Source: Clostridia bacterium (GTDB lineage Bacteria; Bacillota; Clostridia; Peptostreptococcales; JAAYPU01). Taken from it: 64,000 bases of DNA. The stretch is taken from contig JADQBM010000029.1 of assembly GCA_016278615.1 (NCBI GenBank), positions 22,668 through 86,667 on the forward strand. The letters run 5' to 3'. The translations under genes were made by a program, and so were the position numbers. Below the pieces are notes generated by a model, which was given only the letters and a program-made list of their open reading frames with translations, was not told where the DNA came from and did no database searches. Positions 1 through 64,000 of the stretch are shown here, one piece after another (position 1 is the first letter of the stretch; each line of letters opens with the position of its first letter).

Positions 1-461
1 TCCATGACTTTGGCGTGTGAATGGACTTCTTTTTCATTTTTCTTCATTTCTTCCCATGTATGCAATGCCTCATTTAAATCATTTGCCTGGAGATTACCAA
101 AAACATGAGGATGCCTGTCAATCATCTTCTTTGATACATTTTTTATGACATCATCGAGATTAAACCATCCCTGCTCGTCTGCCAAATTTGCATGAAAGAC
201 GACTTGCAACAATAAATCTCCTAATTCTTCTTTCAAAGATCCTATATTCTTCTTATCAATGGCATCTATCACTTCATATGCCTCTTCTATTAAGCATGGT
301 TTTAAGCTTTCATGTGTCTGCTCTTTATCCCATGGACATCCATTCTCTCCTCTCAATTCCTTTAAAATCTCAACAAATTCTTTCATGAACTGCTCCGTGT
401 TTATATTATTATCATTGTTTCCACGGGATATACATTTTTTGTTATTTGCTTCTTGTTTCAT
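1..461 (-). CDS. mazG: MazG-family nucleoside triphosphate pyrophosphohydrolase, N-terminal part (ORF runs off the left edge)
   Basis: Absent from the ORF track because there is no stop in the window. My minus-strand translation from ATG 461-459 gives [46 protein letters not shown], the MazG signature. SD AAGGAAG lies upstream. Synteny matches Bacillus yabN-yabM-spoVT-mfd. Confidence 0.85.
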
Positions 462-492
462 CTAAACCACTTCCTTGTAATTGTATAATAGT

Positions 493-2103
493 TTATTTGG
501 ATAACAGTCTCAACTTAATGAGGAGCTGCGCTATTTTCTTTCCTTTTGGCAACATTTTGAAGTCTTCATAGGTGATGGCTTTAACAGCAATTAATACGAT
601 GCCATAAACAAATACCCCTATTAATATGGAAAGGGCAGTGGCCATGTTGGAGCTGGTAACGCTAGCAAATATATTATAGCTTCCAATCACTGCTATGGTC
701 ATGAACATTACAGAAATCAATGGACGTATAACTGTAAGATTAAAATTAAGTTTGGCACCTGTATATTTTTTAACGGCATATAAATTGAGAGCTGTTGCGG
801 TTATGTAAGCAATTAAAGTGCCTGTTGCCGCCCCTTTAATATTTATAGAAGGTATCCCTGTTAAGATGTAGGTTGTTGTAATCTTTAAAATCCCACCAAT
901 TAATAAATTAATAACTGGAATAGCTGGTTTTCCTAATCCCTGTAAAATCCCTGTCAGTGTTTGTACCAGCGTAAGAAATATCACCCCAAATGCTAAAATT
1001 GAAAGACTGGAAGCCGCACTAATAGCACTGGCCTTTTGCATAGGATATAAGAGCAACATAATTTGCTCAGACAATACCATGATTCCAAATGCACTGGGCA
1101 GTCCTATGAGCATAGATATTCTGACACCAGATTCCACATTATATCTTAAAAATTTGTGATCTTTTCTTTCAAACGCATCGGATATTACTGGCACCAAACT
1201 CATGGCAATCCCCATGGAAAGAACTTGAGGAAAATTAATAATGGGACCTGCCATTCCTGTAAGTTGCCCATACAAACTATTTGCAGTTTCCGCCGAAAAC
1301 CCTACAGATTGCAATCTTCTCATTACAATAGCGACATCTATCATATTCATAATTGGCATAATGGCGGCACCTATGGTAATGGGAATCGCTATTATAAAAA
1401 CACGCTTCAATATTTTTCCCGCACTTTCTATGCTATGGGTGGTCGCAGAATGAGCGATCTCAAGACTTATGGATTTTCTTTTTCTTAAGTAAATCCATAT
1501 GAGAAGAGCGGATCCGCCAACTGCCCCTGCAGCAGCACCAAAAGATGCACCTGCAGCTGCTTGCTCCAATCCTTTAGATGCCAATAAAAACGCCAAGGTA
1601 AAGCCTGTGGCAACTCTTACAAATTGCTCCGCTATTTGAGATACAGCCGTTGGTTTCATATCTTGAAGTCCTTGAAAGTATCCCCTGTAAGCAGCCATTA
1701 TGGGTGTGAAAAGGAGTGCCGGTGCAATGGCTACCATGGAATAATAAGCACCAGGATTCCCTAATATGTCAACGATATACCCAGCACCAAAGAATAAAAT
1801 AGATGAGGTAGTAATACCAATGGCGAACATCAAAATAAAAGAAATCTTAAATACTCGATGGGCACCATATCTATTTCCTATTGCATTTTTCTCTGATACA
1901 ATTTTCGATATCGCTGTTGGAAACCCTGCTGTTGATAATACTAAAAGAAATACATATATTGGATAAGCTGTTTGATAGTACCCCATTCCCTCATCGCCTA
2001 TCATGTTGGCTAAAGGAATTCTAAAAAACGCACCTAATATTTTTACAACGATGCCGGCAGCACCTAGAATAATTGCACCTTGCACGAATGACTTTCTACT
2101 CAT
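493..2103 (-). CDS. SpoVB/MurJ-type MOP-superfamily flippase (polysaccharide biosynthesis protein, YabM-like)
   Basis: 536 aa polytopic membrane protein. N-terminus MSRKSFVQGAIILGAAGIVVKILGAFFRIPLANMIG is typical of SpoVB/MurJ. It sits next to spoVT as in Bacillus. Confidence 0.8.
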   Translation of the reverse strand: MSRKSFVQGAIILGAAGIVVKILGAFFRIPLANMIGDEGMGYYQTAYPIYVFLLVLSTAGFPTAISKIVSEKNAIGNRYGAHRVFKISFILMFAIGITTSSILFFGAGYIVDILGNPGAYYSMVAIAPALLFTPIMAAYRGYFQGLQDMKPTAVSQIAEQFVRVATGFTLAFLLASKGLEQAAAGASFGAAAGAVGGSALLIWIYLRKRKSISLEIAHSATTHSIESAGKILKRVFIIAIPITIGAAIMPIMNMIDVAIVMRRLQSVGFSAETANSLYGQLTGMAGPIINFPQVLSMGIAMSLVPVISDAFERKDHKFLRYNVESGVRISMLIGLPSAFGIMVLSEQIMLLLYPMQKASAISAASSLSILAFGVIFLTLVQTLTGILQGLGKPAIPVINLLIGGILKITTTYILTGIPSINIKGAATGTLIAYITATALNLYAVKKYTGAKLNFNLTVIRPLISVMFMTIAVIGSYNIFASVTSSNMATALSILIGVFVYGIVLIAVKAITYEDFKMLPKGKKIAQLLIKLRLLSK

Positions 2104-2195
2104 GATTGCCCTCCATTTATTTTTAACGGATATTTAATTATATCAAATCAATAACCCTATTATATCAAAAAAAAATAACCACATCATGAATAGTT

Positions 2196-2227
2196 AAAAA
2201 ATCTTTAGGGAGACCTAAAGATTTTTT
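2196..2227 (-). terminator. Bidirectional intrinsic terminator after spoVT
   Basis: AAAAAATCTTTAGG-gaga-CCTAAAGATTTTTT perfect palindrome with A and T tracts on both sides. Confidence 0.75.
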
Positions 2228-2253
2228 ATAAAAAGAGTTTTATGAAACTTTTA

Positions 2254-2805
2254 TTATTGTTCCATCTGCTTTGCCAAGAAACTTGCACCCGTTTCTACTA
2301 CTTTTAATTGAACATCTCCGAGTGTCTTTCCTTGTTCTTTGGATAGAAAAATAATTGAGCCAATTGAATCACCTTGTGAGATAATAGGTACGATAATCTG
2401 AGATTCAAATATTAATTCATCTGAACTTTCAGAAATAACCGGCAGGATTTTTTCTTTATCATTAATAACTTGAACTGTCTTTGATAAGATGTTTTTTTCT
2501 ATTTCCTTACTGATACGCTTATCAATAAGGATTTTTTTTGCTCCACCGGCTACTGCTATTACCTGATCTGTATCCGTAACAATCGTAATATTGCCTAAAA
2601 TATCATAAACAGATTCCGCATATTCATTAGCAAACTCATTTAACTCGCTAATTGGTGAATATTTTTTCAAAATAACCTCCCCGTCTCTATCTGTAAATAT
2701 TTCAAGAGGATCTCCTTCACGGATTCTGAGTGTTCTTCTTATTTCTTTTGGAATAACGACTCTTCCCAAATCATCAATACGTCTCACAATACCTGTTGCT
2801 TTCAT
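2254..2805 (-). CDS. spoVT: Stage V sporulation transcription regulator SpoVT (AbrB-type N-domain plus GAF-like C-domain)
   Basis: MKATGIVRRIDDLGRVVIPKEIRRTLRIREGDPLEIF swapped-hairpin AbrB motif; 183 aa length. Confidence 0.9.
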   Translation of the reverse strand: MKATGIVRRIDDLGRVVIPKEIRRTLRIREGDPLEIFTDRDGEVILKKYSPISELNEFANEYAESVYDILGNITIVTDTDQVIAVAGGAKKILIDKRISKEIEKNILSKTVQVINDKEKILPVISESSDELIFESQIIVPIISQGDSIGSIIFLSKEQGKTLGDVQLKVVETGASFLAKQMEQ

Positions 2806-2925
2806 TTCAAACCTCCTCCGGGAAACTTTCTTTCTCTTTTTAATTTTCCTTAAATATATTATTTTACCAAAGGTCTTTTTTTATGCAGAAGGTTTAAAAT
2901 ATATCTATTAATATGATTTTCTCTT

Positions 2926-3621
2926 TTACCTATTATATTGCTCATAGTTTTTTTCTCTTGATATTATGCTACGTGAATAAGATGTCTCGTATGTATGATG
3001 CTTTTCATAATATTTTTTTAAATTATAAGGCCCGCGATTATATTCTGATAAAATTCTGTTTATATTTTCTTCTCCATATGCCTCTTTTAGTAAATAAATA
3101 TAGGCTGCTCCCAATCCAATATTGTAATCAGGATCAAATATTTTATCGGGATTATATTCAATATTGAGTTCTTCTCCGAAAACACTTACCAACCATTCTT
3201 CTGTAGGAGGAATAATTTGAAGATATCCCCTATCTTGATGTATTCCAACACAATACTGTTCAAAATTGCTCTCCAATTCAATCATTGCGAGAAGTAATGA
3301 AGGCCTAATGTCAAATTTTCGTGCATAAGCAACAAGTACATATGCTGTATCAAAATCAAGGGATGTGTGCGCTTCAATATCTGAAATAAGTTGTATATCT
3401 TCTTGGTAATCCAATTCTACGTATTTTTGAAGTACCAGTTCGGGATTTATATCCTTAACACTTTCATTTATTATTTGTGCTTTCATTTCAGACTCAGATA
3501 TAGCTTCAACTGTCGCAGGCTCACAAGATGACATACTTGTTTCTATTAACAATATGATTAATGAAACAAACATTAGAATGAAAAGTATTTTATAATATTT
3601 GTTTCTTTTTATTATTTCCAA
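2926..3621 (-). CDS. Lytic transglycosylase (SLT) domain protein, membrane anchored
   Basis: N-terminal TM segment; SLT catalytic region LLLAMIELESNF; 231 aa. Confidence 0.7.
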   Translation of the reverse strand: MEIIKRNKYYKILFILMFVSLIILLIETSMSSCEPATVEAISESEMKAQIINESVKDINPELVLQKYVELDYQEDIQLISDIEAHTSLDFDTAYVLVAYARKFDIRPSLLLAMIELESNFEQYCVGIHQDRGYLQIIPPTEEWLVSVFGEELNIEYNPDKIFDPDYNIGLGAAYIYLLKEAYGEENINRILSEYNRGPYNLKKYYEKHHTYETSYSRSIISREKNYEQYNR

Positions 3622-3774
3622 TTGTATCCTTCCTTTCTAAAAAAAAATATAATAGGCACGTCATATGCCTATTATTTCCAACTTACAAGATTCTAACACA
3701 TTTTTCCATAATGTCAACAAAAAAATGATAAGACTAAAAATTCGGAAAATTAAGAATTGTTGACAAAATAAGAT

Positions 3775-3834
3775 AAAAACAGACAAAAAGAGGACGGTTT
3801 TTTTGCTTCAGTTTGAAACAAATGAACCGTCCCC
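3775..3834 (-). terminator. Intrinsic terminator after prsA
   Basis: Minus strand GGGGACGGTT..AACCGTCCTC stem with a large loop, followed by TTTTTGTCTGTTTTT. Confidence 0.6.
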
Positions 3835-3863
3835 TTGTTTTTTTGGGTTCTATGTTATGGTGT

Positions 3864-4769
3864 TTAGCTTAACTTTTCAGGGTATTTTTCTATGGTCATG
3901 GTGGTCATAATATCATCAATATTTTTTTGAATGACATCATTATACATGGCGTTAAGTACTTGGTCATATATTTTTTCCAATGGTTGAAGGCCTTCCATTT
4001 TATCTGTTAATTTGATAATATGAAATCCAAATTCACTTTCAACAATGTCACTGACTTCATTAACTTCTAAAGCAAATGCCGCCTCTTCAAAAGGTTGCAC
4101 CATTTTGCCTCTTGAGAAATAGTCTAAGTCTCCTCCAACCTGAGCGGAACCATCAATGGAATACTGTTGCGCCAATTCAGCAAAATCTTCTCCTGCTTGT
4201 ATCTTTTTTTGAATATCTTCGGCCTCTTCCTTAGTTTTTACAAGAATATGGCTGGCCCTTACTTGGTTAAGGACAAACTCATCTTCGTGGCTTTCATAGT
4301 ACTCTTGGACTGCAGCCTCTGTATCTTCAATGTCTTCAATGACCTTTTCGTTAAATTTTTCTGCATAGAATTGGTCCATCATAACGCGTTTTAAAAACTC
4401 ATTGGTAATATTGTTGTCTGAAAAAAACTTTTGTGTTTCAGTATTTTCTTTTAATGACTCAACATAATCATTATACTGTTTCTCTATCACACTTTCATCC
4501 ACTGGAATATTGTTCTGAACCATATATTCTTTCATAACTTCTAACTGCACAATATTATCAAGAATTACTGCTTTCGCTTCTTTATTAGATGTTTCAGAAT
4601 CAGGATGAGTACCGGTTATAAGAAAATAATATTGGGAAAATTGGTCATTGGTTATAGTTCTATCATTTATTTTGGCTACCACCTCTTCATCCGATGATCC
4701 ACAAGCTGTAACAAATAAGGTTAAAAAACAAATCAATATTAGTTTTATAAATATTCTCTTTTTTATCAT
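3864..4769 (-). CDS. prsA: PrsA-like lipoprotein peptidyl-prolyl isomerase (parvulin)
   Basis: Lipobox LFVTAC-GSS. Parvulin core ASHILVKT..GGDLDYFSRGKMVQPFEEAAF..FGFHIIK. Confidence 0.8.
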   Translation of the reverse strand: MIKKRIFIKLILICFLTLFVTACGSSDEEVVAKINDRTITNDQFSQYYFLITGTHPDSETSNKEAKAVILDNIVQLEVMKEYMVQNNIPVDESVIEKQYNDYVESLKENTETQKFFSDNNITNEFLKRVMMDQFYAEKFNEKVIEDIEDTEAAVQEYYESHEDEFVLNQVRASHILVKTKEEAEDIQKKIQAGEDFAELAQQYSIDGSAQVGGDLDYFSRGKMVQPFEEAAFALEVNEVSDIVESEFGFHIIKLTDKMEGLQPLEKIYDQVLNAMYNDVIQKNIDDIMTTMTIEKYPEKLS

Positions 4770-4843
4770 AAGTAAACTCCTCCAAGCTCTCTTTCGCTTA
4801 ATACTTTTTTATTATATTACAATTTTTATAAATGATAAACCTA

Positions 4844-7800
4844 TTATCTGTCCTTAAGTATTTTTTCTAAAAACAAAATTAATTCATTTAACCGATTATC
4901 AAATTGCCTATAGGTCAGTTTGATAAATGGCTTTTTCCCTGCATTAATATGCATTCTTGTGGCATATTCAAAGGCTAAACTATTAATAATATAAGGTTTA
5001 AGTACATTATTTTCATAAAACTCAAAAATAATGCGTCCCTTTTCTTCTCTTATACATGAAATGCCCGCTTTCTCTGCTAAAGATTTGATGTAAGAGATCT
5101 TCATTAAGTTGTACATTTCCAATGGAAGATCCCCGAATCTATCAACCAACTCATCTTCAACTTCAGCCATTTCTTCCTTACATTGAATAGAGGCAATTCT
5201 CTTATATACTTCTACTTTGATGATTTCATCCTGTATGTAATCCTTTGAAATATAGGCATTTATTTCTATTTCTATGGAGACTTCTTTGTGTTTTATATAG
5301 GCTTCGCCTTTGATTTCTTTTACAGTTTGATCCAATAATTTACAGTACAATTCATATCCAATTATCATTAGATGCCCATGCTGTTCAACACCTAACAAGT
5401 TTCCAGCGCCCCTTATCTCTAAATCTCGCATGGCAATCTTAAATCCAGACCCAAACTCAGTAAACTCTTTAATCGCCTTCAATCTTTTTTCAGATTGCTC
5501 TGTTAGCACTTTGTCCTTTTGATAAGCGAAATAAGCATACGCCATACGATTGGATCTTCCCACCCTTCCTCTGAGCTGGTAAAGTTGAGAAAGTCCGAAT
5601 TTATCAGCATCATAAATAATAATGGTATTTGTGTTTTGAATGTCTATTCCTGATTCAATGATGGTGGTACAAACAAGCACATCGTATTTTTTACTCATAA
5701 ATGATATCATAATATTTTCAAGTTCTTTTTCATTCATCTGACCATGTGCAACCGCTACAGAAACATCAGGGACCAATTCTTGTAAATGGGCAGATATTCT
5801 TCGAATCCCCCTTACCCGATTATAAACAAAGAAAACCTGTCCCCCTCTTTCTACTTCTCTTAGAATAGCTTCTTTAATAATTTCTTCTTCATATTCTATA
5901 ACAAAAGTCTGAACCGGAAATCTTTCTTCTGGAGGTTCTTCGATGGTGCTCATATCCCTCAAACCAAGCAGGGACATATGGAGGGTTCTGGGAATTGGTG
6001 TTGCTGACAAGGTCAAAACATCCACATTTTGCTTGAGAAGTTTTATGATTTCTTTGTGTTGAACACCAAATTTTTGCTCTTCATCTATAATCAAAAGCCC
6101 TAAATCTTTAAAAGAAATATCCTTAGATAGGAGACGATGCGTTCCTACTAAAATATCTATGTTGCCATCTTTAACCTTCTTTATGATTTGTGTCTGTTCT
6201 TTTTCTGTTCTAAATCTACTTAACATTTCTATGTTAAAGGGAAACTTACCAAAACGATCTATAAAAGTTGTGTAGTGCTGATTGGCTAATATGGTCGTTG
6301 GCACTAAAACGGCTGCCTGCTTCCCATCTACAGCACATTTAAAAACTGCTCTTGCGGCAACTTCTGTTTTACCATAACCCACATCTCCGCAAAGAAGTCG
6401 ATCCATGGGAATATCGTTTTCCATATCTTCTTTGATTTGTTCAATACACTTCAATTGATCTTCTGTCTCTTCATATGGAAAAGCATCCTCAAACTCTTTT
6501 TGCCAAGACGTGTCTGGGGAAAAAGCATATCCTTTATTGGAATTTCGAATAGCACTCAGTTGGAGAAGCTCTTTTGCCATATCTACAATAGCGCCCTTTA
6601 CCTTTGCCTTTGTTTTTTTCCATTCAACACTGCTTAGTTTATTAATTTTTGGCGTTCCACTATCGGCTCCAATATACTTTTGAACCAAGTCCATTTGCTC
6701 CACGGGAACATATAACATGTCTTCTCCGCCATATTTGATTTTAAAGTAATCTTTTTTAATATTTTGAATTTCCAACTGCTGAATGCCCAAATATTTTCCA
6801 ATGCCATGATTCTCATGAACCACATAGTCCCCTACTCTTAAATCTGTAAAAACCTTTATAGGTTTAGCATCTTTATTGGAAGGTTTATTTTTTTTGATTT
6901 TAGCATTGGCAAAAATATCCGAATCTGTAATGAGTAAAATTTTATCATCAAGATATTCAAAGCCAGTGCTCAAACTGCCTTCTCCTATAACAATCTGGCC
7001 CGGTGATATTGCATAATCTGTAGATGTATACGAAGATGTGTATAGGGTGCAGTTGTGATGATTGCGGTCAAGAAATTCCTTAATATTCGTCATTCTTTCT
7101 GTAGTTGAGCAAGTAATAAATATTTTATACTTTCGCAGGACATATTTTTTTATTTCTTCTTCAAACATATCCATTCTCCCTTGAAATGAAGGTATGGACT
7201 TGGTTGAAGCATTAAGGTTTCCTGATATTTGAAATTGGGAATTGCTTCTTTTAATAAAAGGTGTAAAAAAGAAACACAATTGTTTTTCTAGAATTTGCTG
7301 GTAATCATCCAGTGAGGTCACAATATTAAAATCAAAAGGAATGGCTTCACCCTTTTCTAATAAATATTTAAAATCTTCGTGAATTTCCTTATATGCACTC
7401 TGGATTTTATCTCGTATCCTATCTGGGTCTTCCACAACAACTAAAGCATCTTTTTCCATATAATCCAATAGATATTCAACTTCATCATAAAAATAATGAA
7501 TGTAATTTTCTAATATCTGAAGATTTGTTCGTGTTTGTACAAACTCAAGAAGTTGATCCTTTTTTTGCTGAAGCTTCTCTTTGTTTTCAAGTTTCGAAAG
7601 TTGATCCTCATAGTAAGCCTCTATTTTTAATGCAGCCTTTCTAAATCTTTCTTCATCCGCAACCAATTCTTGTGCCGGGTATACAGATAAAAGCCGAACA
7701 TTCTTAATGGATCGCTGTGTTGAGATATCAAAGGTTCTAATGGAATCAATCTCCGTATCAAACATTTCGATTCGATAAGGTTCCGAAGCGTCTAAAGGGA

Positions 7801-8353
7801 ATATATCCACAATCCCGCCTCTAATACTGTATTGTCCTTTCGCTTCCACTTGATGAGCTCTTTCATAGCCCAATAACATGAGTTTGTTTTGTAGGCTCTC
7901 CTGACTTATTTCCCCTCCTGTTTGTAACTTTAAAGCATTCTTCTCAAAGGCTTCTTGTGGCACCATCTTCTTAAGAAAGCCATCAATTGACGATACGATG
8001 ATGGAAGCTTCTCCCTTTATAATGTTAATAATGGCATTAAGACGCTGCTCTAATAGGTTATGACTTTTAGCATCGTACCTAAAAAAAACCGGATCTTGTC
8101 CCGGTATATAATATACTTTCTTCTCTGTAAAAAAAGCAATATCTTCACTAATCCGTCTCGCAGAACTCTCATTTGCAGTAATAATCAGACATTGTCTATT
8201 ACTACTTTCTGCTAAATAAGCTGCCGCATGTGCAAGGCGACTTTCAGAAAAACCTGCAACATTGATGACGCCACTTTTTTGCATCAAATAAGGTTTAAAT
8301 GATTTTATTGCATGGGTATTATTGGTTTGACTTACAAAAAAACTTCCAATCAT
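4844..8353 (-). CDS. mfd: Transcription-repair coupling factor Mfd
   Basis: 1169 aa. CarD-like GDYVVHENHGIGKY; helicase motifs GDVGYGKTEVA and IIDEEQKFGV; conserved position upstream of pth. Confidence 0.95.
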   Translation of the reverse strand: MIGSFFVSQTNNTHAIKSFKPYLMQKSGVINVAGFSESRLAHAAAYLAESSNRQCLIITANESSARRISEDIAFFTEKKVYYIPGQDPVFFRYDAKSHNLLEQRLNAIINIIKGEASIIVSSIDGFLKKMVPQEAFEKNALKLQTGGEISQESLQNKLMLLGYERAHQVEAKGQYSIRGGIVDIFPLDASEPYRIEMFDTEIDSIRTFDISTQRSIKNVRLLSVYPAQELVADEERFRKAALKIEAYYEDQLSKLENKEKLQQKKDQLLEFVQTRTNLQILENYIHYFYDEVEYLLDYMEKDALVVVEDPDRIRDKIQSAYKEIHEDFKYLLEKGEAIPFDFNIVTSLDDYQQILEKQLCFFFTPFIKRSNSQFQISGNLNASTKSIPSFQGRMDMFEEEIKKYVLRKYKIFITCSTTERMTNIKEFLDRNHHNCTLYTSSYTSTDYAISPGQIVIGEGSLSTGFEYLDDKILLITDSDIFANAKIKKNKPSNKDAKPIKVFTDLRVGDYVVHENHGIGKYLGIQQLEIQNIKKDYFKIKYGGEDMLYVPVEQMDLVQKYIGADSGTPKINKLSSVEWKKTKAKVKGAIVDMAKELLQLSAIRNSNKGYAFSPDTSWQKEFEDAFPYEETEDQLKCIEQIKEDMENDIPMDRLLCGDVGYGKTEVAARAVFKCAVDGKQAAVLVPTTILANQHYTTFIDRFGKFPFNIEMLSRFRTEKEQTQIIKKVKDGNIDILVGTHRLLSKDISFKDLGLLIIDEEQKFGVQHKEIIKLLKQNVDVLTLSATPIPRTLHMSLLGLRDMSTIEEPPEERFPVQTFVIEYEEEIIKEAILREVERGGQVFFVYNRVRGIRRISAHLQELVPDVSVAVAHGQMNEKELENIMISFMSKKYDVLVCTTIIESGIDIQNTNTIIIYDADKFGLSQLYQLRGRVGRSNRMAYAYFAYQKDKVLTEQSEKRLKAIKEFTEFGSGFKIAMRDLEIRGAGNLLGVEQHGHLMIIGYELYCKLLDQTVKEIKGEAYIKHKEVSIEIEINAYISKDYIQDEIIKVEVYKRIASIQCKEEMAEVEDELVDRFGDLPLEMYNLMKISYIKSLAEKAGISCIREEKGRIIFEFYENNVLKPYIINSLAFEYATRMHINAGKKPFIKLTYRQFDNRLNELILFLEKILKDR

Positions 8354-8388
8354 ATGATCACCTTATGAATTTATGTTCCTATTATCAT

Positions 8389-8943
8389 TTAATTATATTC
8401 ATTCATGGCACTGTCTATACTATTAATAATCCATGTCTCTACTGCCGCGGAGGCAGATTTCACCGCATTTTCCATGACTTCTTTTTCTTCTTTGCTAAAA
8501 TTCTGTAGCACATAGTCGCTTAATTGCAAATTTTCATTTCTGCCAATCCCAATACGAATTCTTGGAAAATCATCTGTCATTAAATCATAGATAATGGAAC
8601 GCATGCCGTTATGCGTCCCTGCACTTCCCTTTTTTCTCATTCGAATGGTGCCGGATTCAATATCAATGTCATCATATATCACAATAAGATTTTGATTCTC
8701 TTCTTTATAATATTCCATAATCTCTCTTACACTGTTTCCGCTAAGATTCATAAAAGTTTGAGGTTTCACAATCATTACTTTTTTTCCGCCAATCATGCCC
8801 TCACCTATTAACGCCTTATGCTTAATTTTATTAACTTTTATATTATTTTTACTGGCAAGATAATCCACTGTTATAAAGCCAATGTTATGCCGAGTATTTT
8901 CATACTTTCTTCCCGGATTTCCTAGTCCCACAATTATATACAT
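8389..8943 (-). CDS. pth: Peptidyl-tRNA hydrolase
   Basis: MYIIVGLGNPGRKYENTRHNIGF signature. Start moved to ATG 8943 (GGAG 8 nt upstream) because the track start GTG 8952 abuts the SD. Confidence 0.95.
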   Translation of the reverse strand: MYIIVGLGNPGRKYENTRHNIGFITVDYLASKNNIKVNKIKHKALIGEGMIGGKKVMIVKPQTFMNLSGNSVREIMEYYKEENQNLIVIYDDIDIESGTIRMRKKGSAGTHNGMRSIIYDLMTDDFPRIRIGIGRNENLQLSDYVLQNFSKEEKEVMENAVKSASAAVETWIINSIDSAMNEYN

Positions 8944-8968
8944 TTTCAACACTCCAAACCGTTAACTT

Positions 8969-9164
8969 GAAAGATAATAGATAACAGGTGACAGATAATA
9001 GATGAAAGATAATAGATAATAGTTAAGGTTGGAAATTTGCCATAGCAATTTCCTCATATATTTCTTCAAATTCTTTATAGTATAACTGAAGATTTTGAGT
9101 AACAAAATCATCCACAACTGTTATCTATTATCTGTTATCTATTATCTATCCCTAATCTCTGATC
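8969..9164 (-). repeat. HATH element copy A (heptamer-armed twin-hairpin palindrome), prs|pth spacer
   Basis: Left arm 8969-9028 (AANAGAT heptamers ending AGTTAAGG). Hairpins GGAAATTTGC/AGCAATTTCC (9031-9053) and GATTTTG-agtaa-CAAAATC (9091-9109). Right arm 9113-9164 (TTATCTN heptamers). Strand is orientation relative to copy G. Confidence 0.9.
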
Positions 9165-9174
9165 TTTGTTTTAC

Positions 9175-9199
9175 GGACAACCGCAAGGGTTGTCCCTAC
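9175..9199 (-). repeat. GC-rich TGTAG-hairpin mini-motif embedded in the outer arm of HATH-A
   Basis: The minus strand reads GTAGGGACAACC-cttgc-GGTTGTCC. Arm-like sequence (CTATCTATTGCTATC, carrying the prs stop) resumes on the far side. Confidence 0.7.
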
Positions 9200-9205
9200 G
9201 CATCC

Positions 9206-10162
9206 CTATCTATTGCTATCGAACAATTTGCTCACTGAATCATTGGTATAAATACGGCTTATGGCTTCAGCGAAAATAGGCGCTACAGATAGAACCCTTA
9301 TCTTGTCCATAATCTTACTCTTATTTAGAGGTATTGTATTTAAGACCACCAACTCATCAATAACAGAATCTTGAATTCTACTAATGGCAGGGCCTGAAAG
9401 AACTGGATGGGTGGCACAAGCATATACCTTTTTTGCGCCCAGTTCTTTTAATGACTTGGCACTGTTTGTTATGGTTCCTGCTGTATCAATCATATCATCC
9501 ACTAAGATAACATTCTTATTCTTTATCTCTCCAATAACATTCATGACTTCTGCAACATTTGCTTTTGGCCTTCTTTTATCAACGATCGCTATGGGTGCAT
9601 CAAGGTAATTAGCAAAATTTCTAGCTCTTGTAACACTTCCAATATCTGGGGAAACAACAACAATATCCTCCAACTGAAGATCGCAGAAATATTTGACTAA
9701 AATAGGAACACCCAACAAATGATCTACTGGTATGTCAAAATAGCCTTGGATCTGAGAAGCATGCAAGTCCATGCTTAAGACTCTATTGGCTCCTGAACTT
9801 GTAATAAGATTCGCTACAAGCTTAGAGGTAATGGGATCTCTTGCCTTTGTTTTCCTATCTTGTCTTGCATACCCATAATATGGCATAACTGCTGTAATTC
9901 GTCCGGCTGAAGCCCTTTTCATAGCATCCGTCATGATTAAAAGCTCCATGAGATTATTGTTAACAGGCTCACACGTGGATTGAATGATGTAGACATCTGC
10001 CCCTCTAACGGTCTCATTTATATCAACAGATATCTCTCCATCACTAAAAACGCCAACTGAGGAATTACCCAATTCCTTGCCCATGCATAATGCAATTTCC
10101 TTAGCAAGTTCTTTGTTTGAATTCCCTGTAAATACTTTAATTTCTCGACCAAGATTTCTCAT
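9206..10162 (-). CDS. prs: Ribose-phosphate pyrophosphokinase
   Basis: [11 protein letters not shown] and PRPP loop [13 protein letters not shown]; 318 aa. Confidence 0.95.
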
Positions 10163-10175
10163 TTGTCAATCTCCT

Positions 10176-11549
10176 TCATTCTCTGCTTAGTTTTTTTCTA
10201 TCCACCCAACCCTTAATATGTTTTTGTTTCTCTCTTCCGATACATAATGTGCCTTCTGGCACCTCCACTGTAACGGTGGTTCCAGCAGCCACATACCCTC
10301 TTTTATGAACTTTCAAAGGTGCAACGAGGTTCACATTGCTTCCAATAAAAGCATTGTCCTCGACAATTATTTTTTGCTTCTCTTTTCCATTATAATTGAC
10401 AAAAACAACGCCGCACCCAATATTGACGTTTTTTCCTACTTCAGCATCCCCCACATAGGCCAAATGTGAAGCCTTTGTTCCATCTCCAATAATTGAATTT
10501 TTTATCTCAACAAAATCTCCAATTTTAACATTTTTCCCAATACAACTCCCGGGCCTTAAATAGGCAAAAGGACCTATGGTCGTCCCTTGTTTAACGCTAC
10601 TGTCAATTAGAACTGAATTCTGAATCTGAACATGATCCTCTATGGTTGAGTTTTCTATTCTGCTGTTACTCCCAACCATACAATTCTCTCCGATTACAGT
10701 ATTCCCCTTAATGATCACACCAGGATATATGATTGTATCCATTCCAATGGATACTCCAGAATCTACATATGCATGCTCTGGATTAATAAAAGTTACCCCT
10801 TGATCCATATGCTTTTCCACGATTCGTTTGCGCATAATCCCTTCAGCCTCAGCGAGTTGCCTTCTTGAATTAACCCCTAGTATTTCTTCCGTATTTAAAA
10901 GGCTATAAGTTCCTAATGCATACCCATTCTGAACACCTATTTCAATTAAGTCTGTCAGATAATATTCTCCCTGAACATTATTGGGACAAATTTCTGAAAG
11001 GTGCTTCTTCAATAAATCTCCACGAAAACAATAAACACCTGAATTTATTTCTTTGATTAAGCGTTCTTGATCCTCTGCATCTTTTTCTTCTACAATCTTA
11101 ATAAGCTTCCCATCTGATTCCTTTACAATTCTACCATATCCAAAAGGGTTTTCAACCATTGCCGTAAGAACTGTCATGTCTAAATGGTTGTCTTCATGAA
11201 ATGCCATTAAAGAAATGATGGTTTCCCGTTGAATGAGGGGCATATCACCACACAAAACAATTACATGCCCCTCCTCAGGAATATTTTTTTCTGCCATAAG
11301 TACTGCGTGCCCGGTTCCCATTCGTTTTTCCTGAAAAACAAATTGCAAATTAAAATCCTTCAGACTACTTTCAACTTCTTGTGAACCCTCTCCAATGACT
11401 GCTGTAATATCTTCTACATTTGAAGCTTTTACTTCTTCAAGAACCCGCTCAATCATACTCTTTCCACATATTTTATGCAAAACTTTTGGGAGTCTTGATT
11501 TCATACGGGTACCTGCTCCCGCAGCTAATACAATCGCACTATTTGCCAT
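10176..11549 (-). CDS. glmU: Bifunctional UDP-GlcNAc pyrophosphorylase / GlcN-1-P acetyltransferase
   Basis: N-terminal LAAGAGTRMKS nucleotidyltransferase motif and C-terminal left-handed beta-helix hexapeptide repeats; 457 aa. Confidence 0.95.
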   Translation of the reverse strand: MANSAIVLAAGAGTRMKSRLPKVLHKICGKSMIERVLEEVKASNVEDITAVIGEGSQEVESSLKDFNLQFVFQEKRMGTGHAVLMAEKNIPEEGHVIVLCGDMPLIQRETIISLMAFHEDNHLDMTVLTAMVENPFGYGRIVKESDGKLIKIVEEKDAEDQERLIKEINSGVYCFRGDLLKKHLSEICPNNVQGEYYLTDLIEIGVQNGYALGTYSLLNTEEILGVNSRRQLAEAEGIMRKRIVEKHMDQGVTFINPEHAYVDSGVSIGMDTIIYPGVIIKGNTVIGENCMVGSNSRIENSTIEDHVQIQNSVLIDSSVKQGTTIGPFAYLRPGSCIGKNVKIGDFVEIKNSIIGDGTKASHLAYVGDAEVGKNVNIGCGVVFVNYNGKEKQKIIVEDNAFIGSNVNLVAPLKVHKRGYVAAGTTVTVEVPEGTLCIGREKQKHIKGWVDRKKLSRE

Positions 11550-11711
11550 ATGGATACACTCCTCTTTTTTTCCTGATATTCGGTCGTCCTATATTTAACA
11601 TATTATCCGTTTTTATACTTCAGTATAAGTTTTTCTGAATATTATTTAAAATTAGCAAGGTCTAAATAACAAAAATAGTATATCATTTTTATTTCTCTTC
11701 TAAAAGCGTTT

Positions 11712-11746
11712 AAAAAAGAAACCTCAAATATTTGAGGTTTCTTTTT
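11712..11746 (-). terminator. Bidirectional intrinsic terminator after spoVG
   Basis: AAAAAGAAACCTCAAAtatTTGAGGTTTCTTTTT. Confidence 0.8.
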
Positions 11747-11770
11747 GACAATAATATTATTTCATATGTA

Positions 11771-12073
11771 CTATTCTTCAGCAACTGCTAAAACACTGAT
11801 TTCCGAATCTTCCATCTCTAATCTTGCTTTATCGTATTCACTAAATATCGCTTCTTTTATTTTATTTCTTGTCTCTGAGTTTAAAGGGTGTGCAATATCT
11901 CTATAATCTCCTTCTCCCATCTTCCTACTAGGCATTGCAATAAACAATCCGTTCTGCCCTTCGATTATTTTGATATCATGAACAACAAATTCATCATCGA
12001 ATGTTACAGATACGATTGCTTTCATCTTACCTTCATCGCTAACCTTTCTTACTCTTACGTCAGTTACTTTCAC
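11771..12073 (-). CDS. spoVG: Septation/sporulation regulator SpoVG
   Basis: [40 protein letters not shown] is near-canonical SpoVG. Confidence 0.95.
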
Positions 12074-12190
12074 ACTGACTCACCACCTTTCTTAGCCATC
12101 CTTTAATGTTTTAAAGACTATAAAACAAAAACACGAATTTTTTGTTATATTCTCCATATTTCGTAAATATCCTTCTTTTTTTTTCGAATT

Positions 12191-12997
12191 TTATAGATTA
12201 TTATTAGGATGTGCCCGGATAATCTTGTTTTCCACATCCACTTCTTCTATAAAAATTAAAGAAACATACTCTTCTACGAGCTTCTTCTCTGGCTTTTTGG
12301 TTGAAATCAGTACGCCAATTCCTACAACTTCTATATCAAATTCAGTTAAAATATCAACGATCCCTCTTGCAGTGCCGCCGCCCTTCATAAAATCATCAAT
12401 TATAATGGCTCGACTTCCAGGCTTAATGGCTCTTTTGGATAAAGACATTTTTTGTATCCTATCAGTGGAACCGGATATGTAATTAATGCTAACAGTCGAT
12501 CCTTCGGAAACCTTGCTTTCTCTTCGTGCAACCACAAGGGGTAAATTTAGAGCATCTGCTGTCATAACAGCAAGAGGAATTCCCTTTGTTTCCACCGTTA
12601 CCACATAGTCCGCTTTTTTATCAGAAAACTGAGTCGCAAAAACCTCTCCTGCTCTTTTAATAATAGACGAGGTAAACATAATATCTGAAGTATATAAAAA
12701 ACCACCTGCCAAAACTCTATTTTCATCCCTTAATTTCAAACATAAATGATCCAGCAGAATTTTTGTGTCTTCTTTGGAAATAACGGGCATATACTTCACG
12801 CCTCCGGCAGCTCCTGAAAGTGTCTCTATTTTTCCCAGCTTCATATTTTCCATAATCTTCTTTGCAATTACAATATCTTCGCTGATACTGGATTTAGCAG
12901 AATCAAACTTATTTGTAAAGAAGTTAAGGGTAAATATTTTATTTGGATTTGAACTGAGTATTTTAATAATGGCACCAATTCTTTCGTTCCTTTTCAT
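12191..12997 (-). CDS. purR: Purine operon repressor PurR
   Basis: PurR N-terminal DNA-binding domain plus PRT fold with IIDDFMKGGGT; 268 aa; sits next to spoVG as in Bacillus. Confidence 0.9.
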   Translation of the reverse strand: MKRNERIGAIIKILSSNPNKIFTLNFFTNKFDSAKSSISEDIVIAKKIMENMKLGKIETLSGAAGGVKYMPVISKEDTKILLDHLCLKLRDENRVLAGGFLYTSDIMFTSSIIKRAGEVFATQFSDKKADYVVTVETKGIPLAVMTADALNLPLVVARRESKVSEGSTVSINYISGSTDRIQKMSLSKRAIKPGSRAIIIDDFMKGGGTARGIVDILTEFDIEVVGIGVLISTKKPEKKLVEEYVSLIFIEEVDVENKIIRAHPNNNL

Positions 12998-13097
12998 CTC
13001 AATCCTCCAAAGACTAAATAAATCACTTATTTATCAATCTCGCTCTATGTTTTCATGTGTATATTCTTGGATATATGTGGGAAATATTATTTTAATA

Positions 13098-13127
13098 TTG
13101 ACAATAAATACATATCAATCATACTAT
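13098..13127 (+). promoter_or_regulatory. Candidate murC promoter
   Basis: TTGACA (13098-13103), 18-nt spacer, TACTAT (13122-13127), in the purR/murC divergent region. Confidence 0.3.
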
Positions 13128-13213
13128 ATAATAATGATACCCTATCTACTGTTAATGAACAAGATGAACTTTAGTATAAACAACAGGTTTTCTATACTAG
13201 GAGGTATTCTAAA

Positions 13214-14614
13214 ATGAATTGCGATCAAGAAGCAAAATATTATCACTGTATTGGAATAGGCGGCATCGGGCTTAGTGCAATAGCGGAAATCTTATTAGCC
13301 AAAGGTTATAAAGTATCGGGTTCCGATATAAAAGAATCTGATATCACTCAATCTTTGGAAAACCATGGCGCTACTATTTACATAGGACATGATGAATCCA
13401 ATATTTCAAATTGTGACACTGTCATTTATACCTCAGCAGTATCAGATGACAATCCTGAATTAATATCAGCTAGAAAAAAGAATATTCCTACTTTATCTCG
13501 TGCTGAAATGCTGGGTCAAATTATGAAGGATTATTCTCACAATATCGCTGTTTCTGGAACTCATGGAAAAACAACAACGACTTCTATGGTCTCGCTAATA
13601 TTGGAAGATGGCCATTTTGATCCTACTATTTTAGTAGGTGGAAAATTAGATAAAATTGGGGGAAATGTTAAAATTGGAAAAGGTCCTTTTTTAATAACGG
13701 AAGCCTGTGAATATATGGATAGTTTCTTAGAACTAAATCCAAAAATAGAAATCATCCTAAATATTGATTCAGATCATTTGGATTACTTTAAAGACATTGA
13801 TCACATCGTAAGTTCTTTCCAGAAATTTGCGAATTTAGTCCCTATAGATGGTTTAATTGTGGCTTATAGTGCCAATGCTTTTGTGAAAAGTATCATCCAT
13901 AATGTATCTTGTAAGACCGTTACTTTTGGTTTTGATGATAGCTGTGACTACTACGCAAACCATATAGAATTCAACTCTGAAGGAATGCCTCTATTTGATG
14001 TATATTATTCTGGCGAAAAATTATGTGCCATACAACTGCTGGTTCCTGGAGAACATAATATTAGCAATTCTCTTGCAGCCATTGCATGTTGCCATACTTT
14101 AGGGGTCTCTATAGACGTAATTGTTAAAACCCTTGAAAGCTTTGAAGGGACTAAAAGAAGATTTGATATCATAGGCATTACGCCAGATCTTTTAAAGGTA
14201 GTGGATGATTATGCACATCATCCAGAAGAAATCAAAGCAACGCTGAGCGCCTGTAAAAATGTCCCCCATAAAAAATTATGGTGTGTCTTCCAGCCCCATA
14301 CTTATACAAGAACAAAAGCTCTTTTCGAGGAATTTACAGATGCTTTTGATTTTGCGGATGGTATTATTATTACAGATATTTATGCCGCCAGAGAAAAAAA
14401 TATCTATAAAATAAAAGCATCAGACTTAATCGATGAAATTAAAAAGAAACATCCTAATAAAAAAGATATTTATTATATCTCAGATTTCGAAGATATCGCA
14501 GATTTTATAATAGAAAAAACCAACCCAAAAGATCTTGTCATAACCATGGGTGCTGGGGATGTTTATAAGGTAGCAGAGCGGATTATGGAGAAGACGAAAA
14601 CAACCGAGAACTGA
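13214..14614 (+). CDS. murC: UDP-N-acetylmuramate--L-alanine ligase
   Basis: GIGGIGLSAIAE Rossmann motif and P-loop GTHGKTTTTSM, with Mur ligase middle and C-terminal domains. The last codons and stop lie in the outer heptamers of HATH-B. Confidence 0.95.
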   Translation: MNCDQEAKYYHCIGIGGIGLSAIAEILLAKGYKVSGSDIKESDITQSLENHGATIYIGHDESNISNCDTVIYTSAVSDDNPELISARKKNIPTLSRAEMLGQIMKDYSHNIAVSGTHGKTTTTSMVSLILEDGHFDPTILVGGKLDKIGGNVKIGKGPFLITEACEYMDSFLELNPKIEIILNIDSDHLDYFKDIDHIVSSFQKFANLVPIDGLIVAYSANAFVKSIIHNVSCKTVTFGFDDSCDYYANHIEFNSEGMPLFDVYYSGEKLCAIQLLVPGEHNISNSLAAIACCHTLGVSIDVIVKTLESFEGTKRRFDIIGITPDLLKVVDDYAHHPEEIKATLSACKNVPHKKLWCVFQPHTYTRTKALFEEFTDAFDFADGIIITDIYAAREKNIYKIKASDLIDEIKKKHPNKKDIYYISDFEDIADFIIEKTNPKDLVITMGAGDVYKVAERIMEKTKTTEN

Positions 14615-14786
14615 GAACTGGAAACTTAAAACTGAGAGATAATAGATAAGAGATAATAGATAACAGTTAAGGAAGGCTTTTGCGTAGAATACGCAAAAGC
14701 CCTCTTTTTTATCTGATGAAAGTTTTGTTATACAAAACTATCCTCAACTCTTATCTATTATCTGTTATCTTTTATCTCTCACTTAT
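14606..14786 (-). repeat. HATH element copy B, murC|amidohydrolase convergent spacer
   Basis: Ten in-phase heptamers at 14606-14672, starting inside the murC 3' end. Hairpins GGCTTTTGCGTA-gaa-TACGCAAAAGCC (14675-14701) and AGTTTTG-ttata-CAAAACT (14721-14739). Right arm 14740-14786. Confidence 0.9.
14675..14710 (+). terminator. murC terminator formed by the first mini-hairpin of HATH-B
   Basis: 12-bp perfect stem GGCTTTTGCGTA/TACGCAAAAGCC followed by CTCTTTTTT. Confidence 0.75.
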
Positions 14787-14795
14787 GCCTTTTAT

Positions 14796-15950
14796 TTATA
14801 TCTTTTGACGGTAGACGATCTTCCCATCTATCAGGGTCATTTTAACTCTGCTATCGAGTTCAAAAGGGTGTTTATCCCATATGACGATGTCTGCGTCTTT
14901 GCCTTCTTTGAGGCTTCCTATTTTGTCGTCTACTCCTAATATTTCAGCAGGATAGAGGGTAATTGCTTTTAATGCCTCATCTCTATCTAAACCTGCTTTA
15001 ACGGCAAGTGCCGCGCATAAGGATAAGTATTGAATGGGGATAACACCATGGTCTGTCATAATGGCAATCTTAATCCCTGCTTTATTCAATATTCCCGGCG
15101 TATCAAAGGTCAGATTTCTAAGTTCAACTTTACTTCTTTCAGAAAGGGTGGGACCAATAATGGCAGGATACCCCTCTTCTTTTAAATATTCCACAATAAG
15201 ATGTCCTTCTGTGCAATGATCCAAAGTCATTCTTAAGTCAAACTCTTTTGCAATGCGAATCGCTGTAAAAATATCATCCGCCCTATGCACATGTGCCTTC
15301 ATGGGTATTTCCTTTTTTAACAAAGGAATTAACACTTCATATTGCATGTCGTAGTCTGGATGCTTTTCTTCATCATCCAATTCTTTTTTCCTAAGGTACT
15401 CTTTTGCTTCTAGAAGGGTTTCTCTGAGTATTGCTGCCGTCGCCATCCTTGTTAAAGGTGTTTTATGTTGATCTCCATAGACCCTTTTGGGGTTCTCGCC
15501 AAAAGCACACTTTATTGCTGCAGGCTCCATAACCACCATATCATCTATTCTTTTACCAAAGGTTTTAATAACAGCAAATTGCCCTCCAATAACATTTGCA
15601 CTTCCAGGACCTGTAGCTGTAGCTGTAACACCTGCTTGATATGCTTCTTCAAAAGCTCGGTCCATTGGATTTATAGCATCTATTGCTCTAAGGTGTGGTG
15701 TCACCGGGTCTGTCGATTCGTTACCGTCTGCACCCTCAATATCAATTCCATCTTCCCACATGCCCACGTGACAGTGGGCATCAATGAATCCTGGCATCAC
15801 AATGCACCCTTCTGCATCAATTATCTCTCCTTCATTGACATGTATCTCAGTGGCGATTTCTTTGATTTTTCCATCTTCTATTAAAATACACCCTTTTTCA
15901 AGGTTCTTTCCCTCCATGGGAAATATGGCAGCATTTTTTATAAGAATCAT
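14796..15950 (-). CDS. Metal-dependent amidohydrolase family protein
   Basis: Amidohydrolase HxH motif GFIDAHCHVGM; 384 aa; substrate not assignable. Confidence 0.7.
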   Translation of the reverse strand: MILIKNAAIFPMEGKNLEKGCILIEDGKIKEIATEIHVNEGEIIDAEGCIVMPGFIDAHCHVGMWEDGIDIEGADGNESTDPVTPHLRAIDAINPMDRAFEEAYQAGVTATATGPGSANVIGGQFAVIKTFGKRIDDMVVMEPAAIKCAFGENPKRVYGDQHKTPLTRMATAAILRETLLEAKEYLRKKELDDEEKHPDYDMQYEVLIPLLKKEIPMKAHVHRADDIFTAIRIAKEFDLRMTLDHCTEGHLIVEYLKEEGYPAIIGPTLSERSKVELRNLTFDTPGILNKAGIKIAIMTDHGVIPIQYLSLCAALAVKAGLDRDEALKAITLYPAEILGVDDKIGSLKEGKDADIVIWDKHPFELDSRVKMTLIDGKIVYRQKI

Positions 15951-15970
15951 TTTACCCCTCCTTGGATGGT

Positions 15971-16294
15971 TAAGGATATAAGATAAGAGATAATAGATAA
16001 TAGATAATAATTATGGATGATTTTGTTTCACAAAATCTAGATTGTCTCATAATCTGTCCTGAATTATTACCAAGATTTAATCTTTAGTATCAATAAAAAT
16101 GAAGATTCTGGAACAAAATCCACCTCAACTCTTGAAGCCCTAGCTCAAATCTTCGATTTGATGTGCAGGTGTCATACAAGTGGAACTTTCTAATCTATGA
16201 TTAGTTAAAGTTGCCATTCGCTCTGTGGAAACTCTCCAATCTTTGATTGGTAAGAGTTTTTCAGTTATCTGTTATCTATTATCTATCTCTAACC
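15971..16294 (+). repeat. HATH element copy C (long variant with nested module), HAD|amidohydrolase spacer
   Basis: Left arm 15971-16016. GATTTTG-tttca-CAAAATC (16018-16036). Second degenerate GATTCTG-gaa-CAAAATC (16104-16120). Nested module 16131-16263. Right arm 16264-16294. Confidence 0.85.
16131..16263 (+). repeat. Nested hairpin module (long form) inside HATH-C
   Basis: CTTGAAGCCCTAGCTCAAATCttcGATTTGA..CATACAA, then two related hairpins (AACTTTCTAATCtatGATTAGTTAAAGTT and AAACTCTCCAATCtttGATTGGTAAGAGTTT), ending GTTTTTCAG. It sits between the junction and the right arm. Confidence 0.8.
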
Positions 16295-16305
16295 TCTCCT
16301 CTATT

Positions 16306-16953
16306 CTATCTTTCTAAAATCTTAATAATATCTTCCACCTTCTCTATGACATAATCAGGACTTTCTATCATGTACTCCTCTGCTGAAAGCTCGCTCCATG
16401 CGACAATGGCTGATTGAACGCCAGCATTTTGAGCGCACTTAATATCAAACAAGCTATCGCCTATCATTAAAGTTTGTTCAGGTTTACTCTGTAGCTTTTT
16501 TAGAGCCATGTTTATGGGTTCTGGGTCCGGCTTATGTTTTTTGGTATCATCTGCTGTAATAATACATTGAAAGTATTCCATTAAGTGATACTTTTCCAAA
16601 CCTCTAATAGATGTATTTCTTAGCCTTGATGTTACAACACCCAACTTATAGCCTTTGTTAAATAAGCTGATGACAGCCTCTGCCATACCCGGAAAAATTT
16701 CAATCAGGTTTTCGAAACTCTCGTGATGAAAACTTCTATAAATTTGTATTGCCTCTTCAACGGGAACATTAAATTCTCTTTTCATGGTAAGCGCAAGTGG
16801 CTCACCAAAAGATTTAACGATATATTCCCGATCCTTTTCTATACCTGATACCGTTCTATAAGTATGTTGAAAGGATTGTACAATAAGATTATTGGTATCA
16901 AGAACCGTTCCATCCAAATCAAAAAGTATGGTATCTATCTTCACCTTTGCCAC
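16306..16953 (-). CDS. HAD-IA family phosphatase (PpaX/phosphoglycolate phosphatase-like)
   Basis: Motif I FDLDGTVLDT and motif IV GDSLFD; 215 aa. Confidence 0.75.
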   Translation of the reverse strand: MAKVKIDTILFDLDGTVLDTNNLIVQSFQHTYRTVSGIEKDREYIVKSFGEPLALTMKREFNVPVEEAIQIYRSFHHESFENLIEIFPGMAEAVISLFNKGYKLGVVTSRLRNTSIRGLEKYHLMEYFQCIITADDTKKHKPDPEPINMALKKLQSKPEQTLMIGDSLFDIKCAQNAGVQSAIVAWSELSAEEYMIESPDYVIEKVEDIIKILER

Positions 16954-16954
16954 C

Positions 16955-19243
16955 TCAATTACTTAAATTTATCATACTGAGAGAGACTCTTCCTCTCTCA
17001 TGATCTATATCAATGATTTTAACTGTCACCACATCTCCTACGCCTATTATGTCCGTAGGATGCTTGATATAGTTTTCACTTATTTGGGAAATATGTACCA
17101 AACCATCATTTTTAACACCAATATCTACAAAGGCGCCAAAATCCACAACGTTTCGAACGGTTCCAGTTAACTCCATATCTAATTTCAAATCCTCAAATTT
17201 TAGAACATCACTTCTTAAAACCACTTTTGGCATTTCTTCTCGGGGGTCTCTCCCTGGCTTAATATACTCTTTTACGATATCTTCCAAAGTAGGCAATCCT
17301 ATGGTTAACTCAGAAGCGATTTTTGATAAGTTGTAACGCATTTTTTCTTCTTTTGAAAGGCTCTTTTGTTGTTTTCCTTCCGCCATTTTTAGGTCAGCCA
17401 TTTCCTGAAAGTTCTTTATTCTTTTTTTAGGCTGCTTCAAGGCGGGTTTTTCAGGTTCCTCTTTAGCAAAGGATATTATTTTTTCTTCAATCATTTTATT
17501 GCCACCCTTGCGAAGGGTTGCATGGTCTATTTCTAATAAAGACATCAATTTTTCTGCAGCCTCATAAGATTCCGGATGAACAGCGGTGGCATCTAGAGCA
17601 TTTATGCCATCTGAAATTCTTAAAAACCCAGCACATTGTTCATATGCTTTATTCCCTAACTTAGATACTTTTTTTAGTTCTGTTCTTTTCTTGAACTTTC
17701 CGTTTTCTTCTCTGTATATAATAATATTTTTTGCAATAGAGGCATTGATTCCAGAAATGTATTTAAGTAGAGATGATGATGCTGTATTTAGATCTACGCC
17801 TACTCGGTTTACGCAATCTTCAATAATATGGGTAAGGGACTCGTCTAACATGGATTGGTTCACATCATGTTGATACTGTCCTACTCCAATATGTTTTGGG
17901 TCAATTTTTACAAGTTCCGCTAATGGGTCCTGAAGCCGCCGTCCAATGGATAACGAGCCTCGTGTGGTAACATCTAAATCCGGGTATTCTTCTGTTGCTA
18001 ATTTAGATGCTGAATAAACAGACGCCCCTGCTTCACTTACAATTGTGAAATGTACTTCTCTATCAATTTCTTTAAGGACTTCCGATATGAAGTGCTCTGT
18101 CTCTCGAGATGCCGTGCCATTTCCTATTGCAATAACATCTATATTATATTTATTGATGAGGTTCATTATAACCGTTTTGGATTTTTTCACTTCGTTTTGA
18201 GGAGGATTTGGGTAAACAGTGGTAAATTCCAACAGTTTTCCAGTCTCGTCCAAAACTGTAATCTTACACCCAGTTCGAAAACTGGGATCCACACCCATTA
18301 CCTTTGCCTCTTTGATAGGCGGAGACATAAGAAGCTTCTCTGTATTCTTTGCAAAAACCTTTACAGCTTCTTTCTCTGCTCTTTCTGAAAGTATATTTCG
18401 CACTTCCCTTTCTATAGAGGGTGCTATGAGTCTTTTATAAGCGTCTTCAATGGTTTTTTCTATATAGGGAGTAGACTGGGCATGAGAATTTGTTACCACA
18501 TGTTCATTGAGTTTAAAAAGAATCTGTTGAGCAGGCGCTACTAATTTGACCTTAAGTTTCTTTTCTTTTTCTCCCCTATTAATTGCCAGGATTCTATGGT
18601 TGGGAATTTTAGAAACTGATTCAGTATAATGGTAATACATTTCATAAACTGTTTTCTCTTCTTCATCAACTGCTTCAGATAATATGGACCCTTCCTTCAA
18701 GGTCAGATTGCGGATTTCATCTCTAAACTGAGGGTTATCAGAAATTTGTTCAGCTATGATGTCCATTGCACCACCAATGGCCTCTTCCACTGTATGGACA
18801 CCTTTTTCTTCATCAAGATAGGCTTTGGCAAGATCTTCAATATTATCCGTATTCATTTCTTGAGCTAACAAAAAGCTTGCAAAAGGTTCTAGTCCTTTTT
18901 CCTTTGCCTTAGATGCCCGTGTGCTTTTTTTCTGTTTATAGGGCCGATATAAATCTTCCACTCTTTGGAGCACTTGGGCAGCAGTAATTTCTTGTTTTAA
19001 TTCTTCTGTTAACTTTCCCTGTTCCTCAATAAGCTTTAAGACTTCTTGTTTTCTTTCTGCAAGATTTCTCAGGTATTGAAGACGTTCATGTAAATCTCTC
19101 AAAATGACATCGGACAGGCCGCCTGTCATTTCTTTACGATATCTGGCAATAAAGGGAATGGTATTGCCATCATCTATGAGTTGTATGGTGCTTTCAACTT
19201 GGGACACTTTAATATGAAATTCTTTAGCAAGCTGTTGTATCAT
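16955..19243 (-). CDS. tex: Tex-like RNA-binding transcription accessory protein
   Basis: 762 aa. Tex N-terminal, YqgF-like and HhH regions; C-terminal S1 domain GTVRNVVDFGAFVDIG. Confidence 0.9.
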   Translation of the reverse strand: MIQQLAKEFHIKVSQVESTIQLIDDGNTIPFIARYRKEMTGGLSDVILRDLHERLQYLRNLAERKQEVLKLIEEQGKLTEELKQEITAAQVLQRVEDLYRPYKQKKSTRASKAKEKGLEPFASFLLAQEMNTDNIEDLAKAYLDEEKGVHTVEEAIGGAMDIIAEQISDNPQFRDEIRNLTLKEGSILSEAVDEEEKTVYEMYYHYTESVSKIPNHRILAINRGEKEKKLKVKLVAPAQQILFKLNEHVVTNSHAQSTPYIEKTIEDAYKRLIAPSIEREVRNILSERAEKEAVKVFAKNTEKLLMSPPIKEAKVMGVDPSFRTGCKITVLDETGKLLEFTTVYPNPPQNEVKKSKTVIMNLINKYNIDVIAIGNGTASRETEHFISEVLKEIDREVHFTIVSEAGASVYSASKLATEEYPDLDVTTRGSLSIGRRLQDPLAELVKIDPKHIGVGQYQHDVNQSMLDESLTHIIEDCVNRVGVDLNTASSSLLKYISGINASIAKNIIIYREENGKFKKRTELKKVSKLGNKAYEQCAGFLRISDGINALDATAVHPESYEAAEKLMSLLEIDHATLRKGGNKMIEEKIISFAKEEPEKPALKQPKKRIKNFQEMADLKMAEGKQQKSLSKEEKMRYNLSKIASELTIGLPTLEDIVKEYIKPGRDPREEMPKVVLRSDVLKFEDLKLDMELTGTVRNVVDFGAFVDIGVKNDGLVHISQISENYIKHPTDIIGVGDVVTVKIIDIDHERGRVSLSMINLSN

Positions 19244-19279
19244 CGTTTGTTTCCTCCTAATAGGGGTGAGTCTATAGTA

Positions 19280-20764
19280 TTATTTATTTGAGAGTATTTT
19301 CTCTATCTGCGCCATCATCTGGTCTTTTTGGATTGTGGTATTATGAAGTATTTCCTTTTTATCCAAATCTTTTAATGCTTTGGGGATGGGGCTATGGGTC
19401 ATTTCGTGAAGCTTCTCAACCAATTCAAAATCCGTTCCTTTCATTGAAGGGGCAATGGCATTAATGACACTGTTGGTAAATTTATAGGGGCTCGCCGTAG
19501 AAGCTATCACAGTAGGCGTCTTATCCTGAGTCTCCTGCTTATATTTCATATACACATTGTATCCTACAGCTGTGTGGGTATCCATGAGGTAGGATTCTTC
19601 TCTGTATAAGGATTCTATGGTCTCTAAAGTTTTTTGGTCATCTGCATATCCCCCAACAAATTGGTTCATTTCGTTTTTCATAAAATCAGGCAGCTCATAT
19701 TTTCCTTCCTTTTCAAGATTTTCCATCAGTTCTTTTATGATATCGGACTGACCGCCACTAATGTGAAACAAAAATCTCTCAAGATTACTTGAAATGAGAA
19801 TATCCATTGAAGGAGAATTGGTCACATGAAATTCCCTATTGATGTTGTAAACACCTGTATTTATAAAGTCTGTAAGCACTTTGTTCTTATTGGATGCACA
19901 AATGAATTTATTAACGGGTATTCCCATCTGACTGGCATAGTATGCGGCTAATATGTTGCCAAAATTGCCTGTTGGGACTACAATATTAATTTGATCCCCT
20001 TCTTGTATTTTTCCGTTTTCCAAAAGTTTTACGTAGGCATAGACATAATAGGAAATCTGAGGAATCATTCGTCCAATATTTATGGAATTAGCAGAAGAGA
20101 GTATGAATCCTTCTTTCTGTACTTTTTCATTGAAAAGTCTATCATTAAATATTTTTTTCACACCATTTTGGGCATCATCAAAATTTCCGTCTATTGCTAT
20201 TACATGGGTATTTTGCCCTTGTTGTGTAATCATTTGTCTTTTTTGAATTTCACTGACCCCTTCTGAAGGGTAAAATATAATAATTTCTGTATTCTTTACA
20301 TTGGCAAAACCTTCTAAAGCAGCTTTTCCTGTATCTCCTGAGGTAGCTGTGAGAATGACAATTTTTCTTTTTTCTTCTTCTTTTTCCAAGGCTGTGGTCA
20401 ATAGATGAGGAAGAATTGAAAGGGCTACATCCTTAAAAGCCGCAGTTTTACCATGATAAAGCTCTAAAAAGAATGCGCCTCCTTTTTCATTGAAAGGTAT
20501 GATTTCTTTTGCCTCAAACTTTTCATCATATGCCTTCTCAATAGCATCCTGCAACTCTTCTTTGGAGAAGTCCTCAAAGTATTTTGACATGACTTCATAA
20601 GCGATAGTTGCATAATTCATACCTTTAAACTCAGAGATTTTTTTATCAAAAACAGGAAAATGATCCGGGACAAAAAGCCCTTTATCTTTAGCAATACCCT
20701 GAATAATTCCTTGGGCAGAACTTTTTCCTTCATCGTTTCCCCGAGTGCTCATGTAGTGTATCAT
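19280..20764 (-). CDS. thrC: Threonine synthase (long form)
   Basis: 494 aa; PLP-lysine region GKTAAFKDVAL; typical N-terminal MIHYMSTRG. Confidence 0.9.
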   Translation of the reverse strand: MIHYMSTRGNDEGKSSAQGIIQGIAKDKGLFVPDHFPVFDKKISEFKGMNYATIAYEVMSKYFEDFSKEELQDAIEKAYDEKFEAKEIIPFNEKGGAFFLELYHGKTAAFKDVALSILPHLLTTALEKEEEKRKIVILTATSGDTGKAALEGFANVKNTEIIIFYPSEGVSEIQKRQMITQQGQNTHVIAIDGNFDDAQNGVKKIFNDRLFNEKVQKEGFILSSANSINIGRMIPQISYYVYAYVKLLENGKIQEGDQINIVVPTGNFGNILAAYYASQMGIPVNKFICASNKNKVLTDFINTGVYNINREFHVTNSPSMDILISSNLERFLFHISGGQSDIIKELMENLEKEGKYELPDFMKNEMNQFVGGYADDQKTLETIESLYREESYLMDTHTAVGYNVYMKYKQETQDKTPTVIASTASPYKFTNSVINAIAPSMKGTDFELVEKLHEMTHSPIPKALKDLDKKEILHNTTIQKDQMMAQIEKILSNK

Positions 20765-20826
20765 ATGTTTTCACCTCTGTTCATTTTCATAAATTTTTTA
20801 TATTTCATTTCAGAATAACATGAATT

Positions 20827-22011
20827 CTATCCTAAAAATTCTTTCATTACTTCCCCTAAAATCTGAATGCCCTTAACAATTCTTTCTTCTGACATATTGG
20901 AGTAATTCAACCTAATTTCATTTTCCTTTCCCTTGGTTGTATAAAAGGAACCCCCTGGTACAAATGCCACTTTTTTAAGAAGTGCACGCTCTAAAAGTGT
21001 TCTGGTATTCTTACCTTCAGGAAGTCGAATCCACACAAACAAGCCTCCTTTTGGCAGATCAAATTCTACACACTGGGGAAAACTCGTTTTCATGGTCTCA
21101 ATGGCTAAATCACGCCGCTTCTTATAGAGCTCTATGACTTCATTAATATGATCCTCTAAACTAAACTTTTCCATATAGACATCTATCATTCTTTGATTGA
21201 TGGAAGATGAGCTTAAATCAATGCTTGGTTTTAGGAGCATATATTTCTCAATCATTTGTTTTTTTGCGCATATCCATGCAACTCTGAAGCCAGGGCAAAA
21301 TATTTTAGAAAAGGATCCACAGTTGATAACTTGTCCTTTTACATCCAAGGAAATCAGGGGTGGTCGTTCCATCTCTTCATAAGCAATATCTGAGTATGCC
21401 GAATCTTCTAATATCGCAATGTCATAATCCTGCATAATACTCATAAACTCTTTTCGCCTCTTAGCCGTCCAACACCGACAGGTAGGATTTTGGAAATCAG
21501 GTATGACATAGGCTAATTTAATTCTATTTCTGTACTCTTTGACCCTCTCTTCAAGGGCTTCAGGAATCATTCCCTCTGAATCTGTGGGCACTGCTAAAAA
21601 TTCTGCTCCATATGCTTTGAAGATATTTAACGCACCTAAATAGGAAGGCGTCTCACATAAAATAATATCTCCTTTATCAATAAATAGCATGCCACTCATA
21701 TCCAGCGCCTGCTGGGAGCCGCTGGTAATAATCACTTCTTCTGCAGTCAGCATTGTATTATATTGGTCATTCATTCTTTTAGCAAGCTTTTTTCTCAAAG
21801 GCAAATAGCCACTTGTGGCGCTATAGCTTAAAGCATCACGCCCTTGAGAATCCAAAACTTCTAAAAAGGATTCTCGAATCTCTTTCAATGGATAAGTCTC
21901 TGGTGACGGAAAGCCCCCTGCAAAAGAAATCATATCCGAATCATCGGCCAGTTCCATAAGCCGCAAAAGTTCCTTGTCCTGCATTTTTTCCATTCTTTTA
22001 GAAAGTCTCAT
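20827..22011 (-). CDS. PLP-dependent aminotransferase, class I/II
   Basis: PLP-lysine motif SFSKIFCPGFRVAW; 394 aa. A 4-nt ATGA overlap with the upstream ORF suggests translational coupling. Confidence 0.8.
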   Translation of the reverse strand: MRLSKRMEKMQDKELLRLMELADDSDMISFAGGFPSPETYPLKEIRESFLEVLDSQGRDALSYSATSGYLPLRKKLAKRMNDQYNTMLTAEEVIITSGSQQALDMSGMLFIDKGDIILCETPSYLGALNIFKAYGAEFLAVPTDSEGMIPEALEERVKEYRNRIKLAYVIPDFQNPTCRCWTAKRRKEFMSIMQDYDIAILEDSAYSDIAYEEMERPPLISLDVKGQVINCGSFSKIFCPGFRVAWICAKKQMIEKYMLLKPSIDLSSSSINQRMIDVYMEKFSLEDHINEVIELYKKRRDLAIETMKTSFPQCVEFDLPKGGLFVWIRLPEGKNTRTLLERALLKKVAFVPGGSFYTTKGKENEIRLNYSNMSEERIVKGIQILGEVMKEFLG

Positions 22012-23018
22012 TTATGCATCACCTCATTATTCAAAAGTCCTACGGACTCCGCTTGGATTTGATTTTCTTGTGAATTCCAAATAAAGTTAGTAAGATAAGA
22101 CCGATTTCCTATTATATCTGGATTTACTGGCACGCCTTTCTTAAGGGCTTTTACCGCCTGAGAAAGCATCCTATCACCTTCAAATTTTGCATTATTATAA
22201 ATATCCAGGAAAGATGAATTGTATACCAGGGAAGCATCCAAAGGATGTGTCCAAAAGTTCTTTTCTAAATTTAGGTACTTCATACTTGCCTCAACAGCCC
22301 ATGTATACATAGGCTTCCCTATTTCAAAGTTCTTTCCTCTCAACTGTTTGAGTCCCTTTAGTATCCCTTTTTTAATATTCAGAGGATCAAATAAAAGCTT
22401 CAATGCTCTTACCATGTGGTCATACGAAGCCTCAATTTCTTCTTGGGAAAGCTGTAGCTGATAAACATGTGTGATATTCTTTAGTAAATGGGTTTTTATG
22501 CTAAGGGGTAGGCCCTTTTTTAAAAAAATAAGTTTGTCGACCCGCTCTTTATAGGCGTGCTGATGCTTTTTTTTATGCCAGATATAAACATCAATATGAT
22601 TTTCCATCTTTTTATGTGGGGTGCTATATAATCCTTTTTCTTTTCCCTTTTCAAAGGAATATCCTGAATAACAATAGATAAAAGGATGTGCATTCTTATC
22701 TAAAATATAATGGCATAAGAACCCTATATAATAACTCAATAAATCAAAATAGTCATCATTATTGACTTTGTTAAAAGAAAGGTCATGGAAACACTTTGCA
22801 AGAAATTGTCCTGTTTCTTTTTCATGCATAAAATTCCCAACGCTTCTAACCTTATCTTTTTTATTATATAAGAAATTATGATAAAAAAAGAAGTCCGGAC
22901 CTTGAGCTCCAAACCTGAAAATTTCAATCCTTTCTTGAATTTGCTTTTTCAGCGGGCAATCTTCCATATGCTCTAAAACATCATCTGCAAATGCAATATG
23001 TGTCAATATATCCGGCAT
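22008..23018 (-). CDS. Zinc-dependent phospholipase C-like family protein (tentative)
   Basis: 336 aa with a His-rich N-terminus MPDILTHIAFADD resembling Zn-dependent PLC-family proteins. Assigned from memory of the family only. Confidence 0.45.
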   Translation of the reverse strand: MPDILTHIAFADDVLEHMEDCPLKKQIQERIEIFRFGAQGPDFFFYHNFLYNKKDKVRSVGNFMHEKETGQFLAKCFHDLSFNKVNNDDYFDLLSYYIGFLCHYILDKNAHPFIYCYSGYSFEKGKEKGLYSTPHKKMENHIDVYIWHKKKHQHAYKERVDKLIFLKKGLPLSIKTHLLKNITHVYQLQLSQEEIEASYDHMVRALKLLFDPLNIKKGILKGLKQLRGKNFEIGKPMYTWAVEASMKYLNLEKNFWTHPLDASLVYNSSFLDIYNNAKFEGDRMLSQAVKALKKGVPVNPDIIGNRSYLTNFIWNSQENQIQAESVGLLNNEVMHK

Positions 23019-23119
23019 ATTCTCACCCCTGTCTCTTTTAGCACGATTCTTTTCTCCTTATTATACCCTAAGTTTTCCATTGTTTAAACTTCAATATTCG
23101 GATAATAATTAAGTGAATC

Positions 23120-24403
23120 TTAAATCTTAAATTCTTTGATATATGCCATAGCTTTTTCAATATCAACGGTCTTCAATTCTCGTTTCTCCATAAGAATTTT
23201 ACCATTGACCAAGGTGGTATCCACATCAGAAGCTTGAACAGAATAAACCATAGCGGACAAATGATTTCTGAAAGGTTGAAGATGCGGCTTATTTAAATCC
23301 ACAAGAATTAGATCCGCTTCTTTTCCCTCTTGGATTTCTCCAGTATTATTAAACCCTAAGGCTTTTGCACCATTGACTGTTGCCATGGTCAACACATCTC
23401 CTGCTTTCATAAGCTCCGGATTCATGTGAAGCCCTTTATGAATTAAAGAGGCCATATGCATTTCTTCAAACATGTTGAGATTGTTATTGCTTGCAGCGCC
23501 ATCGGTTCCTAATGCTACAGGAATTTTCTCCTTTTCCATCATTTCAACTATGGGTGCTATTCCACTTCCTAAAATAAGATTGCTGGAAGGGTTATGTACG
23601 GGAATGATATTTTTTTTCTTAATTAACTCTAAATCCCTTCCTTCCAAATGAATACAATGGGCTGCAGTAACTGGCACGTCCAAAATTCCATATTCAAGAC
23701 AAGCTTCCAAGGGACTCATTTTATGCATTTCCATACTCATTTTTCTTTCTCCTACACCTTCCAGAATATGAATATGAATACTGGTATTAAATGCCTTTGC
23801 AACATTTGCCGCTTCTATTAGAGACGCTTTATCATACAAAAATACAGAATGAATTTCTGTATTAACTTTTATTCTATTGTCGAAGTTGTGCCATTGGTCA
23901 TAAAATTGTTTAAATCCTTCTTTATCTATGACTACTTGGTTGTTTCTCACTTGAGACTTAATTACGTCTTTTGACAAACATGCTTTAATGCCTGTTTCAG
24001 AAACAGCCTCAGCAACTCTTTCCATATGCAAATACATATCTAAGAAAGCAGTGGTACCTGATTGTATCATCTCCGCAATGGCTAATGTTGTGCCCCAATA
24101 GATATCTTCAGAAGACAATCGGTTTTCTGCTGGAATAATATAATCAAAAAGCCATTTATTAATGGGATAATCGTTAGAGAAGTTCCTCAGAAGTACCATG
24201 GCGCTATGGGTATGGGCATTGACCAACCCAGGTGCAGCCATCATGTTTTTTTTATCCATGATATTCTTATACGCCGCCTTCAGAATTTCTTCTTTCTGTT
24301 CTCCTACATAATCAAAGACCCCATTGTCAACGACGATACACCCGTTTTCTATTATCCCTTTTGGGGTAATAATATCTACATTTTTAATTAAAATATCTTT
24401 CAT
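23120..24403 (-). CDS. mtaD: 5-methylthioadenosine/S-adenosylhomocysteine deaminase
   Basis: Amidohydrolase with LVNAHTHSAM and the typical MtaD layout. Start moved to ATG 24403 (AGGAG 6 nt upstream). Confidence 0.85.
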   Translation of the reverse strand: MKDILIKNVDIITPKGIIENGCIVVDNGVFDYVGEQKEEILKAAYKNIMDKKNMMAAPGLVNAHTHSAMVLLRNFSNDYPINKWLFDYIIPAENRLSSEDIYWGTTLAIAEMIQSGTTAFLDMYLHMERVAEAVSETGIKACLSKDVIKSQVRNNQVVIDKEGFKQFYDQWHNFDNRIKVNTEIHSVFLYDKASLIEAANVAKAFNTSIHIHILEGVGERKMSMEMHKMSPLEACLEYGILDVPVTAAHCIHLEGRDLELIKKKNIIPVHNPSSNLILGSGIAPIVEMMEKEKIPVALGTDGAASNNNLNMFEEMHMASLIHKGLHMNPELMKAGDVLTMATVNGAKALGFNNTGEIQEGKEADLILVDLNKPHLQPFRNHLSAMVYSVQASDVDTTLVNGKILMEKRELKTVDIEKAMAYIKEFKI

Positions 24404-24445
24404 AGCGCACTCCTGCATCAAATAATGGATTTATTATTTTATATG

Positions 24446-24466
24446 GCGGGAGACCCGCCCCTACAA
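24446..24466 (-). repeat. GC-rich TGTAG-hairpin mini-motif next to HATH-D
   Basis: The minus strand reads TGTAGGGGCGGG-tct-CCCGCC. Confidence 0.7.
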
Positions 24467-24490
24467 ATACTTTTCAGATGACATAATGAG

Positions 24491-24632
24491 AATTTTGTGT
24501 AACAAAATATCCTTAATTATTGAAGACCTAACTCAAATCTATGATTTGAAATGTAGGTCTCATACAGAAACTCTTCAATCTTTGATTGGCTAAGAGTTTT
24601 TCAGTTAATTGTTAATTCTTAATTCTTCATTG
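24491..24632 (-). repeat. HATH element copy D (partial: one hairpin, nested module, TTAATTN arm; no left arm), ahcY|mtaD spacer
   Basis: ATTTTG-tgtaa-CAAAAT (24492-24508). Junction CCTTAATTA. Module 24520-24603. Four TTAATTN heptamers at 24605-24632, ending 8 nt from the ahcY stop. Confidence 0.75.
24520..24603 (+). repeat. Nested hairpin module (short form) inside HATH-D
   Basis: TTGAAGACCTAACTCAAATCtatGATTTGAAATGTAGGTCTCATACAG, then AAACTCTTCAATCtttGATTGGCTAAGAGTTTTTCAG. The ends are colinear with the C module, and one hairpin unit is missing. Confidence 0.8.
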
Positions 24633-24639
24633 ATATTTA

Positions 24640-25887
24640 CTATACGTTCCAGCTTGCTAAATACTCTATCTGATGGGGTGTTAATGAATCGATTTCCATT
24701 CCCCAACTTTCTAATTTCATTTTTGCTACTCTTAGGTCGATCTCTTTGGGCACACCTAGAACATTGTTTCCTAATTTTCCTTTGTTTTTAACAAGATATT
24801 CAGCTCCCAACGCTTGTAGTGCAAAACTCATGTCCATGATTTCTGCTGGGTGCCCATCTCCTGATGCTAAATTAACTAAGCGCCCTTCAGCCAATACATT
24901 CAACCATCTTCCATCCTGCATTTTATATCCCATTATATTCTTTCTGCGTTCTTTCATCTCCACCGCTAGGGCTTCAATCCCCATCATATCAATTTCTGCA
25001 TCGAAGTGCCCTGCATTACAAAGAATGGCGCCATCCTTCATTTTTTCCATATGCTCTTTTGTAATAATCCTATCACATCCTGTTACGGTAATAAAAATAT
25101 CGCCTACTTTAGCCGCGTTTTCCATTTTCATAACTTCGTAACCATCCATTACAGCTTCTACCGCTTTGATTGAATCGATTTCTGTAACAATAACTTTTGC
25201 CCCTAGTCCTTTGGCTCGCATTGCGATACCTCTACCACACCAACCATAGCCTGCTATAACGACATTCTTGCCAGCTGTAATCAAATTGGTAGTTCTATTG
25301 ATTCCATCCCAGACAGACTGTCCTGTTCCATATCGATTGTCAAACATATGCTTACAATAAGCATCATTTACAGCAACCATAGGATTTTCCAAAACGCCTT
25401 CTGCTTCCATAGCTCGTAGCCGAATAATTCCCGTAGTGGTTTCTTCACATCCTCCTATGAGGTTTTCCATTAAGTCACGACGTTTATTATAAAGGAGGTT
25501 GATAAGATCCCCCCCATCATCAATAATAATATGTGGCTTGTTCTCTAAGGCCATTTCTATATGCTTAAAGTATTCATCCTTTGAAGCATTGTATTTAGCG
25601 TAAACTTTCATTCCTTCAGATGCCAAAGCGGCTGCAACATCGTCTTGAGTAGAAAGGACGTTGCTTCCGGTTACAGACATATCTGCGCCACCTGAAGCTA
25701 AAACTTTACACAAATATGCCGTTTTGGCTTCTAAGTGAACTGACAGTGATACTTTAATATTGTTAAAAGGTTTTGATTCAGCAAATTCATCTTCTAACCT
25801 TCTCAACAATGGCATGTAGCTTTTTACCCAATCTATTTTCTGTTTTCCTGAAACAGCTAAAGTAATATCCGCAACATCATATTTCAT
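24640..25887 (-). CDS. ahcY: Adenosylhomocysteinase
   Basis: 415 aa; NAD-binding AGYGWCGRGIA; conserved HFD/EID motifs. Confidence 0.95.
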   Translation of the reverse strand: MKYDVADITLAVSGKQKIDWVKSYMPLLRRLEDEFAESKPFNNIKVSLSVHLEAKTAYLCKVLASGGADMSVTGSNVLSTQDDVAAALASEGMKVYAKYNASKDEYFKHIEMALENKPHIIIDDGGDLINLLYNKRRDLMENLIGGCEETTTGIIRLRAMEAEGVLENPMVAVNDAYCKHMFDNRYGTGQSVWDGINRTTNLITAGKNVVIAGYGWCGRGIAMRAKGLGAKVIVTEIDSIKAVEAVMDGYEVMKMENAAKVGDIFITVTGCDRIITKEHMEKMKDGAILCNAGHFDAEIDMMGIEALAVEMKERRKNIMGYKMQDGRWLNVLAEGRLVNLASGDGHPAEIMDMSFALQALGAEYLVKNKGKLGNNVLGVPKEIDLRVAKMKLESWGMEIDSLTPHQIEYLASWNV

Positions 25888-26120
25888 TTTGATACCTCCA
25901 TGTTTTCTTTTAATAAATATAACACAATCATTTATTGTAATAAAGACATTGAAAAGAATCTGTTTAACTTTTCCATTTTTTCTGATAAACTAAAATAATC
26001 TAAGATTCATAGGAACGGAGCTTTGACTCCCTTTGCGCAATAGTTTATAATTCTTAACTCTTGGGCAAAATAGTCACAAAGAACAATAGAGTCTAAATAT
26101 CATCGTGTAAGGAGGAACTA

Positions 26121-27344
26121 ATGCTAAATTTAAAAAATCTGTTATTTGATAAGCAATATATTAAACTATGTGCTTATCTTGTTGTAACTGCTTTGGTCTT
26201 CTATATTCTTTACTCTGTTCTTTCTAATATAAATTCCATTTTTGCATTTATGGGCACTCTTATTATGGAAATCCTCAGTGCTCTGGCACCCCTTATTTAT
26301 GGACTCATTATTGCCTACTTTTTCAGCCCTTTGGTGAATCTCATAGATTACCGATTATTGAATCATTCTCACAAAAAACCATCTTTTAAAGGTTATACCC
26401 TTGCAAAACAAATTGAGAAAAAAAGAAGAACATTGAGCATTGCCATGGCTTTTATCATTGTTATTATCATTTTTTCTTTGTTGTCTTATACACTTTACAG
26501 TATGATTATTGGAAAAGTTACTGTTGAGAAAATTGATACCATGAGCGAAAATATTATAAGCTATTTTTCTAAATACCAAGAACTCTTCAATACCATCAAT
26601 GATAAGTTGGCTTCAAGTGGCCTTGCAGATAAAATCAAAAACCCTTTAGAAATATTTTTTGATTGGCTTTCCTCAGGTTTTTTTATGAATGAGGGCAATA
26701 TCACTGGATGGCTTTCCAGTATTGGAAGTAACTTATTAAATGTTTTATTAGGGCTGGTCATTGCTTTTTATCTCCTTAAAGATCAGGAGTTCTTTCTAAG
26801 GCTTTGGCGAAAAATTTTATCAAGTATCTTGCCAAATCAAGCAAAAGAATCTTTTTTAGGCATTCTTAAAGATATCCACGCCGTCATTTCTAAGTTTTTC
26901 AGAGGACAGCTTTTGGACGGCCTTATTGTAGGAATTCTTTCTTCTATCGGTCTTTTTATTGTGGGTATTGACTTTGCAATATTTATTGGGATGTTTGCAG
27001 GTATTGCAAATGTTATTCCTTATTTTGGTCCTATTATCGGTACCATACCTGCAGTCTCAATGGCTTTATTAGATGGCAGTATTTCCAAAGCACTTTTATC
27101 TGTTATTGTACTCCTTGGTATCCAGCAAGTGGATGGCGCCGTGATCGCCCCCAGGGTTGTGGGCAAAAGTGTTGGCCTTCACCCGGTTTTTGTTCTTCTT
27201 GCCGTTATTATTGGAGGAAAATATTTTGGAATTATTGGAATGCTCGCTGCCGTACCCACCGCTGCTATTTTAAAGTTATTTATAATAAGATTTTATGAAT
27301 CGAATCATGAGATAGATGAGATGGATTTAGATAAAAGAGAATAA
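26121..27344 (+). CDS. AI-2E (PerM) family transporter
   Basis: 407 aa polytopic membrane protein with the conserved NVIPYFGPIIG region. Confidence 0.85.
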   Translation: MLNLKNLLFDKQYIKLCAYLVVTALVFYILYSVLSNINSIFAFMGTLIMEILSALAPLIYGLIIAYFFSPLVNLIDYRLLNHSHKKPSFKGYTLAKQIEKKRRTLSIAMAFIIVIIIFSLLSYTLYSMIIGKVTVEKIDTMSENIISYFSKYQELFNTINDKLASSGLADKIKNPLEIFFDWLSSGFFMNEGNITGWLSSIGSNLLNVLLGLVIAFYLLKDQEFFLRLWRKILSSILPNQAKESFLGILKDIHAVISKFFRGQLLDGLIVGILSSIGLFIVGIDFAIFIGMFAGIANVIPYFGPIIGTIPAVSMALLDGSISKALLSVIVLLGIQQVDGAVIAPRVVGKSVGLHPVFVLLAVIIGGKYFGIIGMLAAVPTAAILKLFIIRFYESNHEIDEMDLDKRE

Positions 27345-27487
27345 TGAAGTCATTATTCTGAAAGGCATTCTAATAAACACTGTTCAATAACTTCTCTTGT
27401 GAGCGTACCATTGTTTACAGTCAAGTCATTTAAATCTATAATAATCATTTTATCACCCCTAAATAATATATAATAATTAGTATATTA

Positions 27488-27523
27488 AAATTCCTGAAAA
27501 CATTTCCGTTTCCAGGAATTTTT
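27488..27523. terminator. Bidirectional terminator between the convergent AI-2E transporter and DUF1836 genes
   Basis: AATTCCTGAAAAC-atttcc-GTTTCCAGGAATT followed by TTTTTT, with an A-tract upstream. Confidence 0.7.
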
Positions 27524-28195
27524 TTATTCTTCTGTTTCCTTTCTTTCTTTCGGTTCCTCTGGTTTTTTCTTTTTCTCTTTCTTTTTCTCTTTTTTCCCCG
27601 TATCTTCTTTTCTTATAAAATATTCATCTATAAGTTTTTCCGCAAAATGCTTATTAATATTTGCCCGAACAGTTAACATCACAACAAGGGTAAATATTTC
27701 TAATATATCATCATCTTGAAGATTTATTTCTTTAAGATATTCTTTAACACTATCTGTATCTTCCTTCATCTTAACATCCAATTTTTCACGCTCATCCTTT
27801 TGGATTTCTTGCAAGATAGAATAAATATCTTCCATGTTGATTTTTTCTTCTAACTCAGAATTATAGTTTTCAAGAATTGGCGCCATCAAATGTTGCATAT
27901 CCTTAATAGAAATACTACCTTTCATGTGGTAGATTAAAATAAGAATAATCAGATGATCCCGCGAGTATTTTTTATTGATGGGTTTTGGTATAATATTATG
28001 TTTTGTATAATTATTGATCATAGTTTTGGTCAATATTTTATCTTTTTCATCTCTTTTATAAATAGATAATTTTTCATCCATAAATGTCGTTATCTGATCC
28101 ATATAAAGATCCAAATCTGGCATATCCAATAGTCTAATTTGACCATTTTTTGTTATCTCATCCACTATTTTTTTTGCGTAACCCTCATATCTCAT
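27524..28195 (-). CDS. DUF1836 domain protein with Lys/Glu-rich tail
   Basis: LDLYMDQITTFMD..TKTMINNYTKHNIIPKP..KKYSRDHL matches my memory of DUF1836; function unknown. Confidence 0.6.
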   Translation of the reverse strand: MRYEGYAKKIVDEITKNGQIRLLDMPDLDLYMDQITTFMDEKLSIYKRDEKDKILTKTMINNYTKHNIIPKPINKKYSRDHLIILILIYHMKGSISIKDMQHLMAPILENYNSELEEKINMEDIYSILQEIQKDEREKLDVKMKEDTDSVKEYLKEINLQDDDILEIFTLVVMLTVRANINKHFAEKLIDEYFIRKEDTGKKEKKKEKKKKPEEPKERKETEE

Positions 28196-28283
28196 ATTTC
28201 TTTCCTTTCTTGTTGTAAATAATAATTAATCTCACTGTTAATAACTATATTATATGGTTTTGACTTCTATGTGTCAACATCAG

Positions 28284-28790
28284 GGAAATCGAAATTTAAG
28301 TTTAAGCTTGAGTTAAGTAGCTTTATGTTTATTTTAATCATTTTTTTCTGTTTCATTGATTATTTTTTGAAAAATATATAAACTAAGTGATGTGATAAAA
28401 AATGGAAATTGAAGTTTAAGTGTAAGTTTAAGTAAAAATGTGGAAGCTTAAGTGTAAGTTCAAGTGAAAAGTGGAAGTATAAGTGTAAGTCATGTAGGGG
28501 CTGGTCCTGTGCCTGCCCGAAGTAAGTAGGAGTGAAAGTGAAAGTTTAAGTTTAAGTATAAGCGAAAAGTTTGTAGGGGCTGGTTCCTGTGCCTGCCCGA
28601 AGTAAGTAGGAATGGTGGAAGTGTAAGTGTAAGTAAAAGTGGAAGTTTGAGTTTGTAGGGGGCTGGTCCTGTGCCTGCCCGACAAAGAGAAGCTGGAGTC
28701 TAAGTTTATGTGGAAATATAAGTATAAGCGGATTTACACTTAACACTACAACTCTAAGTGTTGTTCAACTATACTTATACTTCATAATAT
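28284..28790. repeat. AAGTNN-hexamer repeat region with three ~80-nt tandem units and a terminal mini-palindrome (HATH-related variant J)
   Basis: Two tracts both start GGAAAT(C/T)GAA(A/G)TTTAAGT (28284, 28404). Three units of hexamer tract plus a 38-39-nt GC motif start at 28493, 28572 and 28654. Terminal inverted arms GAAATATAAGTATAAG (28713-28728) and CTATACTTATACTTC (28769-28783) surround the hairpin ACACTTA/TAAGTGT. Confidence 0.85.
28493..28682 (+). repeat. Three copies of the GC-rich TGTAG-hairpin motif in region J
   Basis: TGTAGGGGCTGGTCCTGTGCCTGCCCGAAGTAAGTAGG at 28493-28530 and 28572-28610 (one extra T); truncated copy at 28654-28682. Stem GGGC(T)GG/CC(T)GCCC. Confidence 0.85.
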
Positions 28791-28805
28791 GGAAGGATGA
28801 TAAAT

Positions 28806-29954
28806 ATGCCAAAATTAGAACTCATAGCCACCACAACCTTTGGCTTGGAAGCAGTGGTGAAACGAGAAATTGAAAAATTAAATTATCAAGTCTCACAAGT
28901 TGATAACGGTAGAATCACCTATATAGGGGATGAATCTGCTATCATTAAATCCAACCTATGGCTCAGATGTGCAGACCGGGTGCTATTGAAGATGGGGGCT
29001 TTTCCCGTTTACTCCTTTGAGGAACTTTACCAACAGACAAAAGCATTACCTTGGGAAGAATGGATTCCCATTGATGGCAAGTTTACGGTGACAGGTTCAT
29101 CTGTAAGATCAAAATTATTCAGTGTTCCGGATTGTCAATCTATTGTTAAAAAAGCCATTGTTGATCGCTTAAGAGAGTTTTATCAATGTGAATGGTTTGA
29201 TGAAACAGGTGCAGATTTTACCACTAAAGTCTCAATATTGAAAGACATAGCTACTTTAACCATTGATACCAGTGGCACAGGGCTTCATAAAAGAGGATAC
29301 CGGGTCAGAGATGTTGCTGCACCCATAAAAGAAACTCTGGCATCTGCCATGGTTCAATTAAGTTTTTGGAAATCTGGGCGTATTTTAGTAGATCCTTTTT
29401 GTGGGTCGGGAACCATTCCCATCGAAGCAGCCATGTTGGCCAAAAATATAGCACCTGGACTAAATAGAAAATTTGCCTCAGAAGAGTGGCCTGCTGTACC
29501 CTCGCATTTATGGAAGGACCATCGCAAAGAAGCTTATACTGCTATGAATTACGATCTGCCTTTGGATATTTATGCATCAGACATAAATCCCGAAGCTATT
29601 GAAGCAGCAAAAGAAAATGCTGTTGAGGCAGGCGTGGATGACTGTATCCAATTTAAAGTGATGCCTGCATCAAAGCTTACGCTTATGGATAAGCACGGTA
29701 TCATCATCACTAACCCTCCTTATGGGGAGCGCATTGGAGAAAAAGAAAATCTTATTGCAATTTATAAGGATTTAAGAAAACTTCTTATAGAGGATAAAAC
29801 TTGGTCTTTATATCTTCTCACTTCCGATGAAAGATTTGAAAATCTTTTTTCTGAAAAACCTGCTCATAAAAGACGGAAACTATATAATGGTAGAATTGAA
29901 GTAACTTATTATCAATACTATGGTGAAAAGCCAAAACGCGAGGAGAGGATATAG
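28806..29954 (+). CDS. THUMP-domain class I SAM-dependent RNA methyltransferase (RlmL N-terminal/YpsC-like)
   Basis: THUMP region followed by DPFCGSGTIPIEAA and NPPYGER motifs. ATG 28806 is preferred over the track start 28797, which lies inside the SD GGAAGGA. Confidence 0.85.
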   Translation: MPKLELIATTTFGLEAVVKREIEKLNYQVSQVDNGRITYIGDESAIIKSNLWLRCADRVLLKMGAFPVYSFEELYQQTKALPWEEWIPIDGKFTVTGSSVRSKLFSVPDCQSIVKKAIVDRLREFYQCEWFDETGADFTTKVSILKDIATLTIDTSGTGLHKRGYRVRDVAAPIKETLASAMVQLSFWKSGRILVDPFCGSGTIPIEAAMLAKNIAPGLNRKFASEEWPAVPSHLWKDHRKEAYTAMNYDLPLDIYASDINPEAIEAAKENAVEAGVDDCIQFKVMPASKLTLMDKHGIIITNPPYGERIGEKENLIAIYKDLRKLLIEDKTWSLYLLTSDERFENLFSEKPAHKRRKLYNGRIEVTYYQYYGEKPKREERI

Positions 29955-30787
29955 TGTATAAATTAATTGTATCAGATATGGACGGGTCCTTATTAAATAG
30001 TCAAAACACAATATCTCAATACAGTAAAAACACCATTGAAAAAGCCATAAAAAAAGGTGTTATCTTTGTATTGGCTACAGGAAGGATGTATGGATCTGCA
30101 AGGGTTTATGCAAAACAGCTGAGTTTAAATACCCCTATTATGGCTTGTAATGGGGGTATTATTCGTAATTCCATTGATGGTAAAGTACTTTTTGATGTTC
30201 CCATAGAAGAAAAAGCCTGTCAGCAGGTCTTTGACTTTTTAAAGGAGACAGATACTTATTTTCATTTTTATGGTCCTGATACTTTTTATACTGAAAAGCT
30301 CGAAAATGAATCCTATGAATATGCTGTTTGGAACAATTCACTCTCTGAAGAAGATAGGATCATCATTAAAGAAGTCGAAAATGCTTCCCATATATTGACC
30401 CATGATAAAATATATAAAATATTGCTACACTGTAAAAAAGATATCAAACGAAGCTTTTATTCTAATGAATTAAACAAGATTTCTAATATTACCCTTACTA
30501 GCTCATGGCATGATAATTTTGAAATTTGCGGAAAAAATGTTACCAAGGGAAATGCCGTTAAAAGATTTGCCCAAGAAATGAATATTGTCCCTGATGAGAT
30601 CATCTGTATCGGCGATAACATCAACGACATTAGCATGATCGAATATGCAGGAATGGGTGTTGCTATGGGTAATGGCGAAGAAGCCGTTAAAAAAGCCTCC
30701 AAATATACTGCCCCTTCCAATGATGAAGATGGGGTTGCAGAGGTTATAGAAAAATTCGTATTAAATTCTAATACTTCATTCAAATAG
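29954..30787 (+). CDS. Cof-type HAD-IIB hydrolase
   Basis: VSDMDGSLLN motif I and GDNINDISM motif IV. The GTG start overlaps the upstream stop. Confidence 0.85.
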   Translation: MYKLIVSDMDGSLLNSQNTISQYSKNTIEKAIKKGVIFVLATGRMYGSARVYAKQLSLNTPIMACNGGIIRNSIDGKVLFDVPIEEKACQQVFDFLKETDTYFHFYGPDTFYTEKLENESYEYAVWNNSLSEEDRIIIKEVENASHILTHDKIYKILLHCKKDIKRSFYSNELNKISNITLTSSWHDNFEICGKNVTKGNAVKRFAQEMNIVPDEIICIGDNINDISMIEYAGMGVAMGNGEEAVKKASKYTAPSNDEDGVAEVIEKFVLNSNTSFK

Positions 30788-31474
30788 ATCAATACCCAGC
30801 TTCTTGTAAAAGTCCATATCAACATTGTGACTAGCATGCATTCCATGACTTTTTCTGAATTTTAACACCCATATCTTCATGCCTTCTCCATAAATTCCAT
30901 CTACTCTCAATGGATAAAACTCTTGTTCCTTCATAATTCTTTGCACTTCAAAAACATCAGAACCTCTGTCCCCAGGTTTTAATGTTCTTAGTCCACTACC
31001 GAAAGGTCCAAAGGGCCCTCCATTAATGATTACTTTTGTTCCAATGGCAACCAATTGGTATAGCTCATCAATGTCTTTATTATTCATTCGTATGCATCCG
31101 TGAGAGGAAGCCCAACCAATGGAGTTGGGCTTATCTGTACCATGTATGCCATATTTCCCCCAGGGCACGTTAATCCCCATAAAATGAGTCCCGAACCCTT
31201 CTCCCCATTTTGCTTTAAAGGTTATTTTAAAAGACCCAATGGGAGAGGGGGAGTCATGTTTTCCTCCAGCTACTTTATATTTTTTTATGACTTGATTGCT
31301 ACTTAAATCAATTAATTCCAAGGTTTGGTCCACAAGATCTACATAAATGACTTGTTTTTCTGATAAGGAGTTCGTGGGTTCAATATCATTGGGTTCAATA
31401 TCGTAAAAATTCCCATAAATTAGAATACAAGCCAATACGATTCCCGCCACCAAAATAGTCCATACTTTTTTCAA
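30776..31474 (-). CDS. L,D-transpeptidase (YkuD) with C-terminal peptidoglycan-binding domain
   Basis: YGIHGTD..SHGCIRM catalytic motif plus a PG_binding_1-like tail. TTG 31474 is preferred (GGGGGAAG SD, product starts MKKVWTILVAG). The 3' end overlaps the convergent Cof gene by 12 nt. Confidence 0.8.
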   Translation of the reverse strand: MKKVWTILVAGIVLACILIYGNFYDIEPNDIEPTNSLSEKQVIYVDLVDQTLELIDLSSNQVIKKYKVAGGKHDSPSPIGSFKITFKAKWGEGFGTHFMGINVPWGKYGIHGTDKPNSIGWASSHGCIRMNNKDIDELYQLVAIGTKVIINGGPFGPFGSGLRTLKPGDRGSDVFEVQRIMKEQEFYPLRVDGIYGEGMKIWVLKFRKSHGMHASHNVDMDFYKKLGIDLFE

Positions 31475-31778
31475 GGCATCTTCCCCCTGACAGCTTCTCA
31501 TAATACTATATGCAGGGAATTAAAAAAAATAGAACTTTATTATCAATTGAGAATAATGGATAAGCGGATTTTATAGAGAAGTATCTTAAAATTCCTAGTT
31601 ATGGAATAAATATATTAGTAATTCGCCTTGTTTATTATCAACGTTTATGTTAAGATTAAAAAGCTAATCATTGTTTTTGATTGGTGGATTAATTTATTTT
31701 TGACCAAACTCTCTTTGATTTATTAGAGCGAGTCTCAGGAATTTTGAAATCCCAATAAATCATGGAGGTACACTATAT

Positions 31779-31961
31779 ATGGCAGACAAATCAATAACTT
31801 GCAAAGATTGTGGATCAGAATTCATTTTTAATGAAAGTGAACAAGCTTTCTACAAAGAAAAAGGTTTTGAAAACGAACCTCAAAGATGTCCTGATTGCAG
31901 AGCAGCAAGAAAACAACAAAGAGGAAACAGAAACTACAACAGTGGTGGAAATAGGTATTAA
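31779..31961 (+). CDS. Small zinc-ribbon protein (CxxC..CxxC, zf-trcl-like)
   Basis: ITCKDCGSEFIF..EQAFYKEKGF..PQRCPDCRAARK; SD GGAGG upstream. Confidence 0.75.
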   Translation: MADKSITCKDCGSEFIFNESEQAFYKEKGFENEPQRCPDCRAARKQQRGNRNYNSGGNRY

Positions 31962-32014
31962 TTAAAACCTATCGACAGTCATAGCGTAGTCAGAATTGTT
32001 GTGTATTAAAACAT

Positions 32015-32049
32015 AAAAGTGGATTTTGTAATCCGCTTTTATATTTTAT
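32015..32049 (+). terminator. Terminator after the zinc-ribbon gene
   Basis: AAAAGTGGATT-ttgt-AATCCGCTTTT followed by ATATTTTAT. Confidence 0.65.
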
Positions 32050-32106
32050 AATTTTTAGAAATAAGTTTATATTAGATATTAAGTAGTAATATAGGAGGTG
32101 CTTTTT

Positions 32107-32625
32107 ATTAGAACGAATAAATTGCAAAAAAACGAAGAAATTACAGATAAAGAAATTCGCGTCATTGGTGCTGACGGTTCCATGTTGGGTATTTTACCAA
32201 CAAAAGAAGCTCAGGAATTAGCTGATTCAAAAGACCTTGATCTTATAAAAATTGTTCCCAATGCCGTTCCACCGGTATGTAAAATCGTAGATTATCAAAA
32301 GGATATATATGAACGCGCTAAGAAAGATAAGGAAGCTAAAAAGAATCAAAAAGTTGTATCTCTTAAAGAAATCAGATTATCTGTCAAAATCGATACCCAT
32401 GATTTTGAATTTAAAATAAAAAATGCAAACAAATTTTTAAAAGAAGGCAACAAAGTTAAAGCGACCATAAGGTTCAGAGGTCGAGAGCAAAAATCTACAC
32501 TTATGGGAAAAGAAGTACTTGACAAATTTGCAGAAGCACTAAAAGAAATTGGAGAAGTTGAAAAACAAGCCTATCTTGAAGGCAGAAGTATGACCATGAT
32601 TATATCTCCTATAAAGCAAATATAA
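32107..32625 (+). CDS. infC: Translation initiation factor IF-3
   Basis: IF-3 N- and C-domains (ITDKEIRVIGADG..). In-frame ATT at 32107 lies 8 nt after AGGAGG. The track GTG at 32098 lies inside the SD. Confidence 0.9.
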   Translation: MRTNKLQKNEEITDKEIRVIGADGSMLGILPTKEAQELADSKDLDLIKIVPNAVPPVCKIVDYQKDIYERAKKDKEAKKNQKVVSLKEIRLSVKIDTHDFEFKIKNANKFLKEGNKVKATIRFRGREQKSTLMGKEVLDKFAEALKEIGEVEKQAYLEGRSMTMIISPIKQI

Positions 32626-32641
32626 CTAGGAAGGAATTGCT

Positions 32642-32845
32642 ATGACAAATCCGTCTATTAATGAATTGTTAGAAAAAGTTGATAACCGATTTATGCTCTG
32701 CATCATTGCAGGCAAAAGAGCGAGACAACTACTAGGAGGCGCACATCAACAAACTGGTGTCACCTCTTATAATACCATAACCACTGCCGCAAACGAAATA
32801 AACGAAAACAAAATCACTTATAAAGAAGTACAAGTTAAAACCTAA
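32642..32845 (+). CDS. rpoZ: DNA-directed RNA polymerase subunit omega
   Basis: MTNPSINELLEKVDNRFMLCIIAGKRARQL matches the omega/YloH N-terminal helix pattern; 67 aa; SD AGGAAGGA. Confidence 0.75.
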   Translation: MTNPSINELLEKVDNRFMLCIIAGKRARQLLGGAHQQTGVTSYNTITTAANEINENKITYKEVQVKT

Positions 32846-32850
32846 ACATA

Positions 32851-32885
32851 AAGATTCTTCGTGTCCGAAGAATCTTCTCTAAGTT
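32851..32885 (+). terminator. Terminator after rpoZ (shared with convergent pgm)
   Basis: AAGATTCTTCG-tgtc-CGAAGAATCTT followed by CTCTAAGTTTTT. Confidence 0.7.
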
Positions 32886-32906
32886 TTTAAATATTTTAGT
32901 TGGGTA

Positions 32907-34571
32907 TTATATTTTCAACAATTTTGTTATTTCTTGTTTCATCCTTTCACATTTTTCTTTAGCCTCTTTCTCTGATTTGGCAACACTTGAAAAGTATAGC
33001 TTCAACTTTGGCTCTGTCCCAGATGGCCTAATGGCTACCCATGAATCACTTTTCATCTTGTATTTCAATACATTTTCTTCAGGAAGTCCTGTCTCATCCT
33101 TTAAATAGTCCGTAATACTAACTATTTCTCCATCAATCTCTGATAAAGGATTTTCTCTCAATTTTGTCAATATCTTTCTCATTTTTTCCATGCCATTAAC
33201 CGTATCAAAGCGGACATTATGTAAAATCTCATAATAAAAACCAAATTGCTCATATAATTCAGCGAGTCGATCATAGATGGTTTTTCCTTGTAACTTATAG
33301 CACGCTGCCATTTCTGCTAAGAGCAAGCATGCGTTGACAGCATCTTTATCTCGTGCATGGGTGCCCGATAAATATCCATAACTTTCTTCATACCCAAAGA
33401 TGTAAGCGTTAGATTGCTGTTTTTCAAATTGTGTTATCTTTTCACCGATGTATTTAAAGCCTGTCAAAACCTCCATAACTTCAATGCCAGCACTTTCAGC
33501 AATTCTTTTACCCAGATTACTGGTAACCACTGTTTGAATCATAACTGCTTTTTCCGGAATATGGGCGCTATATTGAATCAAATAGTCTAAAAGAAGCGCT
33601 CCTATTTGGTTGCCATTTAGCAAAAGATAGTTTCTCTTCTGATCTCTTACAGCAATACCCACTCGATCACAATCTGGATCTGTTGCCATGACCAAATCTG
33701 CATCAATTTTCTTTGCTAAGATCAAGGACATATCAAGGGCTTCTTTATTCTCCGGATTGGGGGCCTTTACAGTAGAAAAATTGCTGTCCCGATTATTTTG
33801 CTCTTCTACAATGTTCAGATTGTTTAAACCACTTCTCCTAAGTATTTCAGGCACACAGGTTATTCCTGTACCATGAAGAGGTGAATACACAATTTTAACT
33901 TCTTTATCTACCCGAGTTCCCGTTCTGAGTTTTAAAACCTCTTTATAGTATGCTTCATCTATTTCGTCTCCCACCTCACTATAAAGTGAATGTGTCTTCA
34001 AATTTCCTTTATATATTTTAATTTTATTGAAGCTATCAATGTCAGAAAAAGCTTTGATTATAGGCCTCATATCTTCTGGAACCAATTGACCTCCATAGTC
34101 ACTGTACAATTTATATCCGTTATCAGTCTTGGGATTATGACTGGCTGTTATGACAATGCCTCCCGCCGTTTTTAAATATCTCACTGCAAAAGAAAGTTCG
34201 GGGACGGGCCGAACATCTTTAAACAAATAAACACTTATATTATTTCCTAAAAACACTTTAGCAGCTGTTTCAGCAAACTCTCTCGACTTGTGCCTTGTGT
34301 CATAAGCAATAACAATACCTGCGTCCCCTACACCAGACGCATTTAAATGAGCAGAAAAAGCTTGGGTCGCTTTTGCAACTTGATATTTATTAATTCTATT
34401 GGTTCCAATGCCTATTTTACCACGCATACCCGCCGTTCCAAAAGATAAGTCCTGATAAAAAAGCTCTTCTATAAGCGTTTTATTTTCTTTTATGGACTGT
34501 AAGGTTTTTTTATCCTCTTCATCAATAAATGGATCTTTAATCCATTGATCATAAGTCTCTTCATATCCCAT
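32907..34571 (-). CDS. Phosphoglucomutase/phosphomannomutase family protein
   Basis: Active-site loop ITASHNPKTDNGYK and Mg loop ATDPDCDR; 554 aa. Confidence 0.9.
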   Translation of the reverse strand: MGYEETYDQWIKDPFIDEEDKKTLQSIKENKTLIEELFYQDLSFGTAGMRGKIGIGTNRINKYQVAKATQAFSAHLNASGVGDAGIVIAYDTRHKSREFAETAAKVFLGNNISVYLFKDVRPVPELSFAVRYLKTAGGIVITASHNPKTDNGYKLYSDYGGQLVPEDMRPIIKAFSDIDSFNKIKIYKGNLKTHSLYSEVGDEIDEAYYKEVLKLRTGTRVDKEVKIVYSPLHGTGITCVPEILRRSGLNNLNIVEEQNNRDSNFSTVKAPNPENKEALDMSLILAKKIDADLVMATDPDCDRVGIAVRDQKRNYLLLNGNQIGALLLDYLIQYSAHIPEKAVMIQTVVTSNLGKRIAESAGIEVMEVLTGFKYIGEKITQFEKQQSNAYIFGYEESYGYLSGTHARDKDAVNACLLLAEMAACYKLQGKTIYDRLAELYEQFGFYYEILHNVRFDTVNGMEKMRKILTKLRENPLSEIDGEIVSITDYLKDETGLPEENVLKYKMKSDSWVAIRPSGTEPKLKLYFSSVAKSEKEAKEKCERMKQEITKLLKI

Positions 34572-34600
34572 GCATTTCTCCCCTTCAACTAAGCTATTTT

Positions 34601-34738
34601 TAGATAACAGATAATAGATAACAGTTAAGGTGAGTTTTGCTATGCAAAACTTAATCTTAATTTATAATAGATGAAATTTTGCTCATGCAAAATATTCCTA
34701 AACTATTATCTGTTATCTGTTATCTATTATCTTTATGG
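34601..34738 (-). repeat. HATH element copy E, fabZ|pgm spacer
   Basis: Left arm 34601-34630. AGTTTTGC-tat-GCAAAACT (34633-34651). ATTTTGC-tcat-GCAAAAT (34676-34693). Right arm 34705-34738, ending 3 nt from the fabZ stop. Confidence 0.9.
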
Positions 34739-34740
34739 GC

Positions 34741-35172
34741 CTATTCTGCCTCTACCATAGCAAAGGACAGTTCGGCTTCACAAACCAAGTTCTCCCCAAC
34801 ATATGTAAAAGCTTTTGCTTTTCCAATGGTTTTTCTGATACGTGTAATTTCTACCTCTATCCTTAGGGTGTCTCCTGGGACGACCATCTTTCTGATTTTG
34901 CAATTATCTATTCCCGTAAATACCCCTAACTTATCTTGCAATTCACTTTGATATTTAATGGTAATGGCACAAACCTGAGCCATGGCCTCAAGAATCAGCA
35001 CCCCTGGCATAATAGGCATCCCAGGGAAATGCCCTTGAAAAAATGGTTCATTGATGGTGACATTTTTAATGCCTATAGCTCTTTTTTGAGACTCTATTTC
35101 CGTTATCTTATCCACTAGCAAGAATGGATAGCGATGAGGAAGTAGTTTTAATATATCCTTAGTATCTAACAC
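34741..35172 (-). CDS. fabZ: 3-hydroxyacyl-ACP dehydratase FabZ
   Basis: LLPHRYPFLLVD..FFQGHFPGMPIMPGVL hotdog signature; 143 aa. Confidence 0.95.
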   Translation of the reverse strand: MLDTKDILKLLPHRYPFLLVDKITEIESQKRAIGIKNVTINEPFFQGHFPGMPIMPGVLILEAMAQVCAITIKYQSELQDKLGVFTGIDNCKIRKMVVPGDTLRIEVEITRIRKTIGKAKAFTYVGENLVCEAELSFAMVEAE

Positions 35173-35189
35173 TATTTTTCCACCCTTCG

Positions 35190-36212
35190 TTAATACATAT
35201 TCCTTTTTCTATTGATTGTATTTTTTTCTATGAGTTCAATAGCATTAAGGGATTTCCCAGTTCCGATTGCGACACAAGAACAAGCATCTTCTGCAACAAT
35301 GGCTTTTATACCGGTCCTCTCTTCTATGCGCTTATCGATGCCTGTTAGCAAGGACCCACCCCCAGTCATAACAATTCCTTTATTGCTAATATCTGAAGCC
35401 AGTTCAGGAGGTGTGTTTTCTAATACAGAATGAACTGCCTCACAAATCGCTTCAAGAGGTTCATCTAGTGCTTCAAGCATTTCTTTTGATGAGATTTCAA
35501 TGGTCTTGGGAAGTCCTGTTACCAGATCACGTCCTCTACATTCCTTAGTGATGACTTCTTCTCTTGGGTATGCAGTTCCTATGGTGACTTTCAATTCTTC
35601 GGCAGTTCTTTCTCCAATATATAGTTTATGCTCTTTTCTCATGTATTTTATGATGGCATCATCAAATTTATCACCTGCAATTTTCACAGAAGCACTTACA
35701 ACAACCCCTCCTAATGAGATGACCGCTACGTCTGTAGTTCCTCCTCCAATGTCAATGACCATAATACCATCTGGTTGAGAAATATCTAATCCTGCCCCAA
35801 TCGCCGCCGCTATAGGTTCTTCTATTAAGTATGCTACTTTTCCTCCGGCCATGGTCGCTGCTTCCCTAACAGCTCTTTTTTCAACTTCCGTTACACCACT
35901 CGGTACGCAAACAACAATTTTAGGTCTAAAAAATCGATTTGATCCACAGGTCTTTTTTATAAAATACTTTAACATTCTTTCTGTGATATCGTAGTCAGAA
36001 ATAACGCCATCTCTCAAAGGACGAATTGCAATAATATTACTTGGCGTTCTTCCTAACATTTTTCTGGCTTCATCGCCTACTGCTAATATCTCATTTGTAT
36101 CTTTATTGATGGCAACAACAGAAGGTTCATTTAACACAATTCCTTTTCCCTTAACATAGACCAGTACATTAGCCGTTCCTAAATCAATGCCTACTTCAGT
36201 CGACAGTCCCAT
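35190..36212 (-). CDS. mbl: MreB-family rod-shape protein (Mbl-like)
   Basis: Actin-fold motifs IDLGTANVLVY and DIGGGTTDVAV. Adjacent to spoIIID as in Bacillus and Clostridium. Confidence 0.9.
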   Translation of the reverse strand: MGLSTEVGIDLGTANVLVYVKGKGIVLNEPSVVAINKDTNEILAVGDEARKMLGRTPSNIIAIRPLRDGVISDYDITERMLKYFIKKTCGSNRFFRPKIVVCVPSGVTEVEKRAVREAATMAGGKVAYLIEEPIAAAIGAGLDISQPDGIMVIDIGGGTTDVAVISLGGVVVSASVKIAGDKFDDAIIKYMRKEHKLYIGERTAEELKVTIGTAYPREEVITKECRGRDLVTGLPKTIEISSKEMLEALDEPLEAICEAVHSVLENTPPELASDISNKGIVMTGGGSLLTGIDKRIEERTGIKAIVAEDACSCVAIGTGKSLNAIELIEKNTINRKRNMY

Positions 36213-36433
36213 ATCTCATTCACATCCCCTATTCTAAGTTCTATTTTTTACAAAATTTTTGTTTTCACTTTACATTCTATATAAAAAAAAAGCATCCTTC
36301 AATTAATTTGTAGTTTTTTATCATGAAAACATTCATTTTTTATATTTTAACAAAGAATAAGCATCTGTTTTATTGTTCTACTTATATTTTGCCCTGCATA
36401 TTATTTTACAAAAGAGAGTATTGGAGGAGGCAG

Positions 36434-36712
36434 ATGGTGAAGGATTATATAGAAGAAAGAACCTTGGATGCTGCAAATTATATAATAACTAAAGAGGCCA
36501 CCGTTCGACAGACTGCAAAAGTTTTTGGTGTAAGCAAAAGTACCATACATAAAGATGTTACAGAAAGGCTACCCAAAATCAATCCCTCGGCAGCTAAAGA
36601 AGTTAAGATGATTTTGGATAAAAACAAAGCCGAAAGGCATATTAGAGGTGGTCAGGCTACAAAGTTAAAATACGAGACTGAACATAGAAGTGAATCAGAT
36701 GAAATGAATTAA
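36434..36712 (+). CDS. spoIIID: Sporulation transcription regulator SpoIIID
   Basis: MVKDYIEERTLDAANYII..FGVSKSTIHKDVTERL..HIRGGQATKLKY is near-canonical. ATG 36434 with GGAGGAGG SD. The longer track ORF start is rejected. Confidence 0.9.
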   Translation: MVKDYIEERTLDAANYIITKEATVRQTAKVFGVSKSTIHKDVTERLPKINPSAAKEVKMILDKNKAERHIRGGQATKLKYETEHRSESDEMN

Positions 36713-36743
36713 TGCAGGCTGTATAGTCTGCATTTAATCTTTT

Positions 36744-37544
36744 TTAAAAATTTATAAAGTTTTGAGGATCCTCATGACGTTGGTTTCTCATGACTTCAAA
36801 ATGCAAATGTGGCACTTCCAGTATTTCAAAAAGAGCTGTGTCTCCGACGCCACTAATGACATCCCCTTTTTTAACCTGATCCCCTTCACGGACCATATTT
36901 GCGGTACTAAGGTTTGAGTAAATTGTAACAAAATCATTTTTATGGGATATCCATATGGTGATTCCCATTTTCTTGTCTTCCTCTATCTTAGAGATAACGC
37001 CATCTGCTGCTGCGCATACAGGCTCATTTAAAGGCGCTTCTAAATCGATTCCTTTATGAATGATGTATTGATCTAATGTTTTGGAATAAACCAAGGTGTC
37101 CCCTGAATAGTCCAAACAAATATTCCCTTGAACGGGTACTGAGAAAACAGGCATATTGCTGACGACATCTTCCTGATCCACCACTTCATTAATTTCACTG
37201 TTTTCTACCTCATTGGTTGTGCTGACATCTTCTTGCTCCTCTAAATCAGGGGCATTGCTTTCTTCTTTATCTTCCTTTGAAACAGGTTGTGCATCATTAT
37301 CTTCAGCTACTTGAAAATCATCCATCATATTTTCATTAACAAACTCAATGTTCTCACGTTCATTCATATTCTGTATTCTTTCAACGTTTGCCTTAACTGT
37401 CCAGACAGCCGCAGCCGAGACAATACAAAAACAAATAAACAGGACTAAATAGAACCCCTCATTATTAATTGTTTTTATTATCTTTGTTATAATGGCATTA
37501 TTCCTAATATTAGGATTCTCTGAATCTTTTTTATTAAATCTCAT
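36744..37544 (-). CDS. Membrane-anchored M23/LytM peptidase, SpoIIQ-like by context
   Basis: N-terminal TM, acidic linker, LytM core HKGIDL..PHLHFEV. The position next to spoIIID resembles clostridial spoIIQ. Confidence 0.6.
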   Translation of the reverse strand: MRFNKKDSENPNIRNNAIITKIIKTINNEGFYLVLFICFCIVSAAAVWTVKANVERIQNMNERENIEFVNENMMDDFQVAEDNDAQPVSKEDKEESNAPDLEEQEDVSTTNEVENSEINEVVDQEDVVSNMPVFSVPVQGNICLDYSGDTLVYSKTLDQYIIHKGIDLEAPLNEPVCAAADGVISKIEEDKKMGITIWISHKNDFVTIYSNLSTANMVREGDQVKKGDVISGVGDTALFEILEVPHLHFEVMRNQRHEDPQNFINF

Positions 37545-37639
37545 TATTCTACACCTCCAGATAATATTATTTCCATATAATAGGATTTAATACGCTTTTA
37601 TGCCCTTGATAATGTTTTAGAATTTTTAGATAATTTGTC

Positions 37640-37669
37640 TTGACATATTGTAATAATTACTGTTAACAT
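37640..37669 (+). promoter_or_regulatory. Candidate sigma-A promoter of the riboswitch-controlled transcript
   Basis: TTGACA (37640-37645), 18-nt spacer containing an extended -10 TG (37661-37662), then TAACAT (37664-37669). Confidence 0.45.
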
Positions 37670-37695
37670 AATACTTAGTTTAATAGTCCATTGGA

Positions 37696-37866
37696 AAACA
37701 ACGCGAGATTATACATGATTAGGTATAAGCCGAAGCGGAAATCATAAGGAAGGTCATGTCCTTGTGAGAAACTGACAGGCAAAAGAAACGTTGTTTGATG
37801 GAACTCTGGAGATACTGTATATAAACAGAGCCAACGAGGAAATAACCAACAGGCAAAAAGACAGAG
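37696..37866 (+). promoter_or_regulatory. Tandem glycine riboswitch (two aptamers)
   Basis: Aptamer 1: P1 AAACAACG (37696-37703) pairs with CGTTGTTT (37789-37796); internal GCCGAAGCGGAAA; a 9-bp P3b hairpin; CTGACAGGCAAAAGAAA. Aptamer 2: ACTCTGGAGA..GCCAACGAGGAAA..CAACAGGCAAAAAGACAGAG, with P1 CTCTG/CAGAG (37804-37808/37862-37866). These match the glycine-aptamer signatures CUCUGGAGAG, CACCGAAGGGGCAA and CUCAGGCAAAAGGACAG. Confidence 0.8.
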
Positions 37867-37909
37867 GAGTATAATGACGCTTTTATTAGCGTTGCTATAT
37901 TCTTTTTTT
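37866..37909 (+). terminator. Expression-platform intrinsic terminator of the glycine riboswitch
   Basis: GGAGTATA-atg-ACGC [ttttatta] GCGT-tgc-TATATTCT followed by TTTTTT. Its 5' strand starts at the last base of aptamer-2 P1. Confidence 0.6.
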
Positions 37910-37992
37910 ATTTGTTTAAAACTTAATGGTGAAAACCCATTAAATTTTAATAACATTTTGATTTTTAAAAAAAATAAATCGGAGGTATTTGT

Positions 37993-39330
37993 ATGAAAAT
38001 GTTATTAGTTGGAGCTGGTGGTGTTGGTGAATCTATACTTAAAATATTAAAGGTTCGAGATCCAAATGGCTCATGGCTGAAAAAAGTTATTGTTTCAGAC
38101 TATGATTTAAAACGTGCAGAAGAAGTTGTCAATCACTTAGGAGAAGATTCCAGATTCATTGCAGAAAAAGTCAATGCAAAAGATATTAATGCAATCATTG
38201 ATCTCATAAAAAAACATGAATGTGACTTCGTTATGGATGCAGCTGCACCTTTCGTTTCCAATAATATCTTTGATGCTGCTTTTTTAGGAAATGCGAATTA
38301 TGCTAATATGGGAACTTGGTCGGTCCCTTTAGAAAAGCCAAAGTACGGTTATGGTCTTGAAAACAACTTTAGTGAATCTATGGCAGCATATAATTTCGAC
38401 CAGCATGAAGAGTGGCAAAAAAAAGGTATTATGGCTTGTATTTGCTTAGGCATTGATCCCGGAGTCGTGGATGTATTTGGAAGATTTGCGGCAGAGTATC
38501 TTTTTGATGAAATCCACGAAATCCATGTAAAGGACGGCGGAAATCTTCGAATTCCAGGAACTGGTGATTATGATATTGCCTTTGGTTTTAATGTTTGGAC
38601 CGTTTTAGATGAGGTTTTAAATCCTAATGTGGAATGGAGTAAAGATAAAGGCTTCTTCATAGAACCTGCTTTCGCAGGACAAGAAACGTTCCAACTACCT
38701 GTAAGTGTTGGTTCAAATACAATGGTAAAGGTTGAACATGAAGAAACTGTTCTTATGCCTCGGTTCTTACAAAAATATGGTCTGAAGAAATGTAGCTTTA
38801 AAATTAGTCTAGATGATAGCTTGGTTAATGCACTTAAAGTCATTGATGGTTTAGGACTCCGAAGTCTTGAAGATGTAGATGTGGGGGGTGTAAAAGTTAG
38901 ACCAAGAGATGTTGTTGCTGCAGTTGCACCACAACCTAAGGATCTGGGCAGTGAAATGATAGGGAAAATGGTAGTAGGCATACATTGTATTGGAATTAAA
39001 AATGGCATGAAGCGTGAAATCTTTATGTATCAGCCTTTTGATAATCAAGAATCCATGGAAAAGTGGGGCATGCAAGCAGTGGTTGCTCAAACTGGTTTTG
39101 GTGCTGCCATTGGAATCGAAATGATTGGAAGAGACTTCTGGAAAGATGCGGGTGTATACAGTCCCGAGTACTTCAATCCCATCCCCTACCTTGAAATTAT
39201 GGATGAGTCCGATTTTGAATACGGCATCGTTGAAATGGATTCAGAATATAAAGCAAAACAAGATAAAGAAACAATGGCAGAAATATTTGAGAAAGCAAAA
39301 ATGAAAAACGTAATGAACAATGAAAAATGA
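37993..39330 (+). CDS. Saccharopine dehydrogenase-family NAD(P)-binding oxidoreductase
   Basis: N-terminal Rossmann motif MLLVGAGGVGESI; 445 aa with family-typical length and layout. Preceded by a glycine riboswitch. The last codons lie in the HATH-F arm. Confidence 0.75.
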   Translation: MKMLLVGAGGVGESILKILKVRDPNGSWLKKVIVSDYDLKRAEEVVNHLGEDSRFIAEKVNAKDINAIIDLIKKHECDFVMDAAAPFVSNNIFDAAFLGNANYANMGTWSVPLEKPKYGYGLENNFSESMAAYNFDQHEEWQKKGIMACICLGIDPGVVDVFGRFAAEYLFDEIHEIHVKDGGNLRIPGTGDYDIAFGFNVWTVLDEVLNPNVEWSKDKGFFIEPAFAGQETFQLPVSVGSNTMVKVEHEETVLMPRFLQKYGLKKCSFKISLDDSLVNALKVIDGLGLRSLEDVDVGGVKVRPRDVVAAVAPQPKDLGSEMIGKMVVGIHCIGIKNGMKREIFMYQPFDNQESMEKWGMQAVVAQTGFGAAIGIEMIGRDFWKDAGVYSPEYFNPIPYLEIMDESDFEYGIVEMDSEYKAKQDKETMAEIFEKAKMKNVMNNEK

Positions 39331-39507
39331 ATAATGAACAGTGAGTAATGAATAATGAACAATGAATAATGAATAATGGAGGTTGGTTTTGCTTTTAGCA
39401 AAACCTTCTTTTATAAATGCAAGCTTTTGGAACAAAAGCCTCCATAATTATTCATTATTCATTATTCATTATTCATTGTTCATTGTTAATTGTTCATTGT
39501 TAATATT
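39310..39507 (-). repeat. HATH element copy F (ANAATGA/TCATTNT arm flavour), saccharopine-DH|lrgB convergent spacer
   Basis: Ten in-phase ANAATGA heptamers at 39310-39379, including the CDS stop TGA at 39328-39330. GGTTTTGC-tttta-GCAAAACC (39385-39405). GCTTTTG-gaa-CAAAAGC (39423-39439). Nine in-phase TCATTNT-type heptamers at 39445-39507. Confidence 0.9.
39385..39414 (+). terminator. Terminator of the saccharopine-DH-family gene formed by a HATH-F mini-hairpin
   Basis: GGTTTTGC-tttta-GCAAAACC followed by TTCTTTTAT. Confidence 0.6.
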
Positions 39508-39531
39508 TTTTACAGAAAAATATTAACAATG
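39495..39531. repeat. Perfect 16-bp inverted repeat centred on the lrgB stop codon
   Basis: CATTGTTAATATTTTT-tacag-AAAAATATTAACAATG. The left half is the last arm heptamers of HATH-F. The right half encodes the last lrgB codons (FIVNIFL-stop on the minus strand). Confidence 0.9.
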
Positions 39532-40208
39532 AACGGTGCCGCAAGTGCCGTAAAGATCCCTGCAATCCCCATGGCAAGAGAACTCATAGCCCCTTCGATT
39601 TCTCCTTCTTTAAAGGCTCTTGCTGTTCCTACAGCATGACACATACTGCCTAATGCAATTCCTTTTGCAATTTTGTTTTTTATCCCAAGGAACTTGATGA
39701 CTTCTGGGCCAAAACTTCCTCCAAATATTCCGGTAAATACAACCAATGCAATTGTAAGCTCTGGTATACCTCCAATAATTTGGGAGACTTCAATGGCAAT
39801 GGGATTTGTTACACCTTTAGGTACCATGGAAACTATGATTTCCTTATTAGTTCCTAAAATTTTTCCAAAAATAATACAACTTCCCATGGTCACAATACTT
39901 CCACAAACAATTCCCATAACAACTGGCACTACATTTTTCTTGAGAATGTGTATATTTTTATAAAGGGGTACAGCAAGTACAACAGCTGCCGGAGCCAGCA
40001 TAAAATTCAAAAAAGCATTTTGCGCTTTATAGACTTCATAATCAATATTTCCGATTTTTAAAACAACTATAATCAGTATGGTAGCGGTCAAAATCGGCTG
40101 AAGAAAAGAAAATTTGAATTTATTGTATATGAGAATGCCTACCCAAAACCCACTTAAAGTAAGCAACACTCCGAAAACGGGTATGTTCACCAATATATCA
40201 ATCATCAT
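39510..40208 (-). CDS. lrgB: LrgB-family (CidB/LrgB) membrane protein
   Basis: 232 aa polytopic protein that overlaps the upstream lrgA-like ORF by 11 nt. Confidence 0.85.
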   Translation of the reverse strand: MMIDILVNIPVFGVLLTLSGFWVGILIYNKFKFSFLQPILTATILIIVVLKIGNIDYEVYKAQNAFLNFMLAPAAVVLAVPLYKNIHILKKNVVPVVMGIVCGSIVTMGSCIIFGKILGTNKEIIVSMVPKGVTNPIAIEVSQIIGGIPELTIALVVFTGIFGGSFGPEVIKFLGIKNKIAKGIALGSMCHAVGTARAFKEGEIEGAMSSLAMGIAGIFTALAAPFIVNIFL

Positions 40209-40554
40209 GATTCCCCCTACCCATAAGTAATTCTGTGACCTTTCCTGCTACCAGTAACCCCAGGATAATGCTAATAAATACGGGGATGATAATCTTAATA
40301 AATTCATTCTTTAATAAATCAAGATAAAGAATAATGCCTACAGAAGGCACCAAATAAAATACAGCTAAATATTGTATAACGAAATTTGAAGCGTCTTCAA
40401 CTTTTTCTAATTTAACTACTTTGGTAATGAGAGCTAAAAATAAAAAAACCATTCCAATAACATTCGCCGGAACAGGAATATTAAAAATTCTTTCTGTGAG
40501 ATATCCAAAATATAAGAATAAAAGGATGATTGCAAATTGTTTTACTATTTTCAT
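40198..40554 (-). CDS. lrgA: LrgA/CidA holin-like protein
   Basis: 118 aa with four hydrophobic segments, paired with lrgB. Confidence 0.8.
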   Translation of the reverse strand: MKIVKQFAIILLFLYFGYLTERIFNIPVPANVIGMVFLFLALITKVVKLEKVEDASNFVIQYLAVFYLVPSVGIILYLDLLKNEFIKIIIPVFISIILGLLVAGKVTELLMGRGNHDD

Positions 40555-40698
40555 TTTCTAAGCTCCTTGACATTCATTACGAGTGCTTCTTGAAATATAT
40601 TATCATATTTTCTTCAATTATATATTGAAATTTGTGTAAATTATAAGATATATTATAATAATAGTTTATAAAACTATATAGAGAAGGAGGAATTTATC

Positions 40699-41943
40699 TT
40701 GAATCAATACTTGATGGCTGCACCAGGAACTCGCCAAATTAGCGGTGATGATAAAATATTTGGTATTAATAAATCTGCTCATGATATGTCAAAAATAATA
40801 GGGCCTGAGAATGTGGTTAATGCTACCATCGGTGCACTATTAGATGACGAAGGAAAACTAATGGTATTGCCAAGCATTGTTGAAGCATATAAAAGCTTAT
40901 CTCCATCTGAAATAGCTGAATATGCACCTATCGCAGGCGTTCCCTCCTTTTTAACAAATGTCAAAACCGCTGTCTTTGGACAATATATTCCTAATGGATA
41001 TATTGAAGCAATTGCAACCCCTGGTGGCACCGGGGCCATTCATAATACCATCCAGAATTATTCATTATCAAAAGATACGATATTGACGACTGATTGGTTC
41101 TGGGGGCCTTATAAGACCATCTCCGATGAATTAGGGAGAAACCTGCAAACTTTTACCATGTTTGATGAAAACAAAAAGTTGAATATATCTGCTTTTGAGA
41201 CAGAAACAAAAGCGTTATTGAAAAAGCAGTCCCATTTGGTTATTTTATTTAATGCACCTGCTCATAATCCAACAGGGTTTACCCCCGATGACAAAGAATG
41301 GGATGTATTGATGGATGTTTTGAAAAAAGAGGCAAAAAATACTGAGAAAAAAATTACATTATTTGTAGATGCAGCCTATATTGACTTCGCTGGAGATCCA
41401 GATACCAGTAGAAAGTTCTTTACAAAATTTTCGAATCTCCCAGAAAATATCTTAGTGATTGTTGCTTTTAGTATGTCTAAGGGCTATACCTTGTACGGTA
41501 TGAGAAGTGGTGCCATGGTTTGCATTACACCAAACAAAGCCATTGCAGAAGAATTTAAAACGATTAATATGTACTCAAATAGGGCCACCTGGTCCAATGG
41601 TACGCGTCCTGCTATGAGTATATTAAGTAGAATATTTGAAAATACTGACCTGTATAAAAAGGTTGCACAAGAAAGAGCTGATTTTAAAAGTGTTTTAGAC
41701 AAACGTGCTCAAGCCTTTCTAGAGAGTTCAAAGAAATGCGGATTGGAACTATGTCCTTATGAATCCGGCTTCTTTATTACCATTCCATGTGAAAATGCCG
41801 AAGCAATTGGTCAAGAATTACAAAAAGAAGCTATCTTTATTGTTCCCATTGGGAAGGGACTTCGATTTGCTGTTTCCGCTGTATCACAAGACAAATGCAA
41901 AATCGTACCAGAAAAAATTGCATCCCTTATAAAAAATTTATAA
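40699..41943 (+). CDS. Aspartate/aromatic aminotransferase (AspC/TyrB type)
   Basis: GGTGAIH, HNPTG and PLP-lysine SMSKGYTLYGMRSGA motifs. TTG start 7 nt after GGAGGA. Confidence 0.85.
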   Translation: MNQYLMAAPGTRQISGDDKIFGINKSAHDMSKIIGPENVVNATIGALLDDEGKLMVLPSIVEAYKSLSPSEIAEYAPIAGVPSFLTNVKTAVFGQYIPNGYIEAIATPGGTGAIHNTIQNYSLSKDTILTTDWFWGPYKTISDELGRNLQTFTMFDENKKLNISAFETETKALLKKQSHLVILFNAPAHNPTGFTPDDKEWDVLMDVLKKEAKNTEKKITLFVDAAYIDFAGDPDTSRKFFTKFSNLPENILVIVAFSMSKGYTLYGMRSGAMVCITPNKAIAEEFKTINMYSNRATWSNGTRPAMSILSRIFENTDLYKKVAQERADFKSVLDKRAQAFLESSKKCGLELCPYESGFFITIPCENAEAIGQELQKEAIFIVPIGKGLRFAVSAVSQDKCKIVPEKIASLIKNL

Positions 41944-41957
41944 TCTTTAGAAATAGT

Positions 41958-42010
41958 AAAAGCACTAAAAGAGTTTTTCGAAAACGAAATCCTTTTAGTG
42001 CTTTTTAATT
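41958..42010 (+). terminator. Terminator after the aspartate aminotransferase gene
   Basis: AAAAGCACTAAAAG..CTTTTAGTGCTTTT 14-bp stem with an inner GTTTTCGAAAAC palindrome, followed by TAATTTT. Confidence 0.75.
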
Positions 42011-42173
42011 TTGAAGCTTCAAGAATATTGGTGTCTGTTTAACAAATTGTAATAAGCAATTTTTATTTGTAAAAAATCTTTTCTTTTCCTTCTTTAAGTT
42101 TGTCTTTTTTTGAATCCACAATCATAGAATTTACAATGAAATAAAAACAAGGGAAAAAATAGAAAGGAAAAAT

Positions 42174-42202
42174 TTGCAATTTATTAGAAAGGGATGTATA
42201 AT
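42174..42202 (+). promoter_or_regulatory. Candidate sigma-A promoter P1 far upstream of the hydrogenase operon
   Basis: TTGCAA (42174-42179), 17-nt spacer, TATAAT (42197-42202). It lies about 460 nt before the hydC start. Confidence 0.4.
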
Positions 42203-42395
42203 GATAATTAATTAACAATGACATTTAAGTGCACTTCTAAAAAATTAATTTCGTTCTAAATTTTCTAACAATCTACTTGTTAAAGTAAAATTTTTACCAT
42301 TGAATATTCTTTTCTATAACAATTTTCTTTCTAAATGAATTACTATTTAATTCTCTCTCAACTAAGTTTAGTTATCCGGCATAGCTGACAATTTT

Positions 42396-42404
42396 TGTTA
42401 TAAT
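42396..42404 (+). promoter_or_regulatory. Candidate extended -10 promoter P2 upstream of the hydrogenase operon
   Basis: TGtTATAAT (42396-42404). The -35 is poor (CCGGCA). Confidence 0.3.
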
Positions 42405-42666
42405 TTTATAAAGTTTTCAGCTATTGGAATAAACAGAGTTCTTTGCTTAAAGTGACATTTTTATCAGCACTTGAAGCTTAGAAATCGTTATCCAGGGGCT
42501 TTTCAATTCTTTCTTCAATGCTTACTTCAATGCTTTGAAGCATTAGAATTGTTAGCCATCGGGTAAGTGTTTCTTTGGATTCAACAATCATTTCTTATGA
42601 ACCCAAAGAAACGATAACAGTACCTTTTATTCTTAAAGTACTTTTAAAAAGAGAGGTGATTTAATC

Positions 42667-43179
42667 ATGAAAGAATCATCACAATGCTGCTGTGATGAAG
42701 GTCTCGAAGAAAAGTTGAAGCATGTAGAAAGAATCGTAGATGATTTCGTAAAACAAGAAGCAAACTTGATTCAAATTTTACACACGGTACAAAATGTTCA
42801 CGGAGCTCTTCCTTTAGAAATCCAGCAAACGATTTCACAAAAAACTGGAATTGCTTTATCCGAAATTTCTGGTGTCATAAGCTTCTATTCTTTCTTTTCT
42901 ACAAAGCCCAAAGGAAAACATATTGTTAAAGTATGTATGGGCACTGCCTGTTATGTAAGAGGTGGCAAAAAAATTGTGGACAGACTTCAAGAACTCTTGG
43001 ATGTAGAAATTGGCGAAACGACTGGTGATGGATTGTTCACTTTAGAAGTCGTAAGGTGTATGGGTGCATGTGGTTTGGCTCCGGCAGTTTCCATCGATGA
43101 AAAAGTTTTCAAGCAGGTAAATCCGGATAAGCTTCATACCCTCTTGAGTAAATACTATCCAAAGGAGGGACAACAATGA
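42667..43179 (+). CDS. hydC: [FeFe]-hydrogenase NuoE-like [2Fe-2S] subunit
   Basis: Thioredoxin-like 2Fe-2S cysteines CMGTACYVRG..CMGACGLAP. The 4-nt overlap with the next gene suggests translational coupling. Confidence 0.85.
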   Translation: MKESSQCCCDEGLEEKLKHVERIVDDFVKQEANLIQILHTVQNVHGALPLEIQQTISQKTGIALSEISGVISFYSFFSTKPKGKHIVKVCMGTACYVRGGKKIVDRLQELLDVEIGETTGDGLFTLEVVRCMGACGLAPAVSIDEKVFKQVNPDKLHTLLSKYYPKEGQQ

Positions 43180-46100
43180 AAAAAATCAATTCCTTAGAAG
43201 CTTTAAAACATATTGCAGAGAACATTAAAAAGAAAGAAGCCCAATACGAATATATTCTCCATGTTTGCTTCGGAGCTGGCTGTGTTTCTTCTGGCAGTGA
43301 AGAGATTACGGATGCTCTGGAAGAAGCTCTTGCTCACAATGGTATTCGAAACAAGGTACTGGTTCGAAAAACCGGATGCATTGGTGCTTGTGATAAAGGA
43401 CCTTCCCTTTATATCACCCCGGATAATACTTACTATACAAATCTGGAACCTGAAGATATGGAGCGAATCGTGTCCCAGCACCTCATTTCTAAAAATGTTG
43501 TTGAGGATAAATGTTATTTTGATTTAATCAGTAAACAACATATTAAAGATATTAATAAAATTCCTTTCTTTAGCAGACAAAGTAAAGTTGTATTAAACAA
43601 CTGCGGCATTATTGACTATTCATCCATCGAAGAATATATCGCAAGGGATGGCTACAAAGGTCTTGCCAAGGCTCTATTCAAAATGACCTCAGATGAGGTC
43701 GTTAATGAAATAAAGGAATCCGGTCTTAGAGGAAGAGGTGGCGGTGGTTTTCCCACTGGAACCAAATTAGAATTAGCCTCAAAGGAAAAAGACCCCCATA
43801 AATATATGGTCTGTAATGCTGACGAAGGCGACCCGGGTGCTTTTATGGATCGTGCACTTTTAGAAGGCGATCCCCATTCTGTTTTGGAAGGTATGCTCTT
43901 ATCTGGCTATGCCATTGGGGCCTCTAAAGGTTATATTTATGTGCGTGCGGAATACCCCCTTGCCATAGAAAGAATTGAATTAGCTATTCAGCAAGCACGA
44001 GAGAATGGTATTTTAGGAACTAAAATAATGGATAGCGGTTTTTCTTTTGATATAGAAATCAGAATAGGCGCAGGCGCCTTTGTCTGTGGAGAAGAAACTG
44101 CTCTAATTCACTCTATAGAGGGAAAACGTGGCGAACCTCGTCAAAAACCTCCTTTTCCGAGTACCAGTGGTATTTATGGAAAGCCTACGGTTATTGACAA
44201 CGTAGAAACATTAGCCAATATTTCAAAAATATTAATCAATGATGCAAAATGGTTTCATCAGTATGGAACCAAGAATAATAGGGGCACAAAAATATTTGCA
44301 TTAGCAGGCGCTGTACAAAACACAGGGATAATCGAAGTTCCCATGGGCACTACTTTAGGAGAAGTTCTTTTTGATATTGGCGGAGGCACTAAAAATAATA
44401 AGAAATTTAAAGCTTCTCAGACCGGTGGTCCTTCTGGTGGATGTTTAACCTCGGAGCATCTTAATACTGAAATCGATTATGACTCCTTGAAATCATTGGG
44501 AACCATAATGGGATCCGGTGGATTGATCAGTATGGATGAAGATAACTGCATGGTCGATGTGGCCCGATATTTTATGGAATTTGTTAAAGAAGAATCATGT
44601 GGAAAATGTCTGCCTTGTCGTGTTGGTACCACAAGGATGCTTGAAATTTTGGAAAGAATTACAAGGGGAGAAGGCGAAGAAGGGGACATCGAAAAGCTCA
44701 TAGAATTAGGAGAAAATATTAAAGAGTCCGCTCTATGTGGTCTTGGACAAACAGCTCCAAATCCTGTTCTTAGCACCATTCGATGGTTCCGTGAAGAATA
44801 TGAAGAGCATATTAAGCTTAAATATTGCAAAGCGGGCATATGTCAGGATCTCATGATTTCACCTTGCGAGAATTCTTGTCCTGCCGGTGTCAATGTTCCT
44901 GGTTATATTGCTCTTGTGGCAGCAAATCGAGTCAGAGATGCTTATAACCTTATACGCCAGGATAATCCTTTCCCAGCCGTTTGTGGCAGAGTTTGTACCC
45001 ACCCCTGTGAATCAAAGTGCAGGAGAGGCCAAGTGGATGATCCTATCGCCATCTCAGCTTTAAAGCGATATGCTGCAGATATTGTATTGAGCTTAGATGA
45101 ACCATTCCAAGAAGAAAAAATCCCATTAAAGGACAAAAGCGTTGGTATCATCGGGGGAGGTCCTTCAGGTCTTTCAGCAGCCTATCATCTTGCAAGATTA
45201 GGGTATGACGTTACTGTATACGAAGCTGCTGCTCATGCAGGCGGCTGCTTAACATTAACCATTCCTGAATACAGGCTCCCAAGGGATATTCTTCATAAAG
45301 AAATAAAAGCCATTGAGCAAGTGGGGGTTAAGGTTCTCAGAAATATGCGTGTGGGAAAAGATATTGCTTTTGACGAAGTCAAGAGAAGACATAATGCCAT
45401 TTACATCGCTACAGGAACTCATATTGCACGAAAAATGGGTATCGAAGGCGAAGGTTTGGCAGGCGTGTATCCCGGCTTTGAAATATTGCAGATGCCTAAG
45501 GAACAAATTAAATCAATCGTACAAGATAAAAAAATTGCAATTATCGGGGGCGGTAATACAGCGATTGATGTGGCACGTGTGGCCATAAGATTAGGTGCAA
45601 AAAGTGTTGAGATTATCTATAGGAGAACCATTGATAATATGCCGGCTGACGAAATGGAAATTGAAGAAGCGCAACGAGAAGGTGTTGTGATTCATACAAT
45701 GGTAACGCCTATATCCATCGTTGGTAAACGGAATGTTGAAAAACTAAAGCTTATTCGGCTTGAGCCCGGAAAGTTTGATTACACTTCTAGAAAAGTGAGC
45801 GTTCCTATACCCGGATCAGAATTTGAAATAGAAGAAGATATTGTCATACCTACTATTCGTCAAAATGAAGACTTATCCTTTATGGGTCTTGGCAATGGTG
45901 AAACCCTTAACTTGAAAAATGTAAGGAAAAGTGTCAGCAACTCTATGACTGAAATAGAAGGTGTTTTTGCTGGTGGGGATGTTCTTCAGAGATCTAATAC
46001 CGTTATTCACGCAATCGCTGACGGAAAGAAGGCCGCAACGGATATTGACATTTATTTAGGTGGCAAAGGTATTCTGAATAAAGGAAAGGAAATCGAGATT

Positions 46101-46265
46101 CCAAAGCCAGATGAAGAGGAAGATCTCGCAGAACATAAGAGATTCACTTTCAAAAGCTTACCTTTAGAAGAGCGTCAGAATAATTTTAATGAAGTCTTCA
46201 GTAGATATGATAAGCTGAGTGCAATTGCAGAAGCTATGCGTTGTCTCAGATGCAACAGGCGATAG
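43176..46265 (+). CDS. hydB: NuoF-like flavoprotein subunit fused to a GltD/NfnB-like FAD/NAD(P)H oxidoreductase module
   Basis: 1029 aa. N-terminal 2Fe-2S domain. NuoF core GLRGRGGGGFPTG and ESCGKCLPCRVG. Then GltD-type Cys region CPAGVNVPGY..GRVCTHPCESKC and two dinucleotide folds VGIIGGGPSGLSAA and IAIIGGGNTAIDVA. Confidence 0.85.
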   Translation: MKKINSLEALKHIAENIKKKEAQYEYILHVCFGAGCVSSGSEEITDALEEALAHNGIRNKVLVRKTGCIGACDKGPSLYITPDNTYYTNLEPEDMERIVSQHLISKNVVEDKCYFDLISKQHIKDINKIPFFSRQSKVVLNNCGIIDYSSIEEYIARDGYKGLAKALFKMTSDEVVNEIKESGLRGRGGGGFPTGTKLELASKEKDPHKYMVCNADEGDPGAFMDRALLEGDPHSVLEGMLLSGYAIGASKGYIYVRAEYPLAIERIELAIQQARENGILGTKIMDSGFSFDIEIRIGAGAFVCGEETALIHSIEGKRGEPRQKPPFPSTSGIYGKPTVIDNVETLANISKILINDAKWFHQYGTKNNRGTKIFALAGAVQNTGIIEVPMGTTLGEVLFDIGGGTKNNKKFKASQTGGPSGGCLTSEHLNTEIDYDSLKSLGTIMGSGGLISMDEDNCMVDVARYFMEFVKEESCGKCLPCRVGTTRMLEILERITRGEGEEGDIEKLIELGENIKESALCGLGQTAPNPVLSTIRWFREEYEEHIKLKYCKAGICQDLMISPCENSCPAGVNVPGYIALVAANRVRDAYNLIRQDNPFPAVCGRVCTHPCESKCRRGQVDDPIAISALKRYAADIVLSLDEPFQEEKIPLKDKSVGIIGGGPSGLSAAYHLARLGYDVTVYEAAAHAGGCLTLTIPEYRLPRDILHKEIKAIEQVGVKVLRNMRVGKDIAFDEVKRRHNAIYIATGTHIARKMGIEGEGLAGVYPGFEILQMPKEQIKSIVQDKKIAIIGGGNTAIDVARVAIRLGAKSVEIIYRRTIDNMPADEMEIEEAQREGVVIHTMVTPISIVGKRNVEKLKLIRLEPGKFDYTSRKVSVPIPGSEFEIEEDIVIPTIRQNEDLSFMGLGNGETLNLKNVRKSVSNSMTEIEGVFAGGDVLQRSNTVIHAIADGKKAATDIDIYLGGKGILNKGKEIEIPKPDEEEDLAEHKRFTFKSLPLEERQNNFNEVFSRYDKLSAIAEAMRCLRCNRR

Positions 46266-46276
46266 GAGGTGATACA

Positions 46277-48055
46277 GTGAAAAGCGTTAATATTAATATC
46301 AATGGTTTGCCTTTTCAGGCAGATAAAAACGATACCATCTTAGAAGCTGCTAAAAAAAATGGTATCATCATTCCAAGTTTATGCCATCTTGAAGGTGTAC
46401 ACGACGGAGGGTATTGCAGAATCTGTGTCGTTGAAGTTGAAGGAGAAAGGAATCTCAGAACTTCATGCAATACAAAAGTTAAAGAAGGCATGATTCTTCG
46501 AACAAACACACCTAAGGTTAAGCAAGTCAGAAAGATAGTTTATGAACTGATGCTGTCCAATCATCCTAAGGATTGCTTGAGCTGTACAAGGAACCAGCAC
46601 TGTGAGTTTCAAAGCTTAGGCGAGTTGATTCAAACAGAAGAAGATCGATTTACAGGGACCCTTTCCAATGTCTACGTAGATACCTGTAACCCTTCTATAG
46701 AACGAGATATATCTAAATGTATTTTATGTAGAAGGTGTATAACCATCTGTAACGAAATACAAGGCGTTGGTGCCATTAACATGCAAAACAGAGGTTTTGA
46801 TTCTTTTGTAGGGCCTCCTGAGACATTGAACTTAAATGACGTTAATTGTGTTTTATGCGGTCAGTGTACAACTGTTTGTCCAGTTAATGCTTTGAAAGAA
46901 AAAGATTCCATTGAAGACGTGAAGAAAGCATTAAATGATCCTACAAAAAGAGTCCTGGTTCAAACCGCTCCTGCAATACGTGCAGCATTGGGGGAAGAAT
47001 TTGGATATGAACCCGGAACATTGGTAACAGGAAAAATGGTTACAGCGCTTCGACTTATGGGGTTTGATGATGTCTTTGATACCAATTTTGCTGCAGATTT
47101 GACTATTTTAGAAGAGGGAACGGAATTCTTGGGTAGAGTGAAAAAGACTTTGTCAAAAGATCCCGTAACACTTCCCATGATAACCAGTTGCAGTCCTGGT
47201 TGGATCAAATATATTGAGCATACTTATCCTGATTTGCTTCCCCATCTTTCCACTTGTAAGTCGCCCCATATGATGCTGGGTGCCCTTGCAAAGAGCTATT
47301 ACGCGGATATAATCAACGAAAAACCTGAGAATATCTATGTGGTTTCTATTATGCCGTGTACCGCAAAGAAATATGAATGCACCCGAGAAGAAATGATTCA
47401 AGATGTAGATGCTGTGCTCACTACCCGGGAATTAGCAAGGATGATAAAAGATTATGGTATCGACTTTGTTAATCTGAAGGAAGAAAAATTCGATGACCTA
47501 TTAGGATTTTCTTCGGGAGCAGCTGATATATTTGCAAATACAGGTGGTGTTATGGAAGCAGCCGTACGAACAGTATATGAAATAATAACTGGAAGAGAAA
47601 TTCCTTTCGAAGACCTTCATATTCAACCTATTATGGGACTTGAATCTATAAAAGAAGGCTCTCTTACCATTGAAGATCCTGGTGAAGACTGGAAAGCTCT
47701 TGAAGGCTTTGAGGTCAAGATTGCTGTTGCCAGCGGGCTTAAGTCTGCTAAAAAATTACTTCAACAAATTGAAGACGGAACTTCTCCTTATCATTTCATT
47801 GAGATTATGGCATGCCCCGGCGGATGCATCAGTGGTGGAGGCCAACCAAGGCTCACAACAGATGAAATACGCCAAAAGAGATTAGAGGCCATATATCGAG
47901 AAGATGAGGGAAAATCTATCAGAAAATCTCACCTGAATCCAGAAGTCAACAAACTATACGAAGCTTACTTAGGCAAGCCCAATGGGGAGCTCTCTCACAA
48001 ATTGCTCCATACACATTATGTTGCCAGAGGCACTTATAACGAGCAGGTTAAGTAA
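46277..48055 (+). CDS. hydA: [FeFe]-hydrogenase catalytic subunit (multi-cluster, CpI-like)
   Basis: H-cluster motifs TSCSPGW, MPCTAKKYE and ACPGGCISGGGQP, plus N-terminal 2Fe-2S and 4Fe-4S cysteine motifs. GTG 46277 lies 5 nt after AGGAGGTGA and is preferred over the track start 46241. Confidence 0.9.
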   Translation: MKSVNININGLPFQADKNDTILEAAKKNGIIIPSLCHLEGVHDGGYCRICVVEVEGERNLRTSCNTKVKEGMILRTNTPKVKQVRKIVYELMLSNHPKDCLSCTRNQHCEFQSLGELIQTEEDRFTGTLSNVYVDTCNPSIERDISKCILCRRCITICNEIQGVGAINMQNRGFDSFVGPPETLNLNDVNCVLCGQCTTVCPVNALKEKDSIEDVKKALNDPTKRVLVQTAPAIRAALGEEFGYEPGTLVTGKMVTALRLMGFDDVFDTNFAADLTILEEGTEFLGRVKKTLSKDPVTLPMITSCSPGWIKYIEHTYPDLLPHLSTCKSPHMMLGALAKSYYADIINEKPENIYVVSIMPCTAKKYECTREEMIQDVDAVLTTRELARMIKDYGIDFVNLKEEKFDDLLGFSSGAADIFANTGGVMEAAVRTVYEIITGREIPFEDLHIQPIMGLESIKEGSLTIEDPGEDWKALEGFEVKIAVASGLKSAKKLLQQIEDGTSPYHFIEIMACPGGCISGGGQPRLTTDEIRQKRLEAIYREDEGKSIRKSHLNPEVNKLYEAYLGKPNGELSHKLLHTHYVARGTYNEQVK

Positions 48056-48070
48056 GTTCAAAATTAAAAA

Positions 48071-48107
48071 GCAGCTTGTGGGTAATATCCGCAAGCTGCT
48101 TCTTTGT
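48071..48107 (+). terminator. Terminator of the hydrogenase operon
   Basis: GCAGCTTGTGG-gtaatat-CCGCAAGCTGC followed by TTCTTTGT. Confidence 0.8.
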
Positions 48108-48300
48108 CAGATAAAAGATAATGAAAAGAAAAAAGAGATAAGAGATAACAGATAATAGATAACAGTTATGGAGGATTTTGATTCTCAAAATCTTCATTTT
48201 ATTTTAATAGAATTGCTAGTTTTGCCTAAGCAAAACTTACCTTAACTATTATCTGTTATCTGTTATCTCTTATCTTTCTTTAACCTATTATCTCTTATCT
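48108..48300 (+). repeat. HATH element copy G (reference orientation), hydA|trmB convergent spacer
   Basis: Left arm 48108-48171. GATTTTG-attct-CAAAATC (48174-48192). AGTTTTGC-ctaa-GCAAAACT (48218-48237). ACCTTAACT junction. Right arm to 48300, containing the trmB stop codon. Confidence 0.9.
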
Positions 48301-48939
48301 TTCGTATTCAAGCGTTGCTTTGCAATAGTTTATTTTCATTCCCCTACGCGAAAATTTTTGTTCGTATTCTGTCATTACATTATCCATAAGTATGCTATGA
48401 AGGTCATTGGTAACGTCTTGCACTGTAAAACCGCAGAGTTCGAATTCTTTTAAAGAAAAATCAAACAAATCCTTGTTATCTGTCTTAAATTCAATAATTC
48501 CTTCAGGCTTTAGTATCCGTTTATAGGATTCAAGAAAGTTCTTATGTGTCAAGCGTCGCTTAGCATGTCGTATTTTGGGCCACGGGTCACTAAAATTGAG
48601 GTAAATCTTATTGATTTCATTTTCCCCAATATATTCGCATATTACATCTGCAAATCTCCATGCACACTTTACATTATTAAGCTCACTTTTCTCAATTTTT
48701 TCAAGTGCTCTCAACAAGACAGTACCAATTGGCTCAATGGCAATATAGTTGGTGTCTGGGTTCATCTCTGCCAAAGACGTGATAAATCTCCCTTTTCCGC
48801 ATCCTATCTCTATATGGATTTCATTTTCATTCTTAAAAAATTGATTCCATTTCCCTTTATGATCTTCTGGTTTTATTGCAAGAATTTGTGAGTAACTCAT
48901 TACTTTTTCTTTTTCATTTTTAACACGTCTCTGTCGCAT
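48295..48939 (-). CDS. trmB: tRNA (guanine-N7)-methyltransferase
   Basis: EIGCGKGRF SAM motif and DPWPK motif. ATG 48939 is preferred (the track TTG lies inside the GGAGGA SD). The stop codon lies inside the HATH-G arm. Confidence 0.9.
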   Translation of the reverse strand: MRQRRVKNEKEKVMSYSQILAIKPEDHKGKWNQFFKNENEIHIEIGCGKGRFITSLAEMNPDTNYIAIEPIGTVLLRALEKIEKSELNNVKCAWRFADVICEYIGENEINKIYLNFSDPWPKIRHAKRRLTHKNFLESYKRILKPEGIIEFKTDNKDLFDFSLKEFELCGFTVQDVTNDLHSILMDNVMTEYEQKFSRRGMKINYCKATLEYER

Positions 48940-48950
48940 TGTATCCTCCA

Positions 48951-49126
48951 AGAATTAGAGATGTGAGATAATAGATGAAAGATAATAGTTAATAGTTAAG
49001 GTGAGTTTTGCTTAGGCAAAACTACAATTTGAATAAAATATAATGGAGATTTTGAGTATCAAAATCATCCTAAACTATTATCTGTTATCTCTTATCTGTT
49101 ATCTGTTATCCATTTATCTTACTAAG
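48951..49126 (-). repeat. HATH element copy H, nrdG|trmB spacer; close inverted copy of G
   Basis: Left arm 48951-49001. AGTTTTGC-ttag-GCAAAACT (49004-49023). GATTTTG-agtat-CAAAATC (49048-49066). Right arm 49077-49126. The reverse complement aligns with G through arms and core. Confidence 0.9.
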
Positions 49127-49156
49127 TTAAACAAAGAGCAGTCTCCACTGCTCTTT
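49127..49156 (-). terminator. Terminator after nrdG
   Basis: AAAGAGCAG-tctcca-CTGCTCTTT overlapping the stop codon. The minus strand continues TGTTTAAC. Confidence 0.7.
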
Positions 49157-49838
49157 ACCGTACAATTACTTCCTGAACATAGCTTGCCAAACTTTGCTTC
49201 ATTTTATTTAGCTCATTTTGAGCAAATGGGGTATAAGCTTTATTGTCATCTAAAAGTACGCCACTTCTTTTAAAATTTTGAATGCAAAACCGCTTGGCAT
49301 TTAAAATTGATTGAGCAATATCAACCAAATCCTCTTCTTTTATTATTTCTTTATGGACCGTGGTCCGAAACTCATAAGAAATATGAGAATGCTTTATTAT
49401 ATCAATACTTTCTTCAATCTTTCGTATGTCTACACTTGCACCCACTACCTTCTGATATTGTGATAAAGGTGCCTTCACATCCATTGCAATATAATCTATT
49501 ATATCTTCGTCTAATAGTTTTTTAAATAATATAGGGTTCGTCCCATTTGAATCTAATTTTACAAGAAACCCCATGCTCTTTATTTCTGCTATAAAATCAG
49601 CAAGATCCCCGTTTAAGGTGGGTTCTCCTCCAGAAATACAAACACCATCTAGATATTTTTTTCTCTTATTCAGATGCTTGAAAATTTCATCTGGGTCCAT
49701 GACGTTCTTTGTTTTATTTACCAAATCAGGATTGTGGCAATACCCGCAACGAAAATTACACCCTCCAGTAAAAAGCACTGTGCATATTTTTCCCGGATAA
49801 TCAATAAATGAAGTCTTAACTTGTCCTAAAATCTCCAT
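49155..49838 (-). CDS. nrdG: Anaerobic ribonucleotide reductase activating protein (radical SAM)
   Basis: CNFRCGYCHN radical-SAM cluster motif; directly downstream of nrdD. Confidence 0.9.
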   Translation of the reverse strand: MEILGQVKTSFIDYPGKICTVLFTGGCNFRCGYCHNPDLVNKTKNVMDPDEIFKHLNKRKKYLDGVCISGGEPTLNGDLADFIAEIKSMGFLVKLDSNGTNPILFKKLLDEDIIDYIAMDVKAPLSQYQKVVGASVDIRKIEESIDIIKHSHISYEFRTTVHKEIIKEEDLVDIAQSILNAKRFCIQNFKRSGVLLDDNKAYTPFAQNELNKMKQSLASYVQEVIVR

Positions 49839-49840
49839 GT

Positions 49841-51970
49841 TTACCCTACTTGAGTGATGGTTTTAATTTTCTGGTTATTTTTTAAGCTATTTTCCACAGA
49901 AAATTCAATTCTATCTTTGAATTCCTCCTGTTTTCCTCTGTTCCAAGACTGTACTGGGCGATGAAATCCTACAACTCTGGACCAGACTTCCGCTTCTTTA
50001 CCGCAAGTAGGACATTCAAAATGTTCTCCTGCAATATAGCCATGCTCCAAACAAATTGAAAAAGTTGGTGTCACCGTAATATAAGGAATGGCTGTATTTT
50101 CCATTACTTTCTTAATAAATGATTTGCAAGTCTCAATGTCCTCAATTTGTTCACCTAAGAAGCCATGGAGAACAGTTCCTCCCGTATAAAGAGTTTGAAG
50201 TTTTTCCTGCCTTTCGACCGCTTCGAATATATCATCCGTACTATTCACTGGAAGCTGCGTTGAGTTTGTATAGTATGGCTCATCTTTACCTTGTGTGAAA
50301 ATATTTGGGTAAACCCTTTTATCCAGCCTTGCAAATCTATAGGATGCTCCTTCTGCTGGAGCCGCCTCCAGATTCCATAGGCTTCCCGTTTCTTCCTGAT
50401 ATATCTGTATCACTTTATTCATGAATTCCATAATTTCAACTGCAAATTCATTGCCTTCATCTGTATTTAGATCTACACCTAAAAGATTTAGACAGGCTTC
50501 ATTCATTCCATTAAGTCCAATAGTGGAGAAGTGATTTTTAAAGAATTCGCCCGTTGCATTTTTGATATCTTGTAGGTAATACTGTGAATAAGGATACAAT
50601 CCTAATCCCATGTACTGTTCCAAAATGATCCGCTTACTTTCACATATTTCCTTAGCATATCCCATGAGCTGATGCACCTTTTGTTTGAATTCTTCTTTTG
50701 TCTTGGAAACATGCCCAATTCGTGCCATATTAAGGGTAACCACGTTAATGGACCCTGTTAATGGATTCGCCCCAAAAAGTCCGCCTCCGCGTTTACGAAG
50801 CTCTCTGTTATCTAACCTAAGCCGACAGCACATGGAACGAATGTCTTCTGGAGATAAATCTGAATTTAAGAAATTAGCAAAATAAGGGGTTCCAAACTTT
50901 CTTGTCATTTCCATAATTTTATTAACGGAATCCGATTCCCATGGAAAATCTTCGGTAATGTTCACGGTTGGGATAGGAAAACTAAAAGCCCTTCCTGCAC
51001 CATCCCCCTCCATCATTACTTCACTATAAGCGATGTTAAACATATCCATTTCTTTTTGGAATTCCCCATAGGTTTTATCTAACAACTCCCCGCCAATCAT
51101 AACCGCCTGATTTTTCAAAATAGCATGGGGGGTAATATCAAGGGTTATGTTTGTAAAGGGTGTTTGAAACCCTACTCGCGTGGGGACATTTAAATTGTAT
51201 ATAAATCGTTGCACCGCTTTTTTAACTTGCTTATAATCAAGCTGATCATAGTGGATAAATGGAGCAAGGTAAGTATCTACACTTGAAATCGCCTGAGCAC
51301 CAGCAGATTCTCCTTGCAATGTATATAACAGATTGGCGATTTGCATTAGGGCTGATTCAAAATGTTTGGGTGGCTTAGACTCAATTTTGCCCTTTGCACC
51401 TCTAAACCCATTTCTTAAAAAGGCCTCTAAATCCCAACCACAGCAATAAGGTGCCAGAAGTCCTAAATCATGTATATGTAAGTCACCTTTGATATGAGCA
51501 TCTCTTAATTCTTTTCTATATATTTTATGAAGCCAATACTTCTTGGTAATGCTTTCAACAATATGATTGTTAAGCCCTTGAAGGGAAAATCCCATATTGG
51601 CATTTTCGTTGACGCGCCAATCTTCAAGAGATACGTATTCTTCAATCATTTTTTCCGCATCCATAAATAGATTTTTAACTTCACGAATTTCCTCATGTTT
51701 CTTTCTGTAGATGATATAAGCTTTAGATGTCTTTGCATGGCCTTCTTCTATAAGGACCTTTTCAACAATGTCCTGTACATCTTCCACAGACGGTATACTG
51801 GCATTATAAGTTTCATTAAGGATTTCTTCCACAATATTGGAAAGCCTCTGTGCCTGCATCTCATCTTGGCCACCAACAGCATGTGCTGCTGAAAAAATGG
51901 CATTTTTTATTTTGATTAAGTCAAAATCAACAATTTCCCCTGTTCTTTTCTGAATCTTTGTTACTGCCAT
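49841..51970 (-). CDS. nrdD: Anaerobic ribonucleoside-triphosphate reductase
   Basis: ATP-cone N-terminus, class III core, C-terminal CPTCG zinc ribbon and glycyl-radical loop. ATG 51970 (AAGGGAG 7 nt upstream) is preferred over the track TTG at 51991. Confidence 0.95.
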   Translation of the reverse strand: MAVTKIQKRTGEIVDFDLIKIKNAIFSAAHAVGGQDEMQAQRLSNIVEEILNETYNASIPSVEDVQDIVEKVLIEEGHAKTSKAYIIYRKKHEEIREVKNLFMDAEKMIEEYVSLEDWRVNENANMGFSLQGLNNHIVESITKKYWLHKIYRKELRDAHIKGDLHIHDLGLLAPYCCGWDLEAFLRNGFRGAKGKIESKPPKHFESALMQIANLLYTLQGESAGAQAISSVDTYLAPFIHYDQLDYKQVKKAVQRFIYNLNVPTRVGFQTPFTNITLDITPHAILKNQAVMIGGELLDKTYGEFQKEMDMFNIAYSEVMMEGDGAGRAFSFPIPTVNITEDFPWESDSVNKIMEMTRKFGTPYFANFLNSDLSPEDIRSMCCRLRLDNRELRKRGGGLFGANPLTGSINVVTLNMARIGHVSKTKEEFKQKVHQLMGYAKEICESKRIILEQYMGLGLYPYSQYYLQDIKNATGEFFKNHFSTIGLNGMNEACLNLLGVDLNTDEGNEFAVEIMEFMNKVIQIYQEETGSLWNLEAAPAEGASYRFARLDKRVYPNIFTQGKDEPYYTNSTQLPVNSTDDIFEAVERQEKLQTLYTGGTVLHGFLGEQIEDIETCKSFIKKVMENTAIPYITVTPTFSICLEHGYIAGEHFECPTCGKEAEVWSRVVGFHRPVQSWNRGKQEEFKDRIEFSVENSLKNNQKIKTITQVG

Positions 51971-52004
51971 ATCCACACTCCCTTGTGACAAACTTTTTGA
52001 AATA

Positions 52005-52020
52005 GTACAATATATAGTAT
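52005..52020 (-). promoter_or_regulatory. Candidate NrdR box upstream of nrdD
   Basis: GTACAATATATAGTAT matches acaCwAtATaTwGtgt at 13 of 16 positions, including all strongly conserved ones. It overlaps a TATACT -10-like hexamer on the minus strand. No second box was found. Confidence 0.35.
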
Positions 52021-52140
52021 AACACTGCCTATCCTATTTAAACAACAATTAATTATGATAGTTTCTGAGTAATTCTAGGAGGTTTTTCTTCATTTTTCTT
52101 CTGTTTTCTTTAATATTCATCAAGTTTTGCATTCCAAATA

Positions 52141-52170
52141 TAAAAACTGCTGATTCTTCTCTCAGCAGTT
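52141..52170 (-). terminator. Terminator after the small L,D-transpeptidase gene
   Basis: Minus strand AACTGCTGA-gagaagaa-TCAGCAGTT followed by TTTTATATTT. Confidence 0.75.
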
Positions 52171-52254
52171 CAAAATTCAACAAATAATTATTAAATATTT
52201 CCGAAATATTTTTTATGTATAACACAGATATTAGGTCCATGGTTTGAATGCCTT

Positions 52255-52743
52255 CTATTCATATATGAATACAGGAGTACCCAATTCAACTCGATCCCAT
52301 AAATCTTTTATATCTTCATCATCCAGGGAAATACATCCTGCAGTCCAGTCAAATACACTGCTTTTACCATGAATTCCTAGTTTTCCTCCCAATTGCGTTG
52401 ACCAATCCGGTCTTTTTTTATCTTCTATTGCCTTTTTGATTTTATCATATTCATCTTCATTAATGAGGCCATCTTTTAAGCCTCTTTCTGCATCTTTTAG
52501 ATTAGGATAACTTAGCCCTAAAAATAAGGTGAATCGGCTCATTTGATTTTTAGTGCAGATATAATATTCACCTTCAGGGGTTCTTCCATCCCCTTCTCTT
52601 ATCTTGTTTCCATTGGGTGAAAACCCTAATCCAATCTGAAAATGTCGGGTACATCCACCTTTCTCCCACAATTCCAGTTTCCGATCTGATTTATATATTT
52701 TTATGATTCCTTGGGAATTATTCGTTTCCATGGTTTCTTCCAA
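52255..52743 (-). CDS. Small L,D-transpeptidase-fold protein (YafK-like)
   Basis: LGIHGKS..TAGCISLDDEDI resembles the YkuD/YafK catalytic His and Cys region; 162 aa. Confidence 0.7.
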   Translation of the reverse strand: MEETMETNNSQGIIKIYKSDRKLELWEKGGCTRHFQIGLGFSPNGNKIREGDGRTPEGEYYICTKNQMSRFTLFLGLSYPNLKDAERGLKDGLINEDEYDKIKKAIEDKKRPDWSTQLGGKLGIHGKSSVFDWTAGCISLDDEDIKDLWDRVELGTPVFIYE

Positions 52744-52772
52744 CTCTTCCCCCTCCTTTACTTTCTACTTGG

Positions 52773-52901
52773 TTAGATAATAGATAAATAGATAATAGTT
52801 GTGGTAGGATTTTGTTGCACAAAATCTTCATTATAAGATGAAAGTTTTGCGTGCAAAACTATCCGTAACTGTTATCTCTTATCTATTATCTCTTATCTTT
52901 G
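52773..52901 (+). repeat. HATH element copy I, DUF4015-like|L,D-transpeptidase spacer
   Basis: Left arm 52773-52804. GATTTTG-ttgca-CAAAATC (52808-52826). AGTTTTGC-gt-GCAAAACT (52843-52860). Right arm 52871-52901. Confidence 0.9.
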
Positions 52902-52930
52902 AAGGGCAATTAACAATTGCCCTTTTAAGC
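52902..52930. terminator. 10-bp perfect hairpin between the DUF4015-like gene stop and HATH-I
   Basis: AAGGGCAATT-aac-AATTGCCCTT. The T-tract (TTTAAGC) is on the plus side only, so function for the minus-strand gene is uncertain. Confidence 0.4.
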
Positions 52931-54376
52931 TTATTTCAACGCATCTGTATGATACTTATTATGGGGATTCCAAATCATATATTCATGGACTCCCAAATCT
53001 TCTAATGCCTGAATTTGAGCTTTTAATTCTTTTGCTTCATATCGAATATATCCTTTAACCCAAGTTGCAGTAAAGTCCTGAATCCAAGGTCTAATTTTAG
53101 CTGGTGTGCTGATATTCTCATTACGTTCTAAAGCATCTTTTGTACCTTGGTAAATGGTTTCATAAGGATACGCATCTGGAACACTGAGCCCATAGACACC
53201 ATTTCCATAATGACTGGGGTACATCATGGGTGCAATGTAATCCACTTCATTGCTTACTGCCTCCCAATGTTGACCAATACCCATATCATCCGCTACAGAC
53301 CCTACCTGTCCATAAATATCTGCAGCAACATAAACTTCCTTCGCAGATAATTCATCATAGGCATAATTTAAAAAACTTTGAATGGTTTCAGCTTCTGTTT
53401 CTTCTTCGGTATTTCTAAAGTCCAATTGAGCATCCTTCGCTGGCGGTAAGGCAGGGAAACGGACGTAGTCAAACTGAATTTCATTAAAGCCATGATCCGC
53501 AGCTTCTTTCGCTATCGCCACATCGTACTCCCATAGCTTTCTGTCATGGGGGCTCGCCCAGTACATATTATCTGTGCTTTTATAAGGTTTTGCACCATTT
53601 TTATATACAATAATTCTCTCAGGATATTGATTCACATATAACGTGTCTTTAAAGGTTACGATTCTTGCTATTGCATAGATATCATTGTCCTTAAGCTTTT
53701 TCATAAATGCATCCATATCTTTTATGAATGCTTTGGAATTGGCATCTGGACAGAACTCTTCTGCTGCTTTTGAATTAAAAAGGACATATCCATAGTCATT
53801 TTTAACATCTATGACAAATGAATTAATTTCAGTTTCCTTTGCCAGTTCAATAAAGCGGTCGATGTTGGATATGGCACTGTGCAACGAAACATAAATTGCT
53901 TTCGCTTCAACCTTAGGATTGTTTTCATAATTTTCAACTTTATATTTTGGTTTGAAATTAAGATGTGTGAAGGCTTCTCTGAAATTCTCTCCAATATTTT
54001 TCAAAAGAGTTTCAGAGGGCACCCACCCTTCAATAAAATGGTCTATAATGACATATTTTATTTTACTCCAGGATTCGCCATTATCCAAAGTTATTTCATC
54101 TGAAAGCTCAACTGCTGAAAATTTAACGACATTTCCTTGAGCTTCCGATTGTATAGAAGTGTCACTGTATAGTATGACATCTGAGTTGGTATATCGTATG
54201 GCATCGGGGTTGTATTCTCCCAATGCAGCACGTGCCGCCTCTTGCTCTGTTATACTGTCAACTACCTGACCTTCAGTAGGTACTGCTGCCTCATTCGAAC
54301 ATGCTGTAAATGTAATGATAGCAGTCATCATGCTGATTGCTACCACATGCCATACTTTTTTCTGCAAGACAATCAC
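52931..54376 (-). CDS. Putative glycoside hydrolase-like TIM-barrel protein (DUF4015-like), secreted/lipoprotein
   Basis: Signal/lipobox ITFTAC-SN. Central INSFVIDVKNDYGY..FNEIQFDYVRFP resembles DUF4015 proteins, from memory. Confidence 0.6.
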   Translation of the reverse strand: MIVLQKKVWHVVAISMMTAIITFTACSNEAAVPTEGQVVDSITEQEAARAALGEYNPDAIRYTNSDVILYSDTSIQSEAQGNVVKFSAVELSDEITLDNGESWSKIKYVIIDHFIEGWVPSETLLKNIGENFREAFTHLNFKPKYKVENYENNPKVEAKAIYVSLHSAISNIDRFIELAKETEINSFVIDVKNDYGYVLFNSKAAEEFCPDANSKAFIKDMDAFMKKLKDNDIYAIARIVTFKDTLYVNQYPERIIVYKNGAKPYKSTDNMYWASPHDRKLWEYDVAIAKEAADHGFNEIQFDYVRFPALPPAKDAQLDFRNTEEETEAETIQSFLNYAYDELSAKEVYVAADIYGQVGSVADDMGIGQHWEAVSNEVDYIAPMMYPSHYGNGVYGLSVPDAYPYETIYQGTKDALERNENISTPAKIRPWIQDFTATWVKGYIRYEAKELKAQIQALEDLGVHEYMIWNPHNKYHTDALK

Positions 54377-54489
54377 TCTCCATCGTCAATTTTTTATGAT
54401 ATGAAACAATTATATCATCTTTAAGTAAAATTACTAAGCATAATTTTTTGTTTTCATTACATTTTTTCCTATTCTACGACAATAACTTC

Positions 54490-55761
54490 CTATTCTATAA
54501 CAATAACAATGGTTTTTCCAATTTCTACCCAATCATATAGGAATTTGGCATGAGAGGTATAATTTCTGACACATCTATGAGATAAAGGTGTAGTTCCAAT
54601 GGTACTGGTGTACTCAATATGCCCAGGGTCGATTCTTTTTTTTCCTGTTATCTTATAGTTTACGGGAATACCATGTATATAAGTTCCTCCTGTAAATCTC
54701 ACTGCATAGGGCGCATATCCTGCTATGACTTTTGTTACATCATTTAAATAGATAAATTTTTCTCTTTTTTCTATTACATAATAATACCCAAGGGGTGTTT
54801 CTATTTTGTACTTTGCATTTGCTCCTGTAGTAGCAAGGGTATAGGATACCAATACCCACTTTTGATTCGTTTTTTCAAAGACACCTTCGTTTTGATTATT
54901 TCTATCTATTATAACAATTTTTTTTAATTCATTAAGGCTTTGTGATTTCAAATAGACCTTCGGCACCCAGCATTGCAACCCATTATTTTCTACAAGCACC
55001 TTATAATAGCCGTTAACATCGTCAAGCACTCTTAACAAAGAACCGTCTTCAATATAAATGAAGTTCTCTTTATTTGATAAGGAGAAGTATCCCGGCGCAC
55101 TTTGTGCCCTTCTATTTCCATAATCATCGTATACTCTCCCTTTATTCCTTGGTGGATATCCAGCTCTATTTTTATAATTGTTCACATAAGTAATCCTTCC
55201 CAATTGGGCCTCAGCCTCCATTTTTTCAATTTCTGAGTACATCTTGTCAAATTGAAACTTTCTCATTTCTACTACAGAAGACAAAATAAATCCAAATTGC
55301 TGTTCCTCATTTTGCCACCAATAGACATGGTACCATACATCACTCCCATATTTTTCGATATACTCGCCTTTAACCGTTTCATATAAATTCAGTTTCTCAT
55401 ACATGCTTGCAGTTCTTATAACATTTCCTGAAAGTGCGGGTGATTCTCGAATATTGACTTCTCCCTTATTGGCTACTATGTAATCATAGTTTATAAAATA
55501 TTTATCATATTTCAAACTTACTTCTATCTCTTCTGGAATCAAAGTCCCACTGTCTTCCAGCATAATGCTCTCTTGTAATAAATCTTTCTCCTCTGTTTCT
55601 TCCTGGGCTGTTTCTTCCTTTATTATTTCTTCCTCGGTTATTTCTTCGTCCGTTACAACAGTTACAACCACCTCTAAGTCATGAGATTTATCTTTGCTCT
55701 CTAATGCAAAGCAACTTGAAAAAGAAAAAATACACATTATTACTAAAAAAATTTTTTTCAT
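54490..55761 (-). CDS. L,D-transpeptidase with N-terminal SH3-like domains
   Basis: Signal peptide. C-terminal YkuD-like YIHGIP..TPLSHRCVRN. SH3b-like segment GEVNIRESPALSGNVI. Confidence 0.7.
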   Translation of the reverse strand: MKKIFLVIMCIFSFSSCFALESKDKSHDLEVVVTVVTDEEITEEEIIKEETAQEETEEKDLLQESIMLEDSGTLIPEEIEVSLKYDKYFINYDYIVANKGEVNIRESPALSGNVIRTASMYEKLNLYETVKGEYIEKYGSDVWYHVYWWQNEEQQFGFILSSVVEMRKFQFDKMYSEIEKMEAEAQLGRITYVNNYKNRAGYPPRNKGRVYDDYGNRRAQSAPGYFSLSNKENFIYIEDGSLLRVLDDVNGYYKVLVENNGLQCWVPKVYLKSQSLNELKKIVIIDRNNQNEGVFEKTNQKWVLVSYTLATTGANAKYKIETPLGYYYVIEKREKFIYLNDVTKVIAGYAPYAVRFTGGTYIHGIPVNYKITGKKRIDPGHIEYTSTIGTTPLSHRCVRNYTSHAKFLYDWVEIGKTIVIVIE

Positions 55762-55929
55762 TTACTCACCTGCACAATCTATACTTATCGTTAATTAATA
55801 TGAAAAAAAAGCTGTCTTAATAACCGTCTAACACGATTATTCTGAAATTTAACAGATTCTATGAGGTCAATTCGAATGATTCTTGCAAGAATGCAGTATG
55901 TAACAATTACAGTGTTTCCATCTTTTTAA

Positions 55930-56826
55930 TGTAATTCTTTAGCAATAGGTGCTATGGTGGCTTTTGCTGAAGCCATTAATGAAAGCGGCTATGAACCTGA
56001 TAGAACGATTGTCTTTTGCGCTTTTGACTCTGAAGAATTTGGTGCAATGGATGTAGGTACAGATTGGTTGGTTGGATCTTGGAATCTATTAAAAGAGAAG
56101 AGTGATGATTGAGCGGCATACGGATCCTGAAGTAACTGAAACCTTCTATCATTCTCAGTTTGATACCGAAGAAAGAGCTTCTATTGATAAATATAAAGAG
56201 TGTTTATCAACTTATGGAAGCTTGTTGATTAAAATCGTCTGATTACTAAGCTATTGGACGAGGCCCTTTCTTCAGGCAAGGATCTCAGCACTGTAGAGAG
56301 CTTAATTGCTGATTATAATCAAGGTCAAAGGGATGCTGCAAAAACAATCATTATGGGTACTCAATACTTAGACGTTGAATCAGTTGCTTATCAAGCACAT
56401 TACTATGCAAACCTTCCTCAAATGTTTGATACAGCCATAAGCGCATTAAATGATGGCGACGCAGCAGCAGCCATTTCTGCATTAAAGCTTAGTGGCAAAT
56501 ATTATTCAGAGTTTCTTGATAAAGAAACTTGGTACAAAACCTATCAAGACAGTATTGTTTTAGATGCTCCAGATAGAGAAATTCTCTGGGCAAAAGGCAG
56601 AAAGTTAAAAGCTTATGATCATTATGATTTATTTGAAAGCTTAAGAGCAAAAGCTGAAAATGGAAGAACTGACTTTGCTGATGAAATAGAGACACTTCAA
56701 ACCTTTAAAGTAGATGCTTTACAAAGAGTCGCATCAAGTTATGCATCGGATAAAGCTGTTTTTGAGAAAGCATCAAAAGAGCTTCCTTTAACCCTCGCCG
56801 ATGAATTGATTGAAGCCCTTAAATAA
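55930..56826 (+). pseudogene. Decayed M28B (PA/transferrin-receptor-like) peptidase gene: 5'-truncated, two frame breaks, internal deletion
   Basis: Three fragments in three frames. 55942-56112: AIGAMVAFAEAINESGYEPDRTIVFCAFDSEEFGAMDVGTDW, the M28 metal-ligand region. 56114-56242: ETFYHSQFDTEE, matching the YHS..ET motif of GCPII-type enzymes. 56254-56826: a helical TFR-dimer-like tail. No N-terminal half is present. Confidence 0.65.
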
Positions 56827-56827
56827 A
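56785..56827 (+). repeat. 43-nt direct repeat, left copy (3' end of the M28B pseudogene)
   Basis: CCTTTAACCCTCGCCGATGAATTGATTGAAGCCCTTAAATAAA. It matches the right copy at 63049-63091 at 41 of 43 positions. Confidence 0.9.
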
Positions 56828-56850
56828 TAACTAGAAAATAATATTTTACC

Positions 56851-56886
56851 AAAAAAGTCCTGAAAATTTTTTCAGGACTTTTTTAG
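56851..56886 (+). terminator. Terminator after the M28B pseudogene
   Basis: AAAAAAGTCCTGAAAA/TTTTCAGGACTTTTTT. Confidence 0.7.
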
Positions 56887-57118
56887 CTTAACAACGTCCC
56901 CTCGTATAATGTATTGACTGCTCCTAGTTGGCCTTGTCTTTCTCCTTCTTATTTTAGCCAAGACATATGCATTGCATACTTATTCTTGTTTAACATCGAA
57001 CCCTTATCAAAGGATTAAGTTTCTTGTTTTAATAGTATAATCACCCGAATGGGTGATAGTTTTTAAAGCTGATATTGATTAGAATTAGAGAAGATATAAG
57101 ATATCGAAAGGAGAATAA

Positions 57119-60100
57119 ATGATGTGCATGAATTGGAAATATTCTAAATCGATAAGCATGACTCTAATTTTCATGATGGTTTTTTCATTATTAATTACTA
57201 TCAGCTATGGTGAGGACTTAAATCAATCTGTAGATTTAGCCCAAAATGATGGACCACAAAACATCGAAGAAGTAAATATGAGCGATATTAGTAACCATTG
57301 GGGATATGAAGCAATATCCAAATGGGTGGATAAAAATCTGATTTCAGGATATCCTGACGGGACATTTAAACCAGACGGCAAAATTACAAGAGCAGAGTTG
57401 TTAACTTTAATAAATAGACTATATGGGTTTTATGAAACATCAGATAAAAACTATAGTGATGTAGCTGAGGATGATTGGTACTATGATGAAGTAAGCATTG
57501 CGAAGAAAAATATGTATTTAGATTGGTACAAAGAAAAAGCGTTTTATCCCAATAAAAAAATCACTAGACAAGAAGCATGTGCAATCTTATCAGCTATAAA
57601 CAACTTGGATTTATTGCAGGAATCAGCATCTATGCAGGCTTATTCAGATTATGCTAGCATTCCGGAGTGGAGCAGAGAATATATAGATGCAGTTGTTAGT
57701 AAAGGATACATAAAAGGCTATGAAGATAAAACTTTAAGACCAGAAGGAGAGATCACCAGAGCAGAGGCGGTCACAATGCTGGATAGGGTTATAGGAAAAT
57801 TGATCAATAAAGAAGGAACGTATGGTCCTGAAGAAGGACAACAAATTATTGAGAGTAATCTTACAATAAACAGTAAAGATGTTATATTACAAAACACTAT
57901 CGTAAAAGGAGATTTAATACTTGCTGCTGGAGTCAAAGAAGGAAATGTTGATTTGCAAAATGTCATTGTTGAAGGTAAAACTATTATAAATGGTGGCGGA
58001 GAAAATTCAATTACATTTGACAGCAGTGTTCTAGGAGAAATCATTGTCTTTAAAGTCAATGGAATGATTCGAGTGGTATCAAAAGATAGTGAAATAGGTA
58101 GATCAATACTAAAGTCCGGAGGGAAGTTGGAAGGACAATTTAATGATTCTAAAATTGAGATACTAGGTGATGGGCAAAAAATAGAATTGGATGGAGATTT
58201 TGATGAGATAAAGGTTGAAGCGGAAATAACAATAGAAGTTACAAATGATACAACAGTGAATGTTCTAGAAATCGCAAAAAATGGTAATGGGACACAAATT
58301 GATATTGAGAAGAATGCACAAGTTAGGGAGATTATATTTAATGAATCTGCAATAGTAACAGGTAAAGGAAATGTAATTATTGCTAAGATAAATGCAGATG
58401 AAGTTACTATGGAACAACAAGTTGAACAGAAAATAGTACAAAGTGGAGTTGACGGCAGCGGCGTAAAGGAAAAAACAAAAAGTACTGGTTCTTTTGGTGG
58501 CACTTCTAGGGATAATACCGCACCAACGCCAGGAAATAACGGAAACATTGATATAGAGTGTAGAACACAATCAGCTATACTAAGTTGGGTAGAAGCAACA
58601 GATAATAAAACGGATCAGAATGAATTAGAATATTTAGTTTATTATTCTGAAAATGACAATATAGATACAGTATCCGACATAGAATTAAACGGAGATGCTA
58701 TTGGAACTTATGAGGCTGATATAAGAACAAAATCAGCTATAGGGCTCACTTCTGATACAACATACTATTTCAATGTCATAGTAAAAGACGAATCAGGAAA
58801 TAAAAGCTCATATGAAAGCATTTATGCAAAGACGGATGCACTGGAAGATATGACTACACCAACTGTTAACACATATTTTCCGGTAGCTGATGCAAATGAC
58901 ATAGCAGCAGACAGCGATTTAGCACTAGAATTTAATGAAACTGTAGTAAAAGGAATCGGAAATATTACAGTCAAAAAATCAGATAATACTACAGTAGAAA
59001 CGATCAATGTCACATCAAGTGCTGTGACAATCAATTCTGATGAAGTAACCATTAATCTATCTAGCAATTTAGAATATGGAACAGGGTATTATATCTATAT
59101 TGATGCAGGTGCGTTTTTAGATTTGTCAGGAAATCAATATGCAGGTATAGATGATGCGACAGTCTGGAACTTTACTATAGAAACTGCGCCAGATACAGGT
59201 CCACCAACTGTGAACACATATTTCCCAGCTGATAATGCAAATGACATAGCAACAGACAGCGATTTAGTAGTAGAATTTAATGAAACTGTAGTAAAAGGAA
59301 TCGGAAATATTACAGTCAAAAAATCAGATAATACTACAGTAGAAACGATCAATGTCACATCAAGTGCTGTGACAATCAATTCTGATGAAGTAACCATTAA
59401 TCTATCTAGCAATTTAGAATATGGAACAGGATACTATATCCTTTTAAATGCAGGCGCATTTTTAGATTTATCAGGGAATACGTATGCAGGTATAGACGAT
59501 AGTGTAACATGGAATTTTACAGTTGTATCTTCAAAAGAAATGACAGGGGAAGGAACAAGTGATAATCCGTTTATTATTAACAGCATTGAAGATTTGGTAC
59601 TTGTAGGTAGTGGTGTGAATAGCGATGGCAATGATTATAGCTTTTCAGCATACTATGAATTAGGACGTGACCTAGACTTTGAAGCAACTGGAAGTTATGA
59701 ATCAGAAACTGTAAATACTTCCCTTACTAAAGCAGGTGGTGGCTCAGGCTTCACGCCTATAGGAAGTAATAGTGACGCATTCAATGGTTCTTTTGACGGC
59801 AAAGGTTATGTAATTTCCAACCTATATATGAATACATATAAATCAGGAGAAGTAAACTATGCTGCCTTATTTGGATATGTTATTAATGGGCAAATAAAGA
59901 ACTTGGGAATCGTAGATGCTGATATAACTGCAAGCGCATACAATCATAATCCTATATCAAGTATATTAGCTGGAGCTAATATTGGAGGGACTATCACAAA
60001 TTGCTATGTAACTGGTAATTCTAACGCTGTACGAACAGGTACAAGTGGAAGTAGCTATGCTAGTGGATTGATCGGTTCAAATGATGGTAGCATTACAAAC

Positions 60101-61258
60101 TGTTATGCGGAGGTAGATGTTGAATCTTCAGCTGGAACATATACTGCGTATGCAGGTGGATTGGTGGCTGCTTCTGGGGGCGGTAGCGTTATTAGTGATT
60201 GTTATTCTATGGGCGATGTGACAGTATCAGGTGGAAGCGTTGATGGTGGAGGTATTGCAGCATATAATCACGGTACAATAACACGCTGCTATTCCACTTG
60301 TGATATATCTGCCACAGGAACAGGCGGATTAAGAGTTGGAGGAATAGTTGGATACAATGGCAGTAACAGCATAACAAGTTCTATTGCATATAATAACACA
60401 TTAACAACTTCTACTACTGGAACCAGTTATATTGGCAGAGTTGTTGGAAATAATACAGCGACACTTTCCAATAACTATGCTAAAGAGAATATGATAGGTG
60501 GAGGCGGAACGGCTACCCATGACGACACTGGTGGTGCGGATATCTCGATGACACAATTAAATGAGATTAGTAGTTATGATAATACGGGTACTGCCCCAGA
60601 TCTTAACTGGGATTTTGATACCATATGGCAAATGGGTTTAGACAGACCAATAATTCGAGGTGTGGGAGACGATAATGGCGGATTACCTTTCAATTATTTA
60701 ATCAATGATGATTTTGAGGATGATACAGCAGGTTCTGCCCCTTCTGATTGGACTATAAAATATACACCGGTAACAGTATCTAATACAATTAGTAAAAATG
60801 GTAGTCATTCCCTAAGCCTTGATGGTGTAAATGGGTCAGCAGCAGCTTGCTATAAGCCAATTGATATTTCAGGATTAAACACCCTTATTTTTGAAGCTTT
60901 TCTATACCCGACTTCCGAACAAGAAAATGGGACTATGGAGTTTTCAAATAATTACGAAAACAGGAAATTAAGAGTGACGGTTTTAAATGGAAAAATACAA
61001 TACAGCACAAGCGCCCATGATAATAACAATTTAGTTGAGCTAGCAGATTATACCGTCAATACTTGGTATCATGTAAAAATAGTAACGGACTTAGTAGCAA
61101 AAACTTTTGATGTTTATACTGATGGTATAAAGCGAAATAATGATCCAATATCGCTAATTAATATGTTAACGCCACTAAATGCAGCAGGAATGTCTTCGGG
61201 TAACTCTGGTGGTAGTAACCTAATATACTTCGATGATGTCAAGGTATACGGTTATTAA
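57119..61258 (+). CDS. Giant cell-surface protein: signal peptide, 3 SLH domains, beta-helix region, FN3, 2 tandem Ig-like domains, GLUG-motif repeats, LamG-like C-terminus
   Basis: 1379 aa. SLH motifs (..ISGYPDGTFKPDGKITRAEL.., ..IKGYEDKTLRPEGEITRAEA..). Repeated GLUG-type segments (GGLVAASGGGSVISDCYSMGDV and others). C-terminal concanavalin-like domain. Confidence 0.9.
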   Translation: MMCMNWKYSKSISMTLIFMMVFSLLITISYGEDLNQSVDLAQNDGPQNIEEVNMSDISNHWGYEAISKWVDKNLISGYPDGTFKPDGKITRAELLTLINRLYGFYETSDKNYSDVAEDDWYYDEVSIAKKNMYLDWYKEKAFYPNKKITRQEACAILSAINNLDLLQESASMQAYSDYASIPEWSREYIDAVVSKGYIKGYEDKTLRPEGEITRAEAVTMLDRVIGKLINKEGTYGPEEGQQIIESNLTINSKDVILQNTIVKGDLILAAGVKEGNVDLQNVIVEGKTIINGGGENSITFDSSVLGEIIVFKVNGMIRVVSKDSEIGRSILKSGGKLEGQFNDSKIEILGDGQKIELDGDFDEIKVEAEITIEVTNDTTVNVLEIAKNGNGTQIDIEKNAQVREIIFNESAIVTGKGNVIIAKINADEVTMEQQVEQKIVQSGVDGSGVKEKTKSTGSFGGTSRDNTAPTPGNNGNIDIECRTQSAILSWVEATDNKTDQNELEYLVYYSENDNIDTVSDIELNGDAIGTYEADIRTKSAIGLTSDTTYYFNVIVKDESGNKSSYESIYAKTDALEDMTTPTVNTYFPVADANDIAADSDLALEFNETVVKGIGNITVKKSDNTTVETINVTSSAVTINSDEVTINLSSNLEYGTGYYIYIDAGAFLDLSGNQYAGIDDATVWNFTIETAPDTGPPTVNTYFPADNANDIATDSDLVVEFNETVVKGIGNITVKKSDNTTVETINVTSSAVTINSDEVTINLSSNLEYGTGYYILLNAGAFLDLSGNTYAGIDDSVTWNFTVVSSKEMTGEGTSDNPFIINSIEDLVLVGSGVNSDGNDYSFSAYYELGRDLDFEATGSYESETVNTSLTKAGGGSGFTPIGSNSDAFNGSFDGKGYVISNLYMNTYKSGEVNYAALFGYVINGQIKNLGIVDADITASAYNHNPISSILAGANIGGTITNCYVTGNSNAVRTGTSGSSYASGLIGSNDGSITNCYAEVDVESSAGTYTAYAGGLVAASGGGSVISDCYSMGDVTVSGGSVDGGGIAAYNHGTITRCYSTCDISATGTGGLRVGGIVGYNGSNSITSSIAYNNTLTTSTTGTSYIGRVVGNNTATLSNNYAKENMIGGGGTATHDDTGGADISMTQLNEISSYDNTGTAPDLNWDFDTIWQMGLDRPIIRGVGDDNGGLPFNYLINDDFEDDTAGSAPSDWTIKYTPVTVSNTISKNGSHSLSLDGVNGSAAACYKPIDISGLNTLIFEAFLYPTSEQENGTMEFSNNYENRKLRVTVLNGKIQYSTSAHDNNNLVELADYTVNTWYHVKIVTDLVAKTFDVYTDGIKRNNDPISLINMLTPLNAAGMSSGNSGGSNLIYFDDVKVYGY
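58857..59525 (+). repeat. In-frame 345-nt tandem duplication inside the SLH surface-protein gene (two Ig-like domains)
   Basis: Copy 1 is 58857-59180 and copy 2 is 59202-59525. 58926-59085 is identical base-for-base to 59271-59430 (160 nt). Confidence 0.95.
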
Positions 61259-61409
61259 AACCATGTATAGGTAAACCATAGTTTGATTGACTTTTGAAAA
61301 CTTCGGAGTTCAAGGCACGGCGAGAGTGAGTAGCGGAGCTTACTTCAGGTAAGTGAGCATTCTCACTTGAAGGCAGTAACGCAGGAATTCGGAGTTTTTC
61401 AACAGTCTG

Positions 61410-61440
61410 AAGTCCCAAGAATATTTCTTGGGACTTTATC
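61410..61440 (+). terminator. Hairpin after the SLH surface-protein gene
   Basis: AAGTCCCAAGAA-tat-TTCTTGGGACTT 12-bp perfect stem with a weak T-tract (TATCATT). Confidence 0.5.
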
Positions 61441-61469
61441 ATTGATTGATAAATATATAAGGAAGATTT

Positions 61470-62909
61470 TCAATTGGGGTATGCTTCCGTTTGGCTGTCT
61501 GTGCCAAATAATTGAATAAGCTGATATTTAGAGTTTATTTCTAATTTTCGATAGATATTTTTTATATGTGTTTTTACAGTGTTTTCACTAATAAATAATT
61601 CTGTAGATATTTGCTTATATGTACAACCTTTAAGAACGAAGGTTACAATTTCTTTTTCTCGTTCTGATAATTCAGATGTTAATGTATATGACTCAAAAAC
61701 ACTGTCTTGTTTGGGCATGCTTAGAGAGGAGAAAAATCTAAAGAAGGCATGATTGCTCAAGAGCTTAGACATTTGATGATTGAGTATGGGGAGTAAGAGT
61801 AATACCACAAAAAGAATACCAATTGAAAAAGCAGATACAAGAAGATGGTCCCCTTGAGATTTATGCATAATTGTCTGTCCAATTAACCCGCCACACCATA
61901 CACCAAATACATTTGTGCCTAATCCTAAGCCAAGGACTTTTGAAGGATTACGGGTATATTCGAAAAGATCACCCATTATGCGCCACCAGAAAAAATCAAA
62001 GACACCATAAGCGAAAAGTAAAGGCGTCATTATTAGAAAGAAACTTATTACTGTCTTGGGCAATAGAAAAAATCCAATATATGAAATGCCTAAAAAAAAC
62101 ATGCCCATATAAAGTGTATAAGCTTTATTTTCTCTAGTTGTAAACAATCTCATTATCAATAGTCCTAGCATGTAAGGTATATTTGTATAAACGCTTGAAA
62201 GCGTTTCGAATTCTCCAAAATAAGGATACACTACGGAGAACATGGTTCCAGAGGTTAAGGTAATGAGAAAAATAAAAAAATAAAATACAAGCATAGGATG
62301 GTATAAAGATCTTTGTAAAGATATACTTGTTCTCACAGAAGTGGATGAATCCATGCTAGCCTTAGGACCCGTTTCAAGTCTTAAAGTAAAATAGAAAGAA
62401 AGGAGTAACATAGATAGTATGAAAAAGAAGCCCCAATAACCAGACACCTTCATTGATAGGAAAGCGGCTATGGTGAGTACGATATTTGCGAGAATCAGTA
62501 CATCCGCAGATACTTTGCCTCGATCTTTTGGAATAGAGCAAAGTTTATAAAAAAATGCCCAGCTGGTAACGTAAGTGCCGGCAATAAAGGAAATTGGAAC
62601 GATAAGTAAATGCCAAATATTAGGACTGGCAAAGATTAATGCAAAGCTTCCTATAAAGCATGTTAGACTTGAATACAACATAATCTGCTTAGCCATAACA
62701 GAATTCTTTACAAAAAAAGCAGCCAGAAGAATCCCCGAAAAGTGAGCTGCAACTGTTGCATTATTCATCATAGTACCGTTAAAACCTAATTGATCTGCTA
62801 AACCATACAATACAGGACCCTCGTAGGGTAGTGACATAATCCATCCTAGAAAAAGTGCAAAGCTAATACGCATTATAATACTTTGCGTTAATTTCATATC
62901 TTTTTTCAC
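61470..62909 (-). CDS. Polytopic membrane protein with C-terminal LuxR-type HTH (one-component membrane regulator)
   Basis: About 400 aa of hydrophobic helices, then LSEREKEIVTFVLKGCTYKQISTELFISENTVKTHIKNIYRKL. Confidence 0.8.
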   Translation of the reverse strand: MKKDMKLTQSIIMRISFALFLGWIMSLPYEGPVLYGLADQLGFNGTMMNNATVAAHFSGILLAAFFVKNSVMAKQIMLYSSLTCFIGSFALIFASPNIWHLLIVPISFIAGTYVTSWAFFYKLCSIPKDRGKVSADVLILANIVLTIAAFLSMKVSGYWGFFFILSMLLLSFYFTLRLETGPKASMDSSTSVRTSISLQRSLYHPMLVFYFFIFLITLTSGTMFSVVYPYFGEFETLSSVYTNIPYMLGLLIMRLFTTRENKAYTLYMGMFFLGISYIGFFLLPKTVISFFLIMTPLLFAYGVFDFFWWRIMGDLFEYTRNPSKVLGLGLGTNVFGVWCGGLIGQTIMHKSQGDHLLVSAFSIGILFVVLLLLPILNHQMSKLLSNHAFFRFFSSLSMPKQDSVFESYTLTSELSEREKEIVTFVLKGCTYKQISTELFISENTVKTHIKNIYRKLEINSKYQLIQLFGTDSQTEAYPN

Positions 62910-63048
62910 CCAACCTTATCTATATCTCGTAATAATATCATTCTTTATTTACTTGAAATTTCCTCTAATTACTTTTAACTATTATAACAAGATTGTAGAT
63001 TTACGTAAAGCGAAAGTGATAGCAAAATAAATTTGATCAGAAAAACTA

Positions 63049-63091
63049 CCTTTGACCCTAGCCGATGAATTGATTGAAGCCCTTAAATAAA
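63049..63091 (+). repeat. 43-nt direct repeat, right copy (orphan gene 3' end)
   Basis: CCTTTGACCCTAGCCGATGAATTGATTGAAGCCCTTAAATAAA, followed by a 15-bp GC-rich terminator. Confidence 0.9.
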
Positions 63092-63110
63092 ACTTTTTAA
63101 GAAAGCCAAG

Positions 63111-63144
63111 AAGGCCAAGGGGACGTAAACGTCCCCTTGGCCTT
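63111..63144. terminator. GC-rich bidirectional terminator between the orphan repeat copy and the alcohol dehydrogenase gene
   Basis: AAGGCCAAGGGGACG-taaa-CGTCCCCTTGGCCTT 15-bp perfect stem followed by TATTATTT. Confidence 0.75.
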
Positions 63145-63150
63145 TATTAT

Positions 63151-64000
63151 TTATTCCGCTAGCTTATAGATATTGACAATATCTTCTTTATAGAGTTTTT
63201 TGAAGCCTCCCCCTACATATCCCAATCCATTATCGATTGCTCTTTCTGCCATCTTTTCAAACCCGTCCGTAGGAAGATTTGCATTTTTAAAGGTTGTTGG
63301 GATTCCCAGCTCATGAATAAAGCTTTCCATTCTTTTTATACCTTCCAATGCGGTTTTTTCAGGATTATCGGAATCGTATGTTACATCCCACACATTAACA
63401 GCAAACCGGCAAAATCTATTGATGTCTTCTTTATAGACATGCTTTGCCCAAGCGCACATAGTGATTCCCAATGACCCACCATGAGATAAATCATATTCGG
63501 CACTGATTTCATGACCGGTTCTGTGTGACCCGAAATCTCCCATTATTCCTAAAATATCATTATGGGCAATGGAACTGGCCCACATAATCTCGCCAGTTGA
63601 TTTATAGCCTCTCTCATAAACCGCTGACGGGCCTTCCGTAATCAGCGTTTTAAATACACCTTCACATAATCTGTCCAAAAGCTCAGAATGCTCTGATTTT
63701 ATAAAATAACGCTCCCAAACATGAGCGAAGATATCTACAACACTGGCAGCCATATAGTATTTAGGAAGTGAATAGGTGAGCTCTGGGTTCAAGATTGCAA
63801 AAACCGGCTTCAAAACGTCACTCTTTAATCCTCTTTTATACATGCCTGTTTCGTTGGTCAGTACCGCACAACCATTAGTTTCGCTTGCTGTTGCGGGAAC
63901 TGTTAAAACGGCCCCAACGGGTATTGTTTTTTCAATTTTTGCTTTCCCTGAATAAAAATCCCAGACATCTCCTTCATAAGGAACCCCTATGGCAATTGTC
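63151..64000 (-). CDS. Iron-containing alcohol dehydrogenase (butanol dehydrogenase/YqhD-like), C-terminal part; ORF continues past the right edge
   Basis: Fe-ADH motifs HVWERYF and GSHRTGHEISAEYDLSHG. The reading frame stays open upstream of the track Met at 63843 to position 64000 (..TIAIGVPYEGDVWDFYSGKAKI..). Confidence 0.85.
   Translation of the reverse strand, partial: TIAIGVPYEGDVWDFYSGKAKIEKTIPVGAVLTVPATASETNGCAVLTNETGMYKRGLKSDVLKPVFAILNPELTYSLPKYYMAASVVDIFAHVWERYFIKSEHSELLDRLCEGVFKTLITEGPSAVYERGYKSTGEIMWASSIAHNDILGIMGDFGSHRTGHEISAEYDLSHGGSLGITMCAWAKHVYKEDINRFCRFAVNVWDVTYDSDNPEKTALEGIKRMESFIHELGIPTTFKNANLPTDGFEKMAERAIDNGLGYVGGGFKKLYKEDIVNIYKLAE

What the first reader, a model, noticed from the sequence alone, without database searches (positions are those of the whole stretch)
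37640..37992. Tandem glycine riboswitch controls a saccharopine-dehydrogenase-family gene rather than glycine cleavage or transport genes
The 350-nt leader carries a candidate promoter (TTGACA, 18-nt spacer with extended -10 TG, TAACAT). It also carries two glycine aptamers with the hallmark segments: GCCGAAGCGGAAA and CTGACAGGCAAAAGAAA closed by an 8-bp P1, then ACTCTGGAGA..GCCAACGAGGAAA..CAGGCAAAAAGACAGAG. A terminator hairpin with a T6 tract starts at the end of aptamer-2 P1, which is the usual glycine-ON design. Known glycine riboswitches mostly precede gcvT/gcvP, glycine or alanine transporters and related genes. Here the only downstream gene is a 445-aa saccharopine-dehydrogenase-like oxidoreductase, followed by a terminator and a convergent gene. 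This predicts a glycine-induced enzyme of unknown reaction. Speculatively it could be a reductive condensation or an oxidative cleavage involving glycine, by analogy with saccharopine and opine chemistry.
Basis: partly seen in the sequence, partly recalled or inferred. Interest (0 to 1): 0.6.

Follow-up and report, generated by a model that had tools for sequence, protein, structure and literature searches.

The report
Orphan glycine-variant riboswitch, not glycine-sensing
The leader is a real two-domain riboswitch, but it belongs to a known variant family (Rfam RF03166) that has lost the glycine-contacting bases; its ligand is unknown, and the dehydrogenase gene behind it is that family's usual partner, not an exception.

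Summary

The best Rfam match is RF03166 glycine-GGAnGA (144 bits, gathering score 110, full length), not the canonical glycine family. The bulged U that contacts glycine is A37775 in aptamer 1 and A37848-A37849 in aptamer 2. A review reports that such variants reject glycine.

I collected 240 instances with an aptamer-2 signature; all 18 checked are full-length RF03166. The SDH-like gene comes first in 182, an APC permease in 39 and a CDF transporter in 6. So the odd gene association is the hallmark of this orphan class.

Of 164 distinct downstream tails, 142 carry a terminator. In 97 of these it overlaps the aptamer-2 P1, which indicates an ON switch.

The enzyme family has an invariant Asp where carboxyspermidine dehydrogenases have Ser-Arg, which suggests NAD+ use and a catabolic role. 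Operon partners include PotABCD-like transporters, an acylating aldehyde dehydrogenase and beta-alanyl-CoA ammonia lyase. These point, tentatively, to a polyamine or C3-amine ligand.

Verdict: a new member of a known orphan class. A glycine-induced enzyme is not supported.

The parts
37640..37669 (+). Candidate sigma-70-type promoter: TTGACA, 18-nt spacer with TG, TAACAT
   Evidence: One search finds it at 10/12 matches with TG. It is not statistically distinguishable from background in this AT-rich region, and it is unverified.
37688..37801 (+). P0 leader-linker helix (37688-37690 pairs with 37799-37801), which encloses aptamer 1
   Evidence: Structure from the Rfam alignment. Covariation is CG<->UA at 47:47 for the outer pair.
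37696..37796 (+). Aptamer 1 of the tandem variant. It has an 8-bp P1, P2, and P3/P3a/P3b. The bulged base 5' of CAGGC is A37775 instead of the glycine-contacting U.
   Evidence: This column is A in 100, G in 9 and U in 8 of 117 distinct homologues.
37804..37866 (+). Aptamer 2. It has a 5-bp P1, P2, and a truncated P3 with no P3b. Bulged AA37848-37849 replaces the glycine-contacting U.
   Evidence: Aptamer 2 alone scores 71 bits against RF03166 model positions 105-177. P2 shows full compensatory covariation.
37867..37909 (+). Intrinsic terminator. The hairpin spans 37867-37902 (15 pairs, one mismatch) and T7 spans 37903-37909. AGAG 37863-37866 of the P1 3' strand can extend the stem by pairing with the first four U.
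   Evidence: Strict overlap with P1 is 0 nt in this copy.
37981..37985 (+). Ribosome-binding site GGAGG, 7 nt upstream of the ATG
   Evidence: Read directly from the sequence.
37993..39330 (+). 445-aa saccharopine-dehydrogenase-family oxidoreductase. It is a paralogue of carboxy(nor)spermidine dehydrogenase with an NAD+-type Ser-Asp signature after beta-2.
39385..39415 (+). Terminator of the monocistronic transcript
   Evidence: One search finds a 9-pair stem followed by TTCTTTTATA. The convergent lrgB begins at 39510.

Best explanation
The leader is a member of the orphan riboswitch family glycine-GGAnGA (Rfam RF03166). This is a tandem-aptamer descendant of the glycine riboswitch in which the glycine-contacting bulged uracil of both binding pockets has been replaced by adenine.

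It most likely works as a transcriptional ON switch. Without ligand, the terminator directly after aptamer 2 stops transcription. With ligand, the docked tandem aptamers hold the aptamer-2 P1 strand and read-through expresses the single downstream gene.

The ligand is not glycine and has not been identified. My working inference is that it is the substrate, or a close metabolic relative of the substrate, of the regulated enzyme. That enzyme appears to be an NAD+-dependent catabolic paralogue of carboxyspermidine dehydrogenase.

From the operon partners seen in other genomes, the most likely chemical neighbourhood is polyamine or C3-amine catabolism. An example is cleavage of an aminopropyl polyamine to 3-aminopropanal, then beta-alanyl-CoA, then acryloyl-CoA.

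Shown here: family membership, the altered pocket bases, the gene association, and terminator placement across the class. Inferred: the ON logic in this particular copy, the NAD+ preference, the catabolic role and the ligand class. The 0.85 below refers to the core claim (RF03166 member, ON switch, not a glycine sensor). The polyamine or C3-amine ligand class alone I put at about 0.3.
For: **Family membership**
- RF03166 hit of 144 bits against a gathering score of 110, covering model positions 1-177, and the only Rfam hit in 64 kb.
- Pocket bases are A37775 and AA37848-37849. The role of the bulged U is taken from PMC7161355.
- The variants are reported to reject glycine (PMC9481103).

**Comparative set**
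- An aptamer-2 signature retrieved 119 genome loci and 120 metagenome loci.
- All 18 loci checked are full-length RF03166, at 125-173 bits.
- 35 of 51 pairs covary.

**Gene association**
- The first gene is SDH-like in 182 instances, an APC permease in 39 and a CDF transporter in 6. The SDH-like gene is in the operon in 199 of 240.
- After collapsing to 117 RNA groups, SDH-like lies downstream in 65, APC in 40, CDF in 8, PotD-like in 6, acylating ALDH in 5, Acl in 5 and CN-hydrolase in 3.

**Switch logic**
- 142 of 164 distinct tails have a terminator. In 97 of these the stem overlaps the aptamer-2 P1 3' strand by at least 3 nt.

**Enzyme**
- The closest solved relatives are carboxyspermidine-dehydrogenase-type proteins, E = 1e-29 to 1e-43.
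- The carboxynorspermidine synthase model gives only 151 bits against a cutoff of 800.
- Asp is invariant after beta-2 in 154 of 156 family members, where four CASDH-type structures have Ser-Arg.

**Operon partners**
- PotD-like binding protein, best PDB match E. coli PotD at E = 1e-60.
- PotA above its subfamily cutoff.
- A 152-aa protein matching C. propionicum beta-alanyl-CoA:ammonia lyase 2 at E = 4e-80.
- An acylating aldehyde dehydrogenase and a CN-hydrolase.
- The APC permease is closest to basic amino acid/polyamine antiporters such as AdiC.
Against: - No binding or expression data exist here. 'Rejects glycine' rests on one sentence in a review; the primary paper (Weinberg et al. 2017, PNAS) could not be read.
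- In this window the terminator hairpin and the aptamer-2 P1 do not strictly compete. The minimum-free-energy fold of the whole leader contains both. The only overlap is four weak A-U/G-U pairs with the T-tract, so the switching mechanism in this copy is less clear than in most homologues.
- The polyamine or C3-amine inference rests on minority contexts. Acl, ALDH and PotD-like genes each occur in only 5-6 of 117 RNA groups, and the Acl cases may all be one lineage. In most genomes the enzyme gene stands alone.
- The NAD+ assignment is a rule-of-thumb reading of one residue.
- Beta-alanine is an obvious glycine analogue and may already have been tested and rejected by the discoverers.
Confidence: 0.85

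Rival explanations
1. It is a functional tandem glycine riboswitch that turns on a saccharopine-dehydrogenase-like enzyme in response to glycine.
For: - Overall architecture and most core sequence are shared with glycine riboswitches.
- A same-clan, lower-scoring hit, by inference RF00504, was suppressed in the gathering-threshold scan.
- The design is ON, as for gcvT leaders.
Against: - The best match is to RF03166.
- The bulged U that makes two hydrogen bonds to glycine is replaced in both aptamers. U-to-purine changes block binding.
- The variants are reported to reject glycine.
- None of the 240 instances precedes gcvT/gcvP, grd or an alanine/glycine symporter.
Confidence: 0.06
2. It is the same variant riboswitch, but the ligand is beta-alanine, which is glycine plus one methylene. 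The enzyme would be a deaminating beta-alanine dehydrogenase feeding malonate semialdehyde to the acylating aldehyde dehydrogenase. Beta-alanyl-CoA ammonia lyase would serve the reductive branch, as in Clostridium propionicum fermentation.
For: - The chemical change from glycine is minimal.
- A near-identical homologue of C. propionicum Acl2 sits in the operon.
- The acylating ALDH is adjacent to the enzyme gene.
- An Anaerotignum species carries the riboswitch-APC-SDH arrangement (L033).
- The APC permease could import an amino acid.
Against: - PotABCD-like transporters that keep the acidic polyamine-binding residues are co-transcribed in several genomes.
- No CoA-transferase is seen in the operons.
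- The family's nearest characterised relatives make or break secondary amines rather than deaminating primary ones.
- Beta-alanine is a routine analogue in glycine-riboswitch assays and was probably tested already (my assumption).
Confidence: 0.12
3. The RNA no longer senses any small molecule. It would be a degenerate glycine riboswitch kept as a constitutive attenuator or as a protein- or sRNA-controlled leader.
For: - In this window P1 and the terminator hairpin can coexist.
- The ligand has stayed unidentified since 2017.
Against: - Both pockets and the tertiary-contact A-rich segments are almost invariant. Examples are GAAAC, GGCAAAA, and the aptamer-1 strand CCGAAG, whose columns are invariant or nearly so in 117 distinct sequences. 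The aptamer-2 signature columns were fixed by the search pattern and do not count as independent evidence.
- The stems covary.
- The element spans Lachnospiraceae, Oscillospiraceae, Peptostreptococcaceae, Anaerovoracaceae and Erysipelotrichaceae.
- The pocket substitutions are specific (A, AA) rather than random decay.
- The gene association is tight.
Confidence: 0.04

Closest known systems
glycine-GGAnGA riboswitch aptamer (Rfam RF03166; glycine-riboswitch variants of Weinberg et al. 2017)
   Same: - Full-length match above the gathering score.
- Tandem aptamers with P0, P1, P2 and P3.
- Purines at the glycine-contacting bulge of both aptamers.
- Clostridial host range.
- A terminator-type expression platform.
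   Different: Nothing categorical.
- The score of 144 bits is at the lower end of the 125-173 range seen in homologues.
- The terminator in this copy starts exactly after P1 instead of overlapping it.
- A few consensus positions differ: GAGA rather than UAGA in J1/2 of aptamer 1, and AAAAAGAC rather than AAAAGGAC.
Canonical tandem glycine riboswitch (RF00504), for example the Bacillus subtilis gcvT ON switch
   Same: - Same fold and the same clan.
- The same ON design, with a terminator competing with the aptamer-2 P1.
- The same leader-linker helix.
   Different: - The bulged U of each pocket is replaced.
- Aptamer 2 lacks P3b.
- The regulated genes are unrelated to glycine cleavage, reduction or uptake.
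- The variants are reported not to bind glycine.
Carboxyspermidine / carboxynorspermidine dehydrogenase (CASDH/CANSDH; PDB 8deb, 4rl6, 4ina; NCBIfam NF043000)
   Same: - The same two-domain architecture, with end-to-end alignment (E down to 1e-43).
- It is the closest characterised enzyme family.
   Different: - 151 bits against an equivalog cutoff of 800.
- Ser-Asp rather than Ser-Arg after beta-2, which predicts NAD+ rather than NADPH.
- No adjacent carboxyspermidine decarboxylase.
- It sits under a ligand-ON switch, which suits catabolism rather than biosynthesis.
Spermidine riboswitch (SAM-I variant; Salvail et al. 2023, PMC10853860)
   Same: It is a precedent for a rare variant of a common aptamer class being repurposed, and for selective polyamine sensing by RNA. 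This matters only if the polyamine hypothesis is right.
   Different: - An unrelated fold.
- It controls polyamine synthesis genes.
- No evidence yet that RF03166 binds a polyamine.

Membership tests
RF03166 glycine-GGAnGA | Covariance-model score at or above the curated gathering score (110 bits), full length | tested here: met
   144 bits, E = 5e-31, model positions 1-177 of 177.
RF03166 glycine-GGAnGA | Two tandem three-way-junction aptamers joined by a linker that pairs with the leader (P0) | tested here: met
   Structure line. P0, both P1 helices, both P2 helices and P3b covary across 117 RNAs.
RF03166 glycine-GGAnGA | Altered ligand-pocket nucleotides: the bulged U 5' of C(A/U)GG is replaced in the aptamers | tested here: met
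   A37775 in aptamer 1 and A37848-A37849 in aptamer 2. The aptamer-1 column is A in 100, G in 9 and U in 8. My mapping of the name 'GGAnGA' onto these positions is my own inference.
RF03166 glycine-GGAnGA | Does not bind glycine; binds a different, unknown ligand | not testable with these tools
   Literature statement only (PMC9481103).
RF03166 glycine-GGAnGA | Gene association typical of the class | tested here: met
   The SDH-like gene comes first in 182 of 227 interpretable instances retrieved with an RNA-only signature. The window has the same arrangement.
RF00504 canonical glycine riboswitch | Conserved bulged uracil in P3 that hydrogen-bonds glycine, in at least one aptamer | tested here: not met
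   Both positions are adenines. The role of this U is from PMC7161355.
RF00504 canonical glycine riboswitch | Best-scoring family for the sequence | tested here: not met
   A same-clan hit exists but scores lower and is suppressed in favour of RF03166.
RF00504 canonical glycine riboswitch | Controls glycine cleavage, reduction or transport genes | tested here: not met
   The downstream gene is SDH-like. No gcv, grd or AGCS gene follows any of the 240 instances.
Carboxy(nor)spermidine dehydrogenase (NF043000) | Equivalog HMM score at or above the cutoff (800 bits) | tested here: not met
   151 bits.
Carboxy(nor)spermidine dehydrogenase (NF043000) | NADPH-type Ser-Arg after beta-2 of the Rossmann fold | tested here: not met
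   The window has Ser-Asp-Tyr. Asp is invariant in 154 of 156 relatives, while 4rl6, 4ina, 8deb and 8h4z all have Ser-Arg.
Carboxy(nor)spermidine dehydrogenase (NF043000) | Sacchrp_dh_NADP + Sacchrp_dh_C architecture | tested here: met
   and the end-to-end alignments.
Carboxy(nor)spermidine dehydrogenase (NF043000) | Partnered with a carboxy(nor)spermidine decarboxylase gene | tested here: not met
   The window neighbours are an M23 peptidase, SpoIIID, LrgAB and an aminotransferase. No recurrent decarboxylase cluster appears in the operon survey, although I did not run a dedicated search for nspC.

The most novel reading that the evidence does not exclude
The A-type RF03166 RNAs could be ON switches for an aminopropyl polyamine or a C3 amine, such as spermidine, norspermidine, 1,3-diaminopropane, 3-aminopropanal or beta-alanine. 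The regulated SDH-like protein would be an uncharacterised NAD+-dependent 'reverse CASDH'. It would open an oxygen-independent polyamine degradation route in gut Clostridia: amine to 3-aminopropanal, to beta-alanyl-CoA, to acryloyl-CoA. This would give the orphan riboswitch a ligand and define a new catabolic enzyme.
Probability: 0.25. Interest if true: 0.75.

Novelty: new member of a known kind. Interest (0 to 1): 0.4.

Why it matters
As an RNA this is not new. The family is in Rfam, and its loss of glycine recognition was published in 2017.

What remains open is the ligand and the function of the enzyme it controls. That enzyme is highly conserved: relatives share 62-74% identity across several families of gut Clostridia.

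The survey here turns that question into a short, testable list. It shows that the enzyme gene is the defining target of the class. It shows that the class is ON-switched, and that the enzyme carries an NAD+-type signature, unlike biosynthetic carboxyspermidine dehydrogenases. It also shows that the rare multi-gene operons add polyamine-type transporters and enzymes of the 3-aminopropanal and beta-alanyl-CoA route.

If a polyamine or C3 amine proves to be the ligand, this would be a second natural polyamine-related riboswitch. It would also be a new anaerobic amine-degradation enzyme in abundant human-gut bacteria.

Tried and rejected
- **Primary paper.** I tried to read the primary description of the variant (PMC5358364 and its DOI). 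It is not held. The 2017 NAR paper has no text on it and no supplements are held.
- **Ligand in the literature.** Searches for a solved ligand or a link between this enzyme family and riboswitches, polyamines, carboxymethyl-lysine or beta-alanyl-CoA found nothing.
- **Carboxymethyl-lysine.** I considered N6-carboxymethyl-lysine, an N-substituted glycine that a saccharopine-type enzyme could cleave, as the ligand. No contextual or literature support turned up, so I dropped it.
- **CDF transporter as a clue.** I considered the CDF association as a pointer to a metal or cationic ligand and set it aside. All six CDF-first RNAs keep U in aptamer 1, so they are probably a separate subtype.
- **LrgAB link.** LrgAB lies convergent in the window and directly riboswitch-controlled in L211. 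It occurs in only 2 of 117 RNA groups, so I treat this as chance.
- **Terminator detection.** My first method mis-placed T-runs. I replaced it.
- **Spurious ORFs.** ORF clusters F2/F3 after the enzyme gene in 40 metagenome loci are short and look like antisense artefacts. So is the 93-aa ORF 37675-37956 on the minus strand of the window.
- **Riboswitch-free homologue.** The Natronincola ferrireducens homologue has no riboswitch upstream, so the enzyme family is broader than the RNA.

Full report
**1. What is there**

The region reads as the first-stage reader described.
- A candidate promoter: TTGACA 37640-45, an 18-nt spacer with TG, and TAACAT 37664-69.
- A structured leader.
- A hairpin followed by T7.
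- A GGAGG ribosome-binding site at 37981-85.
- A 445-aa ORF at 37993-39330, with its own terminator at 39385-39405.
- Convergent lrgB/lrgA genes after that.

The promoter is only a consensus match in an AT-rich stretch. Such matches are not enriched there (13 found against 8.2 +/- 3.2 in shuffles), and a second equally good site lies 34 nt upstream.

**2. Which RNA family**

A gathering-threshold scan of the whole 64-kb window against Rfam gives one hit. It is RF03166, 'glycine-GGAnGA riboswitch aptamer', at 37688-37868 on the + strand. The score is 144 bits against a gathering score of 110, E = 5e-31, covering model positions 1-177 of 177.

One lower-scoring hit of the same clan (CL00125) was suppressed. 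It is not named in the output; I take it to be RF00504. Aptamer 2 alone still prefers RF03166, at 71 bits.

The alignment gives the following anatomy.
- P0: 37688-90 with 37799-801.
- Aptamer 1: an 8-bp P1 (37696-703 with 37789-796), P2, and P3/P3a/P3b.
- A short linker.
- Aptamer 2: a 5-bp P1 (37804-08 with 37862-66), P2, and a truncated P3 without P3b.

**3. Why it is not a glycine sensor**

Torgerson, Hiller and Strobel (PMC7161355) describe the canonical pocket as about five pairs nested in P3. Glycine is bound to a bulged uracil (U81 and U179 in B. subtilis), which makes two hydrogen bonds to it. Changing that U to a purine blocks binding by that aptamer.

That U is the base immediately 5' of CAGG in CUCUCAGGC. 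My mapping uses the paper's C80/U81 and U178/U179 numbering together with the B. subtilis sequence as I recall it.

In the window the equivalent bases are A37775 (CUG[A]CAGGC) and A37848-A37849 (CC[AA]CAGGC).

The Sherlock and Breaker review (PMC9481103) states that certain glycine riboswitch variants carry mutations in the binding cores of one or both aptamers, that they reject glycine, and that they have probably changed ligand. PMC6944388 adds that most known examples are metagenomic. The primary paper could not be read.

**4. Comparative set**

I searched with a signature taken only from aptamer 2 (CCNANGNGG-N3-8-AACCAACNGGNAAAANGACA).
- It matches once in the window and never in shuffles.
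- It retrieved 119 loci from one-genome-per-species contigs and 120 from metagenome contigs.
- The hosts are Lachnospiraceae, Oscillospiraceae, Anaerovoracaceae, Peptostreptococcaceae and Erysipelotrichaceae.
- All 18 loci checked with Rfam are full-length RF03166, at 125-173 bits.

In an unguided MAFFT alignment of 117 distinct RNAs, 82% of cells at the 51 Rfam pairs are standard pairs. 35 pairs show compensatory pair types. These include P0, the aptamer-1 P1, both P2 helices and P3b.

The pocket and A-rich tertiary-contact segments are almost invariant. The aptamer-1 bulge, which was not part of the search pattern, is A in 100, G in 9 and U in 8.

**5. Gene association**

Across 240 instances, 227 have interpretable downstream sequence.

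| First gene after the RNA | Instances |
|---|---|
| SDH-like gene (median about 62% identity to the window protein in the genome-contig set) | 182 |
| ~575-aa APC-family permease | 39 |
| CDF 'cation efflux' protein | 6 |

The SDH-like gene is somewhere in the operon in 199 of the 240.

I then collapsed the set to 117 RNA groups at 97% identity or more and counted genes downstream on the same strand.

| Gene downstream, same strand | RNA groups (of 117) |
|---|---|
| SDH-like | 65 (many loci are truncated) |
| APC permease | 40 |
| CDF transporter | 8 |
| PotD-like binding protein | 6 (12 anywhere in the locus) |
| Acylating aldehyde dehydrogenase | 5 |
| Beta-alanyl-CoA ammonia lyase | 5 |
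| Arylsulfotransferase | 5 |
| P-II | 4 |
| CN-hydrolase | 3 |

No instance precedes glycine cleavage, glycine reductase or an alanine/glycine symporter.

**6. Expression platform**

Of 164 distinct downstream tails, 142 have a stable hairpin ending at a T-run.
- In 97 of these, the 5' arm includes at least 3 nt of GACAGAG, the 3' strand of the aptamer-2 P1. This is the classical ON arrangement.
- In 45, the window among them, the hairpin starts at or one base after P1.
- A minority have no terminator and place the RBS close to the aptamer (for example L013, L030 and L044).

In the window the hairpin spans 37867-37902 (15 pairs, -12.8 kcal/mol) and is followed by T7. Folded alone, AGAG 37863-66 extends the stem onto the first four U, giving -17.5 kcal/mol with z = -5.6.

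In the full leader the minimum-free-energy structure contains both P1 and the 15-pair hairpin. The centroid instead has the extended hairpin and no aptamer-2 P1. ON logic is thus well supported for the class and plausible here. The competition in this copy is weak, and I mark it as inferred.

**7. The enzyme**

- It has Sacchrp_dh_NADP and Sacchrp_dh_C domains.
- The only notable NCBIfam match (one other, at 19 bits, is negligible) is carboxynorspermidine synthase, at 151 bits against a cutoff of 800.
- The best solved relatives are 4rl6, 4ina, 8deb (carboxyspermidine dehydrogenase) and 8h4z, at E = 1e-43 to 1e-29 and aligned end to end.
- Relatives at 65-74% identity occur widely in Clostridia and Synergistaceae.
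- After beta-2 of the Rossmann fold, the four PDB proteins read Ala-Ser-Arg and the window protein reads Ser-Asp-Tyr.
- That Asp is present in 154 of 156 riboswitch-linked homologues.

By the standard rule, an acidic residue at this position favours NAD+ and an Arg favours NADP(H). This predicts NAD+ use, which together with ligand-ON control suggests oxidation rather than biosynthesis. No decarboxylase partner is present.

**8. Clues to the ligand (inference)**

Operon partners in other genomes are as follows.
- A PotD-like binding protein. Its best PDB match is E. coli PotD at E = 1e-60. It keeps W34, T35, E36, Y37, S83, Y85, D168, E171 and D257, and changes W229Y, W255S, Y293S and Q327I. 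The residue list is from memory.
- PotA, above the polyamine-ATPase subfamily cutoff, with two permeases and P-II.
- The APC permease is nearest to basic amino acid/polyamine antiporters and to AdiC.
- A CoA-acylating aldehyde dehydrogenase sits directly after the enzyme gene in several lineages.
- In one group of mouse-gut Clostridia there is a 152-aa protein matching C. propionicum beta-alanyl-CoA:ammonia lyase 2 at E = 4e-80. A CN-hydrolase follows it.

CASDH joins putrescine to aspartate semialdehyde. The decarboxylated analogue of that aldehyde is 3-aminopropanal. Its acyl-CoA is beta-alanyl-CoA, which is the substrate of the lyase.

The most economical scheme is therefore as follows. An aminopropyl polyamine, or 1,3-diaminopropane, is oxidised by the SDH-like enzyme to 3-aminopropanal. 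That is converted to beta-alanyl-CoA and then to acryloyl-CoA. The amine, or a close relative of it, would be the riboswitch ligand.

Beta-alanine itself is a serious alternative. These contexts are a minority, so I give the ligand-class inference only about 0.25-0.3. A spermidine riboswitch derived from SAM-I shows that selective polyamine sensing by RNA exists (PMC10853860).

**9. Verdict**

It is wrong on the key point, which is that glycine is not the likely ligand.

The element is a new member of a known orphan family in its typical context. Interest is moderate. It is not surprising to a specialist, but the comparative evidence narrows an open ligand question to a small set of experiments.

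Noticed in passing
L009, L011, L028, L054, L059, L083 (aptamer 1, the base 5' of CAGGC), compared with all other loci: The pocket base of aptamer 1 tracks gene context. With A, the first gene is SDH-like in 164 and APC in 28. With G, it is SDH-like in 8. With U, it is CDF in 6 (all six CDF-first loci), APC in 2 and SDH-like in 2. The CDF-linked RNAs keep a near-canonical aptamer 1 and may be a separate specificity subtype inside RF03166.
   Followed up: partly
L210, around 2811-2844 in RNA orientation: Only the variant aptamer 2 is present. A TTGACA promoter-like site lies directly upstream and a LacI-type regulator follows. This may be a 'singlet' form of the variant.
   Followed up: no
L211 (the RNA, then lrgA-lrgB) and window 39510-40554 (-): In L211 the same RNA and terminator are followed by lrgA-lrgB instead of the SDH-like gene. 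In the window, lrgB/lrgA lie convergent immediately after the SDH-like gene. Only 2 of 117 RNA groups show any LrgAB nearby, so this is probably coincidence.
   Followed up: yes
L020, L023, L035, L050 (Anaerovoracaceae), between aptamer 2 and the SDH start: These loci have no terminator. Instead they share a conserved segment of about 100 nt (GGAATATTTAGTTTCCAACTGCTGAGTAAGAT...CCAAAAGCAAGGAGG) running up to the RBS. It has no Rfam match in L035, the one locus scanned. It may be a different, translational expression platform.
   Followed up: partly
window 39311-39378 and 39447-39498: A heptamer array TAATGAA (x9.7) overlaps the end of the SDH-like ORF. Its inverted counterpart ATTATTC (x7.4) lies downstream. 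Together they form a 72-nt imperfect inverted repeat (81% complementary) around the terminator at 39385-39405. Its function is unknown. It also gives the window protein a short Asn/Met-rich C-terminal tail that the relatives of about 416 aa lack.
   Followed up: partly
window 37993-39330, residues 33-35 of the protein: The protein has Ser-Asp-Tyr after beta-2 where carboxyspermidine-dehydrogenase-type structures have Ser-Arg. The Asp is invariant in 154 of 156 riboswitch-linked relatives, which predicts a cofactor switch to NAD+.
   Followed up: yes
L241 7290-8010 (Natronincola ferrireducens): A 67%-identical homologue of the enzyme has a 700-nt upstream region with no riboswitch, so the enzyme family is broader than the RNA.
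   Followed up: yes
L005 1032-1105 (-): A fluoride riboswitch (RF01734, 40 bits) lies about 2.3 kb from the RF03166 element in a Holdemanella MAG. It is unrelated to this finding.
   Followed up: no
window 37675-37956 (-): A 93-aa ORF runs antisense to the riboswitch leader. It is almost certainly a chance ORF in AT-rich sequence.
   Followed up: no

Follow-up and report, generated by a model that had tools for sequence, protein, structure and literature searches.

We propose, with a probability of about 0.55, that the inverted repeat at the 3' end of lrgB (copy F) belongs to a dispersed family of palindromic, REPIN/MITE-like gene-end repeats and has microsatellite arms of a widespread unit type, subject to slippage and to template switching between inverted repeats. 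The window analysed is a 64,000-nucleotide stretch from a member of the Clostridia (Bacillota); here we establish the anatomy of copy F, the distribution of its copies, their position at gene ends, the occurrence of its unit type elsewhere and the concerted differences at an orthologous locus. The basic module comprises a stop-bearing heptamer run, a junction A-R-TT-R-W-GG, a short hairpin xTTTTGx ... xCAAAAx and a T-run, with a full element consisting of two such modules facing each other. The arms are microsatellites rather than fixed terminal repeats. Replication slippage would homogenise the arrays within a locus, and the two arms would stay complementary because inverted repeats undergo template switching or gene conversion with each other. 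At copy F the same process would keep the end of the arm complementary to the last 19 nt of lrgB.

Copy F spans 39300-39510 and carries about ten AATGAAN units on its left and about nine complementary units on its right, around a double-hairpin core that is the same as in the seven AGATAAN-armed copies of the window (Table 1). TRF returned a period-7 array of 9.7 copies on the left (39311-39378, unit TAATGAA; period 21 at 39300-39378) and one of 7.4 copies on the right (39447-39498, ATTATTC; period 14 at 39445-39504). The arrays are mutually inverted, with 72-nt arms that are 81% complementary, or 58 nt at 88%. Both searches thus agree with a preliminary description of this DNA, which had noted an unusual heptamer in two mutually inverted arms. 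It had also noted, correctly, that the junctions differ with the unit type: copy F has TAATGGAGG (39374-39382) and CCTCCATAATTA, versus mostly AGTTAAGG..CCTTAACT elsewhere. Runs of four consecutive AATKAAN units matched seven times in the window, all in copies F and D, where shuffled sequences give an expectation of 0.00. Other assemblies of the same organism (two contigs from Logan SRR24974067 and one JGI contig) show the same sequence wherever they cover copy F, with no slippage polymorphism seen in the covered parts. Rfam at curated thresholds gave a glycine riboswitch as its sole match; permissive thresholds applied to copy F gave just sub-threshold matches to plant miRNA precursors, which are generic long hairpins, and BLAST of copy F against plasmids gave no match. 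Three independent assemblies of the organism break off within copy F; such arms disrupt short-read assembly.

Table 1. Coordinates of the repeat copies in the window, the parts of copy F and the neighbouring genes
Feature	Position	Strand	Description	Basis
Copy A	8968..9149	.	AGATAAN arms; between prs stop and pth start	
Copy B	14602..14806	.	AGATAAN arms, outer left units AACTGAG; between convergent genes, both stops in or at the arms	
Copy C	15973..16286	.	AGATAAN arms, AATAATTATGG junction; 132-nt module X (16133-16264) between core and right arm	
Copy D	24490..24632	-	Half element; arm CAATGAA GAATTAA GAATTAA CAATTAA (24605-24632), module X 24521-24604	
Copy E	34601..34736	.	AGATAAN arms	
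Saccharopine-dehydrogenase-like gene	37993..39330	+	...MKNVMNNEK* and stop (39328-39330) encoded by F left arm	ORF, Pfam, homologue tails
F left arm	39300..39379	+	About ten AATGAAN heptamers; stops in all three frames read 5'->3'	TRF, sequence, stop-frame count
F left junction TAATGGAGGTT	39374..39384	+	Variant of family junction A-R-TT-R-W-GG	Alignment of 20 half-modules
F hairpin 1 GGTTTTGC-TTTTA-GCAAAACC, then TTCTTTTAT	39385..39405	+	Terminator-like for the + strand gene	Terminator scan, fold, compensatory pairs
F hairpin 2 GCTTTTG-TTC-CAAAAGC, then TTGCATTTAT	39423..39439	-	Terminator-like for lrgB	Fold, half-module alignment
F right junction CCTCCATAATTA	39439..39450	+	Complementary to left junction	Sequence, inverted repeat
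F right arm	39445..39507	+	About nine TTCATTN/TTAATTN heptamers, reverse complement of left unit	TRF, inverted repeats, ungapped L003 alignment
Secondary palindrome	39492..39534	.	Outer 19 nt of right arm (39492-39510), perfect inverted copy of last lrgB codons (39516-39534)	
lrgB	39510..40208	-	Pfam LrgB, profile positions 1-213 of 214	
Copy G	48108..48300	.	AGATAAN arms, both interrupted four units from core	
Copy H	48966..49110	.	AGATAAN/AGTTAAN arms; core 81% identical to that of G, opposite orientation	
Copy I	52774..52898	.	AGATAAN arms	

AGATAAN arms occur at seven loci of the window besides F and D (41 matches, versus 0.01 expected). Copy D, whose junction ATAATTAAGG and hairpin lie at 24490-24520 on the minus strand, begins 8 nt past the stop of an AdoHcy hydrolase gene, and its arm units are AATTAAN/AATGAAG; the TTAATTN units ascribed to it earlier are present on the plus strand as TTAATTG TTAATTC TTAATTC TTCATTG at 24604-24632. 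The unit pairs previously listed for copy B are likewise correct. When 20 half-modules were aligned, a conserved junction A-R-TT-R-W-GG and the hairpin xTTTTGx ... xCAAAAx emerged, and the pairing within this hairpin survives double changes (GC 11 and AU 6; AU 9 and GC 8; CG 9, UA 4 and AU 2). A search of Rfam with module X gave no match.

Arms of the AATKAAN type, together with an F-like junction, hairpins and inverted layout, are found in many unrelated genomes and metagenome contigs from several phyla. Scans for four AATKAAN units gave at least 120 matches in genomes, a cross-phylum sample, and at least 120 in metagenomes; among the metagenome matches listed, 25 of the 109 distinct ones are full elements and about 70% are half modules or chance matches. 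Locus L145 has the AATAATGGAGG junction of copy F itself and L074 a similar one (GAATTAATGGG), and L132 and L249 combine the architecture of copy F with other junctions. The general layout appeared in genome scans of Bacillota, Bacteroidota and Cyanobacteria, with cores that vary by phylum, and in other phyla neighbouring arrays carry discordant units in 72 of 141 cases. Judged from these comparisons, AATGAAN is a widespread unit type and not one generated from the flanks of copy F. It is connected to AGATAAN by a chain of single substitutions (AGATAAN, AGTTAAN, AATTAAN, AATGAAN), each of which preserves a stop.

The preliminary description had offered several subfamilies as an alternative. 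As ordinary MITE subfamilies, AGATAAN and AATKAAN elements would be separate families, each with its own fixed ends and transposase, and their arms would match through inheritance of both ends. Bacterial MITEs include the Correia elements of Neisseria, RUP and BOX of Streptococcus and bcr1 of Bacillus cereus. The abundance elsewhere of AATKAAN elements with the architecture of copy F fits this explanation, as does the junction AATAATTAWGG common to D and F, and the arms in the window are no more alike within than between elements. However, the ends are variable-number arrays of 3-10 heptamers whose unit differs (AGATAAN, AATGAAN/AATTAAN, AACTGAG), and both unit number and sub-type vary. The core of copy F is no outlier, scoring 0.57-0.69 against AGATAAN-armed cores that score 0.58-0.81 among themselves, and copy C mixes AGATAAN arms with the AATAATTATGG junction otherwise found with the AATKAAN type. 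On a single 4.8-kb contig (L205), four unit types stand beside similar junction-plus-hairpin modules: two near-identical modules bear AAGAATN and TTAGTAG and two further copies bear AATGAAT and TTAGGGG, with one module having no recognisable hairpin. Finally, the orthologous locus described below changed its unit type in both arms with arm length kept. Fixed-end subfamilies are therefore a rather unlikely explanation, although the dispersed, multi-copy occurrence with presence or absence among relatives is indeed that of MITEs.

In its strongest form, the local reading of the preliminary description would have the unit type of copy F derive from its flanks. The arm units do resemble the adjacent coding ends. 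On the upstream side this resemblance arises because the ORF reads into the arm: the stop of ORF 37993-39330 falls within the third heptamer, and the homologues of this saccharopine-dehydrogenase-like protein end in ...IFxKAK followed by unrelated tails. On the other side a 19-nt perfect inverted repeat spans the lrgB stop codon (39510-39512), which forms its arm/loop boundary. Homologue C-termini indicate that the lrgB C-terminus P-F-I-V-N-I-F-L is ancestral to the family, and the ancestral gene end TTT ATT GTA GAT ATT was already heptamer-like. It could be argued that a gene end was copied in inverted form at or after insertion and amplified by slippage, such that the flank dictates the unit type, and the fact that gene end and arm units differ from the window in step at the orthologous locus L003 would suit this scenario. 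The lrgB end reads TTC ATT GTT AAT in the window beside arm units TTCATTG/TTAATTG, and TTA ATC GTT AGT in L003 beside TTAATTC/TTAATCA; the arm copy matches the gene end at 19 of 19 positions in the window and 17 of 19 in L003, and so follows codons particular to each lineage even though the two genomes agree at only 0.58-0.65 of third codon positions.

As a general origin of the unit type we nevertheless consider copying from flanks very improbable. AGATAAN is common to seven copies with differing, unrelated flanks, AATKAAN arms stand beside unrelated genes in several phyla, and the same window holds a second such copy, D. Among 129 arm boundaries examined the arm/lrgB-end palindrome is unique to copy F: the 128 others showed none comparable, the remaining boundary hairpins being separate flank hairpins. 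Nor did arm units correlate with the 20 nt of flank next to them in this boundary sample, the kind of check that the preliminary description had suggested. What the data do suggest is an exchange of sequence between the arms of copy F and the final codons of lrgB, which on the two lineages compared could have run from gene to arm or from arm to gene.

The comparison with L003, where the proteins are 88-90% identical to those of the window, bears most directly on how the arms change. Its right arm aligns without gaps and has nine units as in copy F, nearly every one of which is switched from TTCATTN to TTAATTC; the unit type of the left arm is switched too, and the stop of the saccharopine-dehydrogenase-like gene lies within the arm here as well, in its first unit. 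The two elements are probably orthologous. The whole cores are 64% identical, which is not above the level of paralogues; hairpin 1 is better conserved than the remaining core (about 79% by eye). Core identity is uninformative on orthology because silent sites are near saturation, with third-codon identity between the window and L003 genomes at 0.58-0.65. The preliminary view that arms are re-synthesised or homogenised locally gains from the concerted switch and from the tracking of the lrgB end, and loses its part concerning derivation of the unit type from the flanks. The orthologous-locus comparison it had suggested revealed a change of unit type in both arms, with the number of right-arm units unchanged. 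At the site 3' of lrgB, L124 and L129 are empty, L128 has an AGATAAN half element, and the window and L003 have full copies.

Correspondence between the two arms of one element was a further claim of the preliminary description, according to which they match unit by unit. This holds for the shared unit type and not beyond it: the arms of copy F match each other at 46 of 52 positions (0.885), versus a mean of 0.854 for its left arm against the right arms of other AATKAAN elements, with 31% of these comparisons equally good. A unit-by-unit mirror test was negative in all window copies and the variable N position is not mirrored between their arms, and hence recent arm-to-arm correction is not visible there. 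Across 31 elements, the arms of one element share their sub-type (r = 0.73 at the G/T position), and their base composition at N agrees with a cosine of 0.81 versus 0.45 for re-paired arms, a correlation that could mirror lineage-wide preferences instead of coupling within elements. The arm match exceeds 90% of cross-element pairs in 17 of 54 elements, for example in L135 (31/31, including an odd unit), and in copy G both arms are interrupted equally far from the core.

Template switching is known to homogenise and extend the arms of inverted repeats (PMC8794818, PMC8604942, PMC13100816), and in quasi-palindromes it converts imperfect into perfect inverted repeats by multi-nucleotide changes and can invert spacers (PMC7202029, PMC8794818, PMC8604942, PMC13100816). 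Such a process would fit the 19/19 arm-lrgB palindrome, the co-variation in L003 and the presence of cores in both orientations. Being a process of mutation, it differs in kind from an element family, and we infer its action here from sequence patterns alone. A bolder version, which we regard as speculative and rather doubtful, would have the arms continually rewritten by hairpin-templated synthesis, with sequence flowing from one arm to the other and also into the terminal codons of the genes alongside. Widespread, cross-phylum stop/terminator cassettes could then overwrite C-termini, as in lrgB and the saccharopine-dehydrogenase-like gene, and the origin and replacement of unit types would take place in situ instead of through subfamily descent.

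All nine copies in the window adjoin a gene stop or 3' end, and three stops lie inside arms; the stop of the gene at 48295-48951, for instance, is the outermost AGATAA unit of copy G. Of 67 inverted heptamer pairs taken from all loci, 52 have, on one side or both, an ORF of 100 codons or more whose stop lies at or in the inward arm; control placements give about 7% per side. Both arms of the window copies contain stops in 3/3 frames inward and in 0-2 outward; the asymmetry was not confirmed outside the window, where 14 elements of other unit types gave 7 inward versus 6 outward. Hairpin 1 of F, E and G passes a terminator consensus scan, under whose rule the second hairpins carry too few G-C pairs to qualify, and at copy F a stem-loop and T-run follow the stop on each strand (hairpin 2 being followed by TTGCATTTAT on the minus strand). 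These features suggest roles in termination of transcription and translation. Copy F fills the entire gap between two convergent genes, such that a ribosome arriving from either side would meet stops in three frames within 21 nt and RNA polymerase from either side would meet a terminator-like hairpin. If the proposed reading is right, the cassettes would stop ribosomes whatever the frame and transcription whatever its direction, would shape protein C-termini and could permit the safe juxtaposition of genes, such as the insertion of a riboswitch-controlled gene beside lrgB.

It is conceivable from the gene-end position that no mobile element is involved, and that bidirectional terminators gain heptamer microsatellites in situ, through slippage at replication-stalling hairpins and selection for stops or a longer stem, their resemblance being convergence. 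In several phyla, hairpins are flanked by heptamer arrays of many types, and among the long simple repeats of prokaryotes heptamers are the most frequent (PMC4679880); moreover, neither a transposase nor a target-site duplication was found. We judge this improbable, because the junction motif and hairpin are common to 20 half-modules of the lineage, the G and H cores are alike in opposite orientations, and nine copies per 64 kb is a lineage-specific density. In addition, 21 kb from relatives whose LrgB is 79% identical contains no arrays, and the terminators there are ordinary and unrelated. Bidirectional terminators do share an A-rich tract, hairpin and T-rich tract, lie between convergent genes and can serve either strand, as is generally known, but the present elements have two hairpins, arms of 30-70 nt with a 7-nt period and a conserved junction motif, and their multi-copy distribution is specific to the lineage.

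The presence of nine copies in 64 kb, with none in 21 kb of the 79%-LrgB relatives, indicates that the family has multiplied in this lineage and behaves like a small non-autonomous mobile repeat, and we consider it probably mobile. The longest direct words common to the two outer boundaries measure 3-6 nt in seven copies and agree in neither length nor sequence, giving no target-site duplication, although with such fuzzy boundaries this is a weak test. No transposase or RAYT was present among the gene-sized ORFs of the window scanned against Pfam, and no precise pair of filled and empty sites was found.

REPINs and BIMEs, which are REP doublets that form hairpins and are mobilised by RAYT tyrosine transposases (PMC3116915, PMC3337134), offer a close comparison to our preferred reading of a dispersed gene-end repeat. 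Like them, the present elements comprise two short inverted imperfect palindromes with a short spacer, are extragenic and multi-copy, lie mostly just after genes, can fold as a whole into one long hairpin and lack a target-site duplication. They differ in their AT-rich hairpins, in having A-R-TT-R-W-GG instead of GTAG 5' of each hairpin, in the variable heptamer arrays outside, in their Bacillota host and in the absence of a RAYT within the window. With MITEs they share a small, non-coding, dispersed and palindromic nature and a frequent position at gene ends, where MITEs can supply terminators or alter termini (PMC2229807, PMC3184786 and general knowledge), whereas the terminal inverted repeats of MITEs are fixed and come with target-site duplications, in place of variable arrays with a locus-dependent unit. 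Tandem heptamers are known as the STRR of cyanobacteria and the TAACTGA repeats of Beggiatoaceae, Cyanobacteria and Bacteroidetes (MacGregor 2015, PMC4679880); these are likewise intergenic head-to-tail 7-mers with three-frame stops one way, and the outer left AACTGAG of copy B is nearly the same unit. Yet they are direct repeats mostly just 5' of start codons, with one inverted pair reported (PMC4679880), whereas here inverted pairs surround hairpins at the 3' ends of genes, and one unit type can stand in for another.

A post-transcriptional regulator has been proposed for the TAACTGA repeats (PMC4679880), and by extension the arrays might be binding sites for a transposase, a nucleoid or regulatory protein or an RNA-binding factor, with the unit type reflecting the specificity of the partner. 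Their regular phasing and inversion at both ends would recall the subterminal repeats of some transposons, as generally known. This we regard as highly improbable, given that a single genome, and even the 4.8-kb contig with its similar modules, contains several unit types side by side, that the unit type changed at an orthologous locus and that no candidate protein is encoded nearby.

No publication describing hairpin pairs enclosed by inverted heptamer arrays was found, and literal searches with the repeat strings gave nothing bacterial. REP/MITE palindromes and heptamer microsatellites, previously treated separately, here form one architecture: a hairpin pair between inverted, stop-bearing 7-mer arrays that abut gene ends. 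If the proposed reading is correct, it would provide a natural system for studying the concerted evolution of inverted microsatellites and template-switch repair.

A separate repeat in the window consists of REP-like units with GTAG and a GC hairpin. These occur in region J (28494, 28573 and 28655), which has the AAGTNN hexamers attributed to it by the preliminary description, and singly at 24445-24465 beside copy D and at about 9175-9199 beside copy A.

The intergenic space between the convergent saccharopine-dehydrogenase-like gene and lrgB is occupied by the palindromic element F. Its left arm is a period-7 array (39311-39378, 9.7 copies, unit TAATGAA) and its right arm a second one (39447-39498, 7.4 copies, ATTATTC; as period 14, 39445-39504), both found with TRF. 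The arrays are mutually inverted over 72 nt at 81%, or over 58 nt at 88%, and runs of four AATKAAN units (AATGAAN or AATTAAN) occur seven times in the window, in F and D only, and in none of 100 shuffles. These results agree with the preliminary description of F as inverted heptamer arrays around altered junctions. Left and right junctions (TAATGGAGG, 39374-39382, and CCTCCATAATTA, 39439-39450) complement each other and change along with the arm unit as had been described, most other copies having AGTTAAGG..CCTTAACT. D, a half copy, carries the TTAATTN-type units ascribed to it (24604-24632: TTAATTG TTAATTC TTAATTC TTCATTG) and shares the junction AATAATTAWGG with F. The AAGTNN hexamers of region J and the quoted unit pairs of copy B were likewise correct. 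The outer part of the B left arm (14602-14637) has a different unit, AACTGAG/AACTGGA/AACTTAA, which overlaps the stop of a Mur-ligase gene, is not matched by complementary units on the right and is nearly identical to the TAACTGA repeat of Beggiatoaceae, Cyanobacteria and Bacteroidetes.

The window (35.7% G+C, from a Bacillota organism with Anaerovoracaceae and relatives as its best named protein matches) contains nine elements, of which D is a half element and the other eight are full. Alignment of 20 half-modules from the window and two related contigs (L003 and L128) gave a constant order: a heptamer run, the junction A-R-TT-R-W-GG, 2-4 nt, a hairpin xTTTTGx...xCAAAAx and a T-rich tail. A full element is two such half-modules face to face, and both modules of F match the profile. 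Three stem positions show compensatory double changes (GC 11/AU 6; AU 9/GC 8; CG 9/UA 4/AU 2). The F core is no outlier, with identities to other cores of 0.57-0.69 compared with 0.58-0.81 among the AGATAAN-armed copies. F as a whole folds much better than its shuffles (z = -14.8 and -11.9 for the two strands), hairpin 1 in F, E and G fits a simple consensus for intrinsic terminators, and no Rfam family matches the F element.

Positions of the elements and associated features
Feature	Position	Description
A	8968-9149	full element
B	14602-14806	full element
C	15973-16286	full element
D	24490-24632	half element, minus strand
E	34601-34736	full element
F	39300-39510	full element
G	48108-48300	full element
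H	48966-49110	full element
I	52774-52898	full element
Saccharopine-dehydrogenase-like ORF stop	39328-39330	third heptamer of F left arm
Mur-ligase gene stop		in AACTGAG unit (B)
Stop of gene 48295-48951		outermost AGATAA unit (G)
Outside-arm hairpin, window	52902-52924	example
Outside-arm hairpin, L154	174-199	example
Outside-arm hairpin, L074	4409-4431	example
Outside-arm hairpin, L161	432-456	example
Contig end, L001	3060	inside F arms
Contig end, L002	11379	inside F arms
Contig end, L250	1078	inside F arms

The element is a repeated gene-end module, in which stops in all frames face the incoming gene and are followed by a terminator-like hairpin. All nine window copies adjoin a gene stop codon, and no copy separates two gene starts; B, F and G are placed between convergent genes, and the remaining copies follow the first of two genes in tandem. 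In every window copy, each arm contains stops in all three frames reading inward, against zero to two frames outward, and in three cases the stop codon of a gene lies within an arm (see table). Among 67 inverted heptamer pairs from all fetched DNA, 52 have, on one side or both, an ORF of 100 codons or more that stops at or in the inward-reading arm (control ~7% per side); among the metagenome matches listed, 30 of 85 have an ORF stop at or in the arm (control 5%). Outside the window, the stop asymmetry was not confirmed for unit types other than the window's. Directly outside the arms, 8/129 boundaries have a perfect hairpin (9-11 nt) with no relation to the element, a count that omits the 19-nt palindrome of F, versus 1/123 at 150 nt further out, suggesting that the elements lie next to terminators that were already in place.

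The arm unit differs between loci and changes in concert at one locus, as the comparison with an orthologous locus bears out. Contig L003, from a relative, also carries these two genes in convergent order. Their proteins are 88% (dehydrogenase-like) and 90% (LrgB) identical to those of the window, with a third-codon identity of only 0.58-0.65, and an element likewise fills the intergenic space; we infer that it is orthologous to F. Hairpin 1 is recognisably kept (~79%, by eye from the alignment). The right arms align ungapped over nine units, nearly all of which have changed alike, from T-C-ATT-A/G-T in the window to T-A-ATT-C-T in L003, and the short left arm of L003 carries matching AGTTAAG/AATTAAG units. 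Uniformity within and difference between species looks like the pattern of concerted evolution of a tandem array. In relatives with 79-81% LrgB identity (L124, L128 and L129) both the dehydrogenase gene and the glycine riboswitch preceding it are missing; this riboswitch-gene cassette was gained or lost en bloc, and F is one of its borders. The lrgB 3' site has plain, unrelated terminators in L124 and L129 and an AGATAAN-type half element in L128. Given these differing sites, and because no heptamer arrays occur in ~21 kb of the 79% relatives, the family is a recent lineage-specific expansion, the module having multiplied within the lineage. In the window the riboswitch (RF03166, 144 bits) lies upstream of the dehydrogenase-like gene (37688-39330 together); near its position L003 has a period-7 array (128-167, unit TAAATCT), upstream of the same gene. 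An M23 peptidase gene directly follows lrgB in L124, L128 and L129.

The proposal that the F unit type was derived from local flanks is contradicted by AATKAAN arms in several phyla, by D in the same window and by the origin of the upstream likeness. A genome scan for four AATKAAN units gave at least 120 matches, with Bacteroidota, Cyanobacteria, Clostridia, Beggiatoaceae and others among those listed, and several listed matches enclose hairpins between paired inverted arrays. A Clostridium contig (L074) shows the F layout (...GAATTAATGGG, hairpin, hairpin, CCTTAATTATTCATT...), and the F junction AATAATGGAGG recurs in L145. For the metagenome pattern AATGAAN AATKAAN AAT, 2-12 nt, TTTTG, 3-8 nt, CAAAA, a complementary arm was present within 200 nt in 25 of the 109 distinct matches among those listed. 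The upstream coding end resembles the F arm since the ORF continues into it: the dehydrogenase-like homologues end in ...IFxKAK and their tails are unrelated. The flank resemblance is real at lrgB, as a 19-nt inverted copy. The unit-by-unit match of the arms holds at the level of unit type and not as copies of one another. F arms agree at 46/52 positions, while the F left arm agrees with foreign AATKAAN right arms at a mean of 0.854, 31% being equally good, and arm-to-arm agreement in the other window copies is also no better than cross-element agreement; complementarity therefore reflects a shared unit type. The observation itself is confirmed and its earlier interpretation is partly supported.

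At lrgB, arm and coding end are sequence-coupled. The outermost arm units and T-run (39492-39510) are a perfect inverted copy of the last lrgB codons (39516-39534), with the lrgB stop codon (39510-39512) at the arm/loop boundary. No comparable palindrome of arm units and flank was present at 128 other arm boundaries, where the next best were 11-nt stems, nearly all of them separate hairpins outside the arm. The LrgB C-terminus is ancestral: the Pfam match runs from position 1 to 213 of the 214-position profile, and P-[FIL]-[IFL]-V/A-x-x-F-[LF] is the ending seen in homologues. The outgroups L124 and L129 end lrgB with TTT ATT GTA/GTG GAT ATT and have no arm copy. The window gene ends TTC ATT GTT AAT ATT TTT, with an identical arm copy (19/19), and the L003 gene TTA ATC GTT AGT ATT TTT, with the arm copy CTTAATCATTAATATTTTT (17/19). 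Three of the four positions that differ between these two genes have their match in each lineage's own arm copy. Since complementarity persists with silent sites near saturation, it must be under active maintenance, for which selection for the hairpin could be responsible, or else templated correction. Transfer may have run from gene to arm or from arm to gene, either direction fitting the two lineages.

Ordinary subfamilies with fixed ends, the alternative to local change, do not account for the arms. Unit number varies from 3 to 10, and C joins AGATAAN arms to the junction AATAATTATGG. H carries AGTTAAN, a single-step intermediate from AGATAAN to AATTAAN, with AATGAAN one step further; a stop codon is kept at every step. 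A 4.8-kb metagenome contig (L205, Ga0123357_10066266) has four elements within 3 kb (143-3002) with four arm units (AATGAAT, AAGAATN, TTAGTAG and TTAGGGG) and similar junctions, a GGAATTGC-type or related hairpin being present in three of the four. Two of these share a near-identical junction and hairpin (ATGG-TGGAATTGC...GCAATTC), the third has the related hairpin GAATTTTGC, and the fourth has only the junction TTAGTTATGG in common. The TTAGGGG unit has the form of a telomere-type repeat. Arm sub-type is shared within elements: across 31 AATKAAN elements the G/T position correlates between arms (r = 0.73) and N-position base usage has a cosine of 0.81, versus 0.45 when re-paired, neither value being reached by any permutation. 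This correlation may partly reflect lineage preferences. In 17 of 54 elements, arm agreement exceeds that of 90% of cross-element pairs (~5 expected); the arms of L135 match at 31/31, aberrant unit included, and those of G share an interruption four units out from the core. Successive arrays 5-130 nt apart have inverted-matching units in 69/141 cases versus 27 expected, and discordant neighbours are also common.

The element would have spread as a non-autonomous repeat; the window encodes no transposase, and there is no target-site duplication. Replication slippage would have changed unit number and homogenised each array, and exchange between inverted repeats, by template switching or gene conversion, would have kept the arms alike and created or maintained the lrgB palindrome. 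Template switching has been documented as homogenising and extending repeat arms and as inverting spacers (PMC8794818, PMC8604942, PMC13100816, PMC7202029), and spacer inversion would also explain the G and H cores, which are 81% identical in opposite orientation. The element works like a REPIN/BIME, without the GTAG, and like a terminator-bearing MITE, without its fixed terminal repeats and duplication. Its arms belong to the heptamer class of STRR sequences and TAACTGA repeats, for which stops in all three frames were noted; those have been described as direct repeats ahead of start codons, with one inverted case (PMC4679880), whereas the present family forms inverted pairs around hairpins. 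Our literature search found no paper on hairpin pairs bracketed by inverted heptamer arrays.

For this organism, three independent contigs from short reads (two from Logan and one from JGI) end inside the F arms. Heptamer elements break assemblies, and their copy number in metagenome-assembled genomes is therefore probably underestimated.

Other repeats were observed nearby. A module X lies inside a heptamer arm in C (16133-16264; 132 nt, with an extra hairpin), D (24521-24604; 84 nt) and the metagenome contig L239. On the minus strand it reads CTGAAAAAC, the hairpin CTCTTAsCCAATCAAAGATTGrAGAG, TTTC and the long hairpin TGTATGAsACCT...AGGkCTTCA. It has no Rfam match, and in C and D alike the first gene downstream on that strand encodes an amidohydrolase; module X could be a tiny mobile repeat targeting heptamer arrays or an unrecognised leader RNA. 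Region J (28411-28682), which unlike the heptamer elements lies between divergently transcribed genes, has three copies of GTAG plus a G+C-rich hairpin (e.g. GTAGGGGCTGGTCCTGTGCCTGCCC) with the hexamer runs between them. Single copies stand beside D (24445-24465) and A (~9175-9199) on the minus strand, and such sequences also occur in L128, L160, L229, L234 and L238. Classical REP sequences have this layout, an analogy hinting that this Bacillota genome may have a RAYT-type system. Finally, the gene for a 1379-aa S-layer-homology/Big_5 surface protein (57119-61258) contains a 345-nt tandem duplication (58857-59500; 1.9 copies, 91% identical).

Follow-up and report, generated by a model that had tools for sequence, protein, structure and literature searches.

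A trimeric [FeFe]-hydrogenase whose NuoF-type subunit (HydB) is fused to a GltD-type module was noted in 2018 in the genome of Vallitalea guaymasensis L81, as a 'second trimeric hydrogenase' (PMC6163223). The architecture was named sub-type I BfuABC by Zheng and Huang in 2024 (mSystems, PMC11406978), with the gene order C-B-A, a HydA of the M3a type and a HydB in which a DPD_II (Fer4_20) domain and a FAD/NAD(P) domain stand in for the B3/B4 domain. Both descriptions are purely bioinformatic, and we found no laboratory or biochemical study of any fused-HydB member in the searchable literature. Two other groups are related. The bifurcating HydABC enzymes of Acetobacterium woodii, Thermoanaerobacter kivui and Thermotoga maritima (PDB 7q4v, 8a6t, 7p5h) carry B3/B4 as a C-terminal 2x[4Fe-4S] ferredoxin domain on HydB; this domain is proposed as the ferredoxin site, and the T. 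kivui enzyme cannot bifurcate without it. The StnABC/NfnABC (Bfu) transhydrogenases of Sporomusa ovata, Caldicellulosiruptor saccharolyticus and Thermococcus sibiricus (PDB 8oh5, 9bov, 9n5u) combine NuoE and a NuoF core with a GltD-type module; those of S. ovata (Stn) and C. saccharolyticus (NfnABC) are NADPH-dependent (PMC7483475, PMC11829005).

The window analysed here is a stretch of 64,000 nucleotides from a Clostridia bacterium. A sequence-only reading had placed a three-gene [FeFe]-hydrogenase operon, hydC-hydB-hydA, at 42667-48055. The three ORFs were found there and domain matches confirmed their identity; the genes form a single compact operon, and the HydABC complex comprises 1790 residues in total. 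The features are as follows.

42173..42202, forward strand: promoter-like site TTGCAA-17-TATAAT (consensus scan), about 465 nt upstream of hydC
42667..43179, forward strand: hydC, NuoE-like subunit of 170 aa with a thioredoxin-like [2Fe-2S] cluster (C1 in the Bfu nomenclature)
43176..46265, forward strand: hydB, NuoF-type flavoprotein of 1029 aa with the GltD-type module fused on
46277..48055, forward strand (most likely start): hydA, [FeFe]-hydrogenase catalytic subunit of 592 aa, M3a type
48171..48195, forward strand: terminator-like hairpin, 11-bp stem followed by a T-run (consensus scan), 116 nt past the hydA stop codon

The ATG of hydC is preceded by the Shine-Dalgarno sequence AGAGAGGTGA. 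All three genes had been proposed to be translationally coupled. An ATGA overlap joins hydC and hydB. The hydA ORF opens with a TTG at 46241; its likely start is the GTG at 46277, with an AGGAGG 7 nt before it that overlaps the hydB stop codon. Read from this GTG, residue 4 of HydA aligns with residue 4 of T. kivui HydA1. With this start the two genes do not overlap and are separated by 11 nt. The promoter-like site is weak evidence, because the count of such sites in the region was not above that in shuffled sequence. The next gene after hydA, on the opposite strand, is a trmB-like methyltransferase gene.

HydC matches PF01257 over its full length (model positions 2-144 of 145, E 3.8e-47), which identifies it as a thioredoxin-like [2Fe-2S] protein of the NuoE type. 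In HydA, Pfam detected Fer2_4, NuoG-type 4Fe-4S, 2x[4Fe-4S], Fe_hyd_lg_C (E 4.4e-96) and Fe_hyd_SSU domains, corresponding to a predicted cofactor set of 2Fe-2S, His-ligated 4Fe-4S, 2x[4Fe-4S] and H-domain. It scores 849.6 bits against the NCBIfam model 'NADH-dependent [FeFe] hydrogenase, group A6' (cut-off 765 bits), and among PDB chains it matches T. kivui HydA1 (8a6t_A, E 1.6e-181) and A. woodii HydA1 (7q4v_A) best. The H-cluster motifs TSCSPGW, MPCTAKKYE and EIMACPGGCISGGGQP are identical to those of A. woodii HydABC, TSCSPGW being that of an active enzyme. By sequence, the H-cluster site is intact and the usual Fe-S cluster chain is kept. The genome contains hydE, hydF and hydG, all scoring above curated cut-offs, so maturation of the hydrogenase is possible.

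HydB was divided into the following parts.

43245..43478, forward strand: HydB 24-101, N-terminal thioredoxin-like [2Fe-2S] domain (B5; PF01257, E 6.7e-10)
43620..44813, forward strand: HydB 149-546, NuoF core with FMN/NADH site, SLBB domain and [4Fe-4S] cluster B1 (TIGR01959 nuoF_fam, 491.9 bits; Complex1_51K; NADH_4Fe-4S)
44808..44879, forward strand: HydB 545-568, hinge and junction H545-x5-C551-x4-C556-x7-C564-x3-C568-P (seen on alignment to other HydB and to StnB from this genome)
44832..45086, forward strand: HydB 553-637, Fer4_20 (DPD domain II) 2x[4Fe-4S] domain, including K630 (Pfam E 3.4e-25, model positions 21-108 only)
45138..46025, forward strand: HydB 655-950, FAD fold GGGPSGL and NADP(H) fold GGGNTAID ... 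YRR (Pyr_redox_2, E 4.4e-22)
46173..46259, forward strand: HydB 1000-1028, tail ending in AEAMRCLRC (tail alone: Fer4_20 model positions 1-29, E 2e-4)

The sequence-only reading had described HydB as a NuoF core followed by a GltD-type domain with two dinucleotide-binding folds. All motif strings that it quoted are present in the translation, and Pfam, NCBIfam, PDB and fold searches agree with the description. The four Pfam families proposed as a check were all matched: Complex1_51K at 179-350 (E 2.3e-48) and NADH_4Fe-4S at 461-545 (E 2.9e-35) in the NuoF half, after PF01257 at 24-101, and Fer4_20 at 553-637 and Pyr_redox_2 at 655-950 in the GltD half. The PDB matches change over at about residue 562, with A. 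woodii HydB covering 29-562 (top match for the core 7q4v_B, E 4.8e-218) and the GltD inserts of C. saccharolyticus NfnA and S. ovata StnC covering 562-1027. An AlphaFold2 model of HydB has a mean pLDDT of 83 and a pTM of 0.76. The fold search repeated this split, HydB chains of bifurcating HydABC matching at TM 0.85-0.95 and NfnA/StnC chains thereafter. The fusion architecture is essentially certain.

Across HydA, HydC and HydB 1-560 the operon is homologous to the HydABC enzymes of A. woodii, T. kivui and T. maritima (E 1e-172 to 1e-218). FMN, B1, B5 and hinge are retained. In a set of 47 homologues (58-89% identity), the cysteines of B5 (C31, C36, C68, C72) and B1 (C475, C478, C481, C521), C458 and the entire hinge and junction motif are invariant; the latter is also matched in 46 of 46 fused ORFs taken from other phyla. 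H545, C551 and C556 correspond to the linker motif of canonical HydB and StnB and, by analogy with the solved HydABC and Stn structures (PMC10482914, PMC11829005), would be zinc ligands, while C564 and C568 are already part of the GltD cluster domain. Of the hallmarks of a bifurcating HydB/BfuB, HydB lacks just one, the C-terminal 2x[4Fe-4S] ferredoxin domain, in place of which there is a 470-residue FAD/NADP(H) module. It had been left undecided whether the ferredoxin domain was replaced or extended. HydB was aligned with three other HydB proteins and one StnB of the same genome. The hinge is identical in HydB, the canonical HydB (600 aa) and StnB and the C-termini differ, so the ferredoxin domain is replaced, not extended, and a GltD-type 2x[4Fe-4S]-FAD-NADPH module substitutes for B3/B4 straight after the hinge. 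The invariant residues of B5, B1 and the hinge and C458 are hallmarks of the bifurcation type. A short HydB (413 aa) of the same genome lacks them, having neither C458 nor the hinge motif nor the N-terminal [2Fe-2S] domain.

By sequence comparison, the closest solved relatives of the module are the GltD inserts of StnC and NfnA in the Stn/NfnABC (Bfu) transhydrogenases. The StnC-like protein encoded in this genome has a GltD insert to which it is 42% identical, and the two share the YRR motif after the second Rossmann strand. StnABC/NfnABC have the same YRR motif and the same lysine at the FAD-adjacent cluster. The two systems differ in that Stn carries the module in a NuoG-like third subunit, keeps B3/B4 on StnB for ferredoxin and has no H-cluster, whereas in this operon HydB carries the module and the third subunit, HydA, is a true hydrogenase. 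Within the module C603, C607, C611, C615, L629-K630-R631, G660, G662 and Y815-R816-R817 are invariant in the 47 homologues. A GxGxxA motif has been treated as an NADP(H) marker (PMC7483475). Since YRR is invariant and shared with StnC, and Stn and NfnABC are NADPH-dependent, a second site of NADP(H) type is the natural reading, in line with the second pyridine-nucleotide site suggested earlier.

That suggestion had also included an Nfn-like transhydrogenase, which fared less well. NfnB/NfnL of NfnAB (NfnSL; NADH-dependent ferredoxin:NADP+ oxidoreductase; PDB 5jca, 4ylf) is homologous to HydB 560-975 (E 7e-39 over the first 176 residues), but has four features that are missing here: an N-terminal CxxC, a glutamate ligand to the proximal cluster, an FAD that bifurcates and a partner subunit, NfnA. 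In the alignment, K630 stands at the position taken by K170 in S. ovata StnC and by a glutamate in Pyrococcus furiosus NfnI-L. K170 is essential and 'strictly conserved' in StnC, with Glu instead in NfnB (PMC10482914), where this ligand is considered important for the low-potential proximal cluster. Among the 45 fused ORFs of other phyla that reach the position, the residue is K in 38, H in 7 and E in none. The StnC-type lysine disfavours a second bifurcating flavin, and the module looks like a plain NADPH:Fe-S entry or exit.

We found no architectural difference from sub-type I BfuABC. The operon encodes another member of this published variant, a soluble, heterotrimeric [FeFe]-hydrogenase within the HydABC/Bfu family; the V. 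guaymasensis homologue of HydB is 62% identical across its full length. The architecture is therefore not new, having been described from genomes, and with no characterisation found in the searchable literature it is not a well-characterised standard subtype. The group A2 'glutamate synthase-linked' hydrogenases (HydDB, PMC5037454) likewise pair a GltD-type protein with a group A HydA, but as a separate subunit and without NuoE/NuoF; the HydDB rule 'GltD ... but not NuoF' excludes the fusion from that group. The fused design is common among anaerobes: of 400 genomes sampled from the same phylum about 16% had it, and it was also found in many other phyla. The order hydC-hydB(fused)-hydA recurs in Bacillota, Armatimonadota, Halanaerobiales, Omnitrophota, Bacteroidota and Verrucomicrobiota. 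Elsewhere the NuoE/NuoF-GltD core is paired with formate-dehydrogenase-like or small HoxU-like subunits. In a tree of NuoF cores the fused forms do not make one clade.

As its most likely function, the enzyme would couple H2 to both NAD(H) and NADP(H), a proposal to which we give an even chance. Seven residues past the hinge, HydB enters the GltD module where canonical enzymes have the ferredoxin-reducing 2x[4Fe-4S] domain. The two GltD clusters would lie roughly at the B3/B4 positions, a placement relative to C1 and FMN suggested by the 7-residue tether. The electron branch ending at ferredoxin in canonical enzymes would then end at FAD and NADP(H), giving 2 H2 + NAD+ + NADP+ <-> NADH + NADPH + 2 H+, the two nucleotide half-reactions being coupled by the FMN/Fe-S core. 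In vivo, NADPH would be the lower-potential and NADH the higher-potential partner, and FAD, given K630, would be a simple two-electron/one-electron converter as in StnC. The same genome encodes an Stn-like NADPH/NADH/ferredoxin transhydrogenase, so the need for an additional NADPH link is not obvious.

H2 at 1 bar is more reducing than NAD+ and NADP+ alike. Coupling is therefore not thermodynamically needed and would pay only where the H2 pressure is low or the nucleotide ratios are strongly skewed. At 1 bar the potential of H+/H2 lies below that of both nucleotide couples, so H2 could reduce them without bifurcation, and NADH at FMN and NADPH at FAD might be independent doors to one Fe-S wire and H-cluster, without energetic coupling. 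Such an uncoupled dual-cofactor hydrogenase would fit the non-bifurcating FAD of the StnC type (PMC10482914), of which HydB has the lysine, as well as the absence of B3/B4, deletion of which abolishes bifurcation by T. kivui HydABC (a result cited in PMC11829005). However, the N-terminal [2Fe-2S] domain, hinge motif and C458 are invariant in the family and missing from the non-bifurcating-type short HydB of the same genome, conservation that would be unexpected were the conformational coupling machinery idle; we consider an uncoupled enzyme unlikely. The same cluster pair is the ferredoxin site in NfnB, so ferredoxin may remain a substrate, or FAD may be a second bifurcation centre, as postulated by Zheng and Huang (PMC11406978). 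In NfnB the two [4Fe-4S] clusters lead to ferredoxin (PMC10482914). Ferredoxin docking in this way at the outer GltD cluster of HydB would make a four-substrate enzyme, hydrogenase and Nfn-type transhydrogenase in one, and the small HoxU-like partners in other phyla suggest no obvious third substrate but ferredoxin. This is improbable in view of the lysine or histidine that takes the place of the NfnB glutamate ligand in all 45 ORFs counted above, the lack of an NfnA-type partner within the operon and the homologous Stn module, which was shown to be non-bifurcating (PMC10482914).

GltD-like modules serve many acceptors, including those of sulfide dehydrogenase, NsoC and SfrB (PMC7483475), and a link to glutamate metabolism was speculated on for Vallitalea (PMC6163223). 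The module might accordingly serve, physiologically, something other than pyridine-nucleotide hydride, either another acceptor (sulfur or polysulfide, as in SudA/Nso-type relatives) or a redox-sensing regulatory role. Neither of the dinucleotide folds varies, however, nor does the NADPH-type YRR motif, and inspection of the gene neighbourhood revealed no glutamate synthase large subunit or sulfur-related gene near the operon, gltBD being located elsewhere in the genome, which makes such a role very unlikely.

Two other proteins of the genome align with the C-terminal tail of HydB, the canonical GltD over its residues 9-49 and the StnC-like protein over its residues 524-572. The tail is the counterpart of the segment with which a canonical GltD cluster domain begins, so the first cluster motif of the module appears to be split or circularly permuted. 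StnABC/NfnABC have the same arrangement, with a Fer4_20 match from about position 21-27 and RCLxC after the module. C1023-x2-C1026 probably provides the two ligands missing from the first GltD cluster after the junction; both cysteines are invariant in the 47 homologues, and RCLRC, RCLHC or RCLKC is found near the C-terminus in most complete fused ORFs of other phyla.

Three ORFs were found where the sequence-only reading had placed a [FeFe]-hydrogenase operon, and an ORF check bore out their positions in the window:

42667-43179 (+), hydC
43176-46265 (+), hydB, 1029 aa
46277-48055 (+), hydA

The overlap of hydC and hydB is ATGA. The start of hydA is most likely the GTG at 46277, 7 nt past an AGGAGG sequence overlapping the stop codon of hydB. 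The overlapping ORFs and a terminal half cluster motif (RCLRC) had raised the suspicion of a frameshifted hydB-hydA fusion or a truncated HydB. This was rejected, since the tail and its C-terminal placement are invariant in 47 homologues and the AGGAGG and GTG follow the stop. The neighbouring genes are unrelated to the operon (an aminotransferase gene upstream; a convergent trmB-like gene and then nrdDG downstream), and a hairpin resembling a terminator is located 3' of hydA. The hydCBA operon is a self-contained unit of three genes.

Upstream of hydC, approximately 720 bp (41944-42666) are without genes. The top promoter-like site in this region lies ~465 nt ahead of the start codon, implying a long leader, and a search of the region against Rfam for an RNA element gave sub-threshold chance matches only. 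The downstream nrdD (716 aa, with an ATP-cone) and nrdG encode an anaerobic ribonucleotide reductase and its radical-SAM activase (49155-51991, (-) strand), which are ordinary genes in a strict anaerobe.

Domain searches resolved HydB into the following segments.

Domains of HydB, in residues
24-101, thioredoxin-like [2Fe-2S] domain (B5), PF01257
179-350, NuoF FMN/NADH domain, PF01512 (Complex1_51K)
between the FMN/NADH and [4Fe-4S] domains, SLBB domain
461-545, NuoF [4Fe-4S] domain, PF10589
553-637, Fer4_20/DPD-II 2x[4Fe-4S] domain, Pfam
655-950, two-Rossmann Pyr_redox_2 region, Pfam

NCBIfam was in agreement, with nuoF_fam at 149-546 followed by GltD-type models at ~550-1027, so that the proposed fusion of a NuoF core to a GltD-type module is backed by both Pfam and NCBIfam. 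Matches to PDB sequences split at the same junction: HydB 29-562 corresponds to A. woodii HydB, and HydB 562-1027 to residues 102-567 of C. saccharolyticus NfnA and S. ovata StnC. A fold search with an AlphaFold2 model of HydB (pLDDT 83, pTM 0.76) returned both of these structure sets.

In an alignment of the NuoF-type subunits of the same genome, HydB was colinear with the canonical HydB and StnB up to the motif H545-x5-C551-x4-C556. In solved HydABC and Stn structures this motif is a Zn (or [2Fe-2S]) hinge ahead of a mobile ferredoxin-like domain (PMC10482914, PMC11829005). Judged by its residues this His/Cys hinge site (B2/Zn) is present in HydB, with a predicted metal. Past the hinge the canonical proteins continue into the CxxCxxCxxxCP ferredoxin motifs of the C-terminal 2x[4Fe-4S] domain (B3/B4), whereas HydB continues, seven residues on, into C564-x3-C568-P of the GltD domain. 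Given this short spacing of only seven residues between the hinge and the first ligand of the GltD domain, the GltD clusters would lie roughly at the position of B3/B4. No Fer4-type domain was detected by Pfam after the hinge, where the alignment puts the Fer4_20 domain of the GltD module. The ferredoxin-like tail had been described as replaced or extended; by this alignment it is replaced, and the idea of an extension was dropped.

Conservation was determined in an alignment of 47 full-length HydB homologues (58-89% identity). Invariant in the NuoF half were the B5 cysteines, the FMN loop, the B1 cysteines, C458, H545, C551 and C556, the last four of which align with canonical HydB and StnB. 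After the hinge, six cysteines (C564, C568, C603, C607, C611 and C615) and K630 were invariant, as were, further on, both glycine-rich folds, Y815-R816-R817 and the extreme C-terminal C1023-x2-C1026.

The main Fer4_20 match in HydB begins only at model position 21, and the last 30 residues of HydB alone match Fer4_20 positions 1-29 (E 2e-4). This tail aligns with the N-terminus of the canonical GltD of the same genome (...ASRCMDC), and also with the segment after the GltD insert in its StnC-like protein (...AERCLEC). Together, the six post-hinge cysteines and the two tail cysteines make eight ligands, the number required for two [4Fe-4S] clusters. We infer an effective circular permutation of the GltD module, with the C-terminal CxxC probably completing the first cluster. 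The arrangement of the split cluster motif is the same in StnC as in HydB.

The other two subunits were complete. HydC (170 aa) is a NuoE-type thioredoxin-like [2Fe-2S] protein (PF01257), and HydA contains Fe_hyd_lg_C (E 4.4e-96), Fer2_4, NuoG-type 4Fe-4S and Fer4_7 domains by Pfam. The M3a layout of HydA is complete, and the protein ends after Fe_hyd_SSU, without a C-terminal [2Fe-2S] domain. Its H-cluster motifs P1-P3 and N-terminal Fe-S chain are present, and the motifs match those of A. woodii HydA1. A defective or sensory HydA was considered because of TSCSPGW in place of TSCCPGW; this was rejected, as the identical motif occurs in the active A. woodii HydA1. HydA also scored above the curated cut-off of the NCBIfam family 'NADH-dependent [FeFe] hydrogenase, group A6', and hydE, hydF and hydG are present in the genome. 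These assignments show the cofactor-binding architecture of the hydCBA complex; by analogy, the subunit contacts would follow those of the solved homologues. From the motifs counted, each trimer is predicted to hold one FMN, one FAD and about 32 Fe, not including the di-iron site of the H-cluster.

The fused architecture has been described as sub-type I BfuABC (Zheng & Huang 2024, PMC11406978), and the features of that sub-type were all found here: DPD_II and FAD/NAD(P) domains in place of B3/B4, gene order C-B-A and an M3a HydA. With the group A3 enzymes (HydABC/Bfu) the operon shares an H-cluster HydA, a NuoE-like HydC and a NuoF-like HydB with FMN/NADH site, B1, N-terminal [2Fe-2S] domain (B5) and His/Cys hinge, but the C-terminal B3/B4 domain is absent from HydB. 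The definition of BfuB in the Bfu-family paper includes a ferredoxin-type domain, IPR017896 (PMC9304861), to which the fusion has no Pfam match, and therefore fused HydB may have been left out of that paper by filtering; a search of its text found no mention of a GltD fusion. The rule for group A2, the glutamate-synthase-linked hydrogenases, is a neighbour with 'GltD ... but not NuoF' (PMC5037454). The operon falls outside this group, since its GltD-bearing protein has a NuoF core too, and the wording fits with GltD-NuoF proteins having been seen. No biochemical or structural study of the fused subtype was found in the literature searched, which left most subscription journals outside. The hydCBA operon is real and was correctly read, and it adds one more example to a subtype described so far by bioinformatics. 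Interest in the family is moderate; the example in the window is ordinary and of low interest.

For the flavin site in the GltD module, Zheng & Huang postulated a second bifurcating FAD centre (PMC11406978). A clear sequence difference between NfnB and StnC concerns a ligand of the FAD-adjacent [4Fe-4S] cluster, which is a glutamate in bifurcating NfnB, whereas non-bifurcating StnC uses a lysine (K170) that is essential and strictly conserved (PMC10482914). In HMMER alignments K630 of HydB aligned with K170 of S. ovata StnC (8oh5_C), and P. furiosus NfnI-L has a glutamate there. Among the fused ORFs of other phyla that reach this position, 38 of the 45 have lysine and 7 have histidine; none has glutamate. 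Lysine rather than glutamate at this position favours a StnC-like NADPH:Fe-S module in HydB and argues against a second bifurcating FAD centre. In StnABC (NfnABC-Bfu) the lysine-type module is carried by the NuoG-like third subunit, StnB has B3/B4 and there is no hydrogenase domain, while in the window operon the module belongs to the NuoF subunit and the H-domain to the third one. NfnAB (NfnSL) differs in the glutamate at the proximal [4Fe-4S] cluster of NfnB and in an NfnA partner (FAD/[2Fe-2S]); no NfnA-like gene was found within or beside the operon.

Bfu-type enzymes are central in the energy conservation of anaerobes, and how they bifurcate electrons is still under debate. Tentatively, and giving it rather less than an even chance, we propose that the fused enzymes form a ferredoxin-independent, nucleotide-only bifurcating or confurcating family in which NAD(H) takes the high-potential role and NADP(H) the low-potential one, with formate or ferredoxin equivalents where FdhA- or HoxU-like partners are present. 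At the FMN/Fe-S core, electrons would be divided between NAD(H) and NADP(H) or drawn together from them, and the low-potential branch would run from the FMN/HydC cluster region through the GltD clusters and FAD to NADP(H). Two one-electron transfers per two H2 would fill one FAD, and the overall reaction would be 2 H2 + NAD+ + NADP+ = NADH + NADPH + 2 H+, with which the stoichiometry fits. In the cell the NADPH pool is the more reducing one. The enzyme could thus form NADPH with H2 as the donor when the H2 pressure is low; alternatively, H2 could be evolved from NADH, with NADPH helping.

Other readings of the same architecture were rated lower. Both nucleotide cofactors could be used without coupling, or the GltD module could serve another acceptor. 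Ferredoxin might still be involved, or a second flavin might bifurcate. If the nucleotide-only reading is true, it would add a new substrate logic to the Bfu family, with NADP(H) in the position of ferredoxin. The variant is a natural experiment: a predicted NADP(H) branch stands in for the ferredoxin branch, and every other hallmark is kept. By the published HydDB rule any NuoF-linked HydA is assigned to A3, the bifurcating group (PMC5037454). In genome-based H2/NADPH models (digesters, guts, sediments, mine drainage) the fusion would be mislabelled as an ordinary NADH/ferredoxin-bifurcating hydrogenase.

The phylogenetic spread of the fusion, which the sequence-only reading had proposed to survey, was examined. 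The best 120 database relatives of HydB were all ~1020-1100 aa with full coverage. The fusion is abundant: full-span matches to a junction-spanning query (HydB residues 440-760), in ORFs of ~1010-1150 aa, occurred in 65 of the 400 sampled genomes of the same phylum (about one in six), and it extends to many other phyla. Among the matches listed from species-representative genomes, full-length fusions came from Bacillota, Armatimonadota, Chloroflexota, Thermodesulfobacteriota, Planctomycetota, Omnitrophota, Bacteroidota, Verrucomicrobiota, Acidobacteriota, Gemmatimonadota and, in one Loki MAG, Promethearchaeota. Same-phylum ORFs of ~610-700 aa matched query residues 4-320 at 39-45% identity (e.g. 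G238:C28:52322-53221 and G265:C1:646501-647397, as genome, contig and position). These ORFs seem to lack the FMN domain and to join a NuoF-type four-helix/[4Fe-4S] segment to a GltD module behind it; they probably represent the PRK12771-like family of NCBIfam, and could be related to the fusion or have preceded it.

At the loci among the matches listed, the NuoE/NuoF-GltD pair was adjoined, before or after, by one of three partner types.

Partners of the NuoE/NuoF-GltD pair (L-numbers are loci)
true HydA: at least 11 loci, including the closest relatives of the window
FdhA-like molybdopterin subunit, 880-1021 aa: L026, L031, L037, L038, L044, L058, L067
HoxU-like small subunit of ~230 aa with 2Fe-2S and 2x[4Fe-4S]: L028, L040, L045, L050, L051, L053, L055, L057, L087

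The fused core is therefore a general module, and the hydrogenase form represents one of its uses. The FdhA- and HoxU-paired cores, which come from other phyla and have no hydrogenase as partner, would be variants of this design linked to formate or ferredoxin, and we know of no description of such variants. One non-hydrogenase pairing is in the Promethearchaeota (Loki) MAG. In a Dehalococcoidia MAG, a 730-aa protein with Fer2_4, a NuoG-type cluster, 2x[4Fe-4S], Fer4_20 and Pyr_redox_2 (L038:1007-3199) is encoded directly upstream of the NuoE/NuoF-GltD/FdhA-like cluster, which gives this locus two GltD-type modules. In three MAGs (L023, L025 and L049) the fused-type hydCBA adjoins a second hyd cluster, forming tandem hydrogenase operons; the HydB of the second cluster is short (526-545 aa) and without any C-terminal domain.

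In a quick IQ-TREE analysis of NuoF cores (91 rows) the HydB of the window was placed in a well-supported clade with three hydrogenase-linked fusions from Bacillota, and unfused HydB and StnB nested among the fused rows. A single origin of the fusion was rejected by the AU test of fused-row monophyly (delta lnL 98, p 0.003), the group having been defined only once the tree was known. In evolution, the B subunit seems to have an exchangeable C-terminal module.

The genome itself (3.5 Mb, 99% complete) contains six Fe_hyd_lg_C and seven Complex1_51K matches. It has four NuoEF-linked [FeFe]-hydrogenase clusters, each with a different HydB C-terminus: a canonical HydB of 600 aa with B3/B4, one of 541 aa without C-terminal domain, a minimal one of 413 aa and the 1029-aa GltD fusion.

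Clusters outside the window (loci L102-L105; contig and position)
C94:19085-23640
C51:22310-26812
C103:12220-15754
C85:20805-26630

Contig C85 carries a StnABC-like transhydrogenase cluster (178, 583 and 1175 aa), and two more HydA-like genes are located on contigs C44 and C116. A canonical NfnAB was considered and rejected, as the two other GltD-like genes read otherwise. One is a gltD whose 1509-aa neighbour should, from its length and position, be gltB; the other, of 428 aa, precedes a gene of 421 aa, and from their N-terminal sequences the two read as a PreT/PreA-like pair. The datasets listed with hydB-like sequence were DNA ones, with no RNA datasets among them. Mine-drainage metagenomes hold DNA almost identical to hydB, and two of these may be the source of this assembly.
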